Source of the DNA: Bacteroidota bacterium
GTDB taxonomy: Bacteria > Bacteroidota > Ignavibacteria > UBA10030 > UBA6906
Assembly: GCA_041493205.1 (NCBI GenBank)
Contig: JBGPYM010000001.1
Location: 1 to 49,971, forward strand
Length of the DNA stretch: 49,971 nucleotides
Direction: 5' to 3'
In this document: piece by piece, positions 1-49,971 of the stretch
Layout: each line of letters begins with the position of its first letter
Position numbering within the stretch: the first letter of the stretch is position 1
Notes under the pieces: model-generated
Told to the model about the DNA's origin: nothing
Database searches by the model: none
What the model saw: the letters and a program-made list of their open reading frames with translations, nothing else
Translations under genes and position numbers: made by a program

Positions 1-192
1 CCGCCGGCGGCGGACGCGATACTGAAGGGGACGCCCCTGAAGGCGGACGTGATCCAGTACCCGAGGAAGATCGGAACGATCACGATCGAGAAAATCCGGG
101 ATCACTTTGCGGGAATAAGCGTGCCGCGGGTCGTCCCGGTCGACGTGGGGATCGCGGACGCCGCCACCCTGGCCAAAACCGAAGTGCACTGA
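1..192 (+). CDS. 3' end of a periplasmic sugar-binding protein (RbsB-like CUT2 ABC substrate-binding component), truncated by the window edge
   Basis: Frame 1 is open from base 1 to TGA at 190-192 (...LKGTPLKADVIQYPRKIGTITIEKIRDHFAG...ATLAKTEVH*). It ends 2 nt before the ABC ATPase start. It is missing from the ORF track because no start codon lies in the window. The family call rests on context and the look of the C-terminus only. Confidence 0.5.
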   Translation, partial: PPAADAILKGTPLKADVIQYPRKIGTITIEKIRDHFAGISVPRVVPVDVGIADAATLAKTEVH

Positions 193-194
193 CC

Positions 195-1688
195 GTGGCT
201 TTTCTCCTGAGCATGGAGGGGATGACAAAGCAGTACCCCGGGGTGCTTGCCCTCAGCAGCGTGAATTTCACGCTTGCACAGGGAGAGGTGAATTGCCTCG
301 TCGGGGAAAACGGCGCCGGGAAGTCTACGCTCATCAAGATCCTCTCGGGGGCAACACAACGTGACGCCGGAACGATCAGCATCGACGGGGACGCGGTCCA
401 CATCGCATCCCCGGTGGAGGCACAGCGCCTGGGGATCGGCGTCATCTATCAGGATTTCAAGCTGGTGCCGCACCTCACGGTGGCGGAAAACATCATGCTC
501 GGAAGCGAGCCTCTCCTGGGCAGGAGCCCGATCATCGACCGGGCCGCAATGCACCGCTCGGCCGCCGAGGCGCTCCGCATGCTCGGCGAGGAGATCGCAA
601 CGGACGCCGTGGTGGACGGGCTGAGCGTCGCCCAGCGGCAGGTGGTGGAAATCGCCAAGGCACTGTCGCGCAACGTGCGGATTCTGGCAATGGACGAGCC
701 CACGGCACCGCTCACGGAACGGGAAACCGAGAATCTCTTCGGAGTGATCCGGACGCTGAAAGCCCGCGGGGTCGGCATCATCTACATCTCCCACCGTCTG
801 GAGGAGATTTTCGAAGTCGGTGACCGCGTGACAGTGCTGCGGGACGGCAGGCACGTCCATGCCGGGGATGTCCATGCAATCGACCGCCGGGGTCTTATCC
901 GCCTGATGGTCGGGCGCGAGCTCGAAAACGAGTACCCGCGCGCCAGTCTCACACCGGGGGAGGAGATTTTGCGCGTGGAGCATCTCACCTCCGGACGCGT
1001 CACCGACGTCTCCCTGACCCTGTGCAGGGGCGAAATCCTCGGGCTCGCGGGCCTCGTGGGTGCCGGCCGGACCGAGCTGGCGCGTCTGCTCTTTGGCGCG
1101 GACCGCAGGACGGGCGGGCGGATCATTCTGGAAGGAAAAGAGATTGCCCCCGCATCACCGCACGAAGCAATCGAAGCGGGGATCGGACTGCTGACGGAGG
1201 ACAGGAACAAGTACGGCCTGATCATGCAGATGTCTGTCCGGGAAAACATCTCGCTCGCCAGCCTCGCAGATCTGCTCCGCGGACCATTCGTTGACAGGCG
1301 CCGGGAGGATGCTATCGCACGCCGGTTCACGGAAGAGCTCCGCATCAAGCCCCCCCACACCGAAGCTGCGGTGGAAACCCTCAGCGGCGGCAACCGGCAG
1401 AAGGTGGTTCTTGCACGCTGGCTGAATACCAAGGCGCGGGTGCTGATTTTCGACGAGCCGACGGCAGGGATCGATGTCGGCGTGAAGTATGAAATCTACA
1501 CGCTGATCAACCGTCTTGCCGAACGGGGCATCGGCGTCATCGTCATATCCTCGGACCTCCCCGAGCTCCTCGGCATCTGCACCCGGATTGCCGTTATGTG
1601 CGAGGGAAACCTCACGGGCGTCCTCGAGGCCGCAGAGGCCACGCAGGAGTCTGTCATGACCTACGCAACGCACCGGCAGCGTCGATGA
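195..1688 (+). CDS. sugar ABC transporter ATP-binding protein, tandem-NBD CUT2 type (RbsA/MglA-like)
   Basis: 497-aa ORF with two nucleotide-binding domains. Walker A: GENGAGKST and GLVGAGRTE. Signatures: LSVAQRQ and LSGGNRQK. Walker B: ILAMDEPT and VLIFDEPT. The GTG start at 195 lies 2 nt after the upstream stop; ATG 213 is an alternative. Confidence 0.9.
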   Translation: MAFLLSMEGMTKQYPGVLALSSVNFTLAQGEVNCLVGENGAGKSTLIKILSGATQRDAGTISIDGDAVHIASPVEAQRLGIGVIYQDFKLVPHLTVAENIMLGSEPLLGRSPIIDRAAMHRSAAEALRMLGEEIATDAVVDGLSVAQRQVVEIAKALSRNVRILAMDEPTAPLTERETENLFGVIRTLKARGVGIIYISHRLEEIFEVGDRVTVLRDGRHVHAGDVHAIDRRGLIRLMVGRELENEYPRASLTPGEEILRVEHLTSGRVTDVSLTLCRGEILGLAGLVGAGRTELARLLFGADRRTGGRIILEGKEIAPASPHEAIEAGIGLLTEDRNKYGLIMQMSVRENISLASLADLLRGPFVDRRREDAIARRFTEELRIKPPHTEAAVETLSGGNRQKVVLARWLNTKARVLIFDEPTAGIDVGVKYEIYTLINRLAERGIGVIVISSDLPELLGICTRIAVMCEGNLTGVLEAAEATQESVMTYATHRQRR

Positions 1689-2647
1689 CATCTTCCCGCT
1701 TCTCCATCGTCTCCAGGTTTTCGGGCGAATTCGGCATCGGGATCGCGTTTGTACTGGAGTTCATCCTCTTCGCTGTCCTTTCCCCGTATTTCTTTTCTCC
1801 CGACAACCTGCTGAACGTCAGCCTGCAGGCGTCGATCACCGCCATCATCGCCGCCGGGATGACATTCGTGATCCTGACCGGCGGCATCGATCTTTCCGTC
1901 GGTTCTCTTGTCGCGTTTGCGGGAATTATCACGACCGGGGTGCTGAAGTCCGGGCTCCCCCTTCCCGCAGCGTTTCTCGCCGCCCTGGCCGCGGGCCTCG
2001 CAGCCGGGGCCCTGGCAGGCGCGTTCGCCGGATTCTGCATCACCCGGTTCAGCATCACCCCCTTCATTGTCACGCTCGCGACCATGACAATCCTCCGCGG
2101 GGGCGCGTTTGTCATCACGGACGGACGCCCGGTCTGGGAACTTCCGGAGGCATTCGCATTCCTCGGGACGGGGCGCATCCTCGCCGTTCCGGTGCCGTCG
2201 ATCATCATGGTGCTCACCTTCATCGTGTCGCACATTGTTCTCACGCGCACCCGGTTCGGGCGGCACGTATATGCGGTGGGCGGCAATATCGAAGCCGCGC
2301 GCCTTGCAGGCATCAGGACGAACCGGGTGTTGACGAAGGTGTATGTCCTTTCAGGCGGCCTGGCCGCCCTGAGCGGCATCCTGCTTGCTTCACGGATGAA
2401 TTCCGGCCAGCCGAACGCCGGACTTTCGTACGAGCTCGACGTCATCGCGGCGGTGGTGGTCGGCGGCACCAGCCTCTCCGGAGGCAAAGGCTCGATCATC
2501 GGGACATTTATCGGCGCGATGCTGATCGCCGTGCTGCGCAACGGGCTCAACCTGCTCAACGTCGGCTCGTACGTGCAGCAGGTCATCGTCGGCGCCGTGA
2601 TTCTCCTTGCCGTCATGGTGGACCAGCTCCGGCGGCGGCACGGCTGA
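1685..2647 (+). CDS. sugar ABC transporter permease (RbsC/AraH family)
   Basis: Polytopic hydrophobic protein with the family-typical TGGIDLSVGS motif. I moved the start from track position 1598 to ATG 1685. That start overlaps the ATPase stop as ATGA and removes an Arg/Gly-rich non-membrane extension. Confidence 0.85.
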   Translation: MTSSRFSIVSRFSGEFGIGIAFVLEFILFAVLSPYFFSPDNLLNVSLQASITAIIAAGMTFVILTGGIDLSVGSLVAFAGIITTGVLKSGLPLPAAFLAALAAGLAAGALAGAFAGFCITRFSITPFIVTLATMTILRGGAFVITDGRPVWELPEAFAFLGTGRILAVPVPSIIMVLTFIVSHIVLTRTRFGRHVYAVGGNIEAARLAGIRTNRVLTKVYVLSGGLAALSGILLASRMNSGQPNAGLSYELDVIAAVVVGGTSLSGGKGSIIGTFIGAMLIAVLRNGLNLLNVGSYVQQVIVGAVILLAVMVDQLRRRHG

Positions 2648-2704
2648 CCGTACCACGGCATCCGCCCTGTCGCCCCTTGTGAACCATCCTTCAGGAAGAA
2701 TGCC

Positions 2705-5700
2705 ATGAAACATCTCCTTCTCCTCCTCGTCCTCAGCGTCGTCTCCGTCCTTCATGCACAGTCACCGGTCGACGGACTTGTCAACGACCTCAACTTTCTC
2801 AGCAAAGGATCCCTGGACCACTGGAAGTACAGCACGAGCTTTGCGGCGGACCCCACGGGACCCGGGTTCGACGATGCGCAGTGGCAGACGCTGTCGATCG
2901 GGCAGTCCATCTATCCCGATTCCTGCTGGCTCCGGAAGGAGGTGACGCTGCCGGACCGGATGCTCGGCTCTCCGACTTCCGGATCCGCGCGGTTTCTGGT
3001 GTCGGTCGATGACTACGGCTACCTCTGGGTGAACGGCACGCCCAGGGGACATTTCCCATGGGACGGCGACTTCGAGCTCACTGCCGCCGCCAGGCCGGGT
3101 CAGAAATTTCTTCTTGTGATCAAAGCAATCAACACCGGCGGGCCGTTGCGCCTCCTGCGCGCGCAGATCACCGGAGGGAAGGATACACTCCTCGCGAAAT
3201 CCATCGACGATTTTACGCTCGGACTCAGGGTCGCACAGAAGCTTCTCAGCTTTGACACCTACCAGACCAACGCGCGAAAAAAAGAGGACCCCGGCACAGA
3301 CAGGTCCGTCATGGACCGCGGTGAGAAGACCAGGCTGAATTCGCTGCTCCAGTCCGTGGCCGCGACCGTGAATGTGGATGCACTGCGGAACGGCAACGTG
3401 GACGCCTTCCGCACATCGCTGGCCTCAGCGCGCACGGCGCTCGCCCCCGTCGCTGCGTATGCGAAGCGATTCACGCTTTATTTCGACTCCAACGCGCACA
3501 TCGATGCCGCATGGCTCTGGCGGGAGAAGGAGACCATCATGATCTGCCGGAACACATTCGCCTCGGTGATGAATATGATGGCGCAGCGTCCGGGTTTCAC
3601 ATATACGCAGAGCTCGGCCGCCTACTACGACTGGATGGAGCGGTTGTACCCCGAACTCTTCAGCCAGATTCAGCAGCGCGTGAAGGACGGCCGGTGGGAG
3701 GTCGTCGGCGGCATGTGGGTCGAACCCGACTGCAACCTTCCCTCGGGTGAGTCGTGGGCGCGGCATCTCCTCTATGCCAAGCGATACTTCCGCAACAAGC
3801 TCAGCACCGACGTGAAAATCGGATGGAATCCGGATTCCTTCGGTTACAACCTGATGATGCCCGCATTCTACGCGCATGCGGGGATCGATGCGTTCATCAC
3901 CCAGAAAATCGGTTGGAACGAGACGAATGTGTTCCCGTACCGGCTGTTCTGGTGGGAATCGCCCGACCGCTCCCGCATTCTGAGCTATTTCCCCTTCGAC
4001 TATGTCAATACCGTGGATGATCCTTTCCGGCTGGTGGACTGGCTTCGGCAGTTTGAAGCGAACACCGGATTCACCAGGATGCTTATCCTCTTCGGCGTGG
4101 GCGATCACGGCGGCGGTCCTTCCCTGGAGATGCTCGACCGGATCGACCGCCTGAAGACAATCGACATCTTCCCCGCGATCGAAGAAGGGACGGCCGGATC
4201 ATATCTCACCTGGCTCCGCGCCCATGATCTCTCGACACTCCCGGTATGGAAGGATGAACTCTATCTCGAGTACCATCAGGGCACGTTCACAACGCAGGCT
4301 GCGATGAAGGCCTTGAACAGGTCCAATGAAGTCGTGCTCACCAACGCGGAAAAGGCCTCCTCCCTCGCCTCCCTTTCGGGACGTCAGTACAATGCCGCCG
4401 CCCTCGGCGATGCCTGGAAGAAGCTGCTCTTCAATCAGTTTCACGACATCCTGCCCGGGTCCGGAATCAGGGAGGTGTACCTCGACGCGGCCGCATCGCA
4501 CCATGAGGTCGCAGCAATCGGCACGCACGAGCTTCAGGCGGCCCTCGACCACGTCAGCCGGCAGGTGAATACCGCACCCCTCCGCCGCGGGACCCCGGTG
4601 GTTGTCTATAATACGCTCTCCTGGGAGCGGACCGATCTCGCCGCAGTGAAGCTTCCGGAAAACGACACGACGGCATACGCCGTGTTCGATGCGCGGGGGA
4701 AGGAGTTGCCGTCGCAGGTCGCATGGACTTCCCGGTACGCACGGGATCTCCTCTTCATCGCGCCGCGCGTTCCTTCGCTGGGGTATGCCACATTCGAATT
4801 GAGAAAGCAGAAAACTGCTCCGGTGCAGTCGCTGTCGCGAGTCGAAGGATACGCCATGGAGAACGGTCTGTACCGTATCACCGTCGATAGCAACAGCGGC
4901 TGGGTGTCGAGCATCAGGGACAAAAGAAACGGGATGGAGCTGCTCGGAGGAAACGGCAACGAGCTCCAGCTTCTCGAAGACAAACCGACGGCATGGGACG
5001 CGTGGAATATCGGGCTTACCGGCGTGAAGTTTCCGTCGGCATTCCGGGGGGCTGAGGTGCTCGAACGGGGGCCCGTCCGCTTTGTTCTCCGGTTGCACAG
5101 AGACTACCTGAAACCGGGAACCGTGAAGGACTTTCCCACGGAGGACTTCCCGTCCTCCTTCTTTATCCAGGATATCGTTCTGTATGACGGTCTTGACCGG
5201 ATAGATTTCGAGACCGGTGCGGACTGGTGGGAAGAAAAGACCATGCTCAAGGTGGCCTTCCCCCTTGCATTCACCGACACCGCCGCGACGTACGAAATCC
5301 CTTACGGAACGATCCGCCGCTCCACCCGGAACCGCACCAGCGTCGAGAAGGCTCAGGGGGAAGTCCCGGCCGCACGGTGGGCCGACGTCTCCGCATCGGG
5401 ATACGGCGTCACGCTGATCAACAACGCAAAATACGGATACGACATCAAGGGCCATACAATGCGGTTGTCGCTCCTCCGGTCGCCCACATGGCCCGACCCG
5501 ACCGCCGACCGGGGGAAACACGCGATTTCGTATGCGCTCTACCCGCACACGGGGGATTGGGTTGCGGCGGCTTCGTACCAGCGTGGATACGAATTCAACA
5601 CACCCCTGTTGGCCAGAATCACAACGACGCATGCAGGGAGGCTGCCGGTTTCATCTTCCTTTGTGTCGATCGCGCCGTCCCATTTCGTTCTGACCTCCCT

Positions 5701-5914
5701 GAAGCAGGCGGAGGACGGTCCGGCGTGGGTCATGCAATGGTATGACGTCACGGGTGAAGGGGGCGATGCAGTCCTGCGCCTCCCCGCGCGACCGCGAAAA
5801 GTCGTCATGACGGATTTTGTGGAGGACGACGGGGCCCCGGTGACGAATGCGGGAGCGATGGTGACTGTCCCCACGCCTCCGCACGGCATCATGACGCTCA
5901 AGGTGTACTGGTAG
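2705..5914 (+). CDS. secreted GH38 alpha-mannosidase with an N-terminal beta-sandwich extension of about 255 aa
   Basis: GH38 hallmarks: HIDAAWLW, GGMWVEPDCNLPSGES, GWNPDSFGY (nucleophile Asp region) and FGVGDHGGGP. N-terminal signal peptide MKHLLLLLVLSVVSVLHAQ. AGGAAG lies upstream of the ATG. Confidence 0.85.
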   Translation: MKHLLLLLVLSVVSVLHAQSPVDGLVNDLNFLSKGSLDHWKYSTSFAADPTGPGFDDAQWQTLSIGQSIYPDSCWLRKEVTLPDRMLGSPTSGSARFLVSVDDYGYLWVNGTPRGHFPWDGDFELTAAARPGQKFLLVIKAINTGGPLRLLRAQITGGKDTLLAKSIDDFTLGLRVAQKLLSFDTYQTNARKKEDPGTDRSVMDRGEKTRLNSLLQSVAATVNVDALRNGNVDAFRTSLASARTALAPVAAYAKRFTLYFDSNAHIDAAWLWREKETIMICRNTFASVMNMMAQRPGFTYTQSSAAYYDWMERLYPELFSQIQQRVKDGRWEVVGGMWVEPDCNLPSGESWARHLLYAKRYFRNKLSTDVKIGWNPDSFGYNLMMPAFYAHAGIDAFITQKIGWNETNVFPYRLFWWESPDRSRILSYFPFDYVNTVDDPFRLVDWLRQFEANTGFTRMLILFGVGDHGGGPSLEMLDRIDRLKTIDIFPAIEEGTAGSYLTWLRAHDLSTLPVWKDELYLEYHQGTFTTQAAMKALNRSNEVVLTNAEKASSLASLSGRQYNAAALGDAWKKLLFNQFHDILPGSGIREVYLDAAASHHEVAAIGTHELQAALDHVSRQVNTAPLRRGTPVVVYNTLSWERTDLAAVKLPENDTTAYAVFDARGKELPSQVAWTSRYARDLLFIAPRVPSLGYATFELRKQKTAPVQSLSRVEGYAMENGLYRITVDSNSGWVSSIRDKRNGMELLGGNGNELQLLEDKPTAWDAWNIGLTGVKFPSAFRGAEVLERGPVRFVLRLHRDYLKPGTVKDFPTEDFPSSFFIQDIVLYDGLDRIDFETGADWWEEKTMLKVAFPLAFTDTAATYEIPYGTIRRSTRNRTSVEKAQGEVPAARWADVSASGYGVTLINNAKYGYDIKGHTMRLSLLRSPTWPDPTADRGKHAISYALYPHTGDWVAAASYQRGYEFNTPLLARITTTHAGRLPVSSSFVSIAPSHFVLTSLKQAEDGPAWVMQWYDVTGEGGDAVLRLPARPRKVVMTDFVEDDGAPVTNAGAMVTVPTPPHGIMTLKVYW

Positions 5915-5924
5915 GCATTTTCCC

Positions 5925-6752
5925 ATGCGCAACGGCCGCACACTTTCCAGCTATGCCGGTTCAGGCGCACTGGTGCTGCTTGCAGCCACCATGCTGGCGC
6001 CGTTTCTCTGGATGATCAGCACGTCGCTCATGGGGGAGTATGAAGTGTTTCAGTTCCCCCCGCGTTTTCTCCCGGCAACGCTGCGCTGGTCGAATTATCC
6101 GGAAGCGATGGGGATGCAGCCGTTCGCGCGGTTTTTCCTGAACACGGCGATCGTCGCAGGCGTCTCGGTTGCCGGGCAGCTGCTCTTCTGCTCCATGGCG
6201 GCGTATGCGTTCGCCCGCCTCCGTTTTCCCGGCCGGGACCGGCTCTTTGGCGCGTATCTCGCGACCATGATGATCCCGGCGATTGTCACCATCATCCCCG
6301 CATTTCTTCTCGTCAGCCGGCTCGGCCTGATCAATACGTACCCGGCGCTCTTCCTGCCGACCATGTCGAGCGTCTGGGGGATTTTCCTCCTCCGCCAGTT
6401 TTTCCTCACCATCCCCCGGGACCTCGAAGACGCCGCGCGGGTGGACGGCGCTTCAGAGCTTGCCATTTTCTGGCGGATCATCCTCCCCCTCTCGAAGCCG
6501 GCGCTCGCCACCCTGGCTATCTTTGCATTCATGGCAAGCTGGAAGGACTTCCTCTGGCCGCTGATCGTCACCAACCGTACCGACATGCGGACCGTCGAGG
6601 TGGGTATTGCCGGATTTAACAGCCTGTACGCGACCGACTGGCCCCACCAGATGGCGGCAGCGGTCGTGGTGCTCCTCCCGGTGATCATTGTTTTCTTCCT
6701 CGCACAGAAGTACTTTGTAAGGGGCATAACGCTCACAGGGATCAAGGGATAA
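5925..6752 (+). CDS. carbohydrate ABC transporter permease, CUT1 MalG-like
   Basis: 275-aa, 6-TM-like protein with an EAA loop (DLEDAARVDGASELAIFWRIILPLSKPAL). No MalF-like partner, binding protein or MalK-like ATPase is adjacent. Confidence 0.8.
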   Translation: MRNGRTLSSYAGSGALVLLAATMLAPFLWMISTSLMGEYEVFQFPPRFLPATLRWSNYPEAMGMQPFARFFLNTAIVAGVSVAGQLLFCSMAAYAFARLRFPGRDRLFGAYLATMMIPAIVTIIPAFLLVSRLGLINTYPALFLPTMSSVWGIFLLRQFFLTIPRDLEDAARVDGASELAIFWRIILPLSKPALATLAIFAFMASWKDFLWPLIVTNRTDMRTVEVGIAGFNSLYATDWPHQMAAAVVVLLPVIIVFFLAQKYFVRGITLTGIKG

Positions 6753-6753
6753 A

Positions 6754-9333
6754 TTGAAGATTGCAGGTCCATTGATATGCGCAGCGTTCCTTGCCGCGCA
6801 GGCGATGGCACAGCCGGGAACGATCAGGCGGGTTGCGATCGATGCGAACCCGATTGAACTCACCCGCCTTGCCCAGCCATCGACGTACTTCGACAAGGTG
6901 GGGAGAAAATTTGCACTCCTCGGCACCGAGAGCGGATCGTTTGAAGCGTGGGCCTATCCCCTCAAACTCGTGCGCGATTTCGAATTCTCGTTCTTTATCG
7001 GCAGCTCGACCGAACCGATCCGCGGGAAAGACGTCGTCCGGTACATTACCGCAAGGCCGGAGGCAACGACGATCACATATACATACCAGTCGTTCACCGT
7101 CCGGGCCACCTATTGCACACCGATCGATCAGCCCGGCGCGTTCATCCTCCTTGACGTCGATGCCACCGAAACGCTCTCCGTCGTTTGCAGCTTCCTTCCC
7201 GTGTTGCAGCCGATGTGGCCGGCCGGTATCGGAGGGCAGTATGCCGTCTGGGATGCCGCAACACAGGCATACCTGATTTCGGAGCCGACACGGAAAAACC
7301 ACGGGTTCATAGGGTCTCCTTCGGCCGAAGGGATATCGTATACGCCGGCACACATGCTTTCGGACACGCCGAATCAATTCCGCATCCGGATCGCATCCCC
7401 CGATTCAGTCCGCGACCGCTCCATCGTGATCGCGATAGCGGGAGGCAAGGGAACCCGGGATGAGGTGAGGGCCAGCTATCTCCGGCTTCTTAAAAATCCT
7501 GAAGCCGTGTACCGGGAAACTGCGCGTCACTATGCGGCACTCCGGATGGAAACGATGCAGGTGGAAACGCCCGACCGTCGTATCAATCTGGCGTTCGAAT
7601 GGGGCAAAGTCGCGTACGATAACCTTCTCGTGGAGCATCCCGATCTTGGCAGGGGTCTCGTGGCCGGGCTTGGTCCTTCAGGCCCGGGAGGCAGGCCCGG
7701 GTTCGGATGGTTTTTCGGAGGAGATGCGTTTATCAATACGTTCAGCCTCGACAGCTATGGCGCATACGGGACCGTCCGGGATGCGCTGACCTTCACGCAG
7801 AAATGGCAGCGTGCGGACGGCAAGATGGCGCATGAGCTCTCGCAGGCGGCCGGGTATGTTGACTGGTTCAAGGACTACCCGTACGCCTACATTCACGGAG
7901 ACACCAGCCCCTTTTACATTACCGCGATGTATGATTACTATTGCGCGACGGGCGACACGGACTATGTGAAACGGAGCTGGACGTCACTCCGGAAAGCGTA
8001 TGAGTGGTCCCGCGGGACGGATGAGGACGGGGACGGGTTGATGGACAATGCGAAGGCGGGACTCGGCGCATCGGAATACGGAAGCCTGACCGGCGTCCAG
8101 AGCGACATTTACACGGCTGCCGTCTGGGTCCGCGCCCTGAACGTCCTCGGTCCGCTTGCGCGGGCGGCGGGCGAGGGAGGTTTTGCCTCGTCGGTTGAGC
8201 CGCTCCGCCGGAAAGCCGCGGCATCATTCAATGAGAAGTTCTGGGATGAACCGAGGGGCCAGTACGCGTATGCATTCGATGCCGCGGGGAGCCGTGTTTC
8301 TCTCGTCTCTCCCTGGAGTTCGGTCGGGATGATGTGGGGACTCGGTGATTCCTCCCGCAGCGCCCGCACGCTCGAAAAGCTCAGCTCGTCCGAACTCGCC
8401 ACCGACTGGGGAACCCGCAGCATCTCGAACCGCTCTCCCCTGTATGAGCCTCTGAATTACAATTACGGAGCCGTCTGGCCGTTCCTGACAAGCTGGGTCG
8501 CAGCGGCGCAGTATGCCCACCATTGTGCGCTGCAGGGCTTCGGATCATTGATGGCAAGCGTGCAGCACACATTTGACAACGGCCCGGGGGTCGTCACCGA
8601 AGTGTTTTCGGGATCAGCCAACATCTGGCCCCAGGAGGCGGTCCCGCACCAGGGGTTCTGCACGGCAGGCGTGATGATGCCGTTCGTGCGCGGCATGCTG
8701 GGTCTCGCTCACAACGCCGTCGAGGGGTTACTGACGTTTGCGCCCCATCTCCCCGCCGATTGGTCCGCCGTCCAGATCCGCCGTTGCCGTTTCGGAGACC
8801 GGGATGTGTCCCTTGACTATTCCCGTACGCGGAACCGCGTGGAAGTACGTGCGCGTCTTGTTCACGGGGCGGCGACGCGTCTCCGTCTCGCGCCGGCCTT
8901 CGGCATTGGGACCCGCATTACCGGGGTAGAGGTCAACGGGGCCCCGCACCTCTTCACGACCATTCTCTCTTCACAGACCATACAGGCGGACTTCGACATC
9001 ACGCTTGCCGACAGCGCGCGCGTTGTCATAGCATTCGTTCCGGGCGTCGAACTGCTCCCGCCCCTCACGGAAACGCACACCGGCGACGCCAACCATGGTT
9101 TGAAGATCATCCGGACTTCGCTCCGTGGCAATCGTCTGAGCATCATGGTCGAAGGGTTATCCGGAACGGAGTATTTCCTCGGCGCCGCCAACCCTGCGCG
9201 CATCGCGTTGGTCAGCGGCGCAGGGAAGACGGGGAACGGTATCAGGATACTGATGCCGGCGGGGAAGGCAGGAGAATTTGTACGGACCGAATTCACCATC
9301 ACGATGAGCGAGGAACCGCAGGGGGAGGGATGA
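6754..9333 (+). CDS. secreted (alpha/alpha)6-barrel glycoside hydrolase, glycogen-debranching-enzyme C-terminal (GDE_C / amylo-alpha-1,6-glucosidase-like) family
   Basis: Signal peptide MKIAGPLICAAFLAAQAMAQ. The core motifs GFGWFFGGDAFINTF, GKMAHELS, GDTSPFYI, DEDGDGLMDN and LATDWGTRSISN...YNYGAVWPF resemble the COG3408-type debranching enzyme fold. It is a paralog of 16940-20230. Substrate unknown. Confidence 0.6.
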   Translation: MKIAGPLICAAFLAAQAMAQPGTIRRVAIDANPIELTRLAQPSTYFDKVGRKFALLGTESGSFEAWAYPLKLVRDFEFSFFIGSSTEPIRGKDVVRYITARPEATTITYTYQSFTVRATYCTPIDQPGAFILLDVDATETLSVVCSFLPVLQPMWPAGIGGQYAVWDAATQAYLISEPTRKNHGFIGSPSAEGISYTPAHMLSDTPNQFRIRIASPDSVRDRSIVIAIAGGKGTRDEVRASYLRLLKNPEAVYRETARHYAALRMETMQVETPDRRINLAFEWGKVAYDNLLVEHPDLGRGLVAGLGPSGPGGRPGFGWFFGGDAFINTFSLDSYGAYGTVRDALTFTQKWQRADGKMAHELSQAAGYVDWFKDYPYAYIHGDTSPFYITAMYDYYCATGDTDYVKRSWTSLRKAYEWSRGTDEDGDGLMDNAKAGLGASEYGSLTGVQSDIYTAAVWVRALNVLGPLARAAGEGGFASSVEPLRRKAAASFNEKFWDEPRGQYAYAFDAAGSRVSLVSPWSSVGMMWGLGDSSRSARTLEKLSSSELATDWGTRSISNRSPLYEPLNYNYGAVWPFLTSWVAAAQYAHHCALQGFGSLMASVQHTFDNGPGVVTEVFSGSANIWPQEAVPHQGFCTAGVMMPFVRGMLGLAHNAVEGLLTFAPHLPADWSAVQIRRCRFGDRDVSLDYSRTRNRVEVRARLVHGAATRLRLAPAFGIGTRITGVEVNGAPHLFTTILSSQTIQADFDITLADSARVVIAFVPGVELLPPLTETHTGDANHGLKIIRTSLRGNRLSIMVEGLSGTEYFLGAANPARIALVSGAGKTGNGIRILMPAGKAGEFVRTEFTITMSEEPQGEG

Positions 9334-11576
9334 TGAGAGATATCGTGACGTTTCTGCAGCGGGACGACAAGCAGACTGTCGGCGGGGGGAACCGCCTGCT
9401 CTGGGCTCCCCCGTTCCCCGTCTTCTCCGATGCGCCGGGTTTCTGGGACAAGGCGCACTATTATAATTACGAATTCACCCCGCTGTTCACCTGGACGCTT
9501 CTCGACGACGAGGGGGCGCCGCTCACGTTGCGGCCGGCCGGGCGCATGTGGGATCCTGCCGGCGTCACGCAGACCTCTACCGTGCGGTTGAAACGAGGGG
9601 TCCTCACGGCAACCGAACGGAAGTGCATTCTTCCCGGCGATGTTGCGACGGCCTCCATCACATTCCAACTGCGGGGCACGGGAAAAGCACGCTTCCATCT
9701 CGTGGCCTGGACCGCGCAGGAACATTTTCCTTCCAGGCATACGTCATGGATAGGCGAACCGTCGGTCAGCGCGGGGACGGTGGCGTTCACCCGGCATCTG
9801 GTCCACCCCGCCCGTCCGCCGATGGCCATCGGCGTTGTCTTTGGGTTGAGCCGGCCGGCCACGTCATACGTGCTGCAGCTCTCCGAGGGGAACCTTCCCG
9901 CGCCCCGGTGGGACCGCACGCCGATGGTCGAAAAATTCCGCGGCAGGCGGCTACCGGATACGATTCAACTTTCCGGCGTCAACGAGGAAGGAATCATCTT
10001 TGCCGCACTCCACACGCCCGTCTCCGTCACCTCCGGACGGCCGGCAACGGTATCAATCGCACTCGGCGCGTCGCCCACCGTGGAAGAATCCCGGCGGAAT
10101 TTCAGTGCGGCCGTCAAAGTCCCTTCCATCGCCGCAGTGAGCAGAGACTCCTGGACCGGGTACTTCAGTGGTGTGCCGCAGTTCTCCTGTTCGGATCCTT
10201 TCCTCGAGCGCTATTACTGGTACCGCTGGTACGGGCTCCGGCTCAACACGATTGCCGGCGGCGAGGGGTTATTGTCCCATCCCACGGTATGCGAGGGAAT
10301 CGAATACTTCCGCATGCCGATCGCCTACAGCGCACAATGTCACATCCTGGAAAACCGCTGGCGGCACGATCCCGCCCTTGCCCGCGGCTGCCTGATGACG
10401 TTCATCGACAACCAGCGGGAGGACGGCAGTTTTCCGGGGGCGGTTGAGATACAGCAGGAGCGCAAGGAGATGTTTTACCACGCGAACTGGGGAAGGGCGC
10501 TCATGGCGCTGCACGCGCATCACCCGTCGGCCGCGTTCCTCCGCGAGGCGTACGAGTCTCTTGCCAGGTACGCACGCTATTTCGACAGGGAACGCGACGA
10601 GGAAGTGAGCGGCCTGTACGACATCGACAATCACTACGAGACCGGACAGGAGTATATGCACCGGTACACCGCGGTGGACCCCGGGGCGGACCGGGATAAC
10701 TGGGGAAAAGTATTCCGGATGAAGGGGGTCGACGCCACGGTGTACGTGTATGAACTGAAACGGGCGCTCGCTTCCGCCGCCCGTGAACTGCACCGGTCGG
10801 GAGAGGCCGAACTCTGGGAGATTGAGGCCGACAAGATTCGGCACGCCGTCCTCGCGCTCATGTGGGATCCGGCCCACCAGATGTTCTTCGACGTGGACCC
10901 TGCGACCGGCGCACGGACAATGGTCAAGGCGGCAACATGTTTCTACCCCTATTTCACCGACATGATCGCGGCGGAGCACGTGGACGGGTTGAAGCATCAC
11001 CTCCTGAATACCGCGGAGTTCTGGTCGCCCTTCCCGGCCCCCTCCACCTCGATGGATGACGAAACGTTCAGCGATGAACCGGAGTGGAAGGGAAAGCGCA
11101 TGAATTGTCCGTGGAACGGCCGGGTATGGCCGATGACCAACAGTCACCTGGCGGAAGCGCTCGCCCGCACCGCCATCACGTTCAGCGATCCGCTCCTCCG
11201 GCGCAAAACGGCGGAGTTCATCACACGCTTCGTGCACATGATGTTTTTTGACGGCGATCCCCGGAGGCCAAATTGTTTTGAGCACTATAACCCGCTGACC
11301 GGCACACCCAGTATGTACCGGGGGATCGACGACTACCAGCATTCGTGGGTGGCAGACCTGATCATTTCGTACGTATGCGGCATCCGCACCGACGCAGAAG
11401 GGCTTGTGATCGACCCCTTCCCGTTCGGGCTCCTCCGTGCCTCGATCGATGACGTCCTGATACGCAGCCGCCGCATCCGCGTCACCGTTGCGAAGAGGAA
11501 CTATACCGTCTGGATTGACGGGATCCGCCGCGGTGCGGGGAGTATCGGCACGCCTCTTCACCTCCCTCTTGCATGA
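9330..11576 (+). CDS. cytoplasmic GH63 / mannosylglycerate-hydrolase-like (trehalase-fold) glycoside hydrolase
   Basis: No signal peptide. Motifs: NHYETGQEY, FYPYF, EFWSPFPAPSTSMDDETF, WNGRVWPMTNSHLAEAL and EHYNPLTG, typical of the GH63/GH37-like (alpha/alpha)6 fold. ATGA overlap with the upstream gene. Confidence 0.6.
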   Translation: MMRDIVTFLQRDDKQTVGGGNRLLWAPPFPVFSDAPGFWDKAHYYNYEFTPLFTWTLLDDEGAPLTLRPAGRMWDPAGVTQTSTVRLKRGVLTATERKCILPGDVATASITFQLRGTGKARFHLVAWTAQEHFPSRHTSWIGEPSVSAGTVAFTRHLVHPARPPMAIGVVFGLSRPATSYVLQLSEGNLPAPRWDRTPMVEKFRGRRLPDTIQLSGVNEEGIIFAALHTPVSVTSGRPATVSIALGASPTVEESRRNFSAAVKVPSIAAVSRDSWTGYFSGVPQFSCSDPFLERYYWYRWYGLRLNTIAGGEGLLSHPTVCEGIEYFRMPIAYSAQCHILENRWRHDPALARGCLMTFIDNQREDGSFPGAVEIQQERKEMFYHANWGRALMALHAHHPSAAFLREAYESLARYARYFDRERDEEVSGLYDIDNHYETGQEYMHRYTAVDPGADRDNWGKVFRMKGVDATVYVYELKRALASAARELHRSGEAELWEIEADKIRHAVLALMWDPAHQMFFDVDPATGARTMVKAATCFYPYFTDMIAAEHVDGLKHHLLNTAEFWSPFPAPSTSMDDETFSDEPEWKGKRMNCPWNGRVWPMTNSHLAEALARTAITFSDPLLRRKTAEFITRFVHMMFFDGDPRRPNCFEHYNPLTGTPSMYRGIDDYQHSWVADLIISYVCGIRTDAEGLVIDPFPFGLLRASIDDVLIRSRRIRVTVAKRNYTVWIDGIRRGAGSIGTPLHLPLA

Positions 11577-12757
11577 TGACGAACGATCCTGTGACCCTCC
11601 CCGCCGACGCACTTTCCTCCGCACGGGCGCTGTTCCCCTTCCTGCACCGGGGGGTTATCTACTTCAACCACGCGGGCACTTCACCCCTCTCGACGCGCGT
11701 CGTTGCCGCGATGACGGAATACCTTGCACGCCGCTCCGAAGGGATGATCGATACGTACAGCGACGATTGCACGATGGTTCTCCGCTGCCGTGCATCCATC
11801 GCGCGGCTGATCAATGCGGAATCACCCGACAGGATCGCATTTCAGGTAAACACGTCGGACGCGATCAACGTCCTGGCATCCGGCCTCCCCTGGAAGGCGG
11901 GGGACAGCATCTTCCTGGGCGCAATCGAGTTTCCTGCAAACGTGCATCCCTATCTCAATCTGAAATCCCTGGGTGTCACCATTGACCATTGTGAGGCTCC
12001 CGATGGCCGCGTCACCACCGAGCTGATCGCTTCGCGGATCACGCCGCACACCAGGCTGGTTGCCCTCAGCGCCGTGCAGTTTCTCTCCGGATACCGTGCC
12101 GACCTGCGGGCGATCGGGGAATTGTGCAGGAGGAAAGGGATCGTCTTTGCCGTGGACGGTATTCAGGCGGCCGGGGCCATCCGTCTGGATGTGCAGCATC
12201 TGAACATCGATTTTCTGGCCGCCGGAGCGCAAAAGTGGCAGATGGGACCGCACGGATCGGGGTTTCTCTATGTCACAGAAGAGCTGCAGTCGCGCATCCG
12301 GCAGAAGAACCTCGGCTGGCTGTCGGTTGAGGACCCCTGGCGCTTCACGGACTACGATCAGCCCCTCGCAGCGTCCGCGCGGCGGTATGAAGGAGGAAGC
12401 CTGAACATGCCATGTCTCTGGGGTCTCGATGCATCGATCGGAACGCTTATGGAATTCGGTCCGAACAGGATTGAGTCGCATATTCTCTCAATCACCGGAG
12501 AGCTGATTGAGCGTCTCCGCCGCATCGAGGGAGTGACCCTCTTCACGCCCCCCGCCGCGGACGAGCGCGCCGGCATCGTGACGGTCGCGCTGGCGCCGCG
12601 GTTCAGTGCCCCCCGCACGTTCGAACGCCTTCAGGCGCAGGGGCTCACCATCGCGGTACGCGAAGGGAAACTCCGGTATTCGCCCCATTTTTACAATTCG
12701 ATGGATGACGTCCGCCGCGCCGCAGAGCTGACGGAAGAGCATCTGGTGCGCCCGTGA
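11573..12757 (+). CDS. class-V (PLP) aminotransferase / cysteine-desulfurase-like enzyme
   Basis: 394 aa. The PLP-lysine region AAGAQKWQMGPHGSGFLY matches the SxxK..GP.G.G.LY pattern of class V enzymes. ATGA overlap at 11573-11576. Confidence 0.75.
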   Translation: MMTNDPVTLPADALSSARALFPFLHRGVIYFNHAGTSPLSTRVVAAMTEYLARRSEGMIDTYSDDCTMVLRCRASIARLINAESPDRIAFQVNTSDAINVLASGLPWKAGDSIFLGAIEFPANVHPYLNLKSLGVTIDHCEAPDGRVTTELIASRITPHTRLVALSAVQFLSGYRADLRAIGELCRRKGIVFAVDGIQAAGAIRLDVQHLNIDFLAAGAQKWQMGPHGSGFLYVTEELQSRIRQKNLGWLSVEDPWRFTDYDQPLAASARRYEGGSLNMPCLWGLDASIGTLMEFGPNRIESHILSITGELIERLRRIEGVTLFTPPAADERAGIVTVALAPRFSAPRTFERLQAQGLTIAVREGKLRYSPHFYNSMDDVRRAAELTEEHLVRP

Positions 12758-14082
12758 CCGAACTGAAACGCGCTCTCACCCGATTCGATCTGACGATGAT
12801 TGCCATCGGGTCGACCATCGGCTCGGGCATCTTCCTTACTCCCGCACTGATCGCGCACACGCTCCCCTCCACGCCGTTGATTGTCATGGTCTGGCTCACA
12901 GGCGGCGTCATGGCGCTCGCAGGCGCACTCACGTTTGCCGAGCTGGGAGGAATCATGCCGGGTGCGGGCGGCGTGTATGTGTACCTCTGCGAGGCGTATG
13001 GTCCGCTTGCGGGATTTCTCTACGGCTGGGCCTATTTCCTGGTGGTAAACACCGGAGGCATCGCCGCGTTGAGTCTTGCGTTCGCGACCTATCTGGGGTA
13101 CTTCATCCCGCTGTCGCCTGCGGGCGTCACCGCGTCTGCCGTGGCCGGACTGGTGATCGTCACGATTCTGAATGTGCGCGGCGTGAAGATCGGAGGTCTG
13201 TTTTCCGACGTCTTTACCATCCTGAAGCTCTGGGGGATTCTCTTCCTCATCGTGGTAGGGCTCGGGTGGGGATCTCTGGGACGGCTCGACTTTGCCGCGC
13301 CGTTGCAGGTGTTTCCCGGAGGCGTGGGCAGCGCGCTCGGGGTTGCGATGGTCGGAGTCCTCTGGTCGTACGGCGGGTGGCAGCACGCATCGTTCGCGGC
13401 TGCGGAGGCAAAGGACCCAAAACGGACCGTCCCATTCGCCATGATCGCCGGCGCAATTGTGGTGGTCGCCGTCTATCTCCTGGCCAATCTCGCGTACATG
13501 ATGCTCCTTCCTGTCGCATCGATCGGTGCGTCCGGCCGCGTCGCCGCCGACGCGATGGAATCCGTCCTCGGACCGGCGGGCGGGCGGATCATCGCCGGAG
13601 CCATCTTCATTTCTACATTCGGCACCGCGGGAATCTATACGCTCACGGCCCCGCGCATATACTTCGCAATGGCCAGGGACGGCCTGTTCTTCCGCAGCGT
13701 CGCCGCCGTGCATCCCCGCTACGGAACCCCGGCAGTCGCGATCATGGTCCAGACAGCATGGGCCATTCTGCTCGTCCTTTTCTGGGGCACGTTTGAAAAT
13801 CTCATTTCCTACGTCGTTTTCACCGACTGGATTTTTTTTGCGCTCGCCGCCTCGAGCGTGTTCGTCCTGCGCAGGCGCCGGCCCTCCGCCGATCGTCCTT
13901 ATACGACTCCCTGGTATCCTTTTACGCCCTTGCTGTTTATCGCGATCGCCGTCTGGTTTGTGCTCAATACGCTTATCTCACGGCCGCAGGAGGCATGGGC
14001 GGGACTTCTGTTCCTGGCACTCGGCGTTCCGGTGTTTTACTACTGGCGATCGCGGACCACCGCAGGGCGGAAGCCCTCATGA
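12754..14082 (+). CDS. APC-family amino acid permease
   Basis: 442 aa, about 12 TM. The N-terminus L..FDLTMIAIGSTIGSGIF is typical of the APC superfamily. The GTG start overlaps the upstream stop (GTGA). Confidence 0.85.
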   Translation: MTELKRALTRFDLTMIAIGSTIGSGIFLTPALIAHTLPSTPLIVMVWLTGGVMALAGALTFAELGGIMPGAGGVYVYLCEAYGPLAGFLYGWAYFLVVNTGGIAALSLAFATYLGYFIPLSPAGVTASAVAGLVIVTILNVRGVKIGGLFSDVFTILKLWGILFLIVVGLGWGSLGRLDFAAPLQVFPGGVGSALGVAMVGVLWSYGGWQHASFAAAEAKDPKRTVPFAMIAGAIVVVAVYLLANLAYMMLLPVASIGASGRVAADAMESVLGPAGGRIIAGAIFISTFGTAGIYTLTAPRIYFAMARDGLFFRSVAAVHPRYGTPAVAIMVQTAWAILLVLFWGTFENLISYVVFTDWIFFALAASSVFVLRRRRPSADRPYTTPWYPFTPLLFIAIAVWFVLNTLISRPQEAWAGLLFLALGVPVFYYWRSRTTAGRKPS

Positions 14083-16943
14083 CCAGATCGATAACCGCGG
14101 TGCTCGCAGTGCTGGGGCTGGTCTCCACCCTTCATGCTCAGCACGTCTGGTTTGCTGAAGATTTTTCCGCCCCTCCTCCGGCATCACGCTGGCACGCCGC
14201 AACAGGGTCATGGGCGTTTGCCACGGGGAGTGCCCGCCTCAACACTGCGGCATACGATCAACTCCTCGCGTCCGGATACTACGTGTATGACACGCACCCA
14301 TGGTCGGCGGAAGTATCCCTCCGCGGGACGCGCGCCGGACTCTTCTTCGGTCTCGAAGACACCTCTTCCAGGGCGCTCGCGCATATGGTGCGGTTTGACG
14401 ACGGGAGCATGCTTACGGGGTATTTCGATGCTGCAGGCGAGTTCACAGCGACCGGGTCGTTTGCACTGCCGTCCCCGCAGAAGGAATGGAATCTGCTCCG
14501 CATCGATGTCGATCCTGCGCATAGGCGATATTCCGTTTCCGTCGACGGCGTCCTCGCGGGGGTCGATACATCGCTGCTCTTCCCGTCCGGTTTTTTCGGC
14601 CTGCAGGGATCGGAGGGGGTGTCGGAATTCCGGTCTGTGCGAATTTTCAGCGACGTTGCCGCTCCCTCCGCCCCCCGCGCACACCGGGGAACGGTCCCAC
14701 GGTTCAATCATGTGACCTTTGTCCGGGCGGGTCAGAACAACGTGACGATCTATAATCCGGAAGCACGCGCGTATCAGGCGCTTGATCTGCAGGGGAAACT
14801 CCTCCGGGAGCAGAATGGGCGCCCGCCCGCCCCTCCCGAGCCGCGCGCCCGCCGCGGAGATCTGGAAGTCGAAGCATCGGCCGACGGCCTCACCCTGACC
14901 GACACGCGCGATGGCGCGGTGCGCACTGTCCCGGTGCGATTCGGACATCCCACAGCGGTCCTTGTTGATGCGGACACGACCATCTACGTCGCCGATGCCG
15001 CCCGTCGCACGATCGTGGCGGTCCCGATCCACGGTGGCCCGATCCGCACACTGGAGGGGAAATCCATCGGCGGGTTCCTTGCACCGCGGGGCCTCGATTT
15101 CTCCTCCCGTCATCAGATCGTGGTCGCAGACTACAACCGCATCGTGTTCGTTGACGGGAGTCTCGGGGAATCCCCCGCGGTCCGCATCGTACATCCCACC
15201 ACGATCGCCGCCACCTGGATACCCGCGGGGGCTCCGCATCCGGTCGTCCGCCTCAGGAGAGACGGCGGCGCATGGAAATCTTTTGCTGCCGGAACGGACA
15301 AGAAATCGGGTGAGGCAAGCGTGCTCCTGCCGGGACTGCAACCCGCGGCCCGGTACTGCGTGATATTTTCGAACGCATTTAAAGTCATCCCGCCGGCCGG
15401 CGTCTTCTCCCGGGAGTACAGACTCGCAACACCCCCCGCCGATTCCACGCACATGCTCTACGCCCGGCTCCCGGTTCTCTGTATGGTGTACCGTTCGATT
15501 GATTACCGTGACCGGTACCCGGCAGGCCGCTACCCGCGTGTCCCGCCGGGACGGCGTCTGACCGATGAGGACATTGAGGAGCTCAGGCAGGCGTGCCGGT
15601 TCAACGCGGAATTTTACTTTCGCAATTCCGGATGCCGGCTCCTGCTCGATTTTGATTTCTTCGTTGTGGAGGAACCCCTCCGCCTCCGCGACGTCGGTGA
15701 TCAGGATCCATACTGGCTGTCGCCGAACGATCGGGTGGCCCGCGACGTGGAGCACGCCGCACAGTCGTTCGGAAAAACACCCGCCCGCTACGCAGGGGTT
15801 GTCGTGCCCTACGCATGGGAGAATTATCCGCCCCACCGCACGAGCGCGCTGGCCGACCCGTCGAAGCAGGATACTGTGTCCATCCGCCAGGCGTACGGCG
15901 GAGGGACGCTGGGCGTTCCCGCTCCCTGGAAATACGGGACAGGTGCCGGGTATACGGCCAACCCCTTCCAGGACCGATTCAGCCGCCAGGACTGGCTGAT
16001 CACACACGAATTCCACCACCAGCTTGATGCGCTCCTCGACGCGAGCGGAGAACCCGGCTACTATCATGCCGACCAGCCCTGGAAAATGCCGGGACGGTTC
16101 GGAGAGGACTTTGACTTCAACGCACAGATCATCCGCAAGGCGCCGGTGGAATGGTGGCTCGCGATGAAATTCGGCACCCTCGAAGAAACTGCCGATGCGG
16201 ACCATGACTCCGTCCCTGACAACGACCCGCGCCTCCCGTTCGACGAGAAACGGCTCAGGGGAAATCCCCGCCGGATCGACACCGACGGCGACGGACTCAC
16301 GGACCTCGCAGAAGTCATGGCAGGTTCTTCCCGGGGAACATTGCTGGACAACAGGGACTCCGACGCTGACGGCATTGAGGACGGGGCTGATCCCGAGCCG
16401 CTGTACCCCTTCCCCCCGGAGATCCCCCGGCTCCCTGCGGGGCAACTCAGTCCGTCGCGCCCGTTCGCCACACTGCACGGGTCTATGGGGCCGGCGGATC
16501 TCTCCTGGGCGTGGACGGACAGCGCCCTGACTATCGCCTGTGATGCCCCCCTGCCGGCCGGCGTGCTTATCCAGATTGATGCATCGTGCGACGGGTGGTT
16601 TCATGGTTTTGACAATTTCCAGATCCGCATCGGCCGCGATACCGTCGCCGCAACGGTTCTGGACTACTATCTTCGCGACTGTTCGAGCTGGACTGATCCT
16701 CCCCGGGACCGCAAGGACCTTTTGAGACCGCAGGATCTGAAGCTCATTGCGGGAAAGACGGGAGACAGCACCGCAGTCCGCTATCAGACCATCGTAAGGA
16801 TTCCGCGGTGTGATGCATATGGGCTGTCACTGCAGCGAGGGAAGACAATTGCAATCCGTCTGGGGCTCCAGACCGCGACGGATCGCTGGGTGTGGGAGGA
16901 GCTCCTTGAACGGAACGCGATGATGAAGGTGGCGCTGAAGTGA
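14079..16943 (+). CDS. secreted multidomain protein: LamG/DUF1080-like domain, NHL-like repeats, Fn3-like domain, HExxH-containing domain, thrombospondin-type-3-like Ca-binding repeats and a C-terminal beta-sandwich
   Basis: I trimmed the start to ATG 14079, which makes an ATGA overlap and gives the signal peptide MTRSITAVLAVLGLVSTLHAQ. HEFHH lies at nt 16005-16019. NHL-like strings: TIYVADAARRTIVAV and HQIVVADYNRIVFVDG. Asp-rich repeats: DADHDSVPDND, DTDGDGLTD and DSDADGIEDGADPEP. No family assignment is possible by eye. Confidence 0.7.
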   Translation: MTRSITAVLAVLGLVSTLHAQHVWFAEDFSAPPPASRWHAATGSWAFATGSARLNTAAYDQLLASGYYVYDTHPWSAEVSLRGTRAGLFFGLEDTSSRALAHMVRFDDGSMLTGYFDAAGEFTATGSFALPSPQKEWNLLRIDVDPAHRRYSVSVDGVLAGVDTSLLFPSGFFGLQGSEGVSEFRSVRIFSDVAAPSAPRAHRGTVPRFNHVTFVRAGQNNVTIYNPEARAYQALDLQGKLLREQNGRPPAPPEPRARRGDLEVEASADGLTLTDTRDGAVRTVPVRFGHPTAVLVDADTTIYVADAARRTIVAVPIHGGPIRTLEGKSIGGFLAPRGLDFSSRHQIVVADYNRIVFVDGSLGESPAVRIVHPTTIAATWIPAGAPHPVVRLRRDGGAWKSFAAGTDKKSGEASVLLPGLQPAARYCVIFSNAFKVIPPAGVFSREYRLATPPADSTHMLYARLPVLCMVYRSIDYRDRYPAGRYPRVPPGRRLTDEDIEELRQACRFNAEFYFRNSGCRLLLDFDFFVVEEPLRLRDVGDQDPYWLSPNDRVARDVEHAAQSFGKTPARYAGVVVPYAWENYPPHRTSALADPSKQDTVSIRQAYGGGTLGVPAPWKYGTGAGYTANPFQDRFSRQDWLITHEFHHQLDALLDASGEPGYYHADQPWKMPGRFGEDFDFNAQIIRKAPVEWWLAMKFGTLEETADADHDSVPDNDPRLPFDEKRLRGNPRRIDTDGDGLTDLAEVMAGSSRGTLLDNRDSDADGIEDGADPEPLYPFPPEIPRLPAGQLSPSRPFATLHGSMGPADLSWAWTDSALTIACDAPLPAGVLIQIDASCDGWFHGFDNFQIRIGRDTVAATVLDYYLRDCSSWTDPPRDRKDLLRPQDLKLIAGKTGDSTAVRYQTIVRIPRCDAYGLSLQRGKTIAIRLGLQTATDRWVWEELLERNAMMKVALK

Positions 16944-19900
16944 AAAAATATGCATTCCTGGCCGCTGACCCCCGGCATCTCACACCCGAGGAACGGGCGG
17001 CACGGCAGTTTTGCCGGACCCGGTTCGGCCGCACCCTCACTGTGGTGGGCCTCCGGAATCTCCCTTCCCTGCTGGACGCCGGCAGCTCGCCCGCCGTCCT
17101 CTGGTGGCATTACGACGCTTCAACGGACCTCCCTCCTCTCGCGCGCGACCCGGGAGTCATAGCTGCACTCCTGTCGTACCTGGAGCGGGGGGGCGGACTC
17201 TTGCTTTCCCTCCTGGCAGCGCGCTACGCGACTGACCTGGGGATCGAGACAATACCGCCGAACGTGATCGTGAAAGGTGTGTGGGATGAGGAGTGCTGGG
17301 CACCCGGCACTCAGGATATCAGAGGCATGGCGACGCCGCATGGACATCCGCTCTTTGACGGTCTCGGCAAGGGCGCCTACACCTGGAGTCCCGCACGGGG
17401 AGATCCGTTTGCTGCGGCGTGGTACGATCACGGATCTCTCCCGGCATCCGGCCTGGTGGCCGGTGTGGAACGTCAGTACATAGGAATCGACGACCGCAGG
17501 CGCATCGCGATTGAGTACCGCATGGGAAAAGGGCGCGTCCTCACCATCGGCTCCCATTTCTTTTTTGCACATGCCAATCCCCGGTTCCGCCTTCACCTGG
17601 AGCGGCTTGCGTCCAACGGGCTCGCATACCTCTCCTCCCGCACCAGGCCCGCCCGCGGGACCCACTGGTCGTTCGCTCAGAAGCCGCCTGAGGAAATCGC
17701 GCGGAGTTCCCCACCACTCCAAAAGAGTGATCCCGTTCCGTCCGGCAATGTGCTCCCGCCGGGGATACGTCGCCGGCCGGCCACATCCAATGAATTTGAT
17801 ACGGGCGGGCGCCGGATTCTCATCCTCGGTGAAGAATCCCGCGGCATTGATGAGGTCTGGGTGCATCCGCATCGCATTCTGAACGAATTCCGCACAACCT
17901 TCTCCGTCGGTGCAGGGAAGCGCCAGGGCGCCGGTCTGGTTCCTGATGACGTCACGCTCCGTCACGGATTGGTCGTGCGCAATTTCCGGTGCGACGGGGC
18001 GCTGATTGAAGAATCCATCTTTGGAGACCGGGTTCTGCCCGCCGGCGCAGTACGGTACAGGATCGAGTCAACGCTCCCGGTGGTAATCGCAATTGCAGTG
18101 CGCGTGGATCTCCGTGCGATGTGGCCGCTCCCTGCTTCCGCTACGGGAGCGCTCCACTACGGCTGGGACGAAGGTCTCCAGGCCCTCAGCGTGAGCAACG
18201 GAGACGGCAGGGGGGGTTCCCTGATCGGCAGCGGCAAGCGCCCGGACGCGCGACGCATGGAAGCGGTCGGAGGAGAGCACCGGGAAATCGTGCTGGCCCT
18301 GGAGTATACATTCCACCCCGGAGATGCTCCGTTGACGATCGCATTCGCGGGGTCGGCTCATCGTGAGGCAACGGCGGCATACCGGCGGATGGTGAAATCC
18401 ACCGACCGGCGCCTTGCTCTGCAGACACGACACTCCAGCCGGATCATCGAGGGCGCTGCCGTCATCGAGGGACCGGACGCACAATTCAACGAGGGGTACC
18501 GGACGGCGCTGGTCTCCACAGAGCGGTTTTCCGTGGAAGTGCCGGGTCTCGGGCCGTCCCTTATGGCGGGCTATGCCAGCACTGCGCACGGATGGAACGG
18601 TGGACATGCGGTGAGCGGCCGGCCGGGGTATGCGTGGTTCTTCGGCAGGGACAGCGTCTGGACCTCCTTTGCCATGCTCGGGTGCGGCATGCACGATACC
18701 GTACGGGATGTGCTTGCATTTCTCGGGGACCACCAGGATCTCACCGGCAAGATTCTGCACGAGATGACGACGAGCGGATTCACTCACTATGACGCGGCGG
18801 ATGCGACTCCGCTCTATATTATCCTGATGGGGCGTTACCTTACCGCAACGGGTGACGTCCGGTTTGTCCGTTCTCAGAAGGAGAGATTCCGTCGTGCATT
18901 CGCGTATTGCCTGTCGACGGATACGGACGGGGATCATCTGATAGAGAACACCAACGTCGGCCACGGGTGGATCGAGGGGGGTCCACTCTACCCCGTTCAT
19001 ACAGAGCTCTACCTCGCGGCCTGCTGGGGGGAAGCGCTTGCGCAGGCGGCGGCCGTTGCCAGGCGCATGGGAGACGCAAGGCTTGCACGGAAGTGCGGGA
19101 AGGAAGCCCGCGTGGTGGGAAATTCGATCCGGAAGTTGTTTTGGAATCCCGGGACGCGGGTGTACAGCTTCGGAAAGAACGCCGACGGATCGTATCGTTC
19201 CGGGGAGACGGCACTGCAGGCGGTCGCCATGCTCTTCGGGTTGACCGACCGGAAGAACGACGCACATGTCCTTGACCGGCTCGCTTCCGACCAGTTCTCC
19301 GCAGACTGGGGGGTCCGGATGGTCCCGAGGGAAAGCCCGCATTATGATCCTGCGGGGTATCATGAGGGGAGCATCTGGCCCCTATGTACCGGCTGGACCT
19401 CTCTCGCAGAGTTCCTCAACCGCCGGCCGGTTCAGGGATTCATCCACGCGATGGGCAATCTCCAGCTTGGCTGGCACTGGTCTGCGGGGAATTTCCCAGA
19501 GGTCCTGCATGGCGAGCGGTGTGCGCCGGCGGGGGTGTGTGCACACCAGGCCTGGTCCGGGTCCATGGTACTGCAGCCGCTTATCGAGGGGATGCTCGGA
19601 TTCCGCGCGGACGCCTCCGGACGCCGGGTCTCCCTCCGGCCGTATTTCCCCCCCGAGTGGGAGCGGGCCGAGGCCCGCCGGCTGCGTATCGGGAAGGACT
19701 CGATCACGATGACCATGAGAAGACGCATGAACAGGACTTCATTCATCTTCTCTGCGACAACCGCACGACCCATTGAGGTCGAATTCTGCCCCTGGTTCCC
19801 CTGCGGAACGACGCTCCATGCAATTCGCGCCGGATCAATTATCGCGGTTCACGATATTCACGTGAGTGATCCCGACGATGTTCCGCCCCTGCCGTTCACG

Positions 19901-20230
19901 CTCAAGGGAGAATTGCGGGTCACGTATGAACACACGGGGGGGGTTGCTGTGGTACCGCCGGTCGCGCCGCTCATCCCCGGTGAGGCATCATCGGGACTGC
20001 GGTTTATCCGGGACCGGTGGGAGAAGGGTGTGTACGAAATAGTCGTGGAGGGAATGCGGGGAAGGGAGTATATGCTTGACCTCGTGGCCGCCGTTCCGCC
20101 CCGGGAAATCGAACATGCCCGGATACTCCGTCAAGAGGCAGATCGCGTGACGCTCGGGATCAGGTTCGACGGCCAGGATGGCGGTGCAGGGTACGAACGG
20201 AAGAGTGTGCGGACCGTGTGGGAGTTTTGA
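16940..20230 (+). CDS. cytoplasmic GDE_C-type (alpha/alpha)6 glycoside hydrolase carrying a large N-terminal accessory region
   Basis: GTG start overlaps the upstream stop (GTGA). No signal peptide. The core GYAWFFGRDSVWTSF, GKILHEMTTSG, ADATPLYI, DTDGDHLIEN and FSADWGVRMVPRESPHYDPAGYHEGSIWPL is collinear with 6754-9333. The fold of the first 230-330 aa is unclear. Confidence 0.6.
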   Translation: MKKYAFLAADPRHLTPEERAARQFCRTRFGRTLTVVGLRNLPSLLDAGSSPAVLWWHYDASTDLPPLARDPGVIAALLSYLERGGGLLLSLLAARYATDLGIETIPPNVIVKGVWDEECWAPGTQDIRGMATPHGHPLFDGLGKGAYTWSPARGDPFAAAWYDHGSLPASGLVAGVERQYIGIDDRRRIAIEYRMGKGRVLTIGSHFFFAHANPRFRLHLERLASNGLAYLSSRTRPARGTHWSFAQKPPEEIARSSPPLQKSDPVPSGNVLPPGIRRRPATSNEFDTGGRRILILGEESRGIDEVWVHPHRILNEFRTTFSVGAGKRQGAGLVPDDVTLRHGLVVRNFRCDGALIEESIFGDRVLPAGAVRYRIESTLPVVIAIAVRVDLRAMWPLPASATGALHYGWDEGLQALSVSNGDGRGGSLIGSGKRPDARRMEAVGGEHREIVLALEYTFHPGDAPLTIAFAGSAHREATAAYRRMVKSTDRRLALQTRHSSRIIEGAAVIEGPDAQFNEGYRTALVSTERFSVEVPGLGPSLMAGYASTAHGWNGGHAVSGRPGYAWFFGRDSVWTSFAMLGCGMHDTVRDVLAFLGDHQDLTGKILHEMTTSGFTHYDAADATPLYIILMGRYLTATGDVRFVRSQKERFRRAFAYCLSTDTDGDHLIENTNVGHGWIEGGPLYPVHTELYLAACWGEALAQAAAVARRMGDARLARKCGKEARVVGNSIRKLFWNPGTRVYSFGKNADGSYRSGETALQAVAMLFGLTDRKNDAHVLDRLASDQFSADWGVRMVPRESPHYDPAGYHEGSIWPLCTGWTSLAEFLNRRPVQGFIHAMGNLQLGWHWSAGNFPEVLHGERCAPAGVCAHQAWSGSMVLQPLIEGMLGFRADASGRRVSLRPYFPPEWERAEARRLRIGKDSITMTMRRRMNRTSFIFSATTARPIEVEFCPWFPCGTTLHAIRAGSIIAVHDIHVSDPDDVPPLPFTLKGELRVTYEHTGGVAVVPPVAPLIPGEASSGLRFIRDRWEKGVYEIVVEGMRGREYMLDLVAAVPPREIEHARILRQEADRVTLGIRFDGQDGGAGYERKSVRTVWEF

Positions 20231-20254
20231 ACGAACGCAGAAGTGCGCGCGGGT

Positions 20255-20308
20255 GTGCAGCAGGGGGATTGCAGGCAGCGACAGCCGATCTGCAATCCCC
20301 CTTTGCAC
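20255..20308. terminator. bidirectional hairpin between convergent genes
   Basis: AGGGGGATTGCAG (20262-20274) pairs perfectly with CTGCAATCCCCCT (20290-20302). The stem is extended by GTGCA/TGCAC across a small bulge, and the loop is 15 nt. Only a short T run (TTT) follows. Confidence 0.45.
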
Positions 20309-20311
20309 GTC

Positions 20312-22816
20312 TTACGGGTTCTTCTCGGGGTACAGAATCTTTCCGATCTGGTACTTTGTATCCTGCAAATGCGCGCGCGTTTCCCGGTCTGCTGCGCGCG
20401 GGAGCGCGCGCGTGATGGCAGCATCGAGATCCATAAGCTCGGCACGGACAATCGCCCTGGCCTCACCCGGCACGGGGGGCGGGGGGGGGAACACGAATCC
20501 GGGAGGGAGTCCCGGGGGCGGCGACGGCGGCGGGGGTGGATTGATTTTTGTCCCCATCACCTCGATGTATGCCCGCTGCAGGTTCCTCCGGTACACATCG
20601 GTCGCGACCTTGCCGCTCTCGAGCTCGCTCCAGACCCCTTTGCGCAGGTCCGTGAACACTTCGTTCAGCGTGTACGGCCTCTCCCCTTTTTTCGCAAGGG
20701 CCGTCGCGGTCACGAGGCGGGCAAGCCGCCCGTTGTTCAGCAGGATCGTGATAATCTGGCGATGCCCTGCCAGGACACGCTCTTCCGCTCCCGAGGGCTC
20801 GATGAGCGCCAGGAGTTCGGGCCTGAGGAGTTCCGCCGGCGTACGGAAGCCTTCCTTCAGCAGAAACGTCATGGCCTCCTTTTGCCTGTCGCGGGAGATG
20901 GGCGTATGCACCACCCCTGCTTCCCCCGCCACTCGTGATGTCTTCACCACCCCGCCGATCTGGCTCGCCACATGCCCGAATTCACGGTTCCGCTGGTTGA
21001 TGAGCTCCCGGTACACCTCCCGGAGCGTTGAATAGTCTTCTCCCGTTTTGGTGGTCGCGCTGATGAGCATGTCGGCGATTCTGCCGATGTTCTTCAGGCC
21101 GTAGGTCGTTGCTTTCACGGCATCGCCCCCGAGGTCCTCGGTTTGCGCGGTCGGATCGATGCCGTCGGGGTCGCCGAACCGGAGATACGGTTCCGTCTCC
21201 TGGCGTGCGGCGATCCTGCCCAGGGCCGCTTTTTCATCATCGGGGGTCTTTGCGCCGGGGAACACACGGTAGCCCCACTCGGCCGCAAAGAGATCGTACG
21301 GACCGATTTTCGGTATGAGCTTCGCCCCGTCTCCCGGTTGCGCGATGTAGTTGAACCGGCCGTAGTCCATGATGGACGCTTCGGTCCCGTACCGCGCCGT
21401 GAAGGACGGGCTCCGGAGACTGTCAACGGGAAATTGTGAGCTTGCTTTCATATTGTGCGGGAACCCGAGGGAGTGGCCGACTTCATGGGCGCAGACGTAG
21501 CGGAGCATTTCCCCCATAAGTTCATCAGGGAGGGGAAGTTTCGCTGCCGCGGGGTCCACAGCGCCCGCCTGTACAAAATACCAGTTGCGGGCGAGGTTCA
21601 TCACGTTGTGGAAGAAGCCGATATCGGCGTCCAGGATTTCTCCGCTCCGCGGATCGCTGACGTGCGGGCCGTAGGCATTCTCAACCTGTGAGGGAAGCCA
21701 GCGGATCACCGAGTAGCGGACGTCTTCGGAACTCCAATCGGGATCCTCCTTGACAGACGGGGGGTCCTTTGCGACAATAGCGTTCTTGAACCCAGCCTTT
21801 TCGAACGCGGCCTGCCAGTCCTCGATTCCTTTCTTCAGGTACGGCCGCCATTTGTCCGGCACGCCCCTGTCGACGTAAAACGTGATCGGTTTCTTCGGCT
21901 CGACGAGTTCACCGCGGGCATAGGCGGCTTCATCCTTCGGCTCCAGGCGCCAGCGCGCAATGTAGCGGCGCATCTCTGCACGCTGCGCATCGTAGCCGTA
22001 GTCAACCTGAACGATGCCGAAAAATCCGACGCGCTCGTCAAAGAGCCTGGGCATCATCGGTTTTTCGGGGAGCCGCACCATCGATTGATGCATGGTAATG
22101 GTGATGGTGCTGAGGGAAGGGTCCATGGGGACCTGCCCCGCGTCATACGTGAGGGTTACTTCCGTTTCGATATTGTCCGGGTACGACCGGGTCTTCTCCA
22201 CGAAGGATCGCCGCGGATCGAGCCGGCGGACGCGCAATGCTTCCCGCTGGGTACGGTTGAGTCCGAATTCAGTCATATCCGCGGTGAAGAGATCCGTGAC
22301 GTCGATGACGACCGCGCTGGAATCCTTGTTGTAGCATTGGATGTCGAACGCCGTCAGGATGGGCGGATTCGTCGCCTTCCGGACAGCGTAACTCACCGGG
22401 AGCGAATCGGACGCAACGGCAAAATACATCACGTTCCGCAGGAGAATCCGGTCCTCCATGCGGTCCCACCGGACAACCTGTTCGTTGATCTCATCCCCTC
22501 CGTACCCGAACCCCGTCTGTGTTTTTGCCTGGGAAGTCACCAGGAGGTATTCCTTGCCGATCTCCTTTTTCGGGATTTCATAGTACCATTTCAATTTTAC
22601 ATGGTGGACGAGGAACAGGCCGGAATCGGATTTCGCCTCCTTGGTAATGACGTCGGTATACGCTTTCATACCTTCCTTTTTTTCCGGCGGCTTCACCTCC
22701 TGCCCCTCAGCGGTGAGGTACAGGAAGCATCCGACAGCCAGTCCTGCAACCAGTCGAAAACGTCTCATGGATCGATTCTCCTCTGGTGGGTAAATCTGCA
22801 GCCCGTCAGGCCGCAT
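20312..22816 (-). CDS. secreted zinc-dependent metalloprotease (DUF5117/DUF5118-type, HExxH...PHN)
   Basis: 834 aa with a signal-like N-terminus. Zinc site CAHEVGHSLGFPHNM. A polyproline linker (NPPPPPSPPPGLPPGFVFPPPPPVPGE) lies near the C-terminus. Confidence 0.8.
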   Translation of the reverse strand: MRPDGLQIYPPEENRSMRRFRLVAGLAVGCFLYLTAEGQEVKPPEKKEGMKAYTDVITKEAKSDSGLFLVHHVKLKWYYEIPKKEIGKEYLLVTSQAKTQTGFGYGGDEINEQVVRWDRMEDRILLRNVMYFAVASDSLPVSYAVRKATNPPILTAFDIQCYNKDSSAVVIDVTDLFTADMTEFGLNRTQREALRVRRLDPRRSFVEKTRSYPDNIETEVTLTYDAGQVPMDPSLSTITITMHQSMVRLPEKPMMPRLFDERVGFFGIVQVDYGYDAQRAEMRRYIARWRLEPKDEAAYARGELVEPKKPITFYVDRGVPDKWRPYLKKGIEDWQAAFEKAGFKNAIVAKDPPSVKEDPDWSSEDVRYSVIRWLPSQVENAYGPHVSDPRSGEILDADIGFFHNVMNLARNWYFVQAGAVDPAAAKLPLPDELMGEMLRYVCAHEVGHSLGFPHNMKASSQFPVDSLRSPSFTARYGTEASIMDYGRFNYIAQPGDGAKLIPKIGPYDLFAAEWGYRVFPGAKTPDDEKAALGRIAARQETEPYLRFGDPDGIDPTAQTEDLGGDAVKATTYGLKNIGRIADMLISATTKTGEDYSTLREVYRELINQRNREFGHVASQIGGVVKTSRVAGEAGVVHTPISRDRQKEAMTFLLKEGFRTPAELLRPELLALIEPSGAEERVLAGHRQIITILLNNGRLARLVTATALAKKGERPYTLNEVFTDLRKGVWSELESGKVATDVYRRNLQRAYIEVMGTKINPPPPPSPPPGLPPGFVFPPPPPVPGEARAIVRAELMDLDAAITRALPRAADRETRAHLQDTKYQIGKILYPEKNP

Positions 22817-22849
22817 GTGTTTGGATGACAGCGTGTGTACGGACGAAGT

Positions 22850-24091
22850 TTATGGGATCAGGAGCAGCGGGACGTGCAGGAGAGCCCACGTCAGATAGCG
22901 CCAGGCCGCATGACGTCGCTCGCCGGGGACGAGAAATCCGAAATAGGCCCCCTTGGCGATGGTGTTGCCCATCATCGCGACGAGGATCGCCGTGACCGTA
23001 ATCCCCGCTGCGGGGCTCCCGCTCTGCACGGCGGACAGGATGAAGGGCGCAATATCCGCAACGCCGACGATGGCAGCGAGGGCGATCATCCCGGAGTCTC
23101 CCAGTGCCGTCTTCACGGCGACCGTCACGGCGAGCAGGACGACATACAATCCCGCGAACATGAGGGCCGGCGTGATTTCAAAGGGGTTCTGAAGTCCCGG
23201 GATTCCGCGTTCGTTCTCCCCGGGGATGGCACTCCGCTTCCTCACCGAGAGGGCGATGCCTGCCGCGCAGAGCAGTGCGCACCGCCACCAGAGCACGGGG
23301 ACGAAGGACGGGCTGACAATTGCGACCAGGACCAGGAGCCGCAGGTACATCACGCTCCCCGCCAGGACAGCCGCCTGAAGCGCCCGTGCGCCCGCCTGCG
23401 GCATCTGATGCGCCAGCCGGCCCATGGCGATGGTCACCGCTGTGCTCGAGACGATGCCGCCGAGCATACCCGAGAGCCAGAGCCCTACCCGTTCCCCGAA
23501 CCGGGTGGCAAGGAAGTACCCGATGAATCCGATCGTAGAAACAAGTATGACGATCTGCCAGATCCGCGCGGGGTTCAGTTCGAACCTCGTGTAGGGATGA
23601 TCGGGCAGGACCGGCAGGATAATGACCGTCACCAGGATGAACTTCAGCGTAGCGAGGAACTCGACCTTGTTGAGTCTCTCCACGTATGTTTCGAGCCGCG
23701 CCTTTTCCGAGAGGAGGATGGTGTTGAACACGCCGAGCGCCATCGCCGCCCAGACATCGACAAGCAACGCGAGAGCTCCCGTGACGAAGGTGAGCAGGGC
23801 GGACACCTCGCTGGTGGAGCCATACCGGTCAGCTTTGATTTTGGCATAGTAGGCTATGCCGGTCAGAACGATCATGGCGACCATGCCCGCCGGCAGCATG
23901 AATGTCACGCCGATCTGAAAGAGCCATGCGCAGCCGAATCCAAAGAGTGAAATCAGGGGATGCGTCCTGACACCGCCGAAGACGAGCTTCTGTTGCTCGA
24001 TTTTCGTGCTCTCGCGTTCCAGGCCGACCAGGAAACCAAGCGCCAGGGCGACAGCAAAGCGGAGCTGGGGGGTCCATTCGATCGTGGTCAT
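22850..24091 (-). CDS. MgtC/SapB-family membrane protein with extended C-terminal membrane domain (DUF4010-like)
   Basis: 413 aa, polytopic. The N-terminal ALALGFLVGLERE motif is typical of the MgtC family. Its start overlaps the udk stop (ATGA). Confidence 0.7.
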   Translation of the reverse strand: MTTIEWTPQLRFAVALALGFLVGLERESTKIEQQKLVFGGVRTHPLISLFGFGCAWLFQIGVTFMLPAGMVAMIVLTGIAYYAKIKADRYGSTSEVSALLTFVTGALALLVDVWAAMALGVFNTILLSEKARLETYVERLNKVEFLATLKFILVTVIILPVLPDHPYTRFELNPARIWQIVILVSTIGFIGYFLATRFGERVGLWLSGMLGGIVSSTAVTIAMGRLAHQMPQAGARALQAAVLAGSVMYLRLLVLVAIVSPSFVPVLWWRCALLCAAGIALSVRKRSAIPGENERGIPGLQNPFEITPALMFAGLYVVLLAVTVAVKTALGDSGMIALAAIVGVADIAPFILSAVQSGSPAAGITVTAILVAMMGNTIAKGAYFGFLVPGERRHAAWRYLTWALLHVPLLLIP

Positions 24092-24717
24092 GCGACGGTG
24101 ACCTCACCGAGCATCATCCGGATTCTGGCTGCCACCATGTCAATTGCCACCTCGTTCTCGGCACCCCGCGGAATGATCACGTCCGCCCAGTGCTTGCTCG
24201 GTTCTACGAATTCAAGATGCATCGGTTTCACCGTTTTCATGTACTGGTTCATGACGGACTCCACCGAGCGGCCCCGTTCGAGGATGTCACGGCGGATCCG
24301 CCGGATCAGCCGGACGTCCGCGTCGGTATCGACGAATATCCTGATATCCATCAATTCCCGCAGCGCTTGTTCGACGAAAATGAGGATTCCGTCGATAATG
24401 ATGATTTCTTTCGGGTCGACCGTTTTCGTCGCAGTGAGGCGCCGGTGCGTGGTAAAGTTGTAGACCGGCTCCTCCACCGGCCCCCCCTCCCGGAGGGTCC
24501 TGATGTGGCGGACCAGGAGGTCGGTTTCGAGTGAGTCCGGGTGATCAAAATTGACGTCCGAGGGGGGGAGGCCGCGGTGCAGGCTGATGTCTTTGTAGTA
24601 GGAATCGTGCTGAATGACCGCGACCCGTTCCCGGTCGAGGCGCTCGAGGATTTTATTGGTGACAGTGGTTTTGCCCGAACCCGTCCCGCCGGCGATGCCG
24701 ATGACGAGTTGTTTCAT
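24088..24717 (-). CDS. udk: uridine kinase
   Basis: 209 aa. P-loop IGIAGGTGSGKTT, then HDSYYKD, NFDHPDS, IIIDGI, DTDADVRLIRRIRRD and VIIPRG across the full length. Confidence 0.9.
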   Translation of the reverse strand: MKQLVIGIAGGTGSGKTTVTNKILERLDRERVAVIQHDSYYKDISLHRGLPPSDVNFDHPDSLETDLLVRHIRTLREGGPVEEPVYNFTTHRRLTATKTVDPKEIIIIDGILIFVEQALRELMDIRIFVDTDADVRLIRRIRRDILERGRSVESVMNQYMKTVKPMHLEFVEPSKHWADVIIPRGAENEVAIDMVAARIRMMLGEVTVA

Positions 24718-24904
24718 GGGGGTGCAAATCGGTGTGGTCAGGAGCAGAATGTATTTTGTAAGATACGTTGGGATGCGTCGAGAAGCAAGGTGAGGGGAAA
24801 AGAGAATGAATTTGGAATTTTTTCCTTATAATACGTGGCGATGAACCTGGAAGAGGGGCAGGCTGTTTCGTATATTGCACAATGAAAACACGCAGAGGAT
24901 TCAC

Positions 24905-25252
24905 ATGAGAAGAATCGTCCTCATCGTTGCCGGCGGCCTGGGGATAGTTGTGCTGGCGGGGTCGGTTCTCCTCTATGCCAACAGGGAGAGGATTGCGCGA
25001 TTCGGCATCGACAGGACCCTCAACACCGTCGAATCGCAGGTCACGATGCAACTTGCCAGTCCCGCTACGCGTGACTCGGTCAAAGCCGATTTTGTGACGT
25101 TGCACCGGCGACTGCAGGAAGGGTCGGTCACGGTCACCGACGTGCGTGATTTTGCGGCGCTCTATTACACCAGCACCCGGGATGACCGGCTCGATCCCGC
25201 AGAGATCCGCGCACTGATCGAACGGCTCCACATGCTCACACGGAAACAATAG
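24905..25252 (+). CDS. hypothetical membrane-anchored protein
   Basis: I prefer ATG 24905, preceded by AGAGGA, over the TTG at 24875. One N-terminal TM (IVLIVAGGLGIVVLAGSVLLY) and then a soluble tail. A TATAAT lies at 24827-24832 upstream. Confidence 0.55.
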   Translation: MRRIVLIVAGGLGIVVLAGSVLLYANRERIARFGIDRTLNTVESQVTMQLASPATRDSVKADFVTLHRRLQEGSVTVTDVRDFAALYYTSTRDDRLDPAEIRALIERLHMLTRKQ

Positions 25253-25293
25253 CCCTGTCTCCGCCGGTACCGGGCTCCCTTCCCGGGCGGCTG

Positions 25294-26684
<1,391 letters not shown>

Positions 26685-26688
<4 letters not shown>

Positions 26689-27950
26689 CGGACGACAGGG
26701 ACGGGCTGCATCTCTTCCTGGGGTCCCTGCGCGCGCGCCGCCAGGGCCGCCGGGGCGTTATGCTGCACCTGGTGATATGTTTTCACCGGCAGACCGTAGA
26801 TCGCGATGAAGCCTTCGGACGCCTTATGATTGAATTTGTCCTCATCGGTATAGGTCGCCAGCTCTGCATTGTACAGTGAATAGACGGAGCTGCGCCCTGC
26901 AACCCCGACGTTCCCCTTGAAGAGTTTCACGCGCACGGTGCCGGTCACGGTCTTCTGCGTCTCCTGCACGAACGCATCGAGCGCGGACCGGAGCGGCGTG
27001 AACCAGAGGCCGTTGTAGACGAGGTTCGCATACTCGGCGGCGAGCTGGTTTTTCATATGAAAGACCGATTTGTCCAGCGTCAGCCGCTCCAGCTCCGTGT
27101 GCGCAAAATGCAGGACCGTTGCAGCCGGCGCTTCGTAGATCTCACGGGACTTGATCCCGACAAGCCGGTTTTCAATGAGGTCGATGCGTCCCACGCCATG
27201 GGCTCCGGCAATGTCATTGAGCGTGAAGACGAGGCTGACCGGGTCGAGGCGTGTGCCGCCGAGTCCGACCGGGTTTCCGTCCTCGAATTCGATCTCGACG
27301 TATTCCGGGGTGTCCGGCGCATTTTCGGGTGACACGGTCCGCTGGTACGCGTCGGAAGGGGGTTCCACCATCGGATCTTCGAGCACGCCGCATTCGACGC
27401 TCGTCCCCCAGATGTTCTCATCGATGGAATACGGGCTCCCCATCGTCGCCGCGACCGGGATGTTGTGCTTGCGCGCGTAGATGATTTCCTCTTCGCGCGA
27501 CTTGAACTCCCACTCGCGCAGGGGAGCCAGAACCTTGAGATCGGGGGCCAGGGCGGCGACAGACACCTCGAAACGGACCTGGTCGTTCCCCTTGCCGGTG
27601 CATCCATGGGCGACGTGGGTCGCGCCTTCCTTGCGCGCAATATCCACGAGCAGCTTTGCCAGCAGCGGGCGTCCCAGCGACGTCGCCATCGGATAACTCT
27701 TTTCATACAGCGCGCCGGCCCGGAGGGCGGGAAAGACGTACTCCTTCATGAACTCTTCCTTCAGGTCCTTGATGTAGACCTTCGACGCGCCGGTGGCGTA
27801 TGCCTTTGCCTGCACGCCGCTCAGTTCCTTCTTCTGCCCGAGGTCCCCCGTTGCCGTGATCACCTCCGCCTGCATGTGGTCCATCAGCCATTTCACCATG
27901 ACCGACGTGTCCAGCCCTCCGGAGTATGCCACCACGATCTTGTTCTTCAT
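26685..27950 (-). CDS. argG: argininosuccinate synthase
   Basis: 421 aa. [12 protein letters not shown]-binding motif, [13 protein letters not shown] and SIDENIWG. Overlaps the argH start by 4 nt. Confidence 0.95.
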
Positions 27951-28402
27951 TATTCCTGTCCCTCAATGAGTTTTTGTTTGAGAAAACGCAACACGTGATG
28001 GGTCCTCTGCTGCGACCGCGGGATGATCAGCAGCGTGTTGTCCCCCGCAACGGTCCCGATAACGTCCGGGTTTTTCGCCAGGTCGATGAACTCCCCCACC
28101 GTGTTCGCGCAGCCGGGGAGCGTCCGTACGACGATGACCGACTCGTTGGCATCGATCCCGAGCACCTCCGCAGTGACCAGCGGACGAAGGGCCCGGACTT
28201 CACCCTCCTGCTGGAGGGTATACCGCCACCCCCCCTCCGCAGGTACACGGATGACGCCGAGTTCTTTCATGTCGCGTGAAAGGGTTGCCTGCGTCACCGC
28301 GCACCCCCGTTTTTTCAAACTGCGGCGGAGCTCGCCCTGGCTCCCGATCGATCCGATTGCGATGAGCTCCTTGATGGTAAACTGTCGTGCCTGTTTGGTC
28401 AC
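27950..28402 (-). CDS. argR: arginine repressor
   Basis: 150 aa. N-terminal winged helix ([12 protein letters not shown]) and C-terminal oligomerisation/arginine-binding motif [12 protein letters not shown]. Its stop shares one base with the argG ATG (TAATG). Confidence 0.9.
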
Positions 28403-29277
28403 ACTTCCACCGTTGCCCTTGCGGCGCGGAGGACCAGCTCGGTGCCCACGCCCCTGTCCGTAAAGATTTCCAGGAGGATCGAGTGTTTGATCCGGCCGTC
28501 GATGAGATGGACCTTGTTCACGCCCGCACGGAGGGCTGTAAACGCCGACCGGATTTTCGGGACCATGCCGTTGTTGATCACTTTTGCATCCATGAGCCGT
28601 TCGGCATCCTCCTGGTCCATGCTGTGGACGAGCCCCGACCCGTTCATTACCCCTTCCACATCGCTCAGGAAGACCAGTTTTTCCGCCCGGAGGGCCGCGG
28701 CGATTGCGGATGCCGCAACGTCTGCATTCACGTTATGCGGCTGCCCCTGCGCGTTGACGCCCACGGGGGCGATGACCGGCATGATGCCGTGGTCGAGGAG
28801 AAGATTAAGATAGGCGGTGTTCACGTCCGTGATTTCACCGACGAACCCCAGGTCGACGCCGTTTTCGCTGAACTTCTTCACGGTCAGAACCCGCGCGTCA
28901 ATACCGCTCAATCCCGCAGCCTCCCCGTCGTGCCGGTTGATCCGGCCCACGATGTCCTTGTTGGTTTTCCCGGCCAGGACCATCTGGACCACGTCCATCA
29001 TGGGGCCGTCGGTATAGCGCTGTCCGTCGACGAACCGCGACTCGAGGCCGAGGCGCGACGCGATGTCGGTCACCTCTTTACCGCCTCCGTGCACAATGGC
29101 GACCTTGATGCCGATTTTCTTCAGGAGCGTGACGTCCTGGGCAAAGGTCTCTTTCAACTCGTCATCGACCTGCGCCGCACCGCCGTACTTGACGACAAAC
29201 GTCTTGCCTTCATACCGCGAAATGTACGGGAGTGCCTCACAGAGCACTTCGGTCTTTGCCGCAAGGGACGTGATCAT
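28399..29277 (-). CDS. argB: acetylglutamate kinase
   Basis: 292 aa. VVKYGGA, VHGGG and NVNAD motifs. 4-nt overlap with argR. Confidence 0.9.
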   Translation of the reverse strand: MITSLAAKTEVLCEALPYISRYEGKTFVVKYGGAAQVDDELKETFAQDVTLLKKIGIKVAIVHGGGKEVTDIASRLGLESRFVDGQRYTDGPMMDVVQMVLAGKTNKDIVGRINRHDGEAAGLSGIDARVLTVKKFSENGVDLGFVGEITDVNTAYLNLLLDHGIMPVIAPVGVNAQGQPHNVNADVAASAIAAALRAEKLVFLSDVEGVMNGSGLVHSMDQEDAERLMDAKVINNGMVPKIRSAFTALRAGVNKVHLIDGRIKHSILLEIFTDRGVGTELVLRAARATVEV

Positions 29278-29280
29278 CGC

Positions 29281-30558
29281 TCAGGTCCTGTAGTTGGCGT
29301 TAATCGTCACATACTCTTTTGAAAGATCGCAGGTCCAGAAGGATGCGGTCCCCTCCCCCTGGTGGAGCGCCACCGTGACGCGGATTTCTTTCTGCTCCAG
29401 CACCTTCCTGGCCTCGTCTTCGGAAAAATCGATCCGGTAATTTCTGCGGAGAATCGGCACGTCCCCGAACCAGATTTCCACCTCCGCCGGGTCGAAAGGG
29501 ATGCCGGCAGTCCCGGCGGCTGCCAGGATGCGCCCCCAGTTTGCATCCTCGCCGTGCATGGCTGTCTTGACGAGGTTCGAATTGGCGATCGCGCGACCGG
29601 CCGCTGTTGCGTCAGCTTCCGTGGCTGCACCGGTCACGGTAATCTCGATGAATTTTGTCGCCCCTTCCCCATCCACGACGATCATCTTGGAGAGCCGGAC
29701 GAGAACATGTTCCAGCGCGCTGCAGAACACCTGGTACGAAGGATCTGCGGCATCGGCGATCAGGGGCGCCCCCGCCATGCCGTTGGCGAGCACCGCTGCC
29801 ATGTCGTTGGTGCTCATATCCCCGTCCACGGAGATCCTGTTGAACGAGCGTCCCGTTGCCTGCGCGAGCGCCGCGCGCAGAAGCGGCGGAGTGATCGCGG
29901 CGTCGGTCGTGACAAAGGCGAGCATGGTTGCCATGTTCGGCGCGATCATGCCCGAGCCCTTGGCCATACCGCCGACGGTCACTGTTTTGCCCCCCAGCTC
30001 ACACCGGACCGCCGCTTCCTTCACGAACGTGTCCGTGGTCATGATTGCCTCGGCGGCGTCGCCGCCCGCCGCGCGGGAGAGATTCCGGGCGGCGAGCGTG
30101 ATGCCGTCCAGGATCCTGTCCATGGGGAGGAATTGCCCGATGACGCCGGTCGAGGAGACGAGCACCTCGCGGTTCTCAACCCCGAGCGCGCGGGCGGCCG
30201 CGGCCGTCATGGCCCATGCGTCGGTGAGACCCCGCTCGCCGGTGCATGCATTGGCGTTGCCGCTGTTGACCACAATGGCGCGGAAGGACGGACCGGTCAG
30301 GAGCTGTTGCCTCACAACGACCACCGGCGCGGCCTGTACAATGTTGGTGGTGAGGACCGCGGCCGCCGCCGCGGGCGCATCCGAGACGAGCAGGCAGAGG
30401 TCCTTCTTCAATTTCTTCACGCCGCAATGGACGCCGGCGGCACGGTATCCCCGCGGGGCCGTGACACCCCCGGGAATGTCGCGCATTATCGCCGGCTCTT
30501 CCCTCTGCAGTGCCGGCGCACTCAGCGGATGCGCATCATGTTTCAGCGGTGCGCTCAT
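29281..30558 (-). CDS. argJ: bifunctional ornithine acetyltransferase / N-acetylglutamate synthase
   Basis: 425 aa. Autoprocessing site PNMATMLAFVTTDA, plus GMAKGSGMI and the C-terminal YVTINANYRT. Confidence 0.9.
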   Translation of the reverse strand: MSAPLKHDAHPLSAPALQREEPAIMRDIPGGVTAPRGYRAAGVHCGVKKLKKDLCLLVSDAPAAAAAVLTTNIVQAAPVVVVRQQLLTGPSFRAIVVNSGNANACTGERGLTDAWAMTAAAARALGVENREVLVSSTGVIGQFLPMDRILDGITLAARNLSRAAGGDAAEAIMTTDTFVKEAAVRCELGGKTVTVGGMAKGSGMIAPNMATMLAFVTTDAAITPPLLRAALAQATGRSFNRISVDGDMSTNDMAAVLANGMAGAPLIADAADPSYQVFCSALEHVLVRLSKMIVVDGEGATKFIEITVTGAATEADATAAGRAIANSNLVKTAMHGEDANWGRILAAAGTAGIPFDPAEVEIWFGDVPILRRNYRIDFSEDEARKVLEQKEIRVTVALHQGEGTASFWTCDLSKEYVTINANYRT

Positions 30559-31571
30559 GGGCGCAACCCCGCCGATTCCGGCATGGCAAACATCAGGTTC
30601 ATGTTCTGGACCGCCTGTCCCGCCGCGCCCTTGACGAGATTGTCGATCACCGAGATGATGATCAGCTGGTTCGTCCGCCGTTCGACGGTGAAGCCCACGT
30701 CGCAGTAGTTCGTGCGCACGACTGACTGGATCTGCGGAATGCCGCGGACCACGCGCACAAACGGATGGCTCCGGTAGTGGTCTGCATACAGTGTCGCGAG
30801 TTCTGCGTCGGTCACCCGGGTTGCGCAGCGCGCGTGAATCGTCGTATAGATGCCCCGCGTGATCGGGAGCAGATGGGGAACAAACGAGACCGCGACCGGC
30901 GCGCCGGCAACGCCTGCGAGGACGCTCTCGATTTCAGGAATGTGCTGATGCGTGCCGATCTTGTATGCACGGACATTCTCGTTGACCTCGGCAAAGCTCA
31001 TGTCCACCGCAGCGCTGCGTCCCGCACCCGACACACCGGAAAGTGCGTTGATCACGATCCCGTCGTGTGCCACGACGCCGTGCGCGAGCGCCGGAAGCAG
31101 TGCGATCAGCGCACCGGTCGGATAACAGCCGGGATTTGCGACCAGGCGGGCCTCTTTGATCGCGTCGCGGTTCAGTTCGGGGAGGCCGTAGACTGCGGAG
31201 GAAAGCAGACCCGCGGCGGTATGCGGACGACCGTAATACTTTTCGTACAGCACGTCCTCCTTCAGGCGGAAGTCCCCTCCCAGGTCGATGATCCTCTTCA
31301 CCTTCCCCGTCAGCGCGGGGACGATCTTCATCGCTTCGCCCGACGGGAGGGCGATAAAAGCAACGTCGGCGCCCCCCAGATCGTCCGGCACCAGCGGTTC
31401 GTAGGCCAGGTCGGTGATTCCCGCAAAGGCGGGGTAGACCGCGTCCACCCGCTGTCCGGCCGATGAGGCGGCCGTCACCTTCGTTACCGCGACCTCCGGG
31501 TGCGAAGAGAGGATGCGCAGGAGCTCCGCTCCCGAATAGCCCGATGCACCGATAATGACCGCCCTGACCAC
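30555..31571 (-). CDS. argC: N-acetyl-gamma-glutamyl-phosphate reductase
   Basis: Active-site NPGCYPT and an N-terminal Rossmann motif IIGASGYSG. The track ORF begins at a TTG (31619) inside the ARG-box region. I prefer GTG 31571, which gives MVRAVIIGASGYSG and has GGAG 9 nt upstream. Confidence 0.85.
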   Translation of the reverse strand: MVRAVIIGASGYSGAELLRILSSHPEVAVTKVTAASSAGQRVDAVYPAFAGITDLAYEPLVPDDLGGADVAFIALPSGEAMKIVPALTGKVKRIIDLGGDFRLKEDVLYEKYYGRPHTAAGLLSSAVYGLPELNRDAIKEARLVANPGCYPTGALIALLPALAHGVVAHDGIVINALSGVSGAGRSAAVDMSFAEVNENVRAYKIGTHQHIPEIESVLAGVAGAPVAVSFVPHLLPITRGIYTTIHARCATRVTDAELATLYADHYRSHPFVRVVRGIPQIQSVVRTNYCDVGFTVERRTNQLIIISVIDNLVKGAAGQAVQNMNLMFAMPESAGLRP

Positions 31572-31603
31572 GCGCGCCGCTCCGGAATGTCCGACAATTG
31601 TCC

Positions 31604-31639
31604 TTGCATAAATATGCAAAATTCTGTATTATTATGCAA
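31604..31639. promoter_or_regulatory. tandem ARG boxes overlapping divergent argC / argD promoters
   Basis: Box 1 core is TGCAT-AAAT-ATGCA (31605-31618), with perfect inverted arms. Box 2 core is TGTAT-TATT-ATGCA (31625-31638), with one arm mismatch. The centres are 20 bp apart. The architecture matches the TGAAT-W4-ATTCA ARG-box consensus. On the plus strand, TTGCAT (31604-31609), a 17-nt spacer and TATTAT (31627-31632) form a promoter for argD. On the minus strand the mirror image is TTGCAT, 17 nt, CATATT, for argC. Confidence 0.7.
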
Positions 31640-31670
31640 GCACATTTTTTCACGCTCTCCCGGAGCCCCG

Positions 31671-32852
31671 ATGGACCTGCATGACCGCGAAGCCGCCGCA
31701 CTGTTCCACACCTACAAACGCCTTCCCCTGGCTGTCACACGGGGGGAGGGGGTGTACGTAGAGGCCCAGGACGGGAAACGGTATCTTGATATGTTCGGGG
31801 GGCTTGCGGTGAATGCCCTGGGGTACGCCCACCCCCGCATCGTGAAGGCCATTACAGACCAGGCCGCCCGGTACACCCATCTCTCGAACTACTTCCTGCA
31901 GGAGCCGCAGGTCCGGCTCGCCGAGCTTCTCATCCGGCATTCCGGCTACCCGCGCGTGTTCTTCGCCAACAGCGGCACCGAGACGACGGAGGGTGCCATC
32001 AAGATCGCGAGGAAATGGGGCCTGTCCAGGGGAAAGCGTGAAATCCTCGCCTTCACCAATTCGTTCCACGGCAGGACGATGGGTGCGCTGTCGCTGATGG
32101 ACCGGCCGAAGTACCGCGACGGGTTCGGCCCTTTTCTGGACCACTGCCGTGTCGTGGAGTTCAACAACCCGTCGGCGCTCACCGCGGCGGTCTCCGAGCA
32201 GACGGCGGCGGTGCTGCTCGAGTTCATCCAGGGAGAAGGAGGCGTGCGCCCGGTGTCGGGGGAATTCGCCGCAACGCTTGCCTCTCTGCACAGGGAGTTC
32301 GGGTTTCTCATCATCGCCGACGAGATCCAGTCCGGGGCAGGCCGCACCGGAAAGTTTTTCGGTTTCCAGCACTACCCGGTCGCTCCGGAAATCGTCACGA
32401 TGGCGAAGCCGATCGGCGGCGGCCTTCCTCTCGGTGCAATCCTCGCCCACGAAGACGTCGCCGGCGTTCTTGAACCGGGCATGCACGGGACGACGTTCGG
32501 CGGGAACCCCGTCGCGTGTGCGGCAGGCATCGCCGTTCTCGAGGAAATCGATGCGCGGGGCCTTGTCGCCTCTGCGGCGCAGCGCGGCGCACGGCTGAAG
32601 GCCGGGCTCGAATCCATCGCCGCGGACTTTCCCCGCATCGTGCGGGAGGTGCGGGGGTTCGGCCTGATGCTCGGCCTTGAGCTCGACCGCCCCGGTGATG
32701 CCGCCGTGGACGAAATGCGGAACCGCGGCATTCTCATTAACTGCACCGACTCGACCGTCCTCCGGTTCCTCCCCCCGCTGATCATCGGCGATGAGCATGT
32801 CGATGCGACGGTCGGGGCATTGCGGGAGGTCATCGCCGCAATCGGCCGCTAG
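31671..32852 (+). CDS. argD: acetylornithine aminotransferase
   Basis: I trimmed the start to ATG 31671 (MDLHDREAAALFHTYKRLPL...). Class III aminotransferase motifs: FANSGTE, IADEIQSGAGRTGKFF, the TMAKPIGGGLPLGA PLP lysine, and HGTTFGGNP. Confidence 0.9.
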   Translation: MDLHDREAAALFHTYKRLPLAVTRGEGVYVEAQDGKRYLDMFGGLAVNALGYAHPRIVKAITDQAARYTHLSNYFLQEPQVRLAELLIRHSGYPRVFFANSGTETTEGAIKIARKWGLSRGKREILAFTNSFHGRTMGALSLMDRPKYRDGFGPFLDHCRVVEFNNPSALTAAVSEQTAAVLLEFIQGEGGVRPVSGEFAATLASLHREFGFLIIADEIQSGAGRTGKFFGFQHYPVAPEIVTMAKPIGGGLPLGAILAHEDVAGVLEPGMHGTTFGGNPVACAAGIAVLEEIDARGLVASAAQRGARLKAGLESIAADFPRIVREVRGFGLMLGLELDRPGDAAVDEMRNRGILINCTDSTVLRFLPPLIIGDEHVDATVGALREVIAAIGR

Positions 32853-32996
32853 CACTCCGCCTGCTGCCGGTCCACCCCCCGCTGTCAGAAATGGCAAGGG
32901 GGTTTCTGCTATTGAGAATGCGTGCCCTCCTCCCCGGTCCCGGGGCGATAATCTTCCTCTTTTAGCCCACATTGACAGGCTTTTGCCCCAATCCTT

Positions 32997-33011
32997 TGGC
33001 ACGTGGATTGC
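32997..33011 (+). promoter_or_regulatory. sigma54 (-24/-12) promoter candidate upstream of the NfnAB/GltD-like pair
   Basis: TTGGCACGTGGATTGCG matches TGGCAC-N5-TTGC. The GG at 32998-32999 and the GC at 33010-33011 are separated by exactly 10 nt. The element lies about 50 nt upstream of ATG 33064. Confidence 0.55.
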
Positions 33012-33063
33012 GCCCTGCCTGCACCAGATGCACAACCATGCTCCAACCCCTTACCAGGAACGC

Positions 33064-33918
33064 ATGTACACGATAGTGTCAAAAGCGGTCCTCGCTCCGA
33101 CCATTACACGGCTGGAAATCACTGCTCCGTTCATCGCGAGGAAACGGAAAGCAGGAAATTTTGTGATGGTGCGTGTCGAAGACGGGGGCGAACGGATCCC
33201 CCTCACAATCGCCGACAGCAACCCTGCGTCCGGCACCATCACCCTCATCATCCAGGCCGTCGGGGGAACCACCAAACTCCTCTGCAGCAAGAATGCCGGC
33301 GACAGCCTTCTCGATGTCGTGGGACCGCTCGGCAATCCCACGCCGATCGAGAATCATGGTGCTGTCGCCTGCGTCGGCGGAGGCGTCGGGACCGCGGAAC
33401 TCTACCCGATTGCGCGCGCGCTCAAGGAGGCGGGCAACAGGGTGGAGACCATCATCGGAGCGCGCTCCCGTGACCTCGTAATTCTCGAGGAGGAAATGCG
33501 GCGCTGGTCGGACAACGTATTTGTCACCACGGACGACGGATCGTACGCCCGGAAGGGTTTCGTGACCGATCAGCTCAAAGACCTCCTGGACGGCGCCCGG
33601 GGGATCAGGGCCGTCTACGCCATCGGCCCGCTCCCGATGATGAAGGCGGTGTCCGCCCTCACCCGTCCCTACGGGGTGCAGACACTCGTCAGCCTCAATA
33701 CCATCATGGTGGACGGCACCGGGATGTGCGGGGGATGCAGGGTGACGGTCGGCGGCACAATGAAGTTCGCCTGCGTCGACGGACCGGAATTCGACGGGCA
33801 CACGGTGGATTTCGACGAGCTGATGATGCGGAACCGGACGTATGTCGATCTCGAAAAGATTTCCGACCAGAAGCATGTCTGCCGGCTGAGCGGGGTACGG
33901 CAGGAGGCGGCGTCATGA
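33064..33918 (+). CDS. FAD/NAD(P)-binding ferredoxin-reductase-type subunit (NfnA / sulfide dehydrogenase gamma / PyrK-like) with C-terminal [2Fe-2S] site
   Basis: I trimmed the start to ATG 33064 (MYTIVSK...). It has a PyrK-like layout, and the C-terminal cysteines CGGCRV...FACVDGPEF are present. The stop overlaps the next start (ATGA). Confidence 0.7.
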   Translation: MYTIVSKAVLAPTITRLEITAPFIARKRKAGNFVMVRVEDGGERIPLTIADSNPASGTITLIIQAVGGTTKLLCSKNAGDSLLDVVGPLGNPTPIENHGAVACVGGGVGTAELYPIARALKEAGNRVETIIGARSRDLVILEEEMRRWSDNVFVTTDDGSYARKGFVTDQLKDLLDGARGIRAVYAIGPLPMMKAVSALTRPYGVQTLVSLNTIMVDGTGMCGGCRVTVGGTMKFACVDGPEFDGHTVDFDELMMRNRTYVDLEKISDQKHVCRLSGVRQEAAS

Positions 33919-35357
33919 GCCAGCTCAACCCGCGGAAGCCGTCCGAGCGCATGAAGATCGCCCGCCAGGATTCCATTGAGCAGGAGCCGGCGGTGCGGAG
34001 TCTCAACTTCCTGGAGGTCTCCTTCGGTTTCGATGAAGACCGGGCGGTGATCGAGAGCACCCGCTGCCTCGAATGCAAGACGCCCTATTGTACCGACGGC
34101 TGTCCCGTCGGGATTGACATCCGCGGGTTCATCCAGCTTGTCCTGCAGAAGGACTATGTCGGCGCCGTGCGGAAGATCCGCGAGGCGAATTACCTTCCAG
34201 CCATTTGCGGCCGCGTCTGTCCGCAGGAATCTCAGTGCGAGGCGGTGTGCGTCATGGGGAAGAAGCTCGAGCCGGTGGCCATCGGCAAACTCGAGCGGTT
34301 TGTCGCCGACTATGAAATGAAGAACGACCTGTTCACGCCCCCGGCCCTTCCGGCTGCCCGCGAGGAAAAGGTCGCGATCGTGGGTTCGGGACCCTCCGGG
34401 CTCACCTGCGCTGCCGAGCTGGCCCAGCGGGGGTACCGCGTGACGGTGTTCGAAGCCCTGCACGCCGTAGGAGGAGTCCTCCGGTACGGGATCCCTGAGT
34501 TCCGCCTTCCGAAGGAAATCCTCGACCTTGAGACCGAGAGGATCAAGGCCCTTGGCGTGGAAATTTACACGAACTTCGTCGTGGGCAGGACGGCGACCAT
34601 CGACGAACTCTTCGGCGAATGGGGTTTCCGGGCGATCTTCCTCGGCACGGGGGCCGGTACGCCGACATTCCTCGGCATCCCGGGCGAGAGCCTGAGCGGC
34701 GTTTACTCCGCCAATGAGTTTCTGACGCGCGTCAACCTGATGGGCGCCTACAAGTTCCCGAAGAATGACACGCCGATAAGAATCGGGCGTTCGGTGGGGG
34801 TGATCGGTGGGGGGAATACCGCGATGGATGCCGTCAGGACAGCGCGCCGTCTCGGCGCGGAGCATGCGTATCTGATCTACCGGCGCTCGCGGCAGGAGAT
34901 GCCCGCACGAGAGGAGGAGATCCACCATGCCGAGCAGGAAGGAATAGAATTTCTGCTTCTCACAAATCCGTTGCGGATCCTGGGGGATGCGAACAACTGG
35001 GTGAACGGCATCGAGTGCCAGAGGATGGAGCTGGGGGAACCGGACGCTTCGGGACGCCGGAGGCCGGTGGCAGTGCCGGGATCAGAATTCATCGTCCCGC
35101 TGCAGACACTGGTCGAGGCGATCGGCCAGAAGCCCAATCCGATCATCCAGGCGACCACACCCGGCCTCGAAACCGGGTCGCGCGGCACGGTGGTTATTAA
35201 TGAGCGGCAGGGAACGAGCCGGCCGGGAATATTTGCAGGCGGCGACCTCTCACGCGGGGGCGCGACCGTGATCCTTGCCATGAAGGATGGAAAGGCCGCG
35301 GCGCAGGCGATTCACGAGTATTTGAATCCCAACCACACGGCGGTGATGGCTTCGTAA
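33915..35357 (+). CDS. NADPH-dependent glutamate-synthase small-chain-like oxidoreductase (GltD / NfnB family)
   Basis: I trimmed the start to ATG 33915. Fe-S cysteines: CLECKTPYCTDGCP and CGRVCPQESQCEAVC. Dinucleotide folds: VAIVGSGPSGL and VIGGGNTAMD. No GltB large subunit is nearby, which favours an NfnAB-type pair. Confidence 0.8.
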   Translation: MSQLNPRKPSERMKIARQDSIEQEPAVRSLNFLEVSFGFDEDRAVIESTRCLECKTPYCTDGCPVGIDIRGFIQLVLQKDYVGAVRKIREANYLPAICGRVCPQESQCEAVCVMGKKLEPVAIGKLERFVADYEMKNDLFTPPALPAAREEKVAIVGSGPSGLTCAAELAQRGYRVTVFEALHAVGGVLRYGIPEFRLPKEILDLETERIKALGVEIYTNFVVGRTATIDELFGEWGFRAIFLGTGAGTPTFLGIPGESLSGVYSANEFLTRVNLMGAYKFPKNDTPIRIGRSVGVIGGGNTAMDAVRTARRLGAEHAYLIYRRSRQEMPAREEEIHHAEQEGIEFLLLTNPLRILGDANNWVNGIECQRMELGEPDASGRRRPVAVPGSEFIVPLQTLVEAIGQKPNPIIQATTPGLETGSRGTVVINERQGTSRPGIFAGGDLSRGGATVILAMKDGKAAAQAIHEYLNPNHTAVMAS

Positions 35358-35362
35358 GAAAA

Positions 35363-35389
35363 CAGGGGTCACCCATCGGGTGACCCCTG
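35363..35389 (-). terminator. intrinsic terminator (shared by convergent operons; canonical on the minus strand)
   Basis: A perfect 12-bp GC-rich stem, CAGGGGTCACCC (35363-35374) with GGGTGACCCCTG (35378-35389), and a 3-nt loop. On the minus strand the hairpin is followed by TTTT (complement of 35359-35362). It lies 6 nt after the plus-strand stop and about 50 nt after the cytochrome gene stop. Confidence 0.75.
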
Positions 35390-35436
35390 CACAATGCGGC
35401 GGGCAGAATCGCCCGTCCCGCTTCCCGGTACCTCGA

Positions 35437-36684
35437 TTATTTGCCCCGTTTGGCCCGCAAATCGGCGGCCAATGATTTGATTTCCACCAGGTCCCGCTGC
35501 ATTTCGCTCCAGCCGTACCAGAGTGCATAGTCGGGACTCGCGTGAAACGTTCCCTGAAATGCGCGCATCCGGTGCTCCAGGAACATGACGAACAGTTTCT
35601 GTTCGATGACCGTGGGCGCGTCGTGGAACGTCAGGATATCGGGAAATGCGTGGGCATAGTTCTTTGGCTTCGCCAGTTTCCCCTCCTTATACAGGTCCGC
35701 CACGATCCGGATGGCTTCGGCCATGACCCGGTCCGTGTGCCGGATCATCTGGTCCCCTTTTTCCAGCTCCGCGCGGGCGAAGTTCTCCGAATGACACCGG
35801 CGGCAGGTTTTCAGCATCTTGTCCCGTTCGAACTGCCAGTCCTCCTGCTTCAACCGCGCAACATTCGCCGCCTTTACGACCTCAAGCCGGGCCGTCGGCT
35901 TGCCATCCGGGTCAAGCACACCCAGGGCCTGAAGGATCGTCACCCGGTCCGCGGCCCATTCCTTGTTCTCCGGGAGGGGAAGGCGCACGCCCAGGAACCC
36001 CCACGCCGTGGAGACGCCGTGATTGCCCTCCTGCATGTGGCAATCCTGGCACGTGGGAGCCGGCGTGTCGTCAGGAAGCACTTTGCTTTGCCTGAGCAGC
36101 GCACGCACGCCGTGCTTTGAGCTTGAATACATCTCCCACTGTGCATGGTCGAACCCCATGTGGCAAGTCTGGCACGCCTGGGGTTGTTTAGCCTCGACCA
36201 CCGAAAACGTGTGTCGCGTGTGGCACGCATCGCAGGAGGCAAGTCCGAATCCCCCGCCACGCTGCTTCAGTTTCTTGATTTCCGCCTCCGTCTTGAGTCC
36301 TATCTTGTGGCACCCGCCGCATCCCTTCATGCCGTCGATAAGCTCCATCGGCTGCCAGTGGATGGTGGGCATTGCTTCCTGGGAGGCCCAGGCGAGCGCA
36401 TGCTTTCCCCCCTTGAACTGTTCCAACTGCTTCTCATGACATTCCCCGCAGGTTTCGGGGGTCGGGATCTTGACGTTGGCGACGTCAAGAGTCGTGATGT
36501 GCTTGTCCCCGTGACATGTCTCGCATCCCACGCCGTTCTTGCTGTGCTTGCTCAGTTCCCAGTCGGCCACAATCCCCGGCGTGAGCCTCCTGTGGCAGTC
36601 GACGCATATCTGGGGATCGAGCGGACGGGCAAGCGCGGTCGCACATGCGGCAGACATCAGAAGGGTGGTAAGAGCTCTGTTCAT
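35437..36684 (-). CDS. periplasmic octahaem c-type cytochrome, hydroxylamine-oxidoreductase (HAO)-like family, short form
   Basis: 415 aa with signal peptide MNRALTTLLMSAACATALA. Eight CxxCH motifs: CVDCH, CETCH, CGECH, CGGCH, CDACH, CQTCH, CQDCH and CRRCH. The helical C-terminal region (...FLEHRMRAFQGTFHASPDYALWYGW...) is reminiscent of HAO/epsilon-Hao proteins. Confidence 0.7.
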   Translation of the reverse strand: MNRALTTLLMSAACATALARPLDPQICVDCHRRLTPGIVADWELSKHSKNGVGCETCHGDKHITTLDVANVKIPTPETCGECHEKQLEQFKGGKHALAWASQEAMPTIHWQPMELIDGMKGCGGCHKIGLKTEAEIKKLKQRGGGFGLASCDACHTRHTFSVVEAKQPQACQTCHMGFDHAQWEMYSSSKHGVRALLRQSKVLPDDTPAPTCQDCHMQEGNHGVSTAWGFLGVRLPLPENKEWAADRVTILQALGVLDPDGKPTARLEVVKAANVARLKQEDWQFERDKMLKTCRRCHSENFARAELEKGDQMIRHTDRVMAEAIRIVADLYKEGKLAKPKNYAHAFPDILTFHDAPTVIEQKLFVMFLEHRMRAFQGTFHASPDYALWYGWSEMQRDLVEIKSLAADLRAKRGK

Positions 36685-37520
36685 AGGTGCTCCTTGGTCA
36701 ACGTTGGTGGTGGAGTGTTCACATCTGCCTCGCGGACGGACATCACAACCAGGTCGCGAGACAAAGCCGCGTCATACACATCCATAGAGATCCCCCCGAA
36801 CAGACGGGTGTCCCCGAACCCGCTGCGGTGCATCATCGTCGTCAGTTCTGTGCTGCGGAGAGGACGCAGCGGCACTGTCATGTGCGACTGCCCCGCATCC
36901 CCTCCCTGTTTCTCAAGCCGGAGGAGGTTGAACAGAATGAGGTCCCCCGCCAGTCCGTAGTCGTACATCCGCACGTACGTCGCGTTGCCGCTTTCTCTGA
37001 CGCTCTGCACGCGCGTGCGCGAGGACATGATCCTGTCGTAGTTGAGCAGCTGCAGAAAGAGCATGCCGCCCGGCCGCAGAACGGCGTGAAAATTGCCGAG
37101 GGTGCGCAGGAGGTCGTTGTCGGTGAGAAGGTGCGGGAGCGCATTCCCGAGACAGAAGACCGCGTCGAACGGGCCCTGTACATTCTCCTGAAGATCCTGA
37201 AAGGTCGAGCGCACCGGGCGGACGCGCAAATCCATCGAACGTGCGTGTGCGTCAAGACGGTCCATCATTTCCCGGGACACGTCGACCGCGGTAACGTCCA
37301 CGCCGAGTTGCGCGAGGAGCAGTGCATGGAAGCCTGTGCCGCAGCCGGCGTCGAGTGCGGTCCGTATCCCCTTCTGTTCCACCAGGAGCCGGAAGAAAGG
37401 GCGTTCCTGCGCGAACCGTTTGTCGAAGCCCGTCATCGCATCGTATTCGGGCGCCAGGCGGTCATAAAAGTCCGCTACCCCGTTCTGCGTATGCTCTGCC
37501 GTGTCAGTCATTGGGGCCAT
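36681..37520 (-). CDS. class I SAM-dependent methyltransferase (glycine/sarcosine N-methyltransferase-like small-molecule MTase)
   Basis: Motif I ALDAGCGTG. The post-I acidic residue is in VTAVDVS. AVFCLGNALPHL and VLRPGGMLFLQLLNYD resemble the GNMT-type fold. I trimmed the start to ATG 37520, with ATG 37511 as an alternative. The stop overlaps the cytochrome ATG (ATGA at 36681-36684). Confidence 0.75.
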   Translation of the reverse strand: MAPMTDTAEHTQNGVADFYDRLAPEYDAMTGFDKRFAQERPFFRLLVEQKGIRTALDAGCGTGFHALLLAQLGVDVTAVDVSREMMDRLDAHARSMDLRVRPVRSTFQDLQENVQGPFDAVFCLGNALPHLLTDNDLLRTLGNFHAVLRPGGMLFLQLLNYDRIMSSRTRVQSVRESGNATYVRMYDYGLAGDLILFNLLRLEKQGGDAGQSHMTVPLRPLRSTELTTMMHRSGFGDTRLFGGISMDVYDAALSRDLVVMSVREADVNTPPPTLTKEHL

Positions 37521-38619
37521 AGTCCGCAACCTGCCCGCGGAAATGTTTGTAGACCGGCGCATCCAGCTGCTGGAACCTGCGCTGATATTCCGATTGCGCA
37601 ACCGCATTCTGCCAGTGTCCGGAGAGCATCGCAAGTCCGGTCACGGCGACAAACGTTCCCACGACCAGGGCGCCCAACGCCCAGGAAGGTACCGGGGTCG
37701 CACGCGGTGAGAATTTCATGGCAAGTGTGTTTTTCACCGGACAGGCCTCGACGCACGCCATGCAACTTGTGCATTCATCGCTCCAGACCCTCGTCGCCGT
37801 ATGCACGGTGATGCCGGAGGGACATGCTTTCGAGCAGAGCGCGCAATCGATGCACGTGGCACTGGTCCGCGTGATCTTGAGCGGGCTGAGCCAGCCTGCG
37901 ATGCCGAGCAGGGCGCCGTACGGACAGAGGAACCTGCACCAGAAATTCTTGATGACGACGGACAGGAGCATCAGTATGATAATGGTCCAGAGGGCGAAAG
38001 AAGAGATCTGTGCAAAGAAGAGATACATCTTTATGTCCGCCACCTTATTATACGGACTGTAAATGAAGTTCTCAAGGCCCCGCACATCCATTGCCAGAAC
38101 GGACCAGAGAAAGAACCCGAGGAGCAGGTACTTGAGAGACCGGAGGGGAGCGTCCAGCCAGCGTGGGAGAGTCAGGTTCCTTTTGAAGATTCTTTTCCCC
38201 AGGAGCCAGAGGGATTCGCTCAACGTGCCGACCGGGCAGAGCCAGCTGCAGAACGACTTCTTCAGAGCCACGCTGGCGAGGGCAATCGCCGCAAGAATGA
38301 AGAGACCCGACGGATGGACCGCGTTGATGATCCCGGTTTGAAAGAAGTATTTGAGACTGATCAGCCCGCTGATGGGGAGGAAACCTTCGACGCCGGGGGG
38401 GCGCGGGACGAATGGCTCCTCCCCGCCGGAAATGCCCCACCGCATAAAGAGGTGAAACTCAATGCCGATCCAGAGGAGGAGGAGCACGAATGCGAGCTGC
38501 ACTGCGCTGCGGAGGAATTGCGAATCTTCGCGCAGCCGCCAGAGGAGCCGCCTGTACCAGATTCGTTCGCTCCCGTACGGGTTCAGCCTCCTGCGCAAGG
38601 AAACCGGAATCTTCTTCAT
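37504..38619 (-). CDS. membrane-bound polyferredoxin, NapH/FixG-like (4Fe-4S binding)
   Basis: I trimmed the start to ATG 38619 (MKKIPVSL...). Several TMs. Two CX3CP motifs (CSWLCPVG, CRFLCPYG). Two ferredoxin motifs (CIDCALCSKACP, CTSCMACVEACP). The start overlaps the Rrf2 stop (ATGA). Confidence 0.75.
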   Translation of the reverse strand: MKKIPVSLRRRLNPYGSERIWYRRLLWRLREDSQFLRSAVQLAFVLLLLWIGIEFHLFMRWGISGGEEPFVPRPPGVEGFLPISGLISLKYFFQTGIINAVHPSGLFILAAIALASVALKKSFCSWLCPVGTLSESLWLLGKRIFKRNLTLPRWLDAPLRSLKYLLLGFFLWSVLAMDVRGLENFIYSPYNKVADIKMYLFFAQISSFALWTIIILMLLSVVIKNFWCRFLCPYGALLGIAGWLSPLKITRTSATCIDCALCSKACPSGITVHTATRVWSDECTSCMACVEACPVKNTLAMKFSPRATPVPSWALGALVVGTFVAVTGLAMLSGHWQNAVAQSEYQRRFQQLDAPVYKHFRGQVADYGPND

Positions 38620-39044
38620 TGGTACTCCTTCTTCTTCATCTCCCCTGCCATCTGCCCGATGTTCCTGCTGACGAGCATCGCATAGATGCCCTCGCGGAGG
38701 CCGGCCCATTTATCGTGAACGGCGCACGGATTTTTTCCCGAGCACTCCGGAAATCCCATGACACACTGCTGGGTGAAATCGACGCCGTCGACCGCCTCGA
38801 TAATATGAAAGAGTGTCATCTCCTTTGCAGGCATTGCCAGCCCGAAGCCGCCGGTGGGGCCCCTCAGCGAGGTCAGAAGTCCCTTCCGGCTGAGACGCTG
38901 CAGTATTTTTGCCAGGAAATGATGCGGGATCCGGAGCTTCCCGGCAAGCTCTTTGATGGATGTGAGCTCCCCATCTTTCTTGAGGGCGAGAAACGTGACC
39001 GCCTGGAGGGCGTACTCACACTGCCGGCTGAATATCAGGCTCAT
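38616..39044 (-). CDS. Rrf2-family transcriptional regulator with Fe-S cluster cysteines (IscR/NsrR-like)
   Basis: 142 aa. N-terminal winged HTH (YALQAVTFLA...SIKELAGKLRIPHHFLAKILQRLSRKGLL). Cys-X6-Cys-X5-Cys (QQCVMGFPECSGKNPC) sits at the position of the cluster ligands of IscR/NsrR. Confidence 0.85.
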   Translation of the reverse strand: MSLIFSRQCEYALQAVTFLALKKDGELTSIKELAGKLRIPHHFLAKILQRLSRKGLLTSLRGPTGGFGLAMPAKEMTLFHIIEAVDGVDFTQQCVMGFPECSGKNPCAVHDKWAGLREGIYAMLVSRNIGQMAGEMKKKEYQ

Positions 39045-39055
39045 GGAATAATATC

Positions 39056-39099
39056 AGACTTATTAGTCTTAAATTAACAACTCAACAAGAAAAAGTCAA
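39056..39099 (-). promoter_or_regulatory. candidate promoter plus palindromic operator for the Rrf2-led operon
   Basis: On the minus strand: TTGACT (complement of 39094-39099), a 17-nt spacer and TAATTT (complement of 39071-39076). It is followed by the AT-rich imperfect palindrome AGACTTATTAGTCT (39056-39069, 12 of 14 positions symmetric), about 12 nt upstream of the Rrf2 ATG. Confidence 0.4.
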
Positions 39100-39188
39100 G
39101 TGAAATAATCGCGGGAATGGAGGGTGAAATTGCCTTTCGGAGGGCCGGAAATCCTTGCGGTTATGGACCAGAGTGAGTAAGATGATCC

Positions 39189-40298
39189 ATGATCCGGTTT
39201 GACAGGAATGAGTTTTCGGGGGCTTTCGGCGATATCGGGACGGACCTTCCGCTCCTCGTCGGCATGATACTGGCGTCGGGTCTCGACGCCGGGGGGGTGC
39301 TGATTGTCTATGGGTTAATGCAGATCGCCACTGCACTCGTGTACGGCATTCCGATGCCGGTGCAGCCGTTGAAAGCGGTTGCCACCCTGGTGATCGCACA
39401 GAAAATTGCGGGACCGGTCGTGCTGGGCGCAGGCCTTGCAATCGGCATTGTCATGCTGCTCCTGACGGTCACCGGCCTGCTCCAGTGGCTGGCCAACAGC
39501 ATTCCGCGTTCCGTCGTTCGCGGGATTCAGTTCGGCCTCGGTCTGCAGCTTTCGCTCCTCTCCCTCACCAACTATATACAGTCCGGAGGGGTGACGGGAT
39601 ACATACTGGCGGCGGTGGCGTTCGCCATCACGGTGCTCCTTCTCGGCAACCGGCGGTTTCCCCCAGCGCTCTTTGTCATCGGCCTCGGCGTTGTGTATGC
39701 GACCATCGCGCACTATGACCCGGCAGCCCTGGCCTCGAGTTTCGGTCTTTCCTTCCCGGCGTTCACGGTTCCTTCGACCGCCGACATCGGCACCGGGCTC
39801 GTGCTCCTTGCCCTCCCGCAGATCCCGCTCTCCTTCGGCAATTCGATCCTGGCAACCCAGCGGATTGCAGCAGATTATTTCCCCGAGTCGCGGATCACCA
39901 TCCCGCGGATTGGCTTGACGTATTCGCTGATGAACCTCGTTGCACCGTTCTTCGGCGGGGTGCCCGTCTGTCACGGTTCGGGAGGGATGGCGGGGCATTA
40001 CGCGTTCGGTGCACGGACGGGGGGATCCGTCGTGATCTACGGCGGGATGTACATCATTCTCGGACTCTGCTTCGGTCCGGGGTTCACGTCACTTATCCAC
40101 GTCTTCCCTCTGCCGCTGCTCGGCGTCATCCTGCTCTTTGAGGGAGCCGCACTTATTCGTCTGCTGGCTGACACGGTCCCGGTCAGGGCTCATCTGGGAA
40201 CGGCGGTCCTGGTCGGTCTCCTGTGCGTGGGTTTGCCCTACGGCTATCTCGTCGGCCTGGTGATCGGCACGATCCTCGCCCGCGTCCTGAGGGAATAG
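39189..40298 (+). CDS. MOT-family putative molybdate/sulfate transporter
   Basis: 369 aa, polytopic. It carries the two family-typical motifs FSGAFGDIGTDLPLL and VCHGSGGMAGHYAFGARTGG, as in eukaryotic MOT1/MOT2-type transporters. Confidence 0.7.
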   Translation: MIRFDRNEFSGAFGDIGTDLPLLVGMILASGLDAGGVLIVYGLMQIATALVYGIPMPVQPLKAVATLVIAQKIAGPVVLGAGLAIGIVMLLLTVTGLLQWLANSIPRSVVRGIQFGLGLQLSLLSLTNYIQSGGVTGYILAAVAFAITVLLLGNRRFPPALFVIGLGVVYATIAHYDPAALASSFGLSFPAFTVPSTADIGTGLVLLALPQIPLSFGNSILATQRIAADYFPESRITIPRIGLTYSLMNLVAPFFGGVPVCHGSGGMAGHYAFGARTGGSVVIYGGMYIILGLCFGPGFTSLIHVFPLPLLGVILLFEGAALIRLLADTVPVRAHLGTAVLVGLLCVGLPYGYLVGLVIGTILARVLRE

Positions 40299-40305
40299 AC
40301 CTTCT

Positions 40306-41562
40306 CTACACCTGCAATCCCATCCGTTCTTTCCCCGTCTCCGCGAACACCGTACGGAGGACCTTCTCTTCGACCCCGGAGAGCTCGATCTTCCTTCGCC
40401 CCATGACCCTCCGGGCGACCTCCAGTGCCTTGTCCAGATCGTAGGTGCTCAACCCTTCGGCCCCTCCCCATGCGAAGGACGGAATGCTCTTCGGGGGGAA
40501 CCCGCTCCCGAAGACGTTGCTCGAGACGCCGACGACCGTCCCGGTGTTGAACATCGAATTGATCGAGCTCTTGGAATGGTCACCCATGACCAGTCCCATG
40601 AACATCGAACCGGTGTCAACGGTGTTCCCGTCGATCACCATCTTCACGTTGCCGTAATTGTTTTTCAGATCGCTGTTGTTGGTGTCAGCGCCCAGGTTCA
40701 CCCACATGCCGAGGTACGCATGACCGAGAAACCCGTCATGCTGCTTGTTGGAGTACGCATGAATGATGGCGCCCTCCACCTCTCCGCCCACCTTGCAGAC
40801 TTCGCCGATGCTGGTCTGCTCATAGATCTTGGCGCCGATCTTGATGAGCGTCCGGTCGCCGATGAATGTCGGCCCTTCGATGACGGCGTTGGGGAATACC
40901 GTCACATTCCTGCCGATGTAAATCGGTCCGTTCTCGGCATCCAGGACGGCGCCCGTCTTGATCTTCGACCCTTCGCCGATCACGATGGCACCGGGGTTGA
41001 TCAGGTGCGCCCCTTCGTAGACCGTGCCCGCCATGCGGCGGGACGGTTCCGGAGCGAGGAGGGCACAGTCCGCGGTGATCTCATCCCCGTTGTGATGAAT
41101 CAGATCCCAGGGGTACCCGATCGCCGTTACGTTCACGGTCGTCACCGGAAGCGCACCGAATGTCCGGGGGGTCAGGACGTCGGGCAGGTCGTTCCTGACC
41201 GTATCGAGTGCCCGTCCGCTGACGCGCGCTGCAACGAGAGTCTCCCCCGTTACAAAGAGCCCGTCGGGTCCGTCCGGCGGCAGGAGGGTGGCCAGGTTTC
41301 CCGCGGCCAGGACGCGTCCGTTGATGAACAGACACCGGTCCCCCTCCACCCTGTTCACGGGAATGCCGGGATTCTGCTGCTCCACAAGTTTACCGAGATA
41401 CCCGCGGGTGTGCAGATGAACGCGGGCGCCGGGGAACGACCGTTCTATTTTTCCGCGGAGCGTAAGAATGCCGCACCGCAGGTCGTACACCGGCCGCACA
41501 TAGACCAGGGGGAGGAGCCGGCGGTGGAATTCGTCCTCAAAGATGCAGATGCTCTGGGTCAT
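40306..41562 (-). CDS. putative sugar nucleotidyltransferase / acyltransferase, 'alternative bacterial GlmU'-like (left-handed beta-helix)
   Basis: 418 aa. The N-terminus ICIFEDEFHRRLLPLVYVRPVYDLRCGILTL is typical of this family. The C-terminal half consists of hexapeptide repeats ([LIV]G..). Confidence 0.65.
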   Translation of the reverse strand: MTQSICIFEDEFHRRLLPLVYVRPVYDLRCGILTLRGKIERSFPGARVHLHTRGYLGKLVEQQNPGIPVNRVEGDRCLFINGRVLAAGNLATLLPPDGPDGLFVTGETLVAARVSGRALDTVRNDLPDVLTPRTFGALPVTTVNVTAIGYPWDLIHHNGDEITADCALLAPEPSRRMAGTVYEGAHLINPGAIVIGEGSKIKTGAVLDAENGPIYIGRNVTVFPNAVIEGPTFIGDRTLIKIGAKIYEQTSIGEVCKVGGEVEGAIIHAYSNKQHDGFLGHAYLGMWVNLGADTNNSDLKNNYGNVKMVIDGNTVDTGSMFMGLVMGDHSKSSINSMFNTGTVVGVSSNVFGSGFPPKSIPSFAWGGAEGLSTYDLDKALEVARRVMGRRKIELSGVEEKVLRTVFAETGKERMGLQV

Positions 41563-41577
41563 GTCGTCAACGTTGCA

Positions 41578-42345
41578 TTACTCGAAGATTTTGGATTCCC
41601 ACGTATCATTATAGAGACCGGTGAGCTTGGTCGCCGCGGCCTTGTCAAGGAACACGAACGCAAGACGGTGCATCTGTATGATCGATGCGGGGCACATGGC
41701 CGTCAGCGGGCCCTCCACTGCCGCACGGACCGCGTCGGCTTTCCCGGTGCCGTTCGCCACCAGGACCAGCTGCTTCGCGTCCATGATCGTTCCTACCCCC
41801 ATCGTGATCGCATACCGCGGGACTTCCTCTTTCGTCTTGAAGAACCGTGCGTTGTCCATGCGCGTCGTCCCCGTCAGGGTTTTGATGCGCGTCCGGGAGC
41901 CGAGCGACGACCCCGGTTCGTTGAAGGCGATATGGCCGTTGGCGCCGATCCCGAGCACCTGCAGGTCGATGCCACCAACCTCGCGCATGCGTGATTCGTA
42001 CCAGTCGCAGAAAAGATCGATGTCTTTCGCCATTCCCTGGGGCACATGAATGTGCCGGGGATCGATGTTGATGTGCTTGAAGAGGTTCTCCTGCATGAAG
42101 AAGTGATAGCTCTGATCATGGGACGGCTGCAGGCCGACGTATTCGTCAAGATTAAACGTCGTGATCTTCGAAAAATCGAGACCCTCGTCCCTGTACATGC
42201 GGATCAGCTCCTTGTACATCCCGAGCGGGGAGCTGCCGGTGGCGAGGCCAAGAACAAGGTTGGGTTTCCTGCGGATGCGGTCAGCAACGAGCCGGGCAGC
42301 TTCCCTGCTCATGGCATCATAGTTTTCCAGTACGGTGACTAGCAC
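41578..42345 (-). CDS. nagB: glucosamine-6-phosphate deaminase
   Basis: 255 aa. LGLATGSSP, FNLDEY, DLQVLGIGANGHIAFNEPGS and TMGVGTI motifs. Confidence 0.9.
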   Translation of the reverse strand: MLVTVLENYDAMSREAARLVADRIRRKPNLVLGLATGSSPLGMYKELIRMYRDEGLDFSKITTFNLDEYVGLQPSHDQSYHFFMQENLFKHINIDPRHIHVPQGMAKDIDLFCDWYESRMREVGGIDLQVLGIGANGHIAFNEPGSSLGSRTRIKTLTGTTRMDNARFFKTKEEVPRYAITMGVGTIMDAKQLVLVANGTGKADAVRAAVEGPLTAMCPASIIQMHRLAFVFLDKAAATKLTGLYNDTWESKIFE

Positions 42346-42490
42346 GGTGTTTGCTCCGGGTTGGTGTGAACATGGGGTTGAACAGCGGGACGGCCGGAAG
42401 TGAACGTACGAAGGGGATTCATGAAAGGCAATGGATCTCGGTACGATGGTTGCAAAAGTCTGCAGATTTCCTTAGATTTTTTGGTGTACC

Positions 42491-42561
42491 GCGGGGCTAG
42501 TTGAGCGGTTCAACGCGAGCTTCCCAAGCTTGAAAGACGGGTTCAACTCCCGTGCCCCGCT
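42491..42561 (+). tRNA. tRNA-Gly (anticodon CCC)
   Basis: Hand-folded cloverleaf. Acceptor GCGGGGC/GCCCCGC. U8. D arm GTTG-AGCGGTT-CAAC. Anticodon arm CGAGC-TTCCCAA-GCTTG, with CCC at 42523-42525. T arm ACGGG-TTCAACT-CCCGT. Discriminator T. CCA is not encoded. Confidence 0.85.
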
Positions 42562-42721
42562 CTCCAGACGACAACGACACCCGGGTCCACCGCTCATTGC
42601 CCCCCTCTGTCCTCCCCGGCCACACCCGTTTGCGATGGATGAAACAAGCGCCGCCTGCATCCGTTTAAAGAATACTAAGGCCTCTTCGATTTCTCTCCCA
42701 CCACGCGGAGGAGTTACGCCC

Positions 42722-44764
42722 ATGAAACAACTCGCTGCACTGCTGCTTTCCGCTCTGCTTGCCGCCTGTACTGCCCTCAGCCAGCCGTCACGCGCATCGG
42801 ACGGAGCTGATCCACTTCGCTCGCACATCGACACCACGGTTGCACCCGGCATGGACTTCTTCCAGTATGCCAACGGCCGATGGTTCAGGGAACACCCCAT
42901 TCCTCCGAGCGAACCGAGCAACGGATTATGGCAGGTCATTCAGGACACGATCAACGCGCAGATCCGGAATCTGTGCGAGACCTCGGCGGCGCAGCCCGGC
43001 TACCCGAAAGGGAGCAACCGTCAGAAGATCGGCGATTTTTTTATTTCGGGGATGGACAGTGTCTCCCTGAATGCGCGGGGAATTGAAGACCTCCGCAGCG
43101 ACCTTGCGATGATCGATGGGGTGCACGACCTGGCCGGCGTTGCCCGCGCCGCCGCCTTTGTTCATGCGGTGTCCGGATCCCCGCTGTTTGGGTTCAGCGT
43201 GGGACAGGACGACAGGATCAGCAGCAAGAATGCGATATTCATCTGGCAGGGCGGCCTGAGCATGCCCGACCGGAGGTTTTATGTCGATCCTGATTCTTCC
43301 GCCGCCGCCATCCGTGCGAAGTTCGTGTCCCATTGCGAACGCATGCTTGCTATCGCCGGCTACGGGAACATCCGGGCCGCGGCGTCCGCCCGGAGGCTGA
43401 TGGCGCTGGAAACGGCCATAGCGAAAGCATCGCGCAAACGCGAGGACACGCGCGATCCGCTGAAGAACTACAACAAGATGCCCGTGCGCGACCTCTACGC
43501 ACTCACTCCACATTTTGACTGGACGGTCTTCATGGAGGGGGCAGGGATTCATGGCGTCGATACCGTCATCGTGGGGCAACCCGAGTACCTGACGTCCCTC
43601 GACGGCTTGCTGGGCTCATTGACGATCGGCGACTGGAAGACCTACCTCACCTACCAGTTCATCCGCGGGCTCGCCCGGTACCTGGACGACAAAGCGTACC
43701 AGGAGTCGTTTGCGTTCTACTCCACGGTGCTCTCCGGCACGCCCGAGCCGAAGTCGCGCTGGAAACGGGTCGTCGAGAGGACGGACGCGTCGCTTGGCGA
43801 GCTGACCGGACAGGTCTATGCAGCCGAGTATCTGCCGCCGGGGACGAAAGACAAGCTGCGTGAAATAGGAGAGGCGATCAGGAAGGCCTATGCCGACCGT
43901 ATCGCCCAGCTCGATTGGATGAGTGCTGCGACCAAACAGCGGGCGCTGCAGAAGCTCTCCACCGTCATCATGAAGGTCGGGTACCCCGACCATTGGAAGG
44001 ACATGCGCAGCGTCCAGATTGACCGCTCGTCGTACGTGCGCAATGAAATGGCCGCCCGCCGTTGGCGTTTCAACACCATGATCGCCAAATTCGGCAAACC
44101 GGTGGACCGCACGGAATGGGTGATGACCCCCCAGACCTATAACGCGTACTACAATCCTTCCAACAACGAGATTGTCGTTCCGGGCTGCAACGTCATCCTG
44201 CCGGGGTACGAACACACCCTCGCGGACGACGGGCTGCTCTATGCCGTGGTCGGAGGATCGACATTCGGGCACGAGCTCACGCACGGATTCGACGACCAGG
44301 GGTGCAAGTACGATGATCAGGGAAATCTGAACAACTGGTGGACGCAGGAGGACAGCGCGAAGTTTGTTGAGAAGACGCGGATGATCGTCGAGCAGTTCGA
44401 CGGGTACGTCGCCGTGGATACCCTCCACATTAACGGTGACCTCACGCAGGGGGAAAATATCGCGGACCTCGGCGGGATCATGACGGGACTCGATGCGTTC
44501 AAGGGTACCGCCCAGTACAAGAACAGGCAGACCATTGCAGGACTGACGCCCGAGCAGCGGTATTTCCTCGGCTTTGCCCTGGCGTGGATGGTGAATCAGC
44601 GGCCGGAGTCTATTGCGAGCCAGGTGCGCAGCAACGAACATGCGCCGCCGAAATTCCGCGTCCTCGGACCCCTCTCCAATATGCCGGAATTCTATGAATC
44701 CTTCGGCGTGAAACCCGGTGATGCCATGTGGCGGCCCGAGACAAAGCGCGTGAAAATCTGGTAG
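42722..44764 (+). CDS. M13-family zinc metallopeptidase (PepO / neprilysin-like), lipoprotein
   Basis: I trimmed the start to ATG 42722, because the track ORF start at 42530 lies inside the tRNA. Lipobox-like LLAAC. HELTHGFD zinc site, GENIADLGG (ENxADxGG), and a C-terminal ...RVKIW. Confidence 0.9.
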   Translation: MKQLAALLLSALLAACTALSQPSRASDGADPLRSHIDTTVAPGMDFFQYANGRWFREHPIPPSEPSNGLWQVIQDTINAQIRNLCETSAAQPGYPKGSNRQKIGDFFISGMDSVSLNARGIEDLRSDLAMIDGVHDLAGVARAAAFVHAVSGSPLFGFSVGQDDRISSKNAIFIWQGGLSMPDRRFYVDPDSSAAAIRAKFVSHCERMLAIAGYGNIRAAASARRLMALETAIAKASRKREDTRDPLKNYNKMPVRDLYALTPHFDWTVFMEGAGIHGVDTVIVGQPEYLTSLDGLLGSLTIGDWKTYLTYQFIRGLARYLDDKAYQESFAFYSTVLSGTPEPKSRWKRVVERTDASLGELTGQVYAAEYLPPGTKDKLREIGEAIRKAYADRIAQLDWMSAATKQRALQKLSTVIMKVGYPDHWKDMRSVQIDRSSYVRNEMAARRWRFNTMIAKFGKPVDRTEWVMTPQTYNAYYNPSNNEIVVPGCNVILPGYEHTLADDGLLYAVVGGSTFGHELTHGFDDQGCKYDDQGNLNNWWTQEDSAKFVEKTRMIVEQFDGYVAVDTLHINGDLTQGENIADLGGIMTGLDAFKGTAQYKNRQTIAGLTPEQRYFLGFALAWMVNQRPESIASQVRSNEHAPPKFRVLGPLSNMPEFYESFGVKPGDAMWRPETKRVKIW

Positions 44765-44789
44765 GTCCGGCGGTGGAACGCGCCGGACC
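44764..44789. terminator. hairpin between convergent genes
   Basis: GGTCCGGCG (44764-44772) pairs perfectly with CGCCGGACC (44781-44789), with an 8-nt loop. There is no U-tract on either strand. Confidence 0.35.
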
Positions 44790-44794
44790 TGCGT

Positions 44795-45211
44795 TCAGGG
44801 CGCCCGCGGGCCGGTCGGGGTCCCGAACGCCCTGATGGTTTCGTCGTTCAGCAGCGCCCAGATCGTATAAACGCCGAGGACCGTGCCGAGAGGAATGTGC
44901 GCCAGGTTGAAAAATGAAACGACGAGCACCACGATCCTCCCCCACTCCTTCCGCTTCAGGACTGCGATCCCGCCGATGATCCCGACGATGGACACGACGA
45001 ACATCAGCGTCGCGATCAGCGCCAGGAGGAAGGGAACGATATCCAGAATCTCAAACGGCACGTCATGCATGTTCACGGCGCCCGTCCGCATAAGGAATTG
45101 AAACAGGCGGGTGAATCCCGCGGCAAGTGCGAAGAGCACGAATGCCCCGAGGAGGGTAAATGCACGATAGGCGATATTGAGAACACCCACGAGTGTAATA
45201 TGCTTTTCCAT
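44795..45211 (-). CDS. hypothetical small integral membrane protein (about 4 TM)
   Basis: 138 aa, strongly hydrophobic, with coding-like composition. No recognisable motif. Confidence 0.55.
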   Translation of the reverse strand: MEKHITLVGVLNIAYRAFTLLGAFVLFALAAGFTRLFQFLMRTGAVNMHDVPFEILDIVPFLLALIATLMFVVSIVGIIGGIAVLKRKEWGRIVVLVVSFFNLAHIPLGTVLGVYTIWALLNDETIRAFGTPTGPRAP

Positions 45212-45250
45212 GGTGATTGACCTCTGTCGCTCGTTAAGAGAAGACGGTTG

Positions 45251-46369
45251 TCACTGCACTGCACACCTGTTTGGGCCTGCCTCCAGGTCGAGGGGGTCGA
45301 TCGCGCCGGGATCGGCCTTGCCTTCATTGAATGCAATGATGGCATGAAAATTCGTGGGTTTGGAACCCAGGTGGCCGATCACCGCGGCGACGAATTCATC
45401 TTTCCCTGCGGCCAGCATGCGGATGCCTGAACGCAGTTCCCCCATGCGCCCCCCGACCGGTACGCCGTCGAACGCGATGGGCCGGCTGACGTGCGCTGGG
45501 AGAATCCGCACGTCGTCACCGAGTGTGAGGAGTTTCCGGTGGAGACTCTCGTACAACAGCGCCGCCCCTGCCGCGGCCCCGGCGTCTCCGCGTTCAAGAT
45601 CAGGCCTCCCGACACTCTCCACAAAGAGCGTATCCCCCGTCAACACCACCTCCTCCTTCAGGACGTAGCACGCGCTTTCACCCGTGTGTCCAGGCGTCGA
45701 CACCATGCGTACGGATTCACCTCCCACCGCAAAGGATGCGCCGTCACGGAGCGACGTAAACGGAAATTTGATCCGATCGTTCTCCGGCAGGTACAGTGCG
45801 GCCCCGGTCGACAGACAGAGCGCGCGGGCGCGAGAGAGATGATCGGCATGTATATGCGTCTCGGCCACGGCGACGATTTTTGCCCCCAGCCGCCCGGCCA
45901 CGTCTTCATACGCTGATGCATCCACACTCGGGTCCACCACGAGCGCCTCTCCCCGCGAAGACATGACATAGGAAAGGCATCCCTTTGCGTTCCGCCTCAC
46001 CTGGACCAGTACAGGTGCGTCCGGTGACGACAGCGGTACGCGGGCTTCGCTCCAGATTCCGGACCAGAGGCGCATGCCGCCCGTGAGACTGTACGCGCTG
46101 TAGCCGCGCGATTCGAGAACGCGGGCAGCAACGCGCGATGTCACTCCTGCGCGGCAAACCGCAACGACCGGCCGGTCACCCGGCAGCACGTCCAGCAGAT
46201 CCGCAAAATTCTGGACCTTCCCTGCGTTGATTGCATTATAGACAGGGATGTTAACGCTCTCCTGGATATGCCATTCCGCGTACTCTTCCGCCTCCCGGAT
46301 GTCGAGCACTGTCAGCGGTTCGCCGGACTCCAGTCTCGTCCTCAGATCCCATGGTCCAATTTCCATCAT
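45251..46369 (-). CDS. rhodanese-domain / metallo-beta-lactamase-fold fusion protein (persulfide-dioxygenase-like sulfur enzyme)
   Basis: An N-terminal rhodanese domain with the active-site loop CRAGVTS, followed by an MBL fold with ETHIHADH (HxHxDH) and PGHTGES. Confidence 0.75.
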   Translation of the reverse strand: MMEIGPWDLRTRLESGEPLTVLDIREAEEYAEWHIQESVNIPVYNAINAGKVQNFADLLDVLPGDRPVVAVCRAGVTSRVAARVLESRGYSAYSLTGGMRLWSGIWSEARVPLSSPDAPVLVQVRRNAKGCLSYVMSSRGEALVVDPSVDASAYEDVAGRLGAKIVAVAETHIHADHLSRARALCLSTGAALYLPENDRIKFPFTSLRDGASFAVGGESVRMVSTPGHTGESACYVLKEEVVLTGDTLFVESVGRPDLERGDAGAAAGAALLYESLHRKLLTLGDDVRILPAHVSRPIAFDGVPVGGRMGELRSGIRMLAAGKDEFVAAVIGHLGSKPTNFHAIIAFNEGKADPGAIDPLDLEAGPNRCAVQ

Positions 46370-46449
46370 TTTGACCCAACTCCTTTCCAGGCACAGAATA
46401 CGACGTGTCAGAACCTAGACATGCGGCGTGTAAAAGTCAATGGGGGTGG

Positions 46450-46478
46450 TTGACTCTCGCCAAAATGTTCAGTACAAT
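46450..46478 (+). promoter_or_regulatory. sigma70-type promoter
   Basis: TTGACT (46450-46455), a 17-nt spacer and TACAAT (46473-46478). The GGAGG Shine-Dalgarno at 46527-46531 lies 4 nt before ATG 46536. Confidence 0.6.
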
Positions 46479-46535
46479 CTCGCGTCACACCTCGTTGATT
46501 TCCCGATTCCACACTAATCCCCCCCCGGAGGGCCT

Positions 46536-46952
46536 ATGAATAAGAAAGTATGGCTCGGCTTTATCGTCGTGCTCGTGTTGATGGAGGTGGTGAGTTTTGT
46601 CGTACACACGCTCATCCTTGGAGCAACGTACGAGACACTGAAGAGCCTCTGGCGCCCTGACATGCAATCCCATATCTGGATGTATCAGGTCATCTCGGTG
46701 ATCGGCGCATTCTTCTTCACATTCATATTCTCCAAAGGTTATGAGGGGAAGGGCCTTGCCGAAGGGATCCGGTACGGTCTTTATATTGGAATCTGGATGA
46801 GCGTCGGCATGGCGTACGGAACGTATGCGATGATAGCGATTCCATACTCGCTGGCGTTGCAGTGGTTTATTTACGGCGTCATCTCTTACGTCATCTACGG
46901 TATTGCGCTTGCAATGGTTTTCGGGAAGAAGGCAGCGCCTCCGGCGGCCTGA
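46536..46952 (+). CDS. hypothetical small integral membrane protein (about 4 TM)
   Basis: 138 aa with a good promoter, SD and terminator around it. Hydrophobic, with no catalytic motif recognised. Confidence 0.65.
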   Translation: MNKKVWLGFIVVLVLMEVVSFVVHTLILGATYETLKSLWRPDMQSHIWMYQVISVIGAFFFTFIFSKGYEGKGLAEGIRYGLYIGIWMSVGMAYGTYAMIAIPYSLALQWFIYGVISYVIYGIALAMVFGKKAAPPAA

Positions 46953-46981
46953 CACCCGGCACAAGCTCCCTGAACACAGTG

Positions 46982-47026
46982 GAAAGACCTGGCGGGTTCG
47001 GTTTCCCTGCCAGGCCTTTCTGTTTT
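46982..47026 (+). terminator. intrinsic terminator
   Basis: GAAAGACCTGGC (46982-46993) pairs with GCCAGGCCTTTC (47009-47020) with one mismatch and a 15-nt loop. TGTTTT (47021-47026) follows. Confidence 0.6.
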
Positions 47027-47042
47027 CCCTCGAGAGAGGACA

Positions 47043-49388
47043 ATGCCCTTCACACGACGCCAATTCATCCAGTCCGCCTCCGGCGGCCTCCTCGCCACCG
47101 CGTTCGCAGGCAGGTCGGTTCAGGCCGGGCTCTTCCCGGCAGGCGCAGCCCGGCCGCCTGCGGCGTTCGATGTCCTCCACGGAGAGCAGGCAGGGACCTT
47201 TGACATTACATTTCATGGAACCCGGCTCGTCACGGGGGCCAGGTGTGTCCTGGAGACCGGCAAGAGAACAATCCAGTCGACCGACCCTGACCAGGAATTC
47301 TCTCTGAATCGTGACGATGAGGGGATCCTCCTCCGCTGGGTGAGTGCGGTCCAGGGACTCCAGCTCGATTGTGCGTTCGTCCCCCGGGAGACGGGGCTGG
47401 TGCTGATACCGCGGGTTCGGAACATCTCTCCGGCCGGCCGGCGTGTCACAAGCCTCTCTCCCTGTGTCGCACGGGTCGCCGATGGCGGCGCGCTCCGGTT
47501 TGGAGGAGGGGATCTTCGCGCGCTCGCCGATGCATGGGAGCGGTGTTACGGTGAATGCGGCATCGTTCGGCTCACGGCGAACTCGCGTGTCCGGAGCGCA
47601 TGGGATCTTCATCTCTTCGACCCGGGTGCGGGAAGGACGCTCACGGTGAGCTACCTCGACATTCCCCGCTCAAAACTGCACGTTGACATTGAACGCACCG
47701 GGGACTCTCCGGTTCTTGATCTCTCGGTCAGGATGGACGTCCATGCCGGACGCGAGGGAGTGCTGATCCCTCCGGGGACCGTGATCGAGCCGGGGTCGAT
47801 CCTGTTCGCCCTCGCAGAGGGGCCTGTCCACGAATGGCTGGAACGGTACGCGCGGGATATTGCACGGCACAACGGGCTGCCTGCCGTCGCGTCGATCCCC
47901 ACGGGGTGGGTGGACTGGTATTTTTCCTTCGCCAAAACGACGCAGGAAGATATCCTTAAGAACCTTGACTTCATCGCCAGAGAATTGAAGGATTTTGGTC
48001 TCGAGTACGTCCAGATCGATTCGGGCTGGCAGCTTGGCGTCGAGACATCCTCTCCCCCTCATAACACTGTTGCCGGCGGGCCATGGACCGAGAATTCCAA
48101 ATTCGCCAGGGGGATGAAATGGTTTGCCGGCGAAATCCGCGCACGCGGCCTGAAGCCCGGCATCTGGGTGCGGCCGTTTCAGTTCAGTGACGGCGCGCCG
48201 GAGCGCTCCCTGCACCCGGAGTGGTTTAACAGCCGGGGACAGATGGATATTTCAAATCCGGAAGTCCGCCGGCTCATCCGGGATCTGTTTGTCAAGCTTG
48301 TGGAGGAGTGGGGCTTCGAATACATCAAGTACGATTTTGTCGCCTTCGACCTCTTCGGGGAATTCGGTCCGAAGGCATACGGGGACGCCCTTGCCATCGC
48401 CGAGCCCCGGGACCAGTCCCGCACCAGTATACAGATCTACGGAGACATGCTGGGCGAGATCCGCGCTGCCGTCGGCAACAAAGCGAAGATCCTTGCATGC
48501 AACAGCGTCATGCCTTCGACGCTCGGATCGGCAGACGCATTTCGCATAGGGGACGACGTCGGCAATTGGGACCGGACGTTCCGCTACGGGGTCTCGTCCG
48601 TGGGACCCCGGTATTTCACCAACGGCGTATTCTGGGCCAACGATCCTGACTGCCTGCTCGTCCGTGAGCCGTTCACGCTCAACCAGGCACGCATGTGGGG
48701 AAGTCTCATCGCGCTGTCGGGGGGAATCGTATTCATCAGCGAGAATCTTGCGGCGTTGCCCCAGGAACGTCTGGAGATTGTCAAGAAGTGCCTGCCGGTC
48801 TATGCCAATGCGGGAGAAGGGTACCGCTTTGGCCGTCCAATCGACCTTTTTGAACGGGTCCCCGCCACTGTGTGGCATTTGCCGGTCCGCCGCGGATTTG
48901 CATCGTGGGACGTCGTAGGGCTCTTTAACTGGAGCGATCAACCGGCATCGCGCTCGTTCGACCTGGCGACCACCGGCATAGCACCGGGAGACTCGCTTCT
49001 GGCGTATGATTTCTGGAAAGGGGAATTCCTGGGTGAGGTGCACGGCACGATGTCCCTGATGCTGGAGCCCATGAGCAGTCGTGTGATCGCGCTTCACCGC
49101 GCGACGGGAAGACCTCAGCTCCTCTCAACGTCCCGCCATGTCACGCAGGGGGGCGTGGAGTTGCTCAGTCTCACCTGGGACGAGGCGAGCGGAGTCCTTT
49201 CCGGCTCGGTCCGGGCGGTGGCCGGCAATCCGTACGATCTCATTGTCCATGTTCCGGATGAGTATGTGCTGGTGCGGCTTGATGGTGTCAAGAGTCCGGA
49301 AGGGGCGGCGGGGCGCGTCCGGAAGTGGCGGGTGAGCGGTGACGTCACCGCTCCCGCAGGATGGCAGGCACACTTCACCAAACGATAG
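47043..49388 (+). CDS. Tat-exported clan GH-D glycoside hydrolase (alpha-galactosidase-like, GH27/GH36-type TIM barrel)
   Basis: Twin-arginine signal MPFTRRQFIQSASGGLLATAFAG. Catalytic-barrel strings: YVQIDSGWQ, GIWVRPF, EYIKYDF, FRIGDDV and NDPDCLLV, aligning with the melibiase-type KxD and DD motifs. Confidence 0.7.
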   Translation: MPFTRRQFIQSASGGLLATAFAGRSVQAGLFPAGAARPPAAFDVLHGEQAGTFDITFHGTRLVTGARCVLETGKRTIQSTDPDQEFSLNRDDEGILLRWVSAVQGLQLDCAFVPRETGLVLIPRVRNISPAGRRVTSLSPCVARVADGGALRFGGGDLRALADAWERCYGECGIVRLTANSRVRSAWDLHLFDPGAGRTLTVSYLDIPRSKLHVDIERTGDSPVLDLSVRMDVHAGREGVLIPPGTVIEPGSILFALAEGPVHEWLERYARDIARHNGLPAVASIPTGWVDWYFSFAKTTQEDILKNLDFIARELKDFGLEYVQIDSGWQLGVETSSPPHNTVAGGPWTENSKFARGMKWFAGEIRARGLKPGIWVRPFQFSDGAPERSLHPEWFNSRGQMDISNPEVRRLIRDLFVKLVEEWGFEYIKYDFVAFDLFGEFGPKAYGDALAIAEPRDQSRTSIQIYGDMLGEIRAAVGNKAKILACNSVMPSTLGSADAFRIGDDVGNWDRTFRYGVSSVGPRYFTNGVFWANDPDCLLVREPFTLNQARMWGSLIALSGGIVFISENLAALPQERLEIVKKCLPVYANAGEGYRFGRPIDLFERVPATVWHLPVRRGFASWDVVGLFNWSDQPASRSFDLATTGIAPGDSLLAYDFWKGEFLGEVHGTMSLMLEPMSSRVIALHRATGRPQLLSTSRHVTQGGVELLSLTWDEASGVLSGSVRAVAGNPYDLIVHVPDEYVLVRLDGVKSPEGAAGRVRKWRVSGDVTAPAGWQAHFTKR

Positions 49389-49400
49389 CCCGGGCTGACG

Positions 49401-49971
49401 ATGCTTTCACATCCTCTCGATCCTCTCCTCGCCGCAGCATTGATGGCCGCGGGGTTTGTGGCAGGCGTCATGAATGCGATCGCCGGCGGGGGGACCCTGG
49501 TGACGTTTCCATCCCTGGTGTTCGCCGGTCTCCCTTCGGTGGTTGCCAACGCAACGAGCACGGTTGCCCTTCTGCCTGCGGCATTGAGCAGCGCGGCCGG
49601 TTATCGTAACCGGATCAGGTCGGTATTCCGGTGGCTGAAACTGTTCGCCCCGGTAAGCCTGCTGGGCGGACTGGCGGGGGGGATTCTGCTGGTGCAGACC
49701 CCCTCCAGAGTCTTTGACGGGCTTGTCCCGTTCCTGATTCTCTTCGCCACGATCCTGTTCATGGCGCACAGCACGGTTGCGCGCATATTCGGGAAGCGCA
49801 TGGCGGTGACCGGCGCAGACATTCCGCATCGTTGGAAGCTCTGGGCGGTCGTTTTTCAGTTTCTTGTGGCGGTGTACGGAGGGTACTTCGGGGCCGGGAT
49901 CGGGATCCTGATGCTCGCGTCGCTCGGATTGCAGGGCTTTGAGGACGTGCATGAGATGAACGCCCTCAAGG
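49401..49971 (+). CDS. TauE/SafE-family (DUF81) anion exporter, 3'-truncated by the window edge
   Basis: The frame is open from ATG 49401 to the window end. Motifs: GVMNAIAGGGTLVTFPSLVF and VYGGYFGAGIGILMLA, typical of the sulfite-exporter TauE/SafE family. It is not in the ORF track because no stop lies in the window. Confidence 0.75.
   Translation, partial: MLSHPLDPLLAAALMAAGFVAGVMNAIAGGGTLVTFPSLVFAGLPSVVANATSTVALLPAALSSAAGYRNRIRSVFRWLKLFAPVSLLGGLAGGILLVQTPSRVFDGLVPFLILFATILFMAHSTVARIFGKRMAVTGADIPHRWKLWAVVFQFLVAVYGGYFGAGIGILMLASLGLQGFEDVHEMNALK

Follow-up and report, generated by a model that had tools for sequence, protein, structure and literature searches.

In octahaem cytochromes of the HAO family, absence of the cross-linking Tyr is taken to favour reductive catalysis (PMC12758564, PMC8940962, citing Ferousi 2021), and that non-nitrifiers carry HAO-like genes without this Tyr is already well established from metagenomic work (PMC8940962, PMC11266412). 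For εHao of Campylobacterota and for the Tyr-less hao genes of anoxic metagenomes, a reductive role has been proposed, i.e. nitrite or hydroxylamine reduction (PMC5317091, PMC8940962). The described protein that best matches the cytochrome analyzed here is Kustc0458 (HAOr) of Kuenenia stuttgartiensis (PDB 6h5l), a Tyr-less HAO that reduces nitrite to NO. Our cytochrome, a periplasmic protein of 415 aa encoded at 35437-36684 on the minus strand, has eight CxxCH motifs and matches PF13447 (7.9e-31), and Kustc0458 is its top match by sequence (phmmer 1.6e-32, profile 9.3e-61) as well as by fold (6h5l_A, TM 0.70, for an AF2 model with a pLDDT of 89), which establishes the HAO-family octahaem cytochrome of the initial annotation as genuine. 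Both proteins share the eight haems and the distal Asp-His pair (Asp179-His180 in our cytochrome), and both are without the cross-linking Tyr: Leu388 occupies the aligned position of NeHAO Tyr467 and ksHOX Tyr415 (chain index), and Kustc0458 has a Trp. It is this Leu388 that assigns the cytochrome to the reductive-type HAOs. Differences to Kustc0458 are the identity of only ~26%, a sequence that is ~100 residues shorter, with haem 1 directly after the signal peptide, a ~19-residue insertion after the haem-4 motif, the absence of a Kustc0457-like dihaem partner gene at the operon, and a host that is not an anammox bacterium. With εHao of Nautilia, Campylobacter and Caminibacter, compared by description only, the cytochrome shares the missing Tyr, the octahaem HAO-family type and a host that is no nitrifier, but no nap cluster or NapC/NrfH-type gene was found near its operon, and its nearest 50%-identity cluster representatives are all from uncultured Desulfobacterota or archaea.

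In the window, i.e. the whole 49,971-nt stretch of DNA that was analyzed, the cytochrome gene is the last of four minus-strand genes that form a real operon. The first gene, rrf2 (38616-39044), encodes an Rrf2-family transcription factor of 142 aa and is followed by the genes of a NapH/NosR-type membrane polyferredoxin (37504-38619, 371 aa) and of a cytoplasmic class I SAM methyltransferase (36681-37520, 279 aa); public gene calls agree with all four product lengths. The overlaps that had been noticed initially are all present: the rrf2 and polyferredoxin genes share an ATGA (38619-38616), as do the methyltransferase and cytochrome genes (36684-36681), and the stop codon of the polyferredoxin gene (37504-37506) overlaps the methyltransferase start by 17 nt (ATG 37520) or 8 nt (ATG 37511). 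A scan between the operon genes found no terminator or promoter that would separate them. On its 3' side, the run is bounded by a strong intrinsic terminator (35356-35389, minus strand) with a G+C-rich hairpin of 12-13 bp; the closing hairpin described before, perfect over 12 bp with a 3-nt loop, lies at 35363-35389, and TTTTCTT comes next. With overlapping genes, one conserved promoter and one terminator, the claim of a single operon holds, and profile searches agree with the family names that had been given to all four proteins. Around the operon lie housekeeping genes, and the 50-kb window was found to contain no further N-oxide gene.

The 5' boundary is made up of a conserved promoter and operator. 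A -35-like hexamer TTGACT (39094-39099, minus strand) was read in the sequence and is separated by a spacer of 17 nt from a -10-like hexamer TAATTT (39071-39076, minus strand). A generic sigma-70 scan did not pick up this element, as TAATTT has just three of six positions in common with TATAAT; the layout TTGAC(T/A)-17 nt-TAnnTT is repeated 5' of the rrf2 orthologues in loci L001, L081 and L083. The -10-like hexamer directly abuts a putative Rrf2 operator, AAGACTAATAAGTCTGA (39054-39070, minus strand), which is an imperfect palindrome with the half-site (A/C)AGAC and a 6-nt spacer and ends 9 nt before the rrf2 ATG. As a palindrome by itself, this AT-rich element of the initial annotation is weak, with AGAC/GTCT cores and no 6-nt seed found; what stands is a conserved box. 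Aligned upstream regions (n=41) give a consensus that begins with TAnnTT-AAGAC, and the box AAGAC-N6-GTCTGA (including the -10 element, TAnnTT-AAGAC-N6-GTCTGA), counted as present at 9 or more of 11 matching positions, is found in 39 of 52 loci at a distance of 3-17 nt upstream of the rrf2 start, as compared to ~1% of random 100-nt windows. The window contains no other strong copy. At orphan cytochrome loci, 4 of 79 reach 9/11, which is about chance level.

Conservation of the four-gene arrangement in related genomes, on which the initial annotation had made its reading depend, is indeed found: the arrangement recurs in Bacteroidota/Ignavibacteriota MAGs (L001, L022, L023, L038, L051, L097), is partly kept in L009, L039 and L059, and is rearranged in L058, where a second operator box lies directly 5' of a separately transcribed unit of polyferredoxin, cytochrome, hemerythrin/PAS and methyltransferase genes, with the polyferredoxin gene 17 nt upstream of the cytochrome gene. 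The idea of a self-contained four-gene module is nevertheless not supported, as the conserved unit is a three-gene cassette of rrf2, polyferredoxin and methyltransferase genes, which is widespread and previously undescribed, and the place downstream of it can be taken by several interchangeable genes, among them that of the cytochrome. Upstream of polyferredoxin homologues, rrf2 is found in 42 of 62 loci, and the two genes are the tightest pair among close homologues (37/48 loci); the methyltransferase gene is downstream in 29 of 54. An HAO-like gene follows in only one of 25 polyferredoxin-centred loci, so the link between cytochrome and cassette is lineage-specific, and of 80 cytochrome-centred loci no more than 9 contain the module genes, with the cytochrome gene next to that of the polyferredoxin. 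In other cassettes, the cargo consists of hemerythrin, RIC-type, NorB-like, NrfA-like, DUF438 or DUF1858 genes. Among 132 neighbouring ORFs of sister cassettes, there are 11 hemerythrins and four each of NorB/COX1, DUF438+PAS_10 and DUF1858, and ScdA_N/hemerythrin RIC, NrfA-like cytochrome c552 and NOR-like clusters with DUF2249 also occur beside them. NO-responsive regulons classically include RIC/YtfE, Nor and Nrf. The exchangeable cargo thus points to reactive-nitrogen stress, and these accessory genes are in keeping with the originally suggested link to NO, nitrite or hydroxylamine.

The polyferredoxin, for which profile searches find two Fer4_5 domains and a dicluster ferredoxin, resembles NapH, MauN, the C-terminal module of NosR/NirI and CcoG in its two CX3CP motifs at TM helix ends and in the C-terminal ferredoxin domain, whose two [4Fe-4S] motifs (CxxCxxCxxxCP) are predicted to be cytoplasmic. 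Unlike these proteins, it is below all curated cut-offs (NapH: E = 1.8e-26, 92.9 bits, cut-off 234), has an additional, fifth predicted TM helix, and ends in a conserved C-terminal tail (...EYQRRF..P.Y.H....YGPND) that is predicted to be periplasmic. Its gene comes after rrf2 and usually ahead of the methyltransferase gene, and has no NapG, NapA, NosZ or cbb3 oxidase genes alongside. The topology, in which the predicted periplasmic loops are also strongly conserved, is based on hydropathy and the positive-inside rule. The methyltransferase (Methyltransf_25, 7.7e-20) has its top structural-database and NCBIfam matches among GNMT/GSMT enzymes, with GSMT 5h02 as closest PDB match (6e-23) and 111.6 bits with the bacterial Gly/Sar methyltransferase model (cut-off 350). 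It keeps the CLGN(S/A)xxHL (CLGNxxxHL) and NYD motifs, but the Arg of D(H/Q)RNYD, which we take to be GNMT Arg175 that binds the substrate carboxylate, is a Leu, and glycine or sarcosine is therefore unlikely as substrate.

The regulatory part of the locus can be compared with the NsrR regulons of E. coli, Bacillus and Streptomyces. It shares with them an Fe-S Rrf2 repressor (here by sequence), a palindromic operator that overlaps the promoter, and, at sister loci, genes for di-iron RIC/hemerythrin, NO-reductase-like and cytochrome c nitrite-reductase-like proteins. In contrast to NsrR, the Rrf2 protein (PF02082 1.7e-29; TIGR00738 107 bits) has a Cys spacing of x6/x5 plus a His and an N-terminal Cys-Glu, and its operator has a different sequence, presumably unlike the E. 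coli NsrR box. The predicted Fe-S ligands, C94-x6-C101-x5-C107-x2-H110 and C9-E10, are (nearly) invariant in 51 orthologues (C9 1.0, E10 0.98, C94 1.0; C101, C107 and H110 at least 95%). To our knowledge, polyferredoxin and methyltransferase partner genes are absent from described NsrR regulons, and literature searches found nothing of this kind.

We consider it about an even chance (probability ~0.5) that the four genes form a stress operon which is repressed by its own Rrf2 protein, with an NO/nitrite-type signal and a reductive HAO-type cargo. The Fe-S Rrf2 protein would bind the AAGAC-N6-GTCTGA box, thereby covering the transcription start, and would be released upon damage or modification of its cluster, with NO or nitrite-derived species as the most probable cause. 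De-repression would affect a core pair, the polyferredoxin translationally coupled to the GNMT-like methyltransferase, together with the lineage-added cargo, a secreted, minimal, Tyr-less octahaem enzyme whose periplasmic reduction of nitrite, NO or hydroxylamine would serve detoxification rather than respiration, with electrons possibly from polyferredoxin-bound quinol or from unlinked periplasmic cytochromes. The HAO-type enzyme most likely would serve in defence against nitric oxide, nitrite or hydroxylamine. Other settings of the cytochrome agree with this reading: in five Desulfobacterota-type loci, cytochrome c and NorB-like genes are found upstream of its gene.

Could the regulator sense something other than NO? 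Like IscR or RsrR, it might respond to the status of Fe-S clusters or iron or to the redox state of the quinone pool, and the cassette would then be a redox/metal homeostasis unit in which the polyferredoxin might relay the membrane redox state to Rrf2, with the cytochrome as unrelated passenger. The tight rrf2-polyferredoxin pairing would agree with this, as would the closest PDB matches (RsrR and IscR), the source annotation as iron-sulfur cluster assembly regulator, and a Cys3 + His motif that we take to be similar to the IscR ligand set. With higher scores for IscR (67.7 bits) and for SufR (64 bits) than for NsrR (46.7 bits, cut-off 182), and with a box presumably unlike that of E. coli NsrR, the protein could indeed have such a signal. 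None of the scores, however, comes near the curated cut-offs of the IscR, SufR, RirA, NsrR and CymR equivalogs, isc or suf genes adjoin the cassette in no locus examined, and the neighbours are enriched in the NO-associated genes mentioned above, which makes such a homeostasis unit unlikely, though worth considering.

It is clearly unlikely that the operon is a respiratory module, e.g. for nitrite ammonification, in which the NapH-like polyferredoxin oxidises menaquinol and replaces NrfH/NapC- or c554-type partners as dedicated donor of the cytochrome. Co-transcription of the two genes, their proximity in L058, the absence of any other c-type cytochrome gene within the 50-kb window, and the conserved periplasmic loops and tail, which could form a quinol or docking site, are consistent with this electron partnership, which the initial annotation had proposed. 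Yet most loci of either family lack the other, with the conserved cassette mostly lacking the cytochrome, and the polyferredoxin is elsewhere paired with cytoplasmic hemerythrins or alone with the methyltransferase; its clusters are predicted to be cytoplasmic, the operon contains no NapG-like periplasmic subunit or haem b component as outward carrier, and Rrf2 repression is generally typical of stress regulons and less of respiratory operons. The role as dedicated donor is therefore unsupported. A mobile orphan cytochrome gene might also simply have landed 3' of an unrelated cassette and be expressed by passive read-through, as members of the cytochrome family from ten or more phyla are still ~70% identical, usually without a conserved neighbour, and the ATGA overlap with the methyltransferase gene is specific to the window, with gaps of 38-102 nt at related loci. 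Such a chance event is very improbable, since the association recurs in at least nine genomes, with a different gene order in L058, no other family is found as often directly upstream of the cytochrome as the methyltransferase (9/72 loci), and the operon genes are not separated by terminators or promoters.

The four-gene operon of the window is probably a stress operon under repression by Rrf2, with core genes that are unusual yet conserved, and it is less exotic than the initial annotation had proposed. The genes lie on the minus strand in the order rrf2 (38616-39044), polyFd (37504-38619, encoding a membrane polyferredoxin of the NapH/NosR type), MTase (36681-37520, encoding a SAM methyltransferase) and the gene of an octahaem HAO-like cytochrome (35437-36684). 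The first and the last pair are joined by ATGA junctions (38619-38616 and 36684-36681, respectively), and polyFd and MTase overlap by 17 nt (37504-37520) or, alternatively, by 8 nt. All these reading frames and overlaps had been called before from the sequence, and we found them at exactly the same coordinates. The public gene calls for the contig contain the same four products, three of them labelled "polyferredoxin", "SAM-dependent methyltransferase" and "hydroxylamine dehydrogenase". A longer 401-aa polyFd reading frame from 38709 was dropped in favour of the ATGA-coupled 371-aa form, as the latter is used by the closest homologues and in the public gene calls. The operon ends with a terminator at 35363-35389, where the previously described perfect 12-bp hairpin is indeed present, is G+C-rich and is followed by the T-rich tract TTTTCTT.

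The G+C content of the module (59.8%) is similar to that of the window (61.6%). The flanks are formed by a sugar nucleotidyltransferase gene, a glucosamine-6-P isomerase-like gene and a convergent NfnAB/GltD-like pair, with arginine biosynthesis and glycoside hydrolase genes as further neighbours. As the flanking genes are unrelated, the operon constitutes a discrete island, and no other nitrogen-cycle genes were found in the 50-kb window. Divergent from rrf2, and sharing a 144-bp intergenic region with it, lies a gene for a MOT1-family molybdate transporter (39189-40298, plus strand). A series of genes for glycoside hydrolases (GH38 alpha-mannosidase, several MGH1-like hydrolases) occupies 2705-20230 together with an amino-acid permease gene, and the host is apparently a heterotroph that degrades polysaccharides.

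The initial annotation had regarded the genes as a self-contained four-gene module. They are contiguous here, but the neighbourhoods of polyFd, which like the cytochrome belongs to a large family, indicate that the conserved unit comprises only three genes. Among 80 polyFd-centred metagenome loci, counting those with enough flanking sequence, rrf2 lies immediately upstream of polyFd in 42 of 62 cases (37/48 for homologues with at least 60% identity) and MTase immediately downstream in 29 of 54 (27/38), while a HAO-like cytochrome gene follows within 3 kb in 1 of 25 (1/16), namely at the locus L097. On long contigs, we found rrf2-polyFd-hemerythrin beside a divergent Crp-family gene and a RIC gene of the ScdA_N/hemerythrin type, rrf2-polyFd-MTase alone or with a hemerythrin gene behind it, and HemN-like-rrf2-polyFd-MTase followed by a NOR-like cluster (COX1, DUF2249, cytochrome c, DUF1858/DUF2249/TusA, COX1). 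In an unbiased Pfam census of 132 same-strand neighbouring ORFs of polyFd, hemerythrins (11) and Fe-S proteins (8) lead, followed by NorB/COX1, DUF438 with PAS_10, DUF1858 and c7-type cytochromes with 4 each. These neighbour counts and the census argue for rrf2-polyFd-MTase as the conserved cassette and for the cytochrome as one of several exchangeable cargo genes. Genes of the NrfA-like cytochrome c552 family also adjoin rrf2-polyFd (L059:1778-3415; L117, L149, L161 and L162), and this NrfA-like gene is another periplasmic nitrite-reductase-type cargo of the same cassette. In Bacteroidota and Ignavibacteriota, homologues of the cassette number in the thousands, and it is very common in members of these groups from wastewater, sediment and soil; a literature search of incomplete coverage yielded no description of it or of its operator.

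The cytochrome family comprises more than 7,400 matching cluster representatives and at least 587 GTDB species representatives. Conserved cytochromes occur in Bacteroidota, Ignavibacteriota, Thermodesulfovibrionia, Thermodesulfobacteriota, Acidobacteriota, Zixibacteria, Elusimicrobia, Verrucomicrobiota and Planctomycetota as well as in Bacillota- and Actinomycetota-labelled MAGs. The protein is about 70-77% identical across at least 10 phyla and yet usually has no conserved neighbour, which suggests strong purifying selection and horizontal transfer of a single-gene function. The four-gene arrangement does recur in other genomes, and among the 80 best genome loci of the cytochrome the full set is found only in L001, L022, L023, L038 and L051. 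L059 lacks MTase, L009 and L039 end at a contig edge with MTase present, and L058 is rearranged to polyFd-cytochrome-DUF438/hemerythrin/PAS/DUF2249-MTase with a divergent rrf2. Clustering of all flanking ORFs of the 80 loci revealed no neighbour common to more than 10 of them. Immediately upstream of the cytochrome gene, class I methyltransferases are most common in the Pfam census (9/72), followed by small c3/c7-type cytochromes (5/72), and at five Desulfobacterota-type loci the gene lies downstream of genes for a cytochrome c and a NorB-like haem-copper oxidase. Several four-gene relatives encode an extra cytoplasmic protein of about 250 aa between polyFd and MTase (L022:4337-5119, L023:4345-5094, L038:4383-5177, L051:4278-5054, L097:8153-8932), which is absent from the window; at its N-terminus lies a 2x[4Fe-4S] ferredoxin domain, and its C-terminal part is rich in Cys.

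The regulator belongs to the Rrf2 family (PF02082, 1.7e-29) and scores below the curated cut-offs of IscR, SufR, RirA, NsrR and CymR, reaching 46.7 bits against a cut-off of 182 for NsrR and 67.7 bits against 207.55 for IscR. In an alignment of 51 orthologues, C9, E10 and C94 are (nearly) invariant, and C101, C107 and H110 are kept at 95% or more. Three conserved C-terminal Cys residues, as typical for NsrR, are thus present with C94, C101 and C107 in x6/x5 spacing. No isc or suf genes adjoin in any locus examined. The conserved candidate ligands, together with the family scores below cut-off, argue that this Rrf2 is a putative cluster-binding protein of a distinct subfamily.

A promoter-like element and a palindrome upstream of rrf2 had already been described, and both are present on the minus strand: a -35-like TTGACT (39099-39094), after a 17-nt spacer a -10-like TAATTT (39076-39071), and directly thereafter the putative operator AAGACTAATAAGTCTGA (39070-39054), with 9 nt between its end and the ATG of rrf2. 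Each element is weak when regarded alone, and they gain significance only through the other loci. A generic promoter scan did not list the TTGACT/TAATTT site, because TAATTT agrees with TATAAT at only 3 positions, and a seed-based repeat finder did not pick up the short palindrome. The upstream regions of 52 rrf2 genes, in turn, have the consensus TAnnTT-AAGAC-N6-GTCTGA-T in common; 39 of the 52 carry the box at 9/11 or better, a score reached by about 1% of random 100-nt windows, and the box ends 3-17 nt before the start codon. The layout TTGAC(T/A)-17-TAnnTT is common to the window, L001, L081 and L083, and at L058, which has its rrf2 in divergent orientation and at a distance, the polyFd-cytochrome operon is directly preceded by a second box. 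The window contains no second credible box; the sole other match, at 27061, is weak and was treated as chance. Orphan cytochrome genes are not enriched in the box (4 of 79 loci at 9/11, which is about chance), and an apparent box in L031 was dismissed as degenerate. The position of the box, next to the -10 element and across the likely start of transcription, is the classic one for a repressor. Within the polyFd coding region, a near-consensus sigma-70-like site (38047-38075, minus strand; TTGAGA, 17-nt spacer, TATAAT, 11/12 matches) could either serve as an internal promoter or be due to chance, with 1.2 such sites per region in shuffled sequences.

PolyFd contains two Fer4_5 motifs (CX3CP) and two CxxCxxCxxxCP motifs, all invariant in the alignment. 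The earlier assignment as NapH-like holds with regard to the CX3CP motifs and to the similarity to NapH (1.8e-26), which extends to the C-terminal part of NosR, but the protein remains under all cut-offs, with 92.9 bits against 234 (NF007013) and 90.3 bits against 213 (TIGR02163) for the NapH models. The architecture of NapH, with four transmembrane helices, two CX3CP motifs and two cytoplasmic [4Fe-4S] clusters, is recognizable, and polyFd differs by a fifth helix and an external tail; the NapH partner NapG and a nap operon are absent from the window and all related loci examined. Hydropathy and the positive-inside rule predict five transmembrane helices, with the N-terminus, both CX3CP motifs and the ferredoxin domain on the cytoplasmic side and two strongly conserved loops and the conserved C-terminal tail (W..N..EY..RF..P.Y.H...V..YGPND) outside. 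The AF2 model is of low confidence (pLDDT 59), and a sequence search of solved structures returned only generic ferredoxin domains, none of which covers the membrane part.

MTase is, as proposed, a class I SAM enzyme. Its top matches are glycine/sarcosine N-methyltransferases (PDB 5h02 at 6e-23), but it reaches only 111.6 bits against the cut-off of 350 of the corresponding NCBIfam model. The CLGNxxxHL and NYD motifs of GNMT/GSMT are present, whereas LQLLNYD (37008-37028, residues ~165-171) replaces D(H/Q)RNYD, with Leu for Arg, and this Arg is missing from the orthologues as well. It is presumably Arg175 of GNMT, which binds the carboxylate of the substrate glycine, and its replacement by Leu argues against glycine or sarcosine as substrate. 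The 17-nt overlap with polyFd is conserved in the window, L082, L083, L166 and L168, and this translational coupling suggests that polyFd and MTase act together.

The cytochrome has a signal peptide and eight CxxCH motifs, which follow the family order and are invariant in a 46-sequence alignment. Its former assignment to the HAO family is well borne out by PF13447 (7.9e-31), by the predicted fold and by the distal Asp-His pair, which we take to be the catalytic pair of this family: CHMGFDH (D179-H180) corresponds to GVDH of NeHAO and to G(P/I)DH of Kustc0458/ksHOX. With the AF2 model (pLDDT 89), the top 11 Foldseek matches are all HAO, HDH, HOX or IhOCC (TM 0.62-0.70), led by the reducing HAO Kustc0458 (6h5l_A; TM 0.70, 26% identity) and followed by NeHAO, HDH, ksHOX and IhOCC; NrfA structures gave no significant match. 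In contrast to oxidative HAO, HOX and HDH enzymes of the P460 type, the cytochrome lacks the Tyr that forms a cross-link with haem 4 of the adjacent subunit. NeHAO Tyr467 and the ksHOX Tyr (chain index 415) fall into one profile column, which holds Leu388 in the cytochrome, Leu in the family consensus and Trp in Kustc0458. Unlike all solved HAOs, the cytochrome lacks the N-terminal region, and a ~19-residue insertion, KIGLKTEAEIKKLKQRGGGFGLAS, directly follows the catalytic haem-4 CGGCH (36235-36306, residues ~127-150); none of the solved HAO, HOX, HDH and HAOr structures in the profile alignment has this insertion. A lipoprotein nature (Cys14) was discarded, as this Cys is not kept in homologues such as that of L058. 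In contrast to εHao, whose genes are associated with nap genes or with a cytochrome of the NapC/NrfH type, there are no nap genes in the window, and the cytochrome gene is the sole c-type cytochrome gene in the 50 kb. The nearest 50%-identity cluster representatives all stem from uncultured organisms, and the cluster members of the ten nearest all bear names of uncultured MAGs. In the literature, a missing cross-link is held to favour reductive catalysis (PMC12758564; PMC8940962). Tyr-less hao genes of non-nitrifiers are well documented and generally read as εHao- or HAOr-like reductases (PMC5317091, PMC8940962, PMC11266412, PMC12758564), and the cytochrome is an uncharacterised new member of this known kind; searches for octaheme HAO with Rrf2 and for HAO-like proteins in Ignavibacteria/Bacteroidetes returned only general statements on such genes.

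In the mechanism that we infer, including its inducing signal, cytochrome substrates and electron path, Rrf2 would repress its own operon through the box, and loss or modification of its Fe-S cluster would lift the repression. NO-responsive regulons comprise families such as RIC/ScdA-type and other hemerythrins, NorB-like oxidases, NrfA-like cytochromes and DUF438/DUF1858/DUF2249 proteins. Because the accessory genes of the cassette belong to these families, reactive nitrogen would be the most likely signal, and the Tyr-less HAO-type enzyme, which is secreted, would serve as a periplasmic reductase of nitrite, NO or hydroxylamine.

From where could the electrons come? The initial annotation had let polyFd take the place of NrfH or c554 as donor of the cytochrome, which is possible and fits the absence of any other cytochrome gene from the window. 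We nevertheless disfavour this model, as the two families mostly occur independently, with the cytochrome behind polyFd at that single locus of 25. The sole other conserved cytoplasmic partners for the cytoplasm-facing Fe-S clusters of polyFd are Rrf2 and MTase. A further, rather unlikely reading would make the cassette an undescribed membrane-coupled sensing/detoxification system. Therein, polyFd would connect cytoplasmic Fe-S chemistry with the quinone pool and reduce or repair the sensor cluster of Rrf2, or reduce an N-oxide, the GNMT-like MTase without the carboxylate-binding Arg would methylate a small nucleophile, e.g. hydroxylamine, and the Tyr-less HAO, hemerythrin and NOR-like oxidase would be interchangeable periplasmic or di-iron effectors.

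As for the proposed Rrf2-repressed stress operon itself, we know of no member of the highly conserved minimal clade of cytochromes with known function, regulator or electron donor, and the locus places one such Tyr-less hao gene under a defined conserved promoter and putative operator, which offers a direct experimental handle. In anoxic metagenomes, Tyr-less hao genes rank among the most abundant of all genes with a nitrogen-cycle annotation (PMC8940962). If the cassette is NO-responsive, it would define the regulon with which a major group of heterotrophs, living beside nitrifiers, denitrifiers and anammox bacteria, responds to nitrosative stress, and it would indicate a new role for NapH/NosR-type polyferredoxins.

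At one related locus (L165:4781-5003, on contig_13506 of 965,899 bp), a standalone MTase orthologue lies behind Glucosamine_iso and NTP_transf_4 genes, the two that also adjoin the module in the window (40306-42345). In front of this orthologue, a piece of the polyFd 3' end is left, with the translation ...TGQWQNAISRAEYQRRFEQTDSPLYNHFRGHVPQYGPN, which indicates a deletion of rrf2-polyFd at this locus. A copy of rrf2-polyFd-hemerythrin is retained at another place of the contig (L081).
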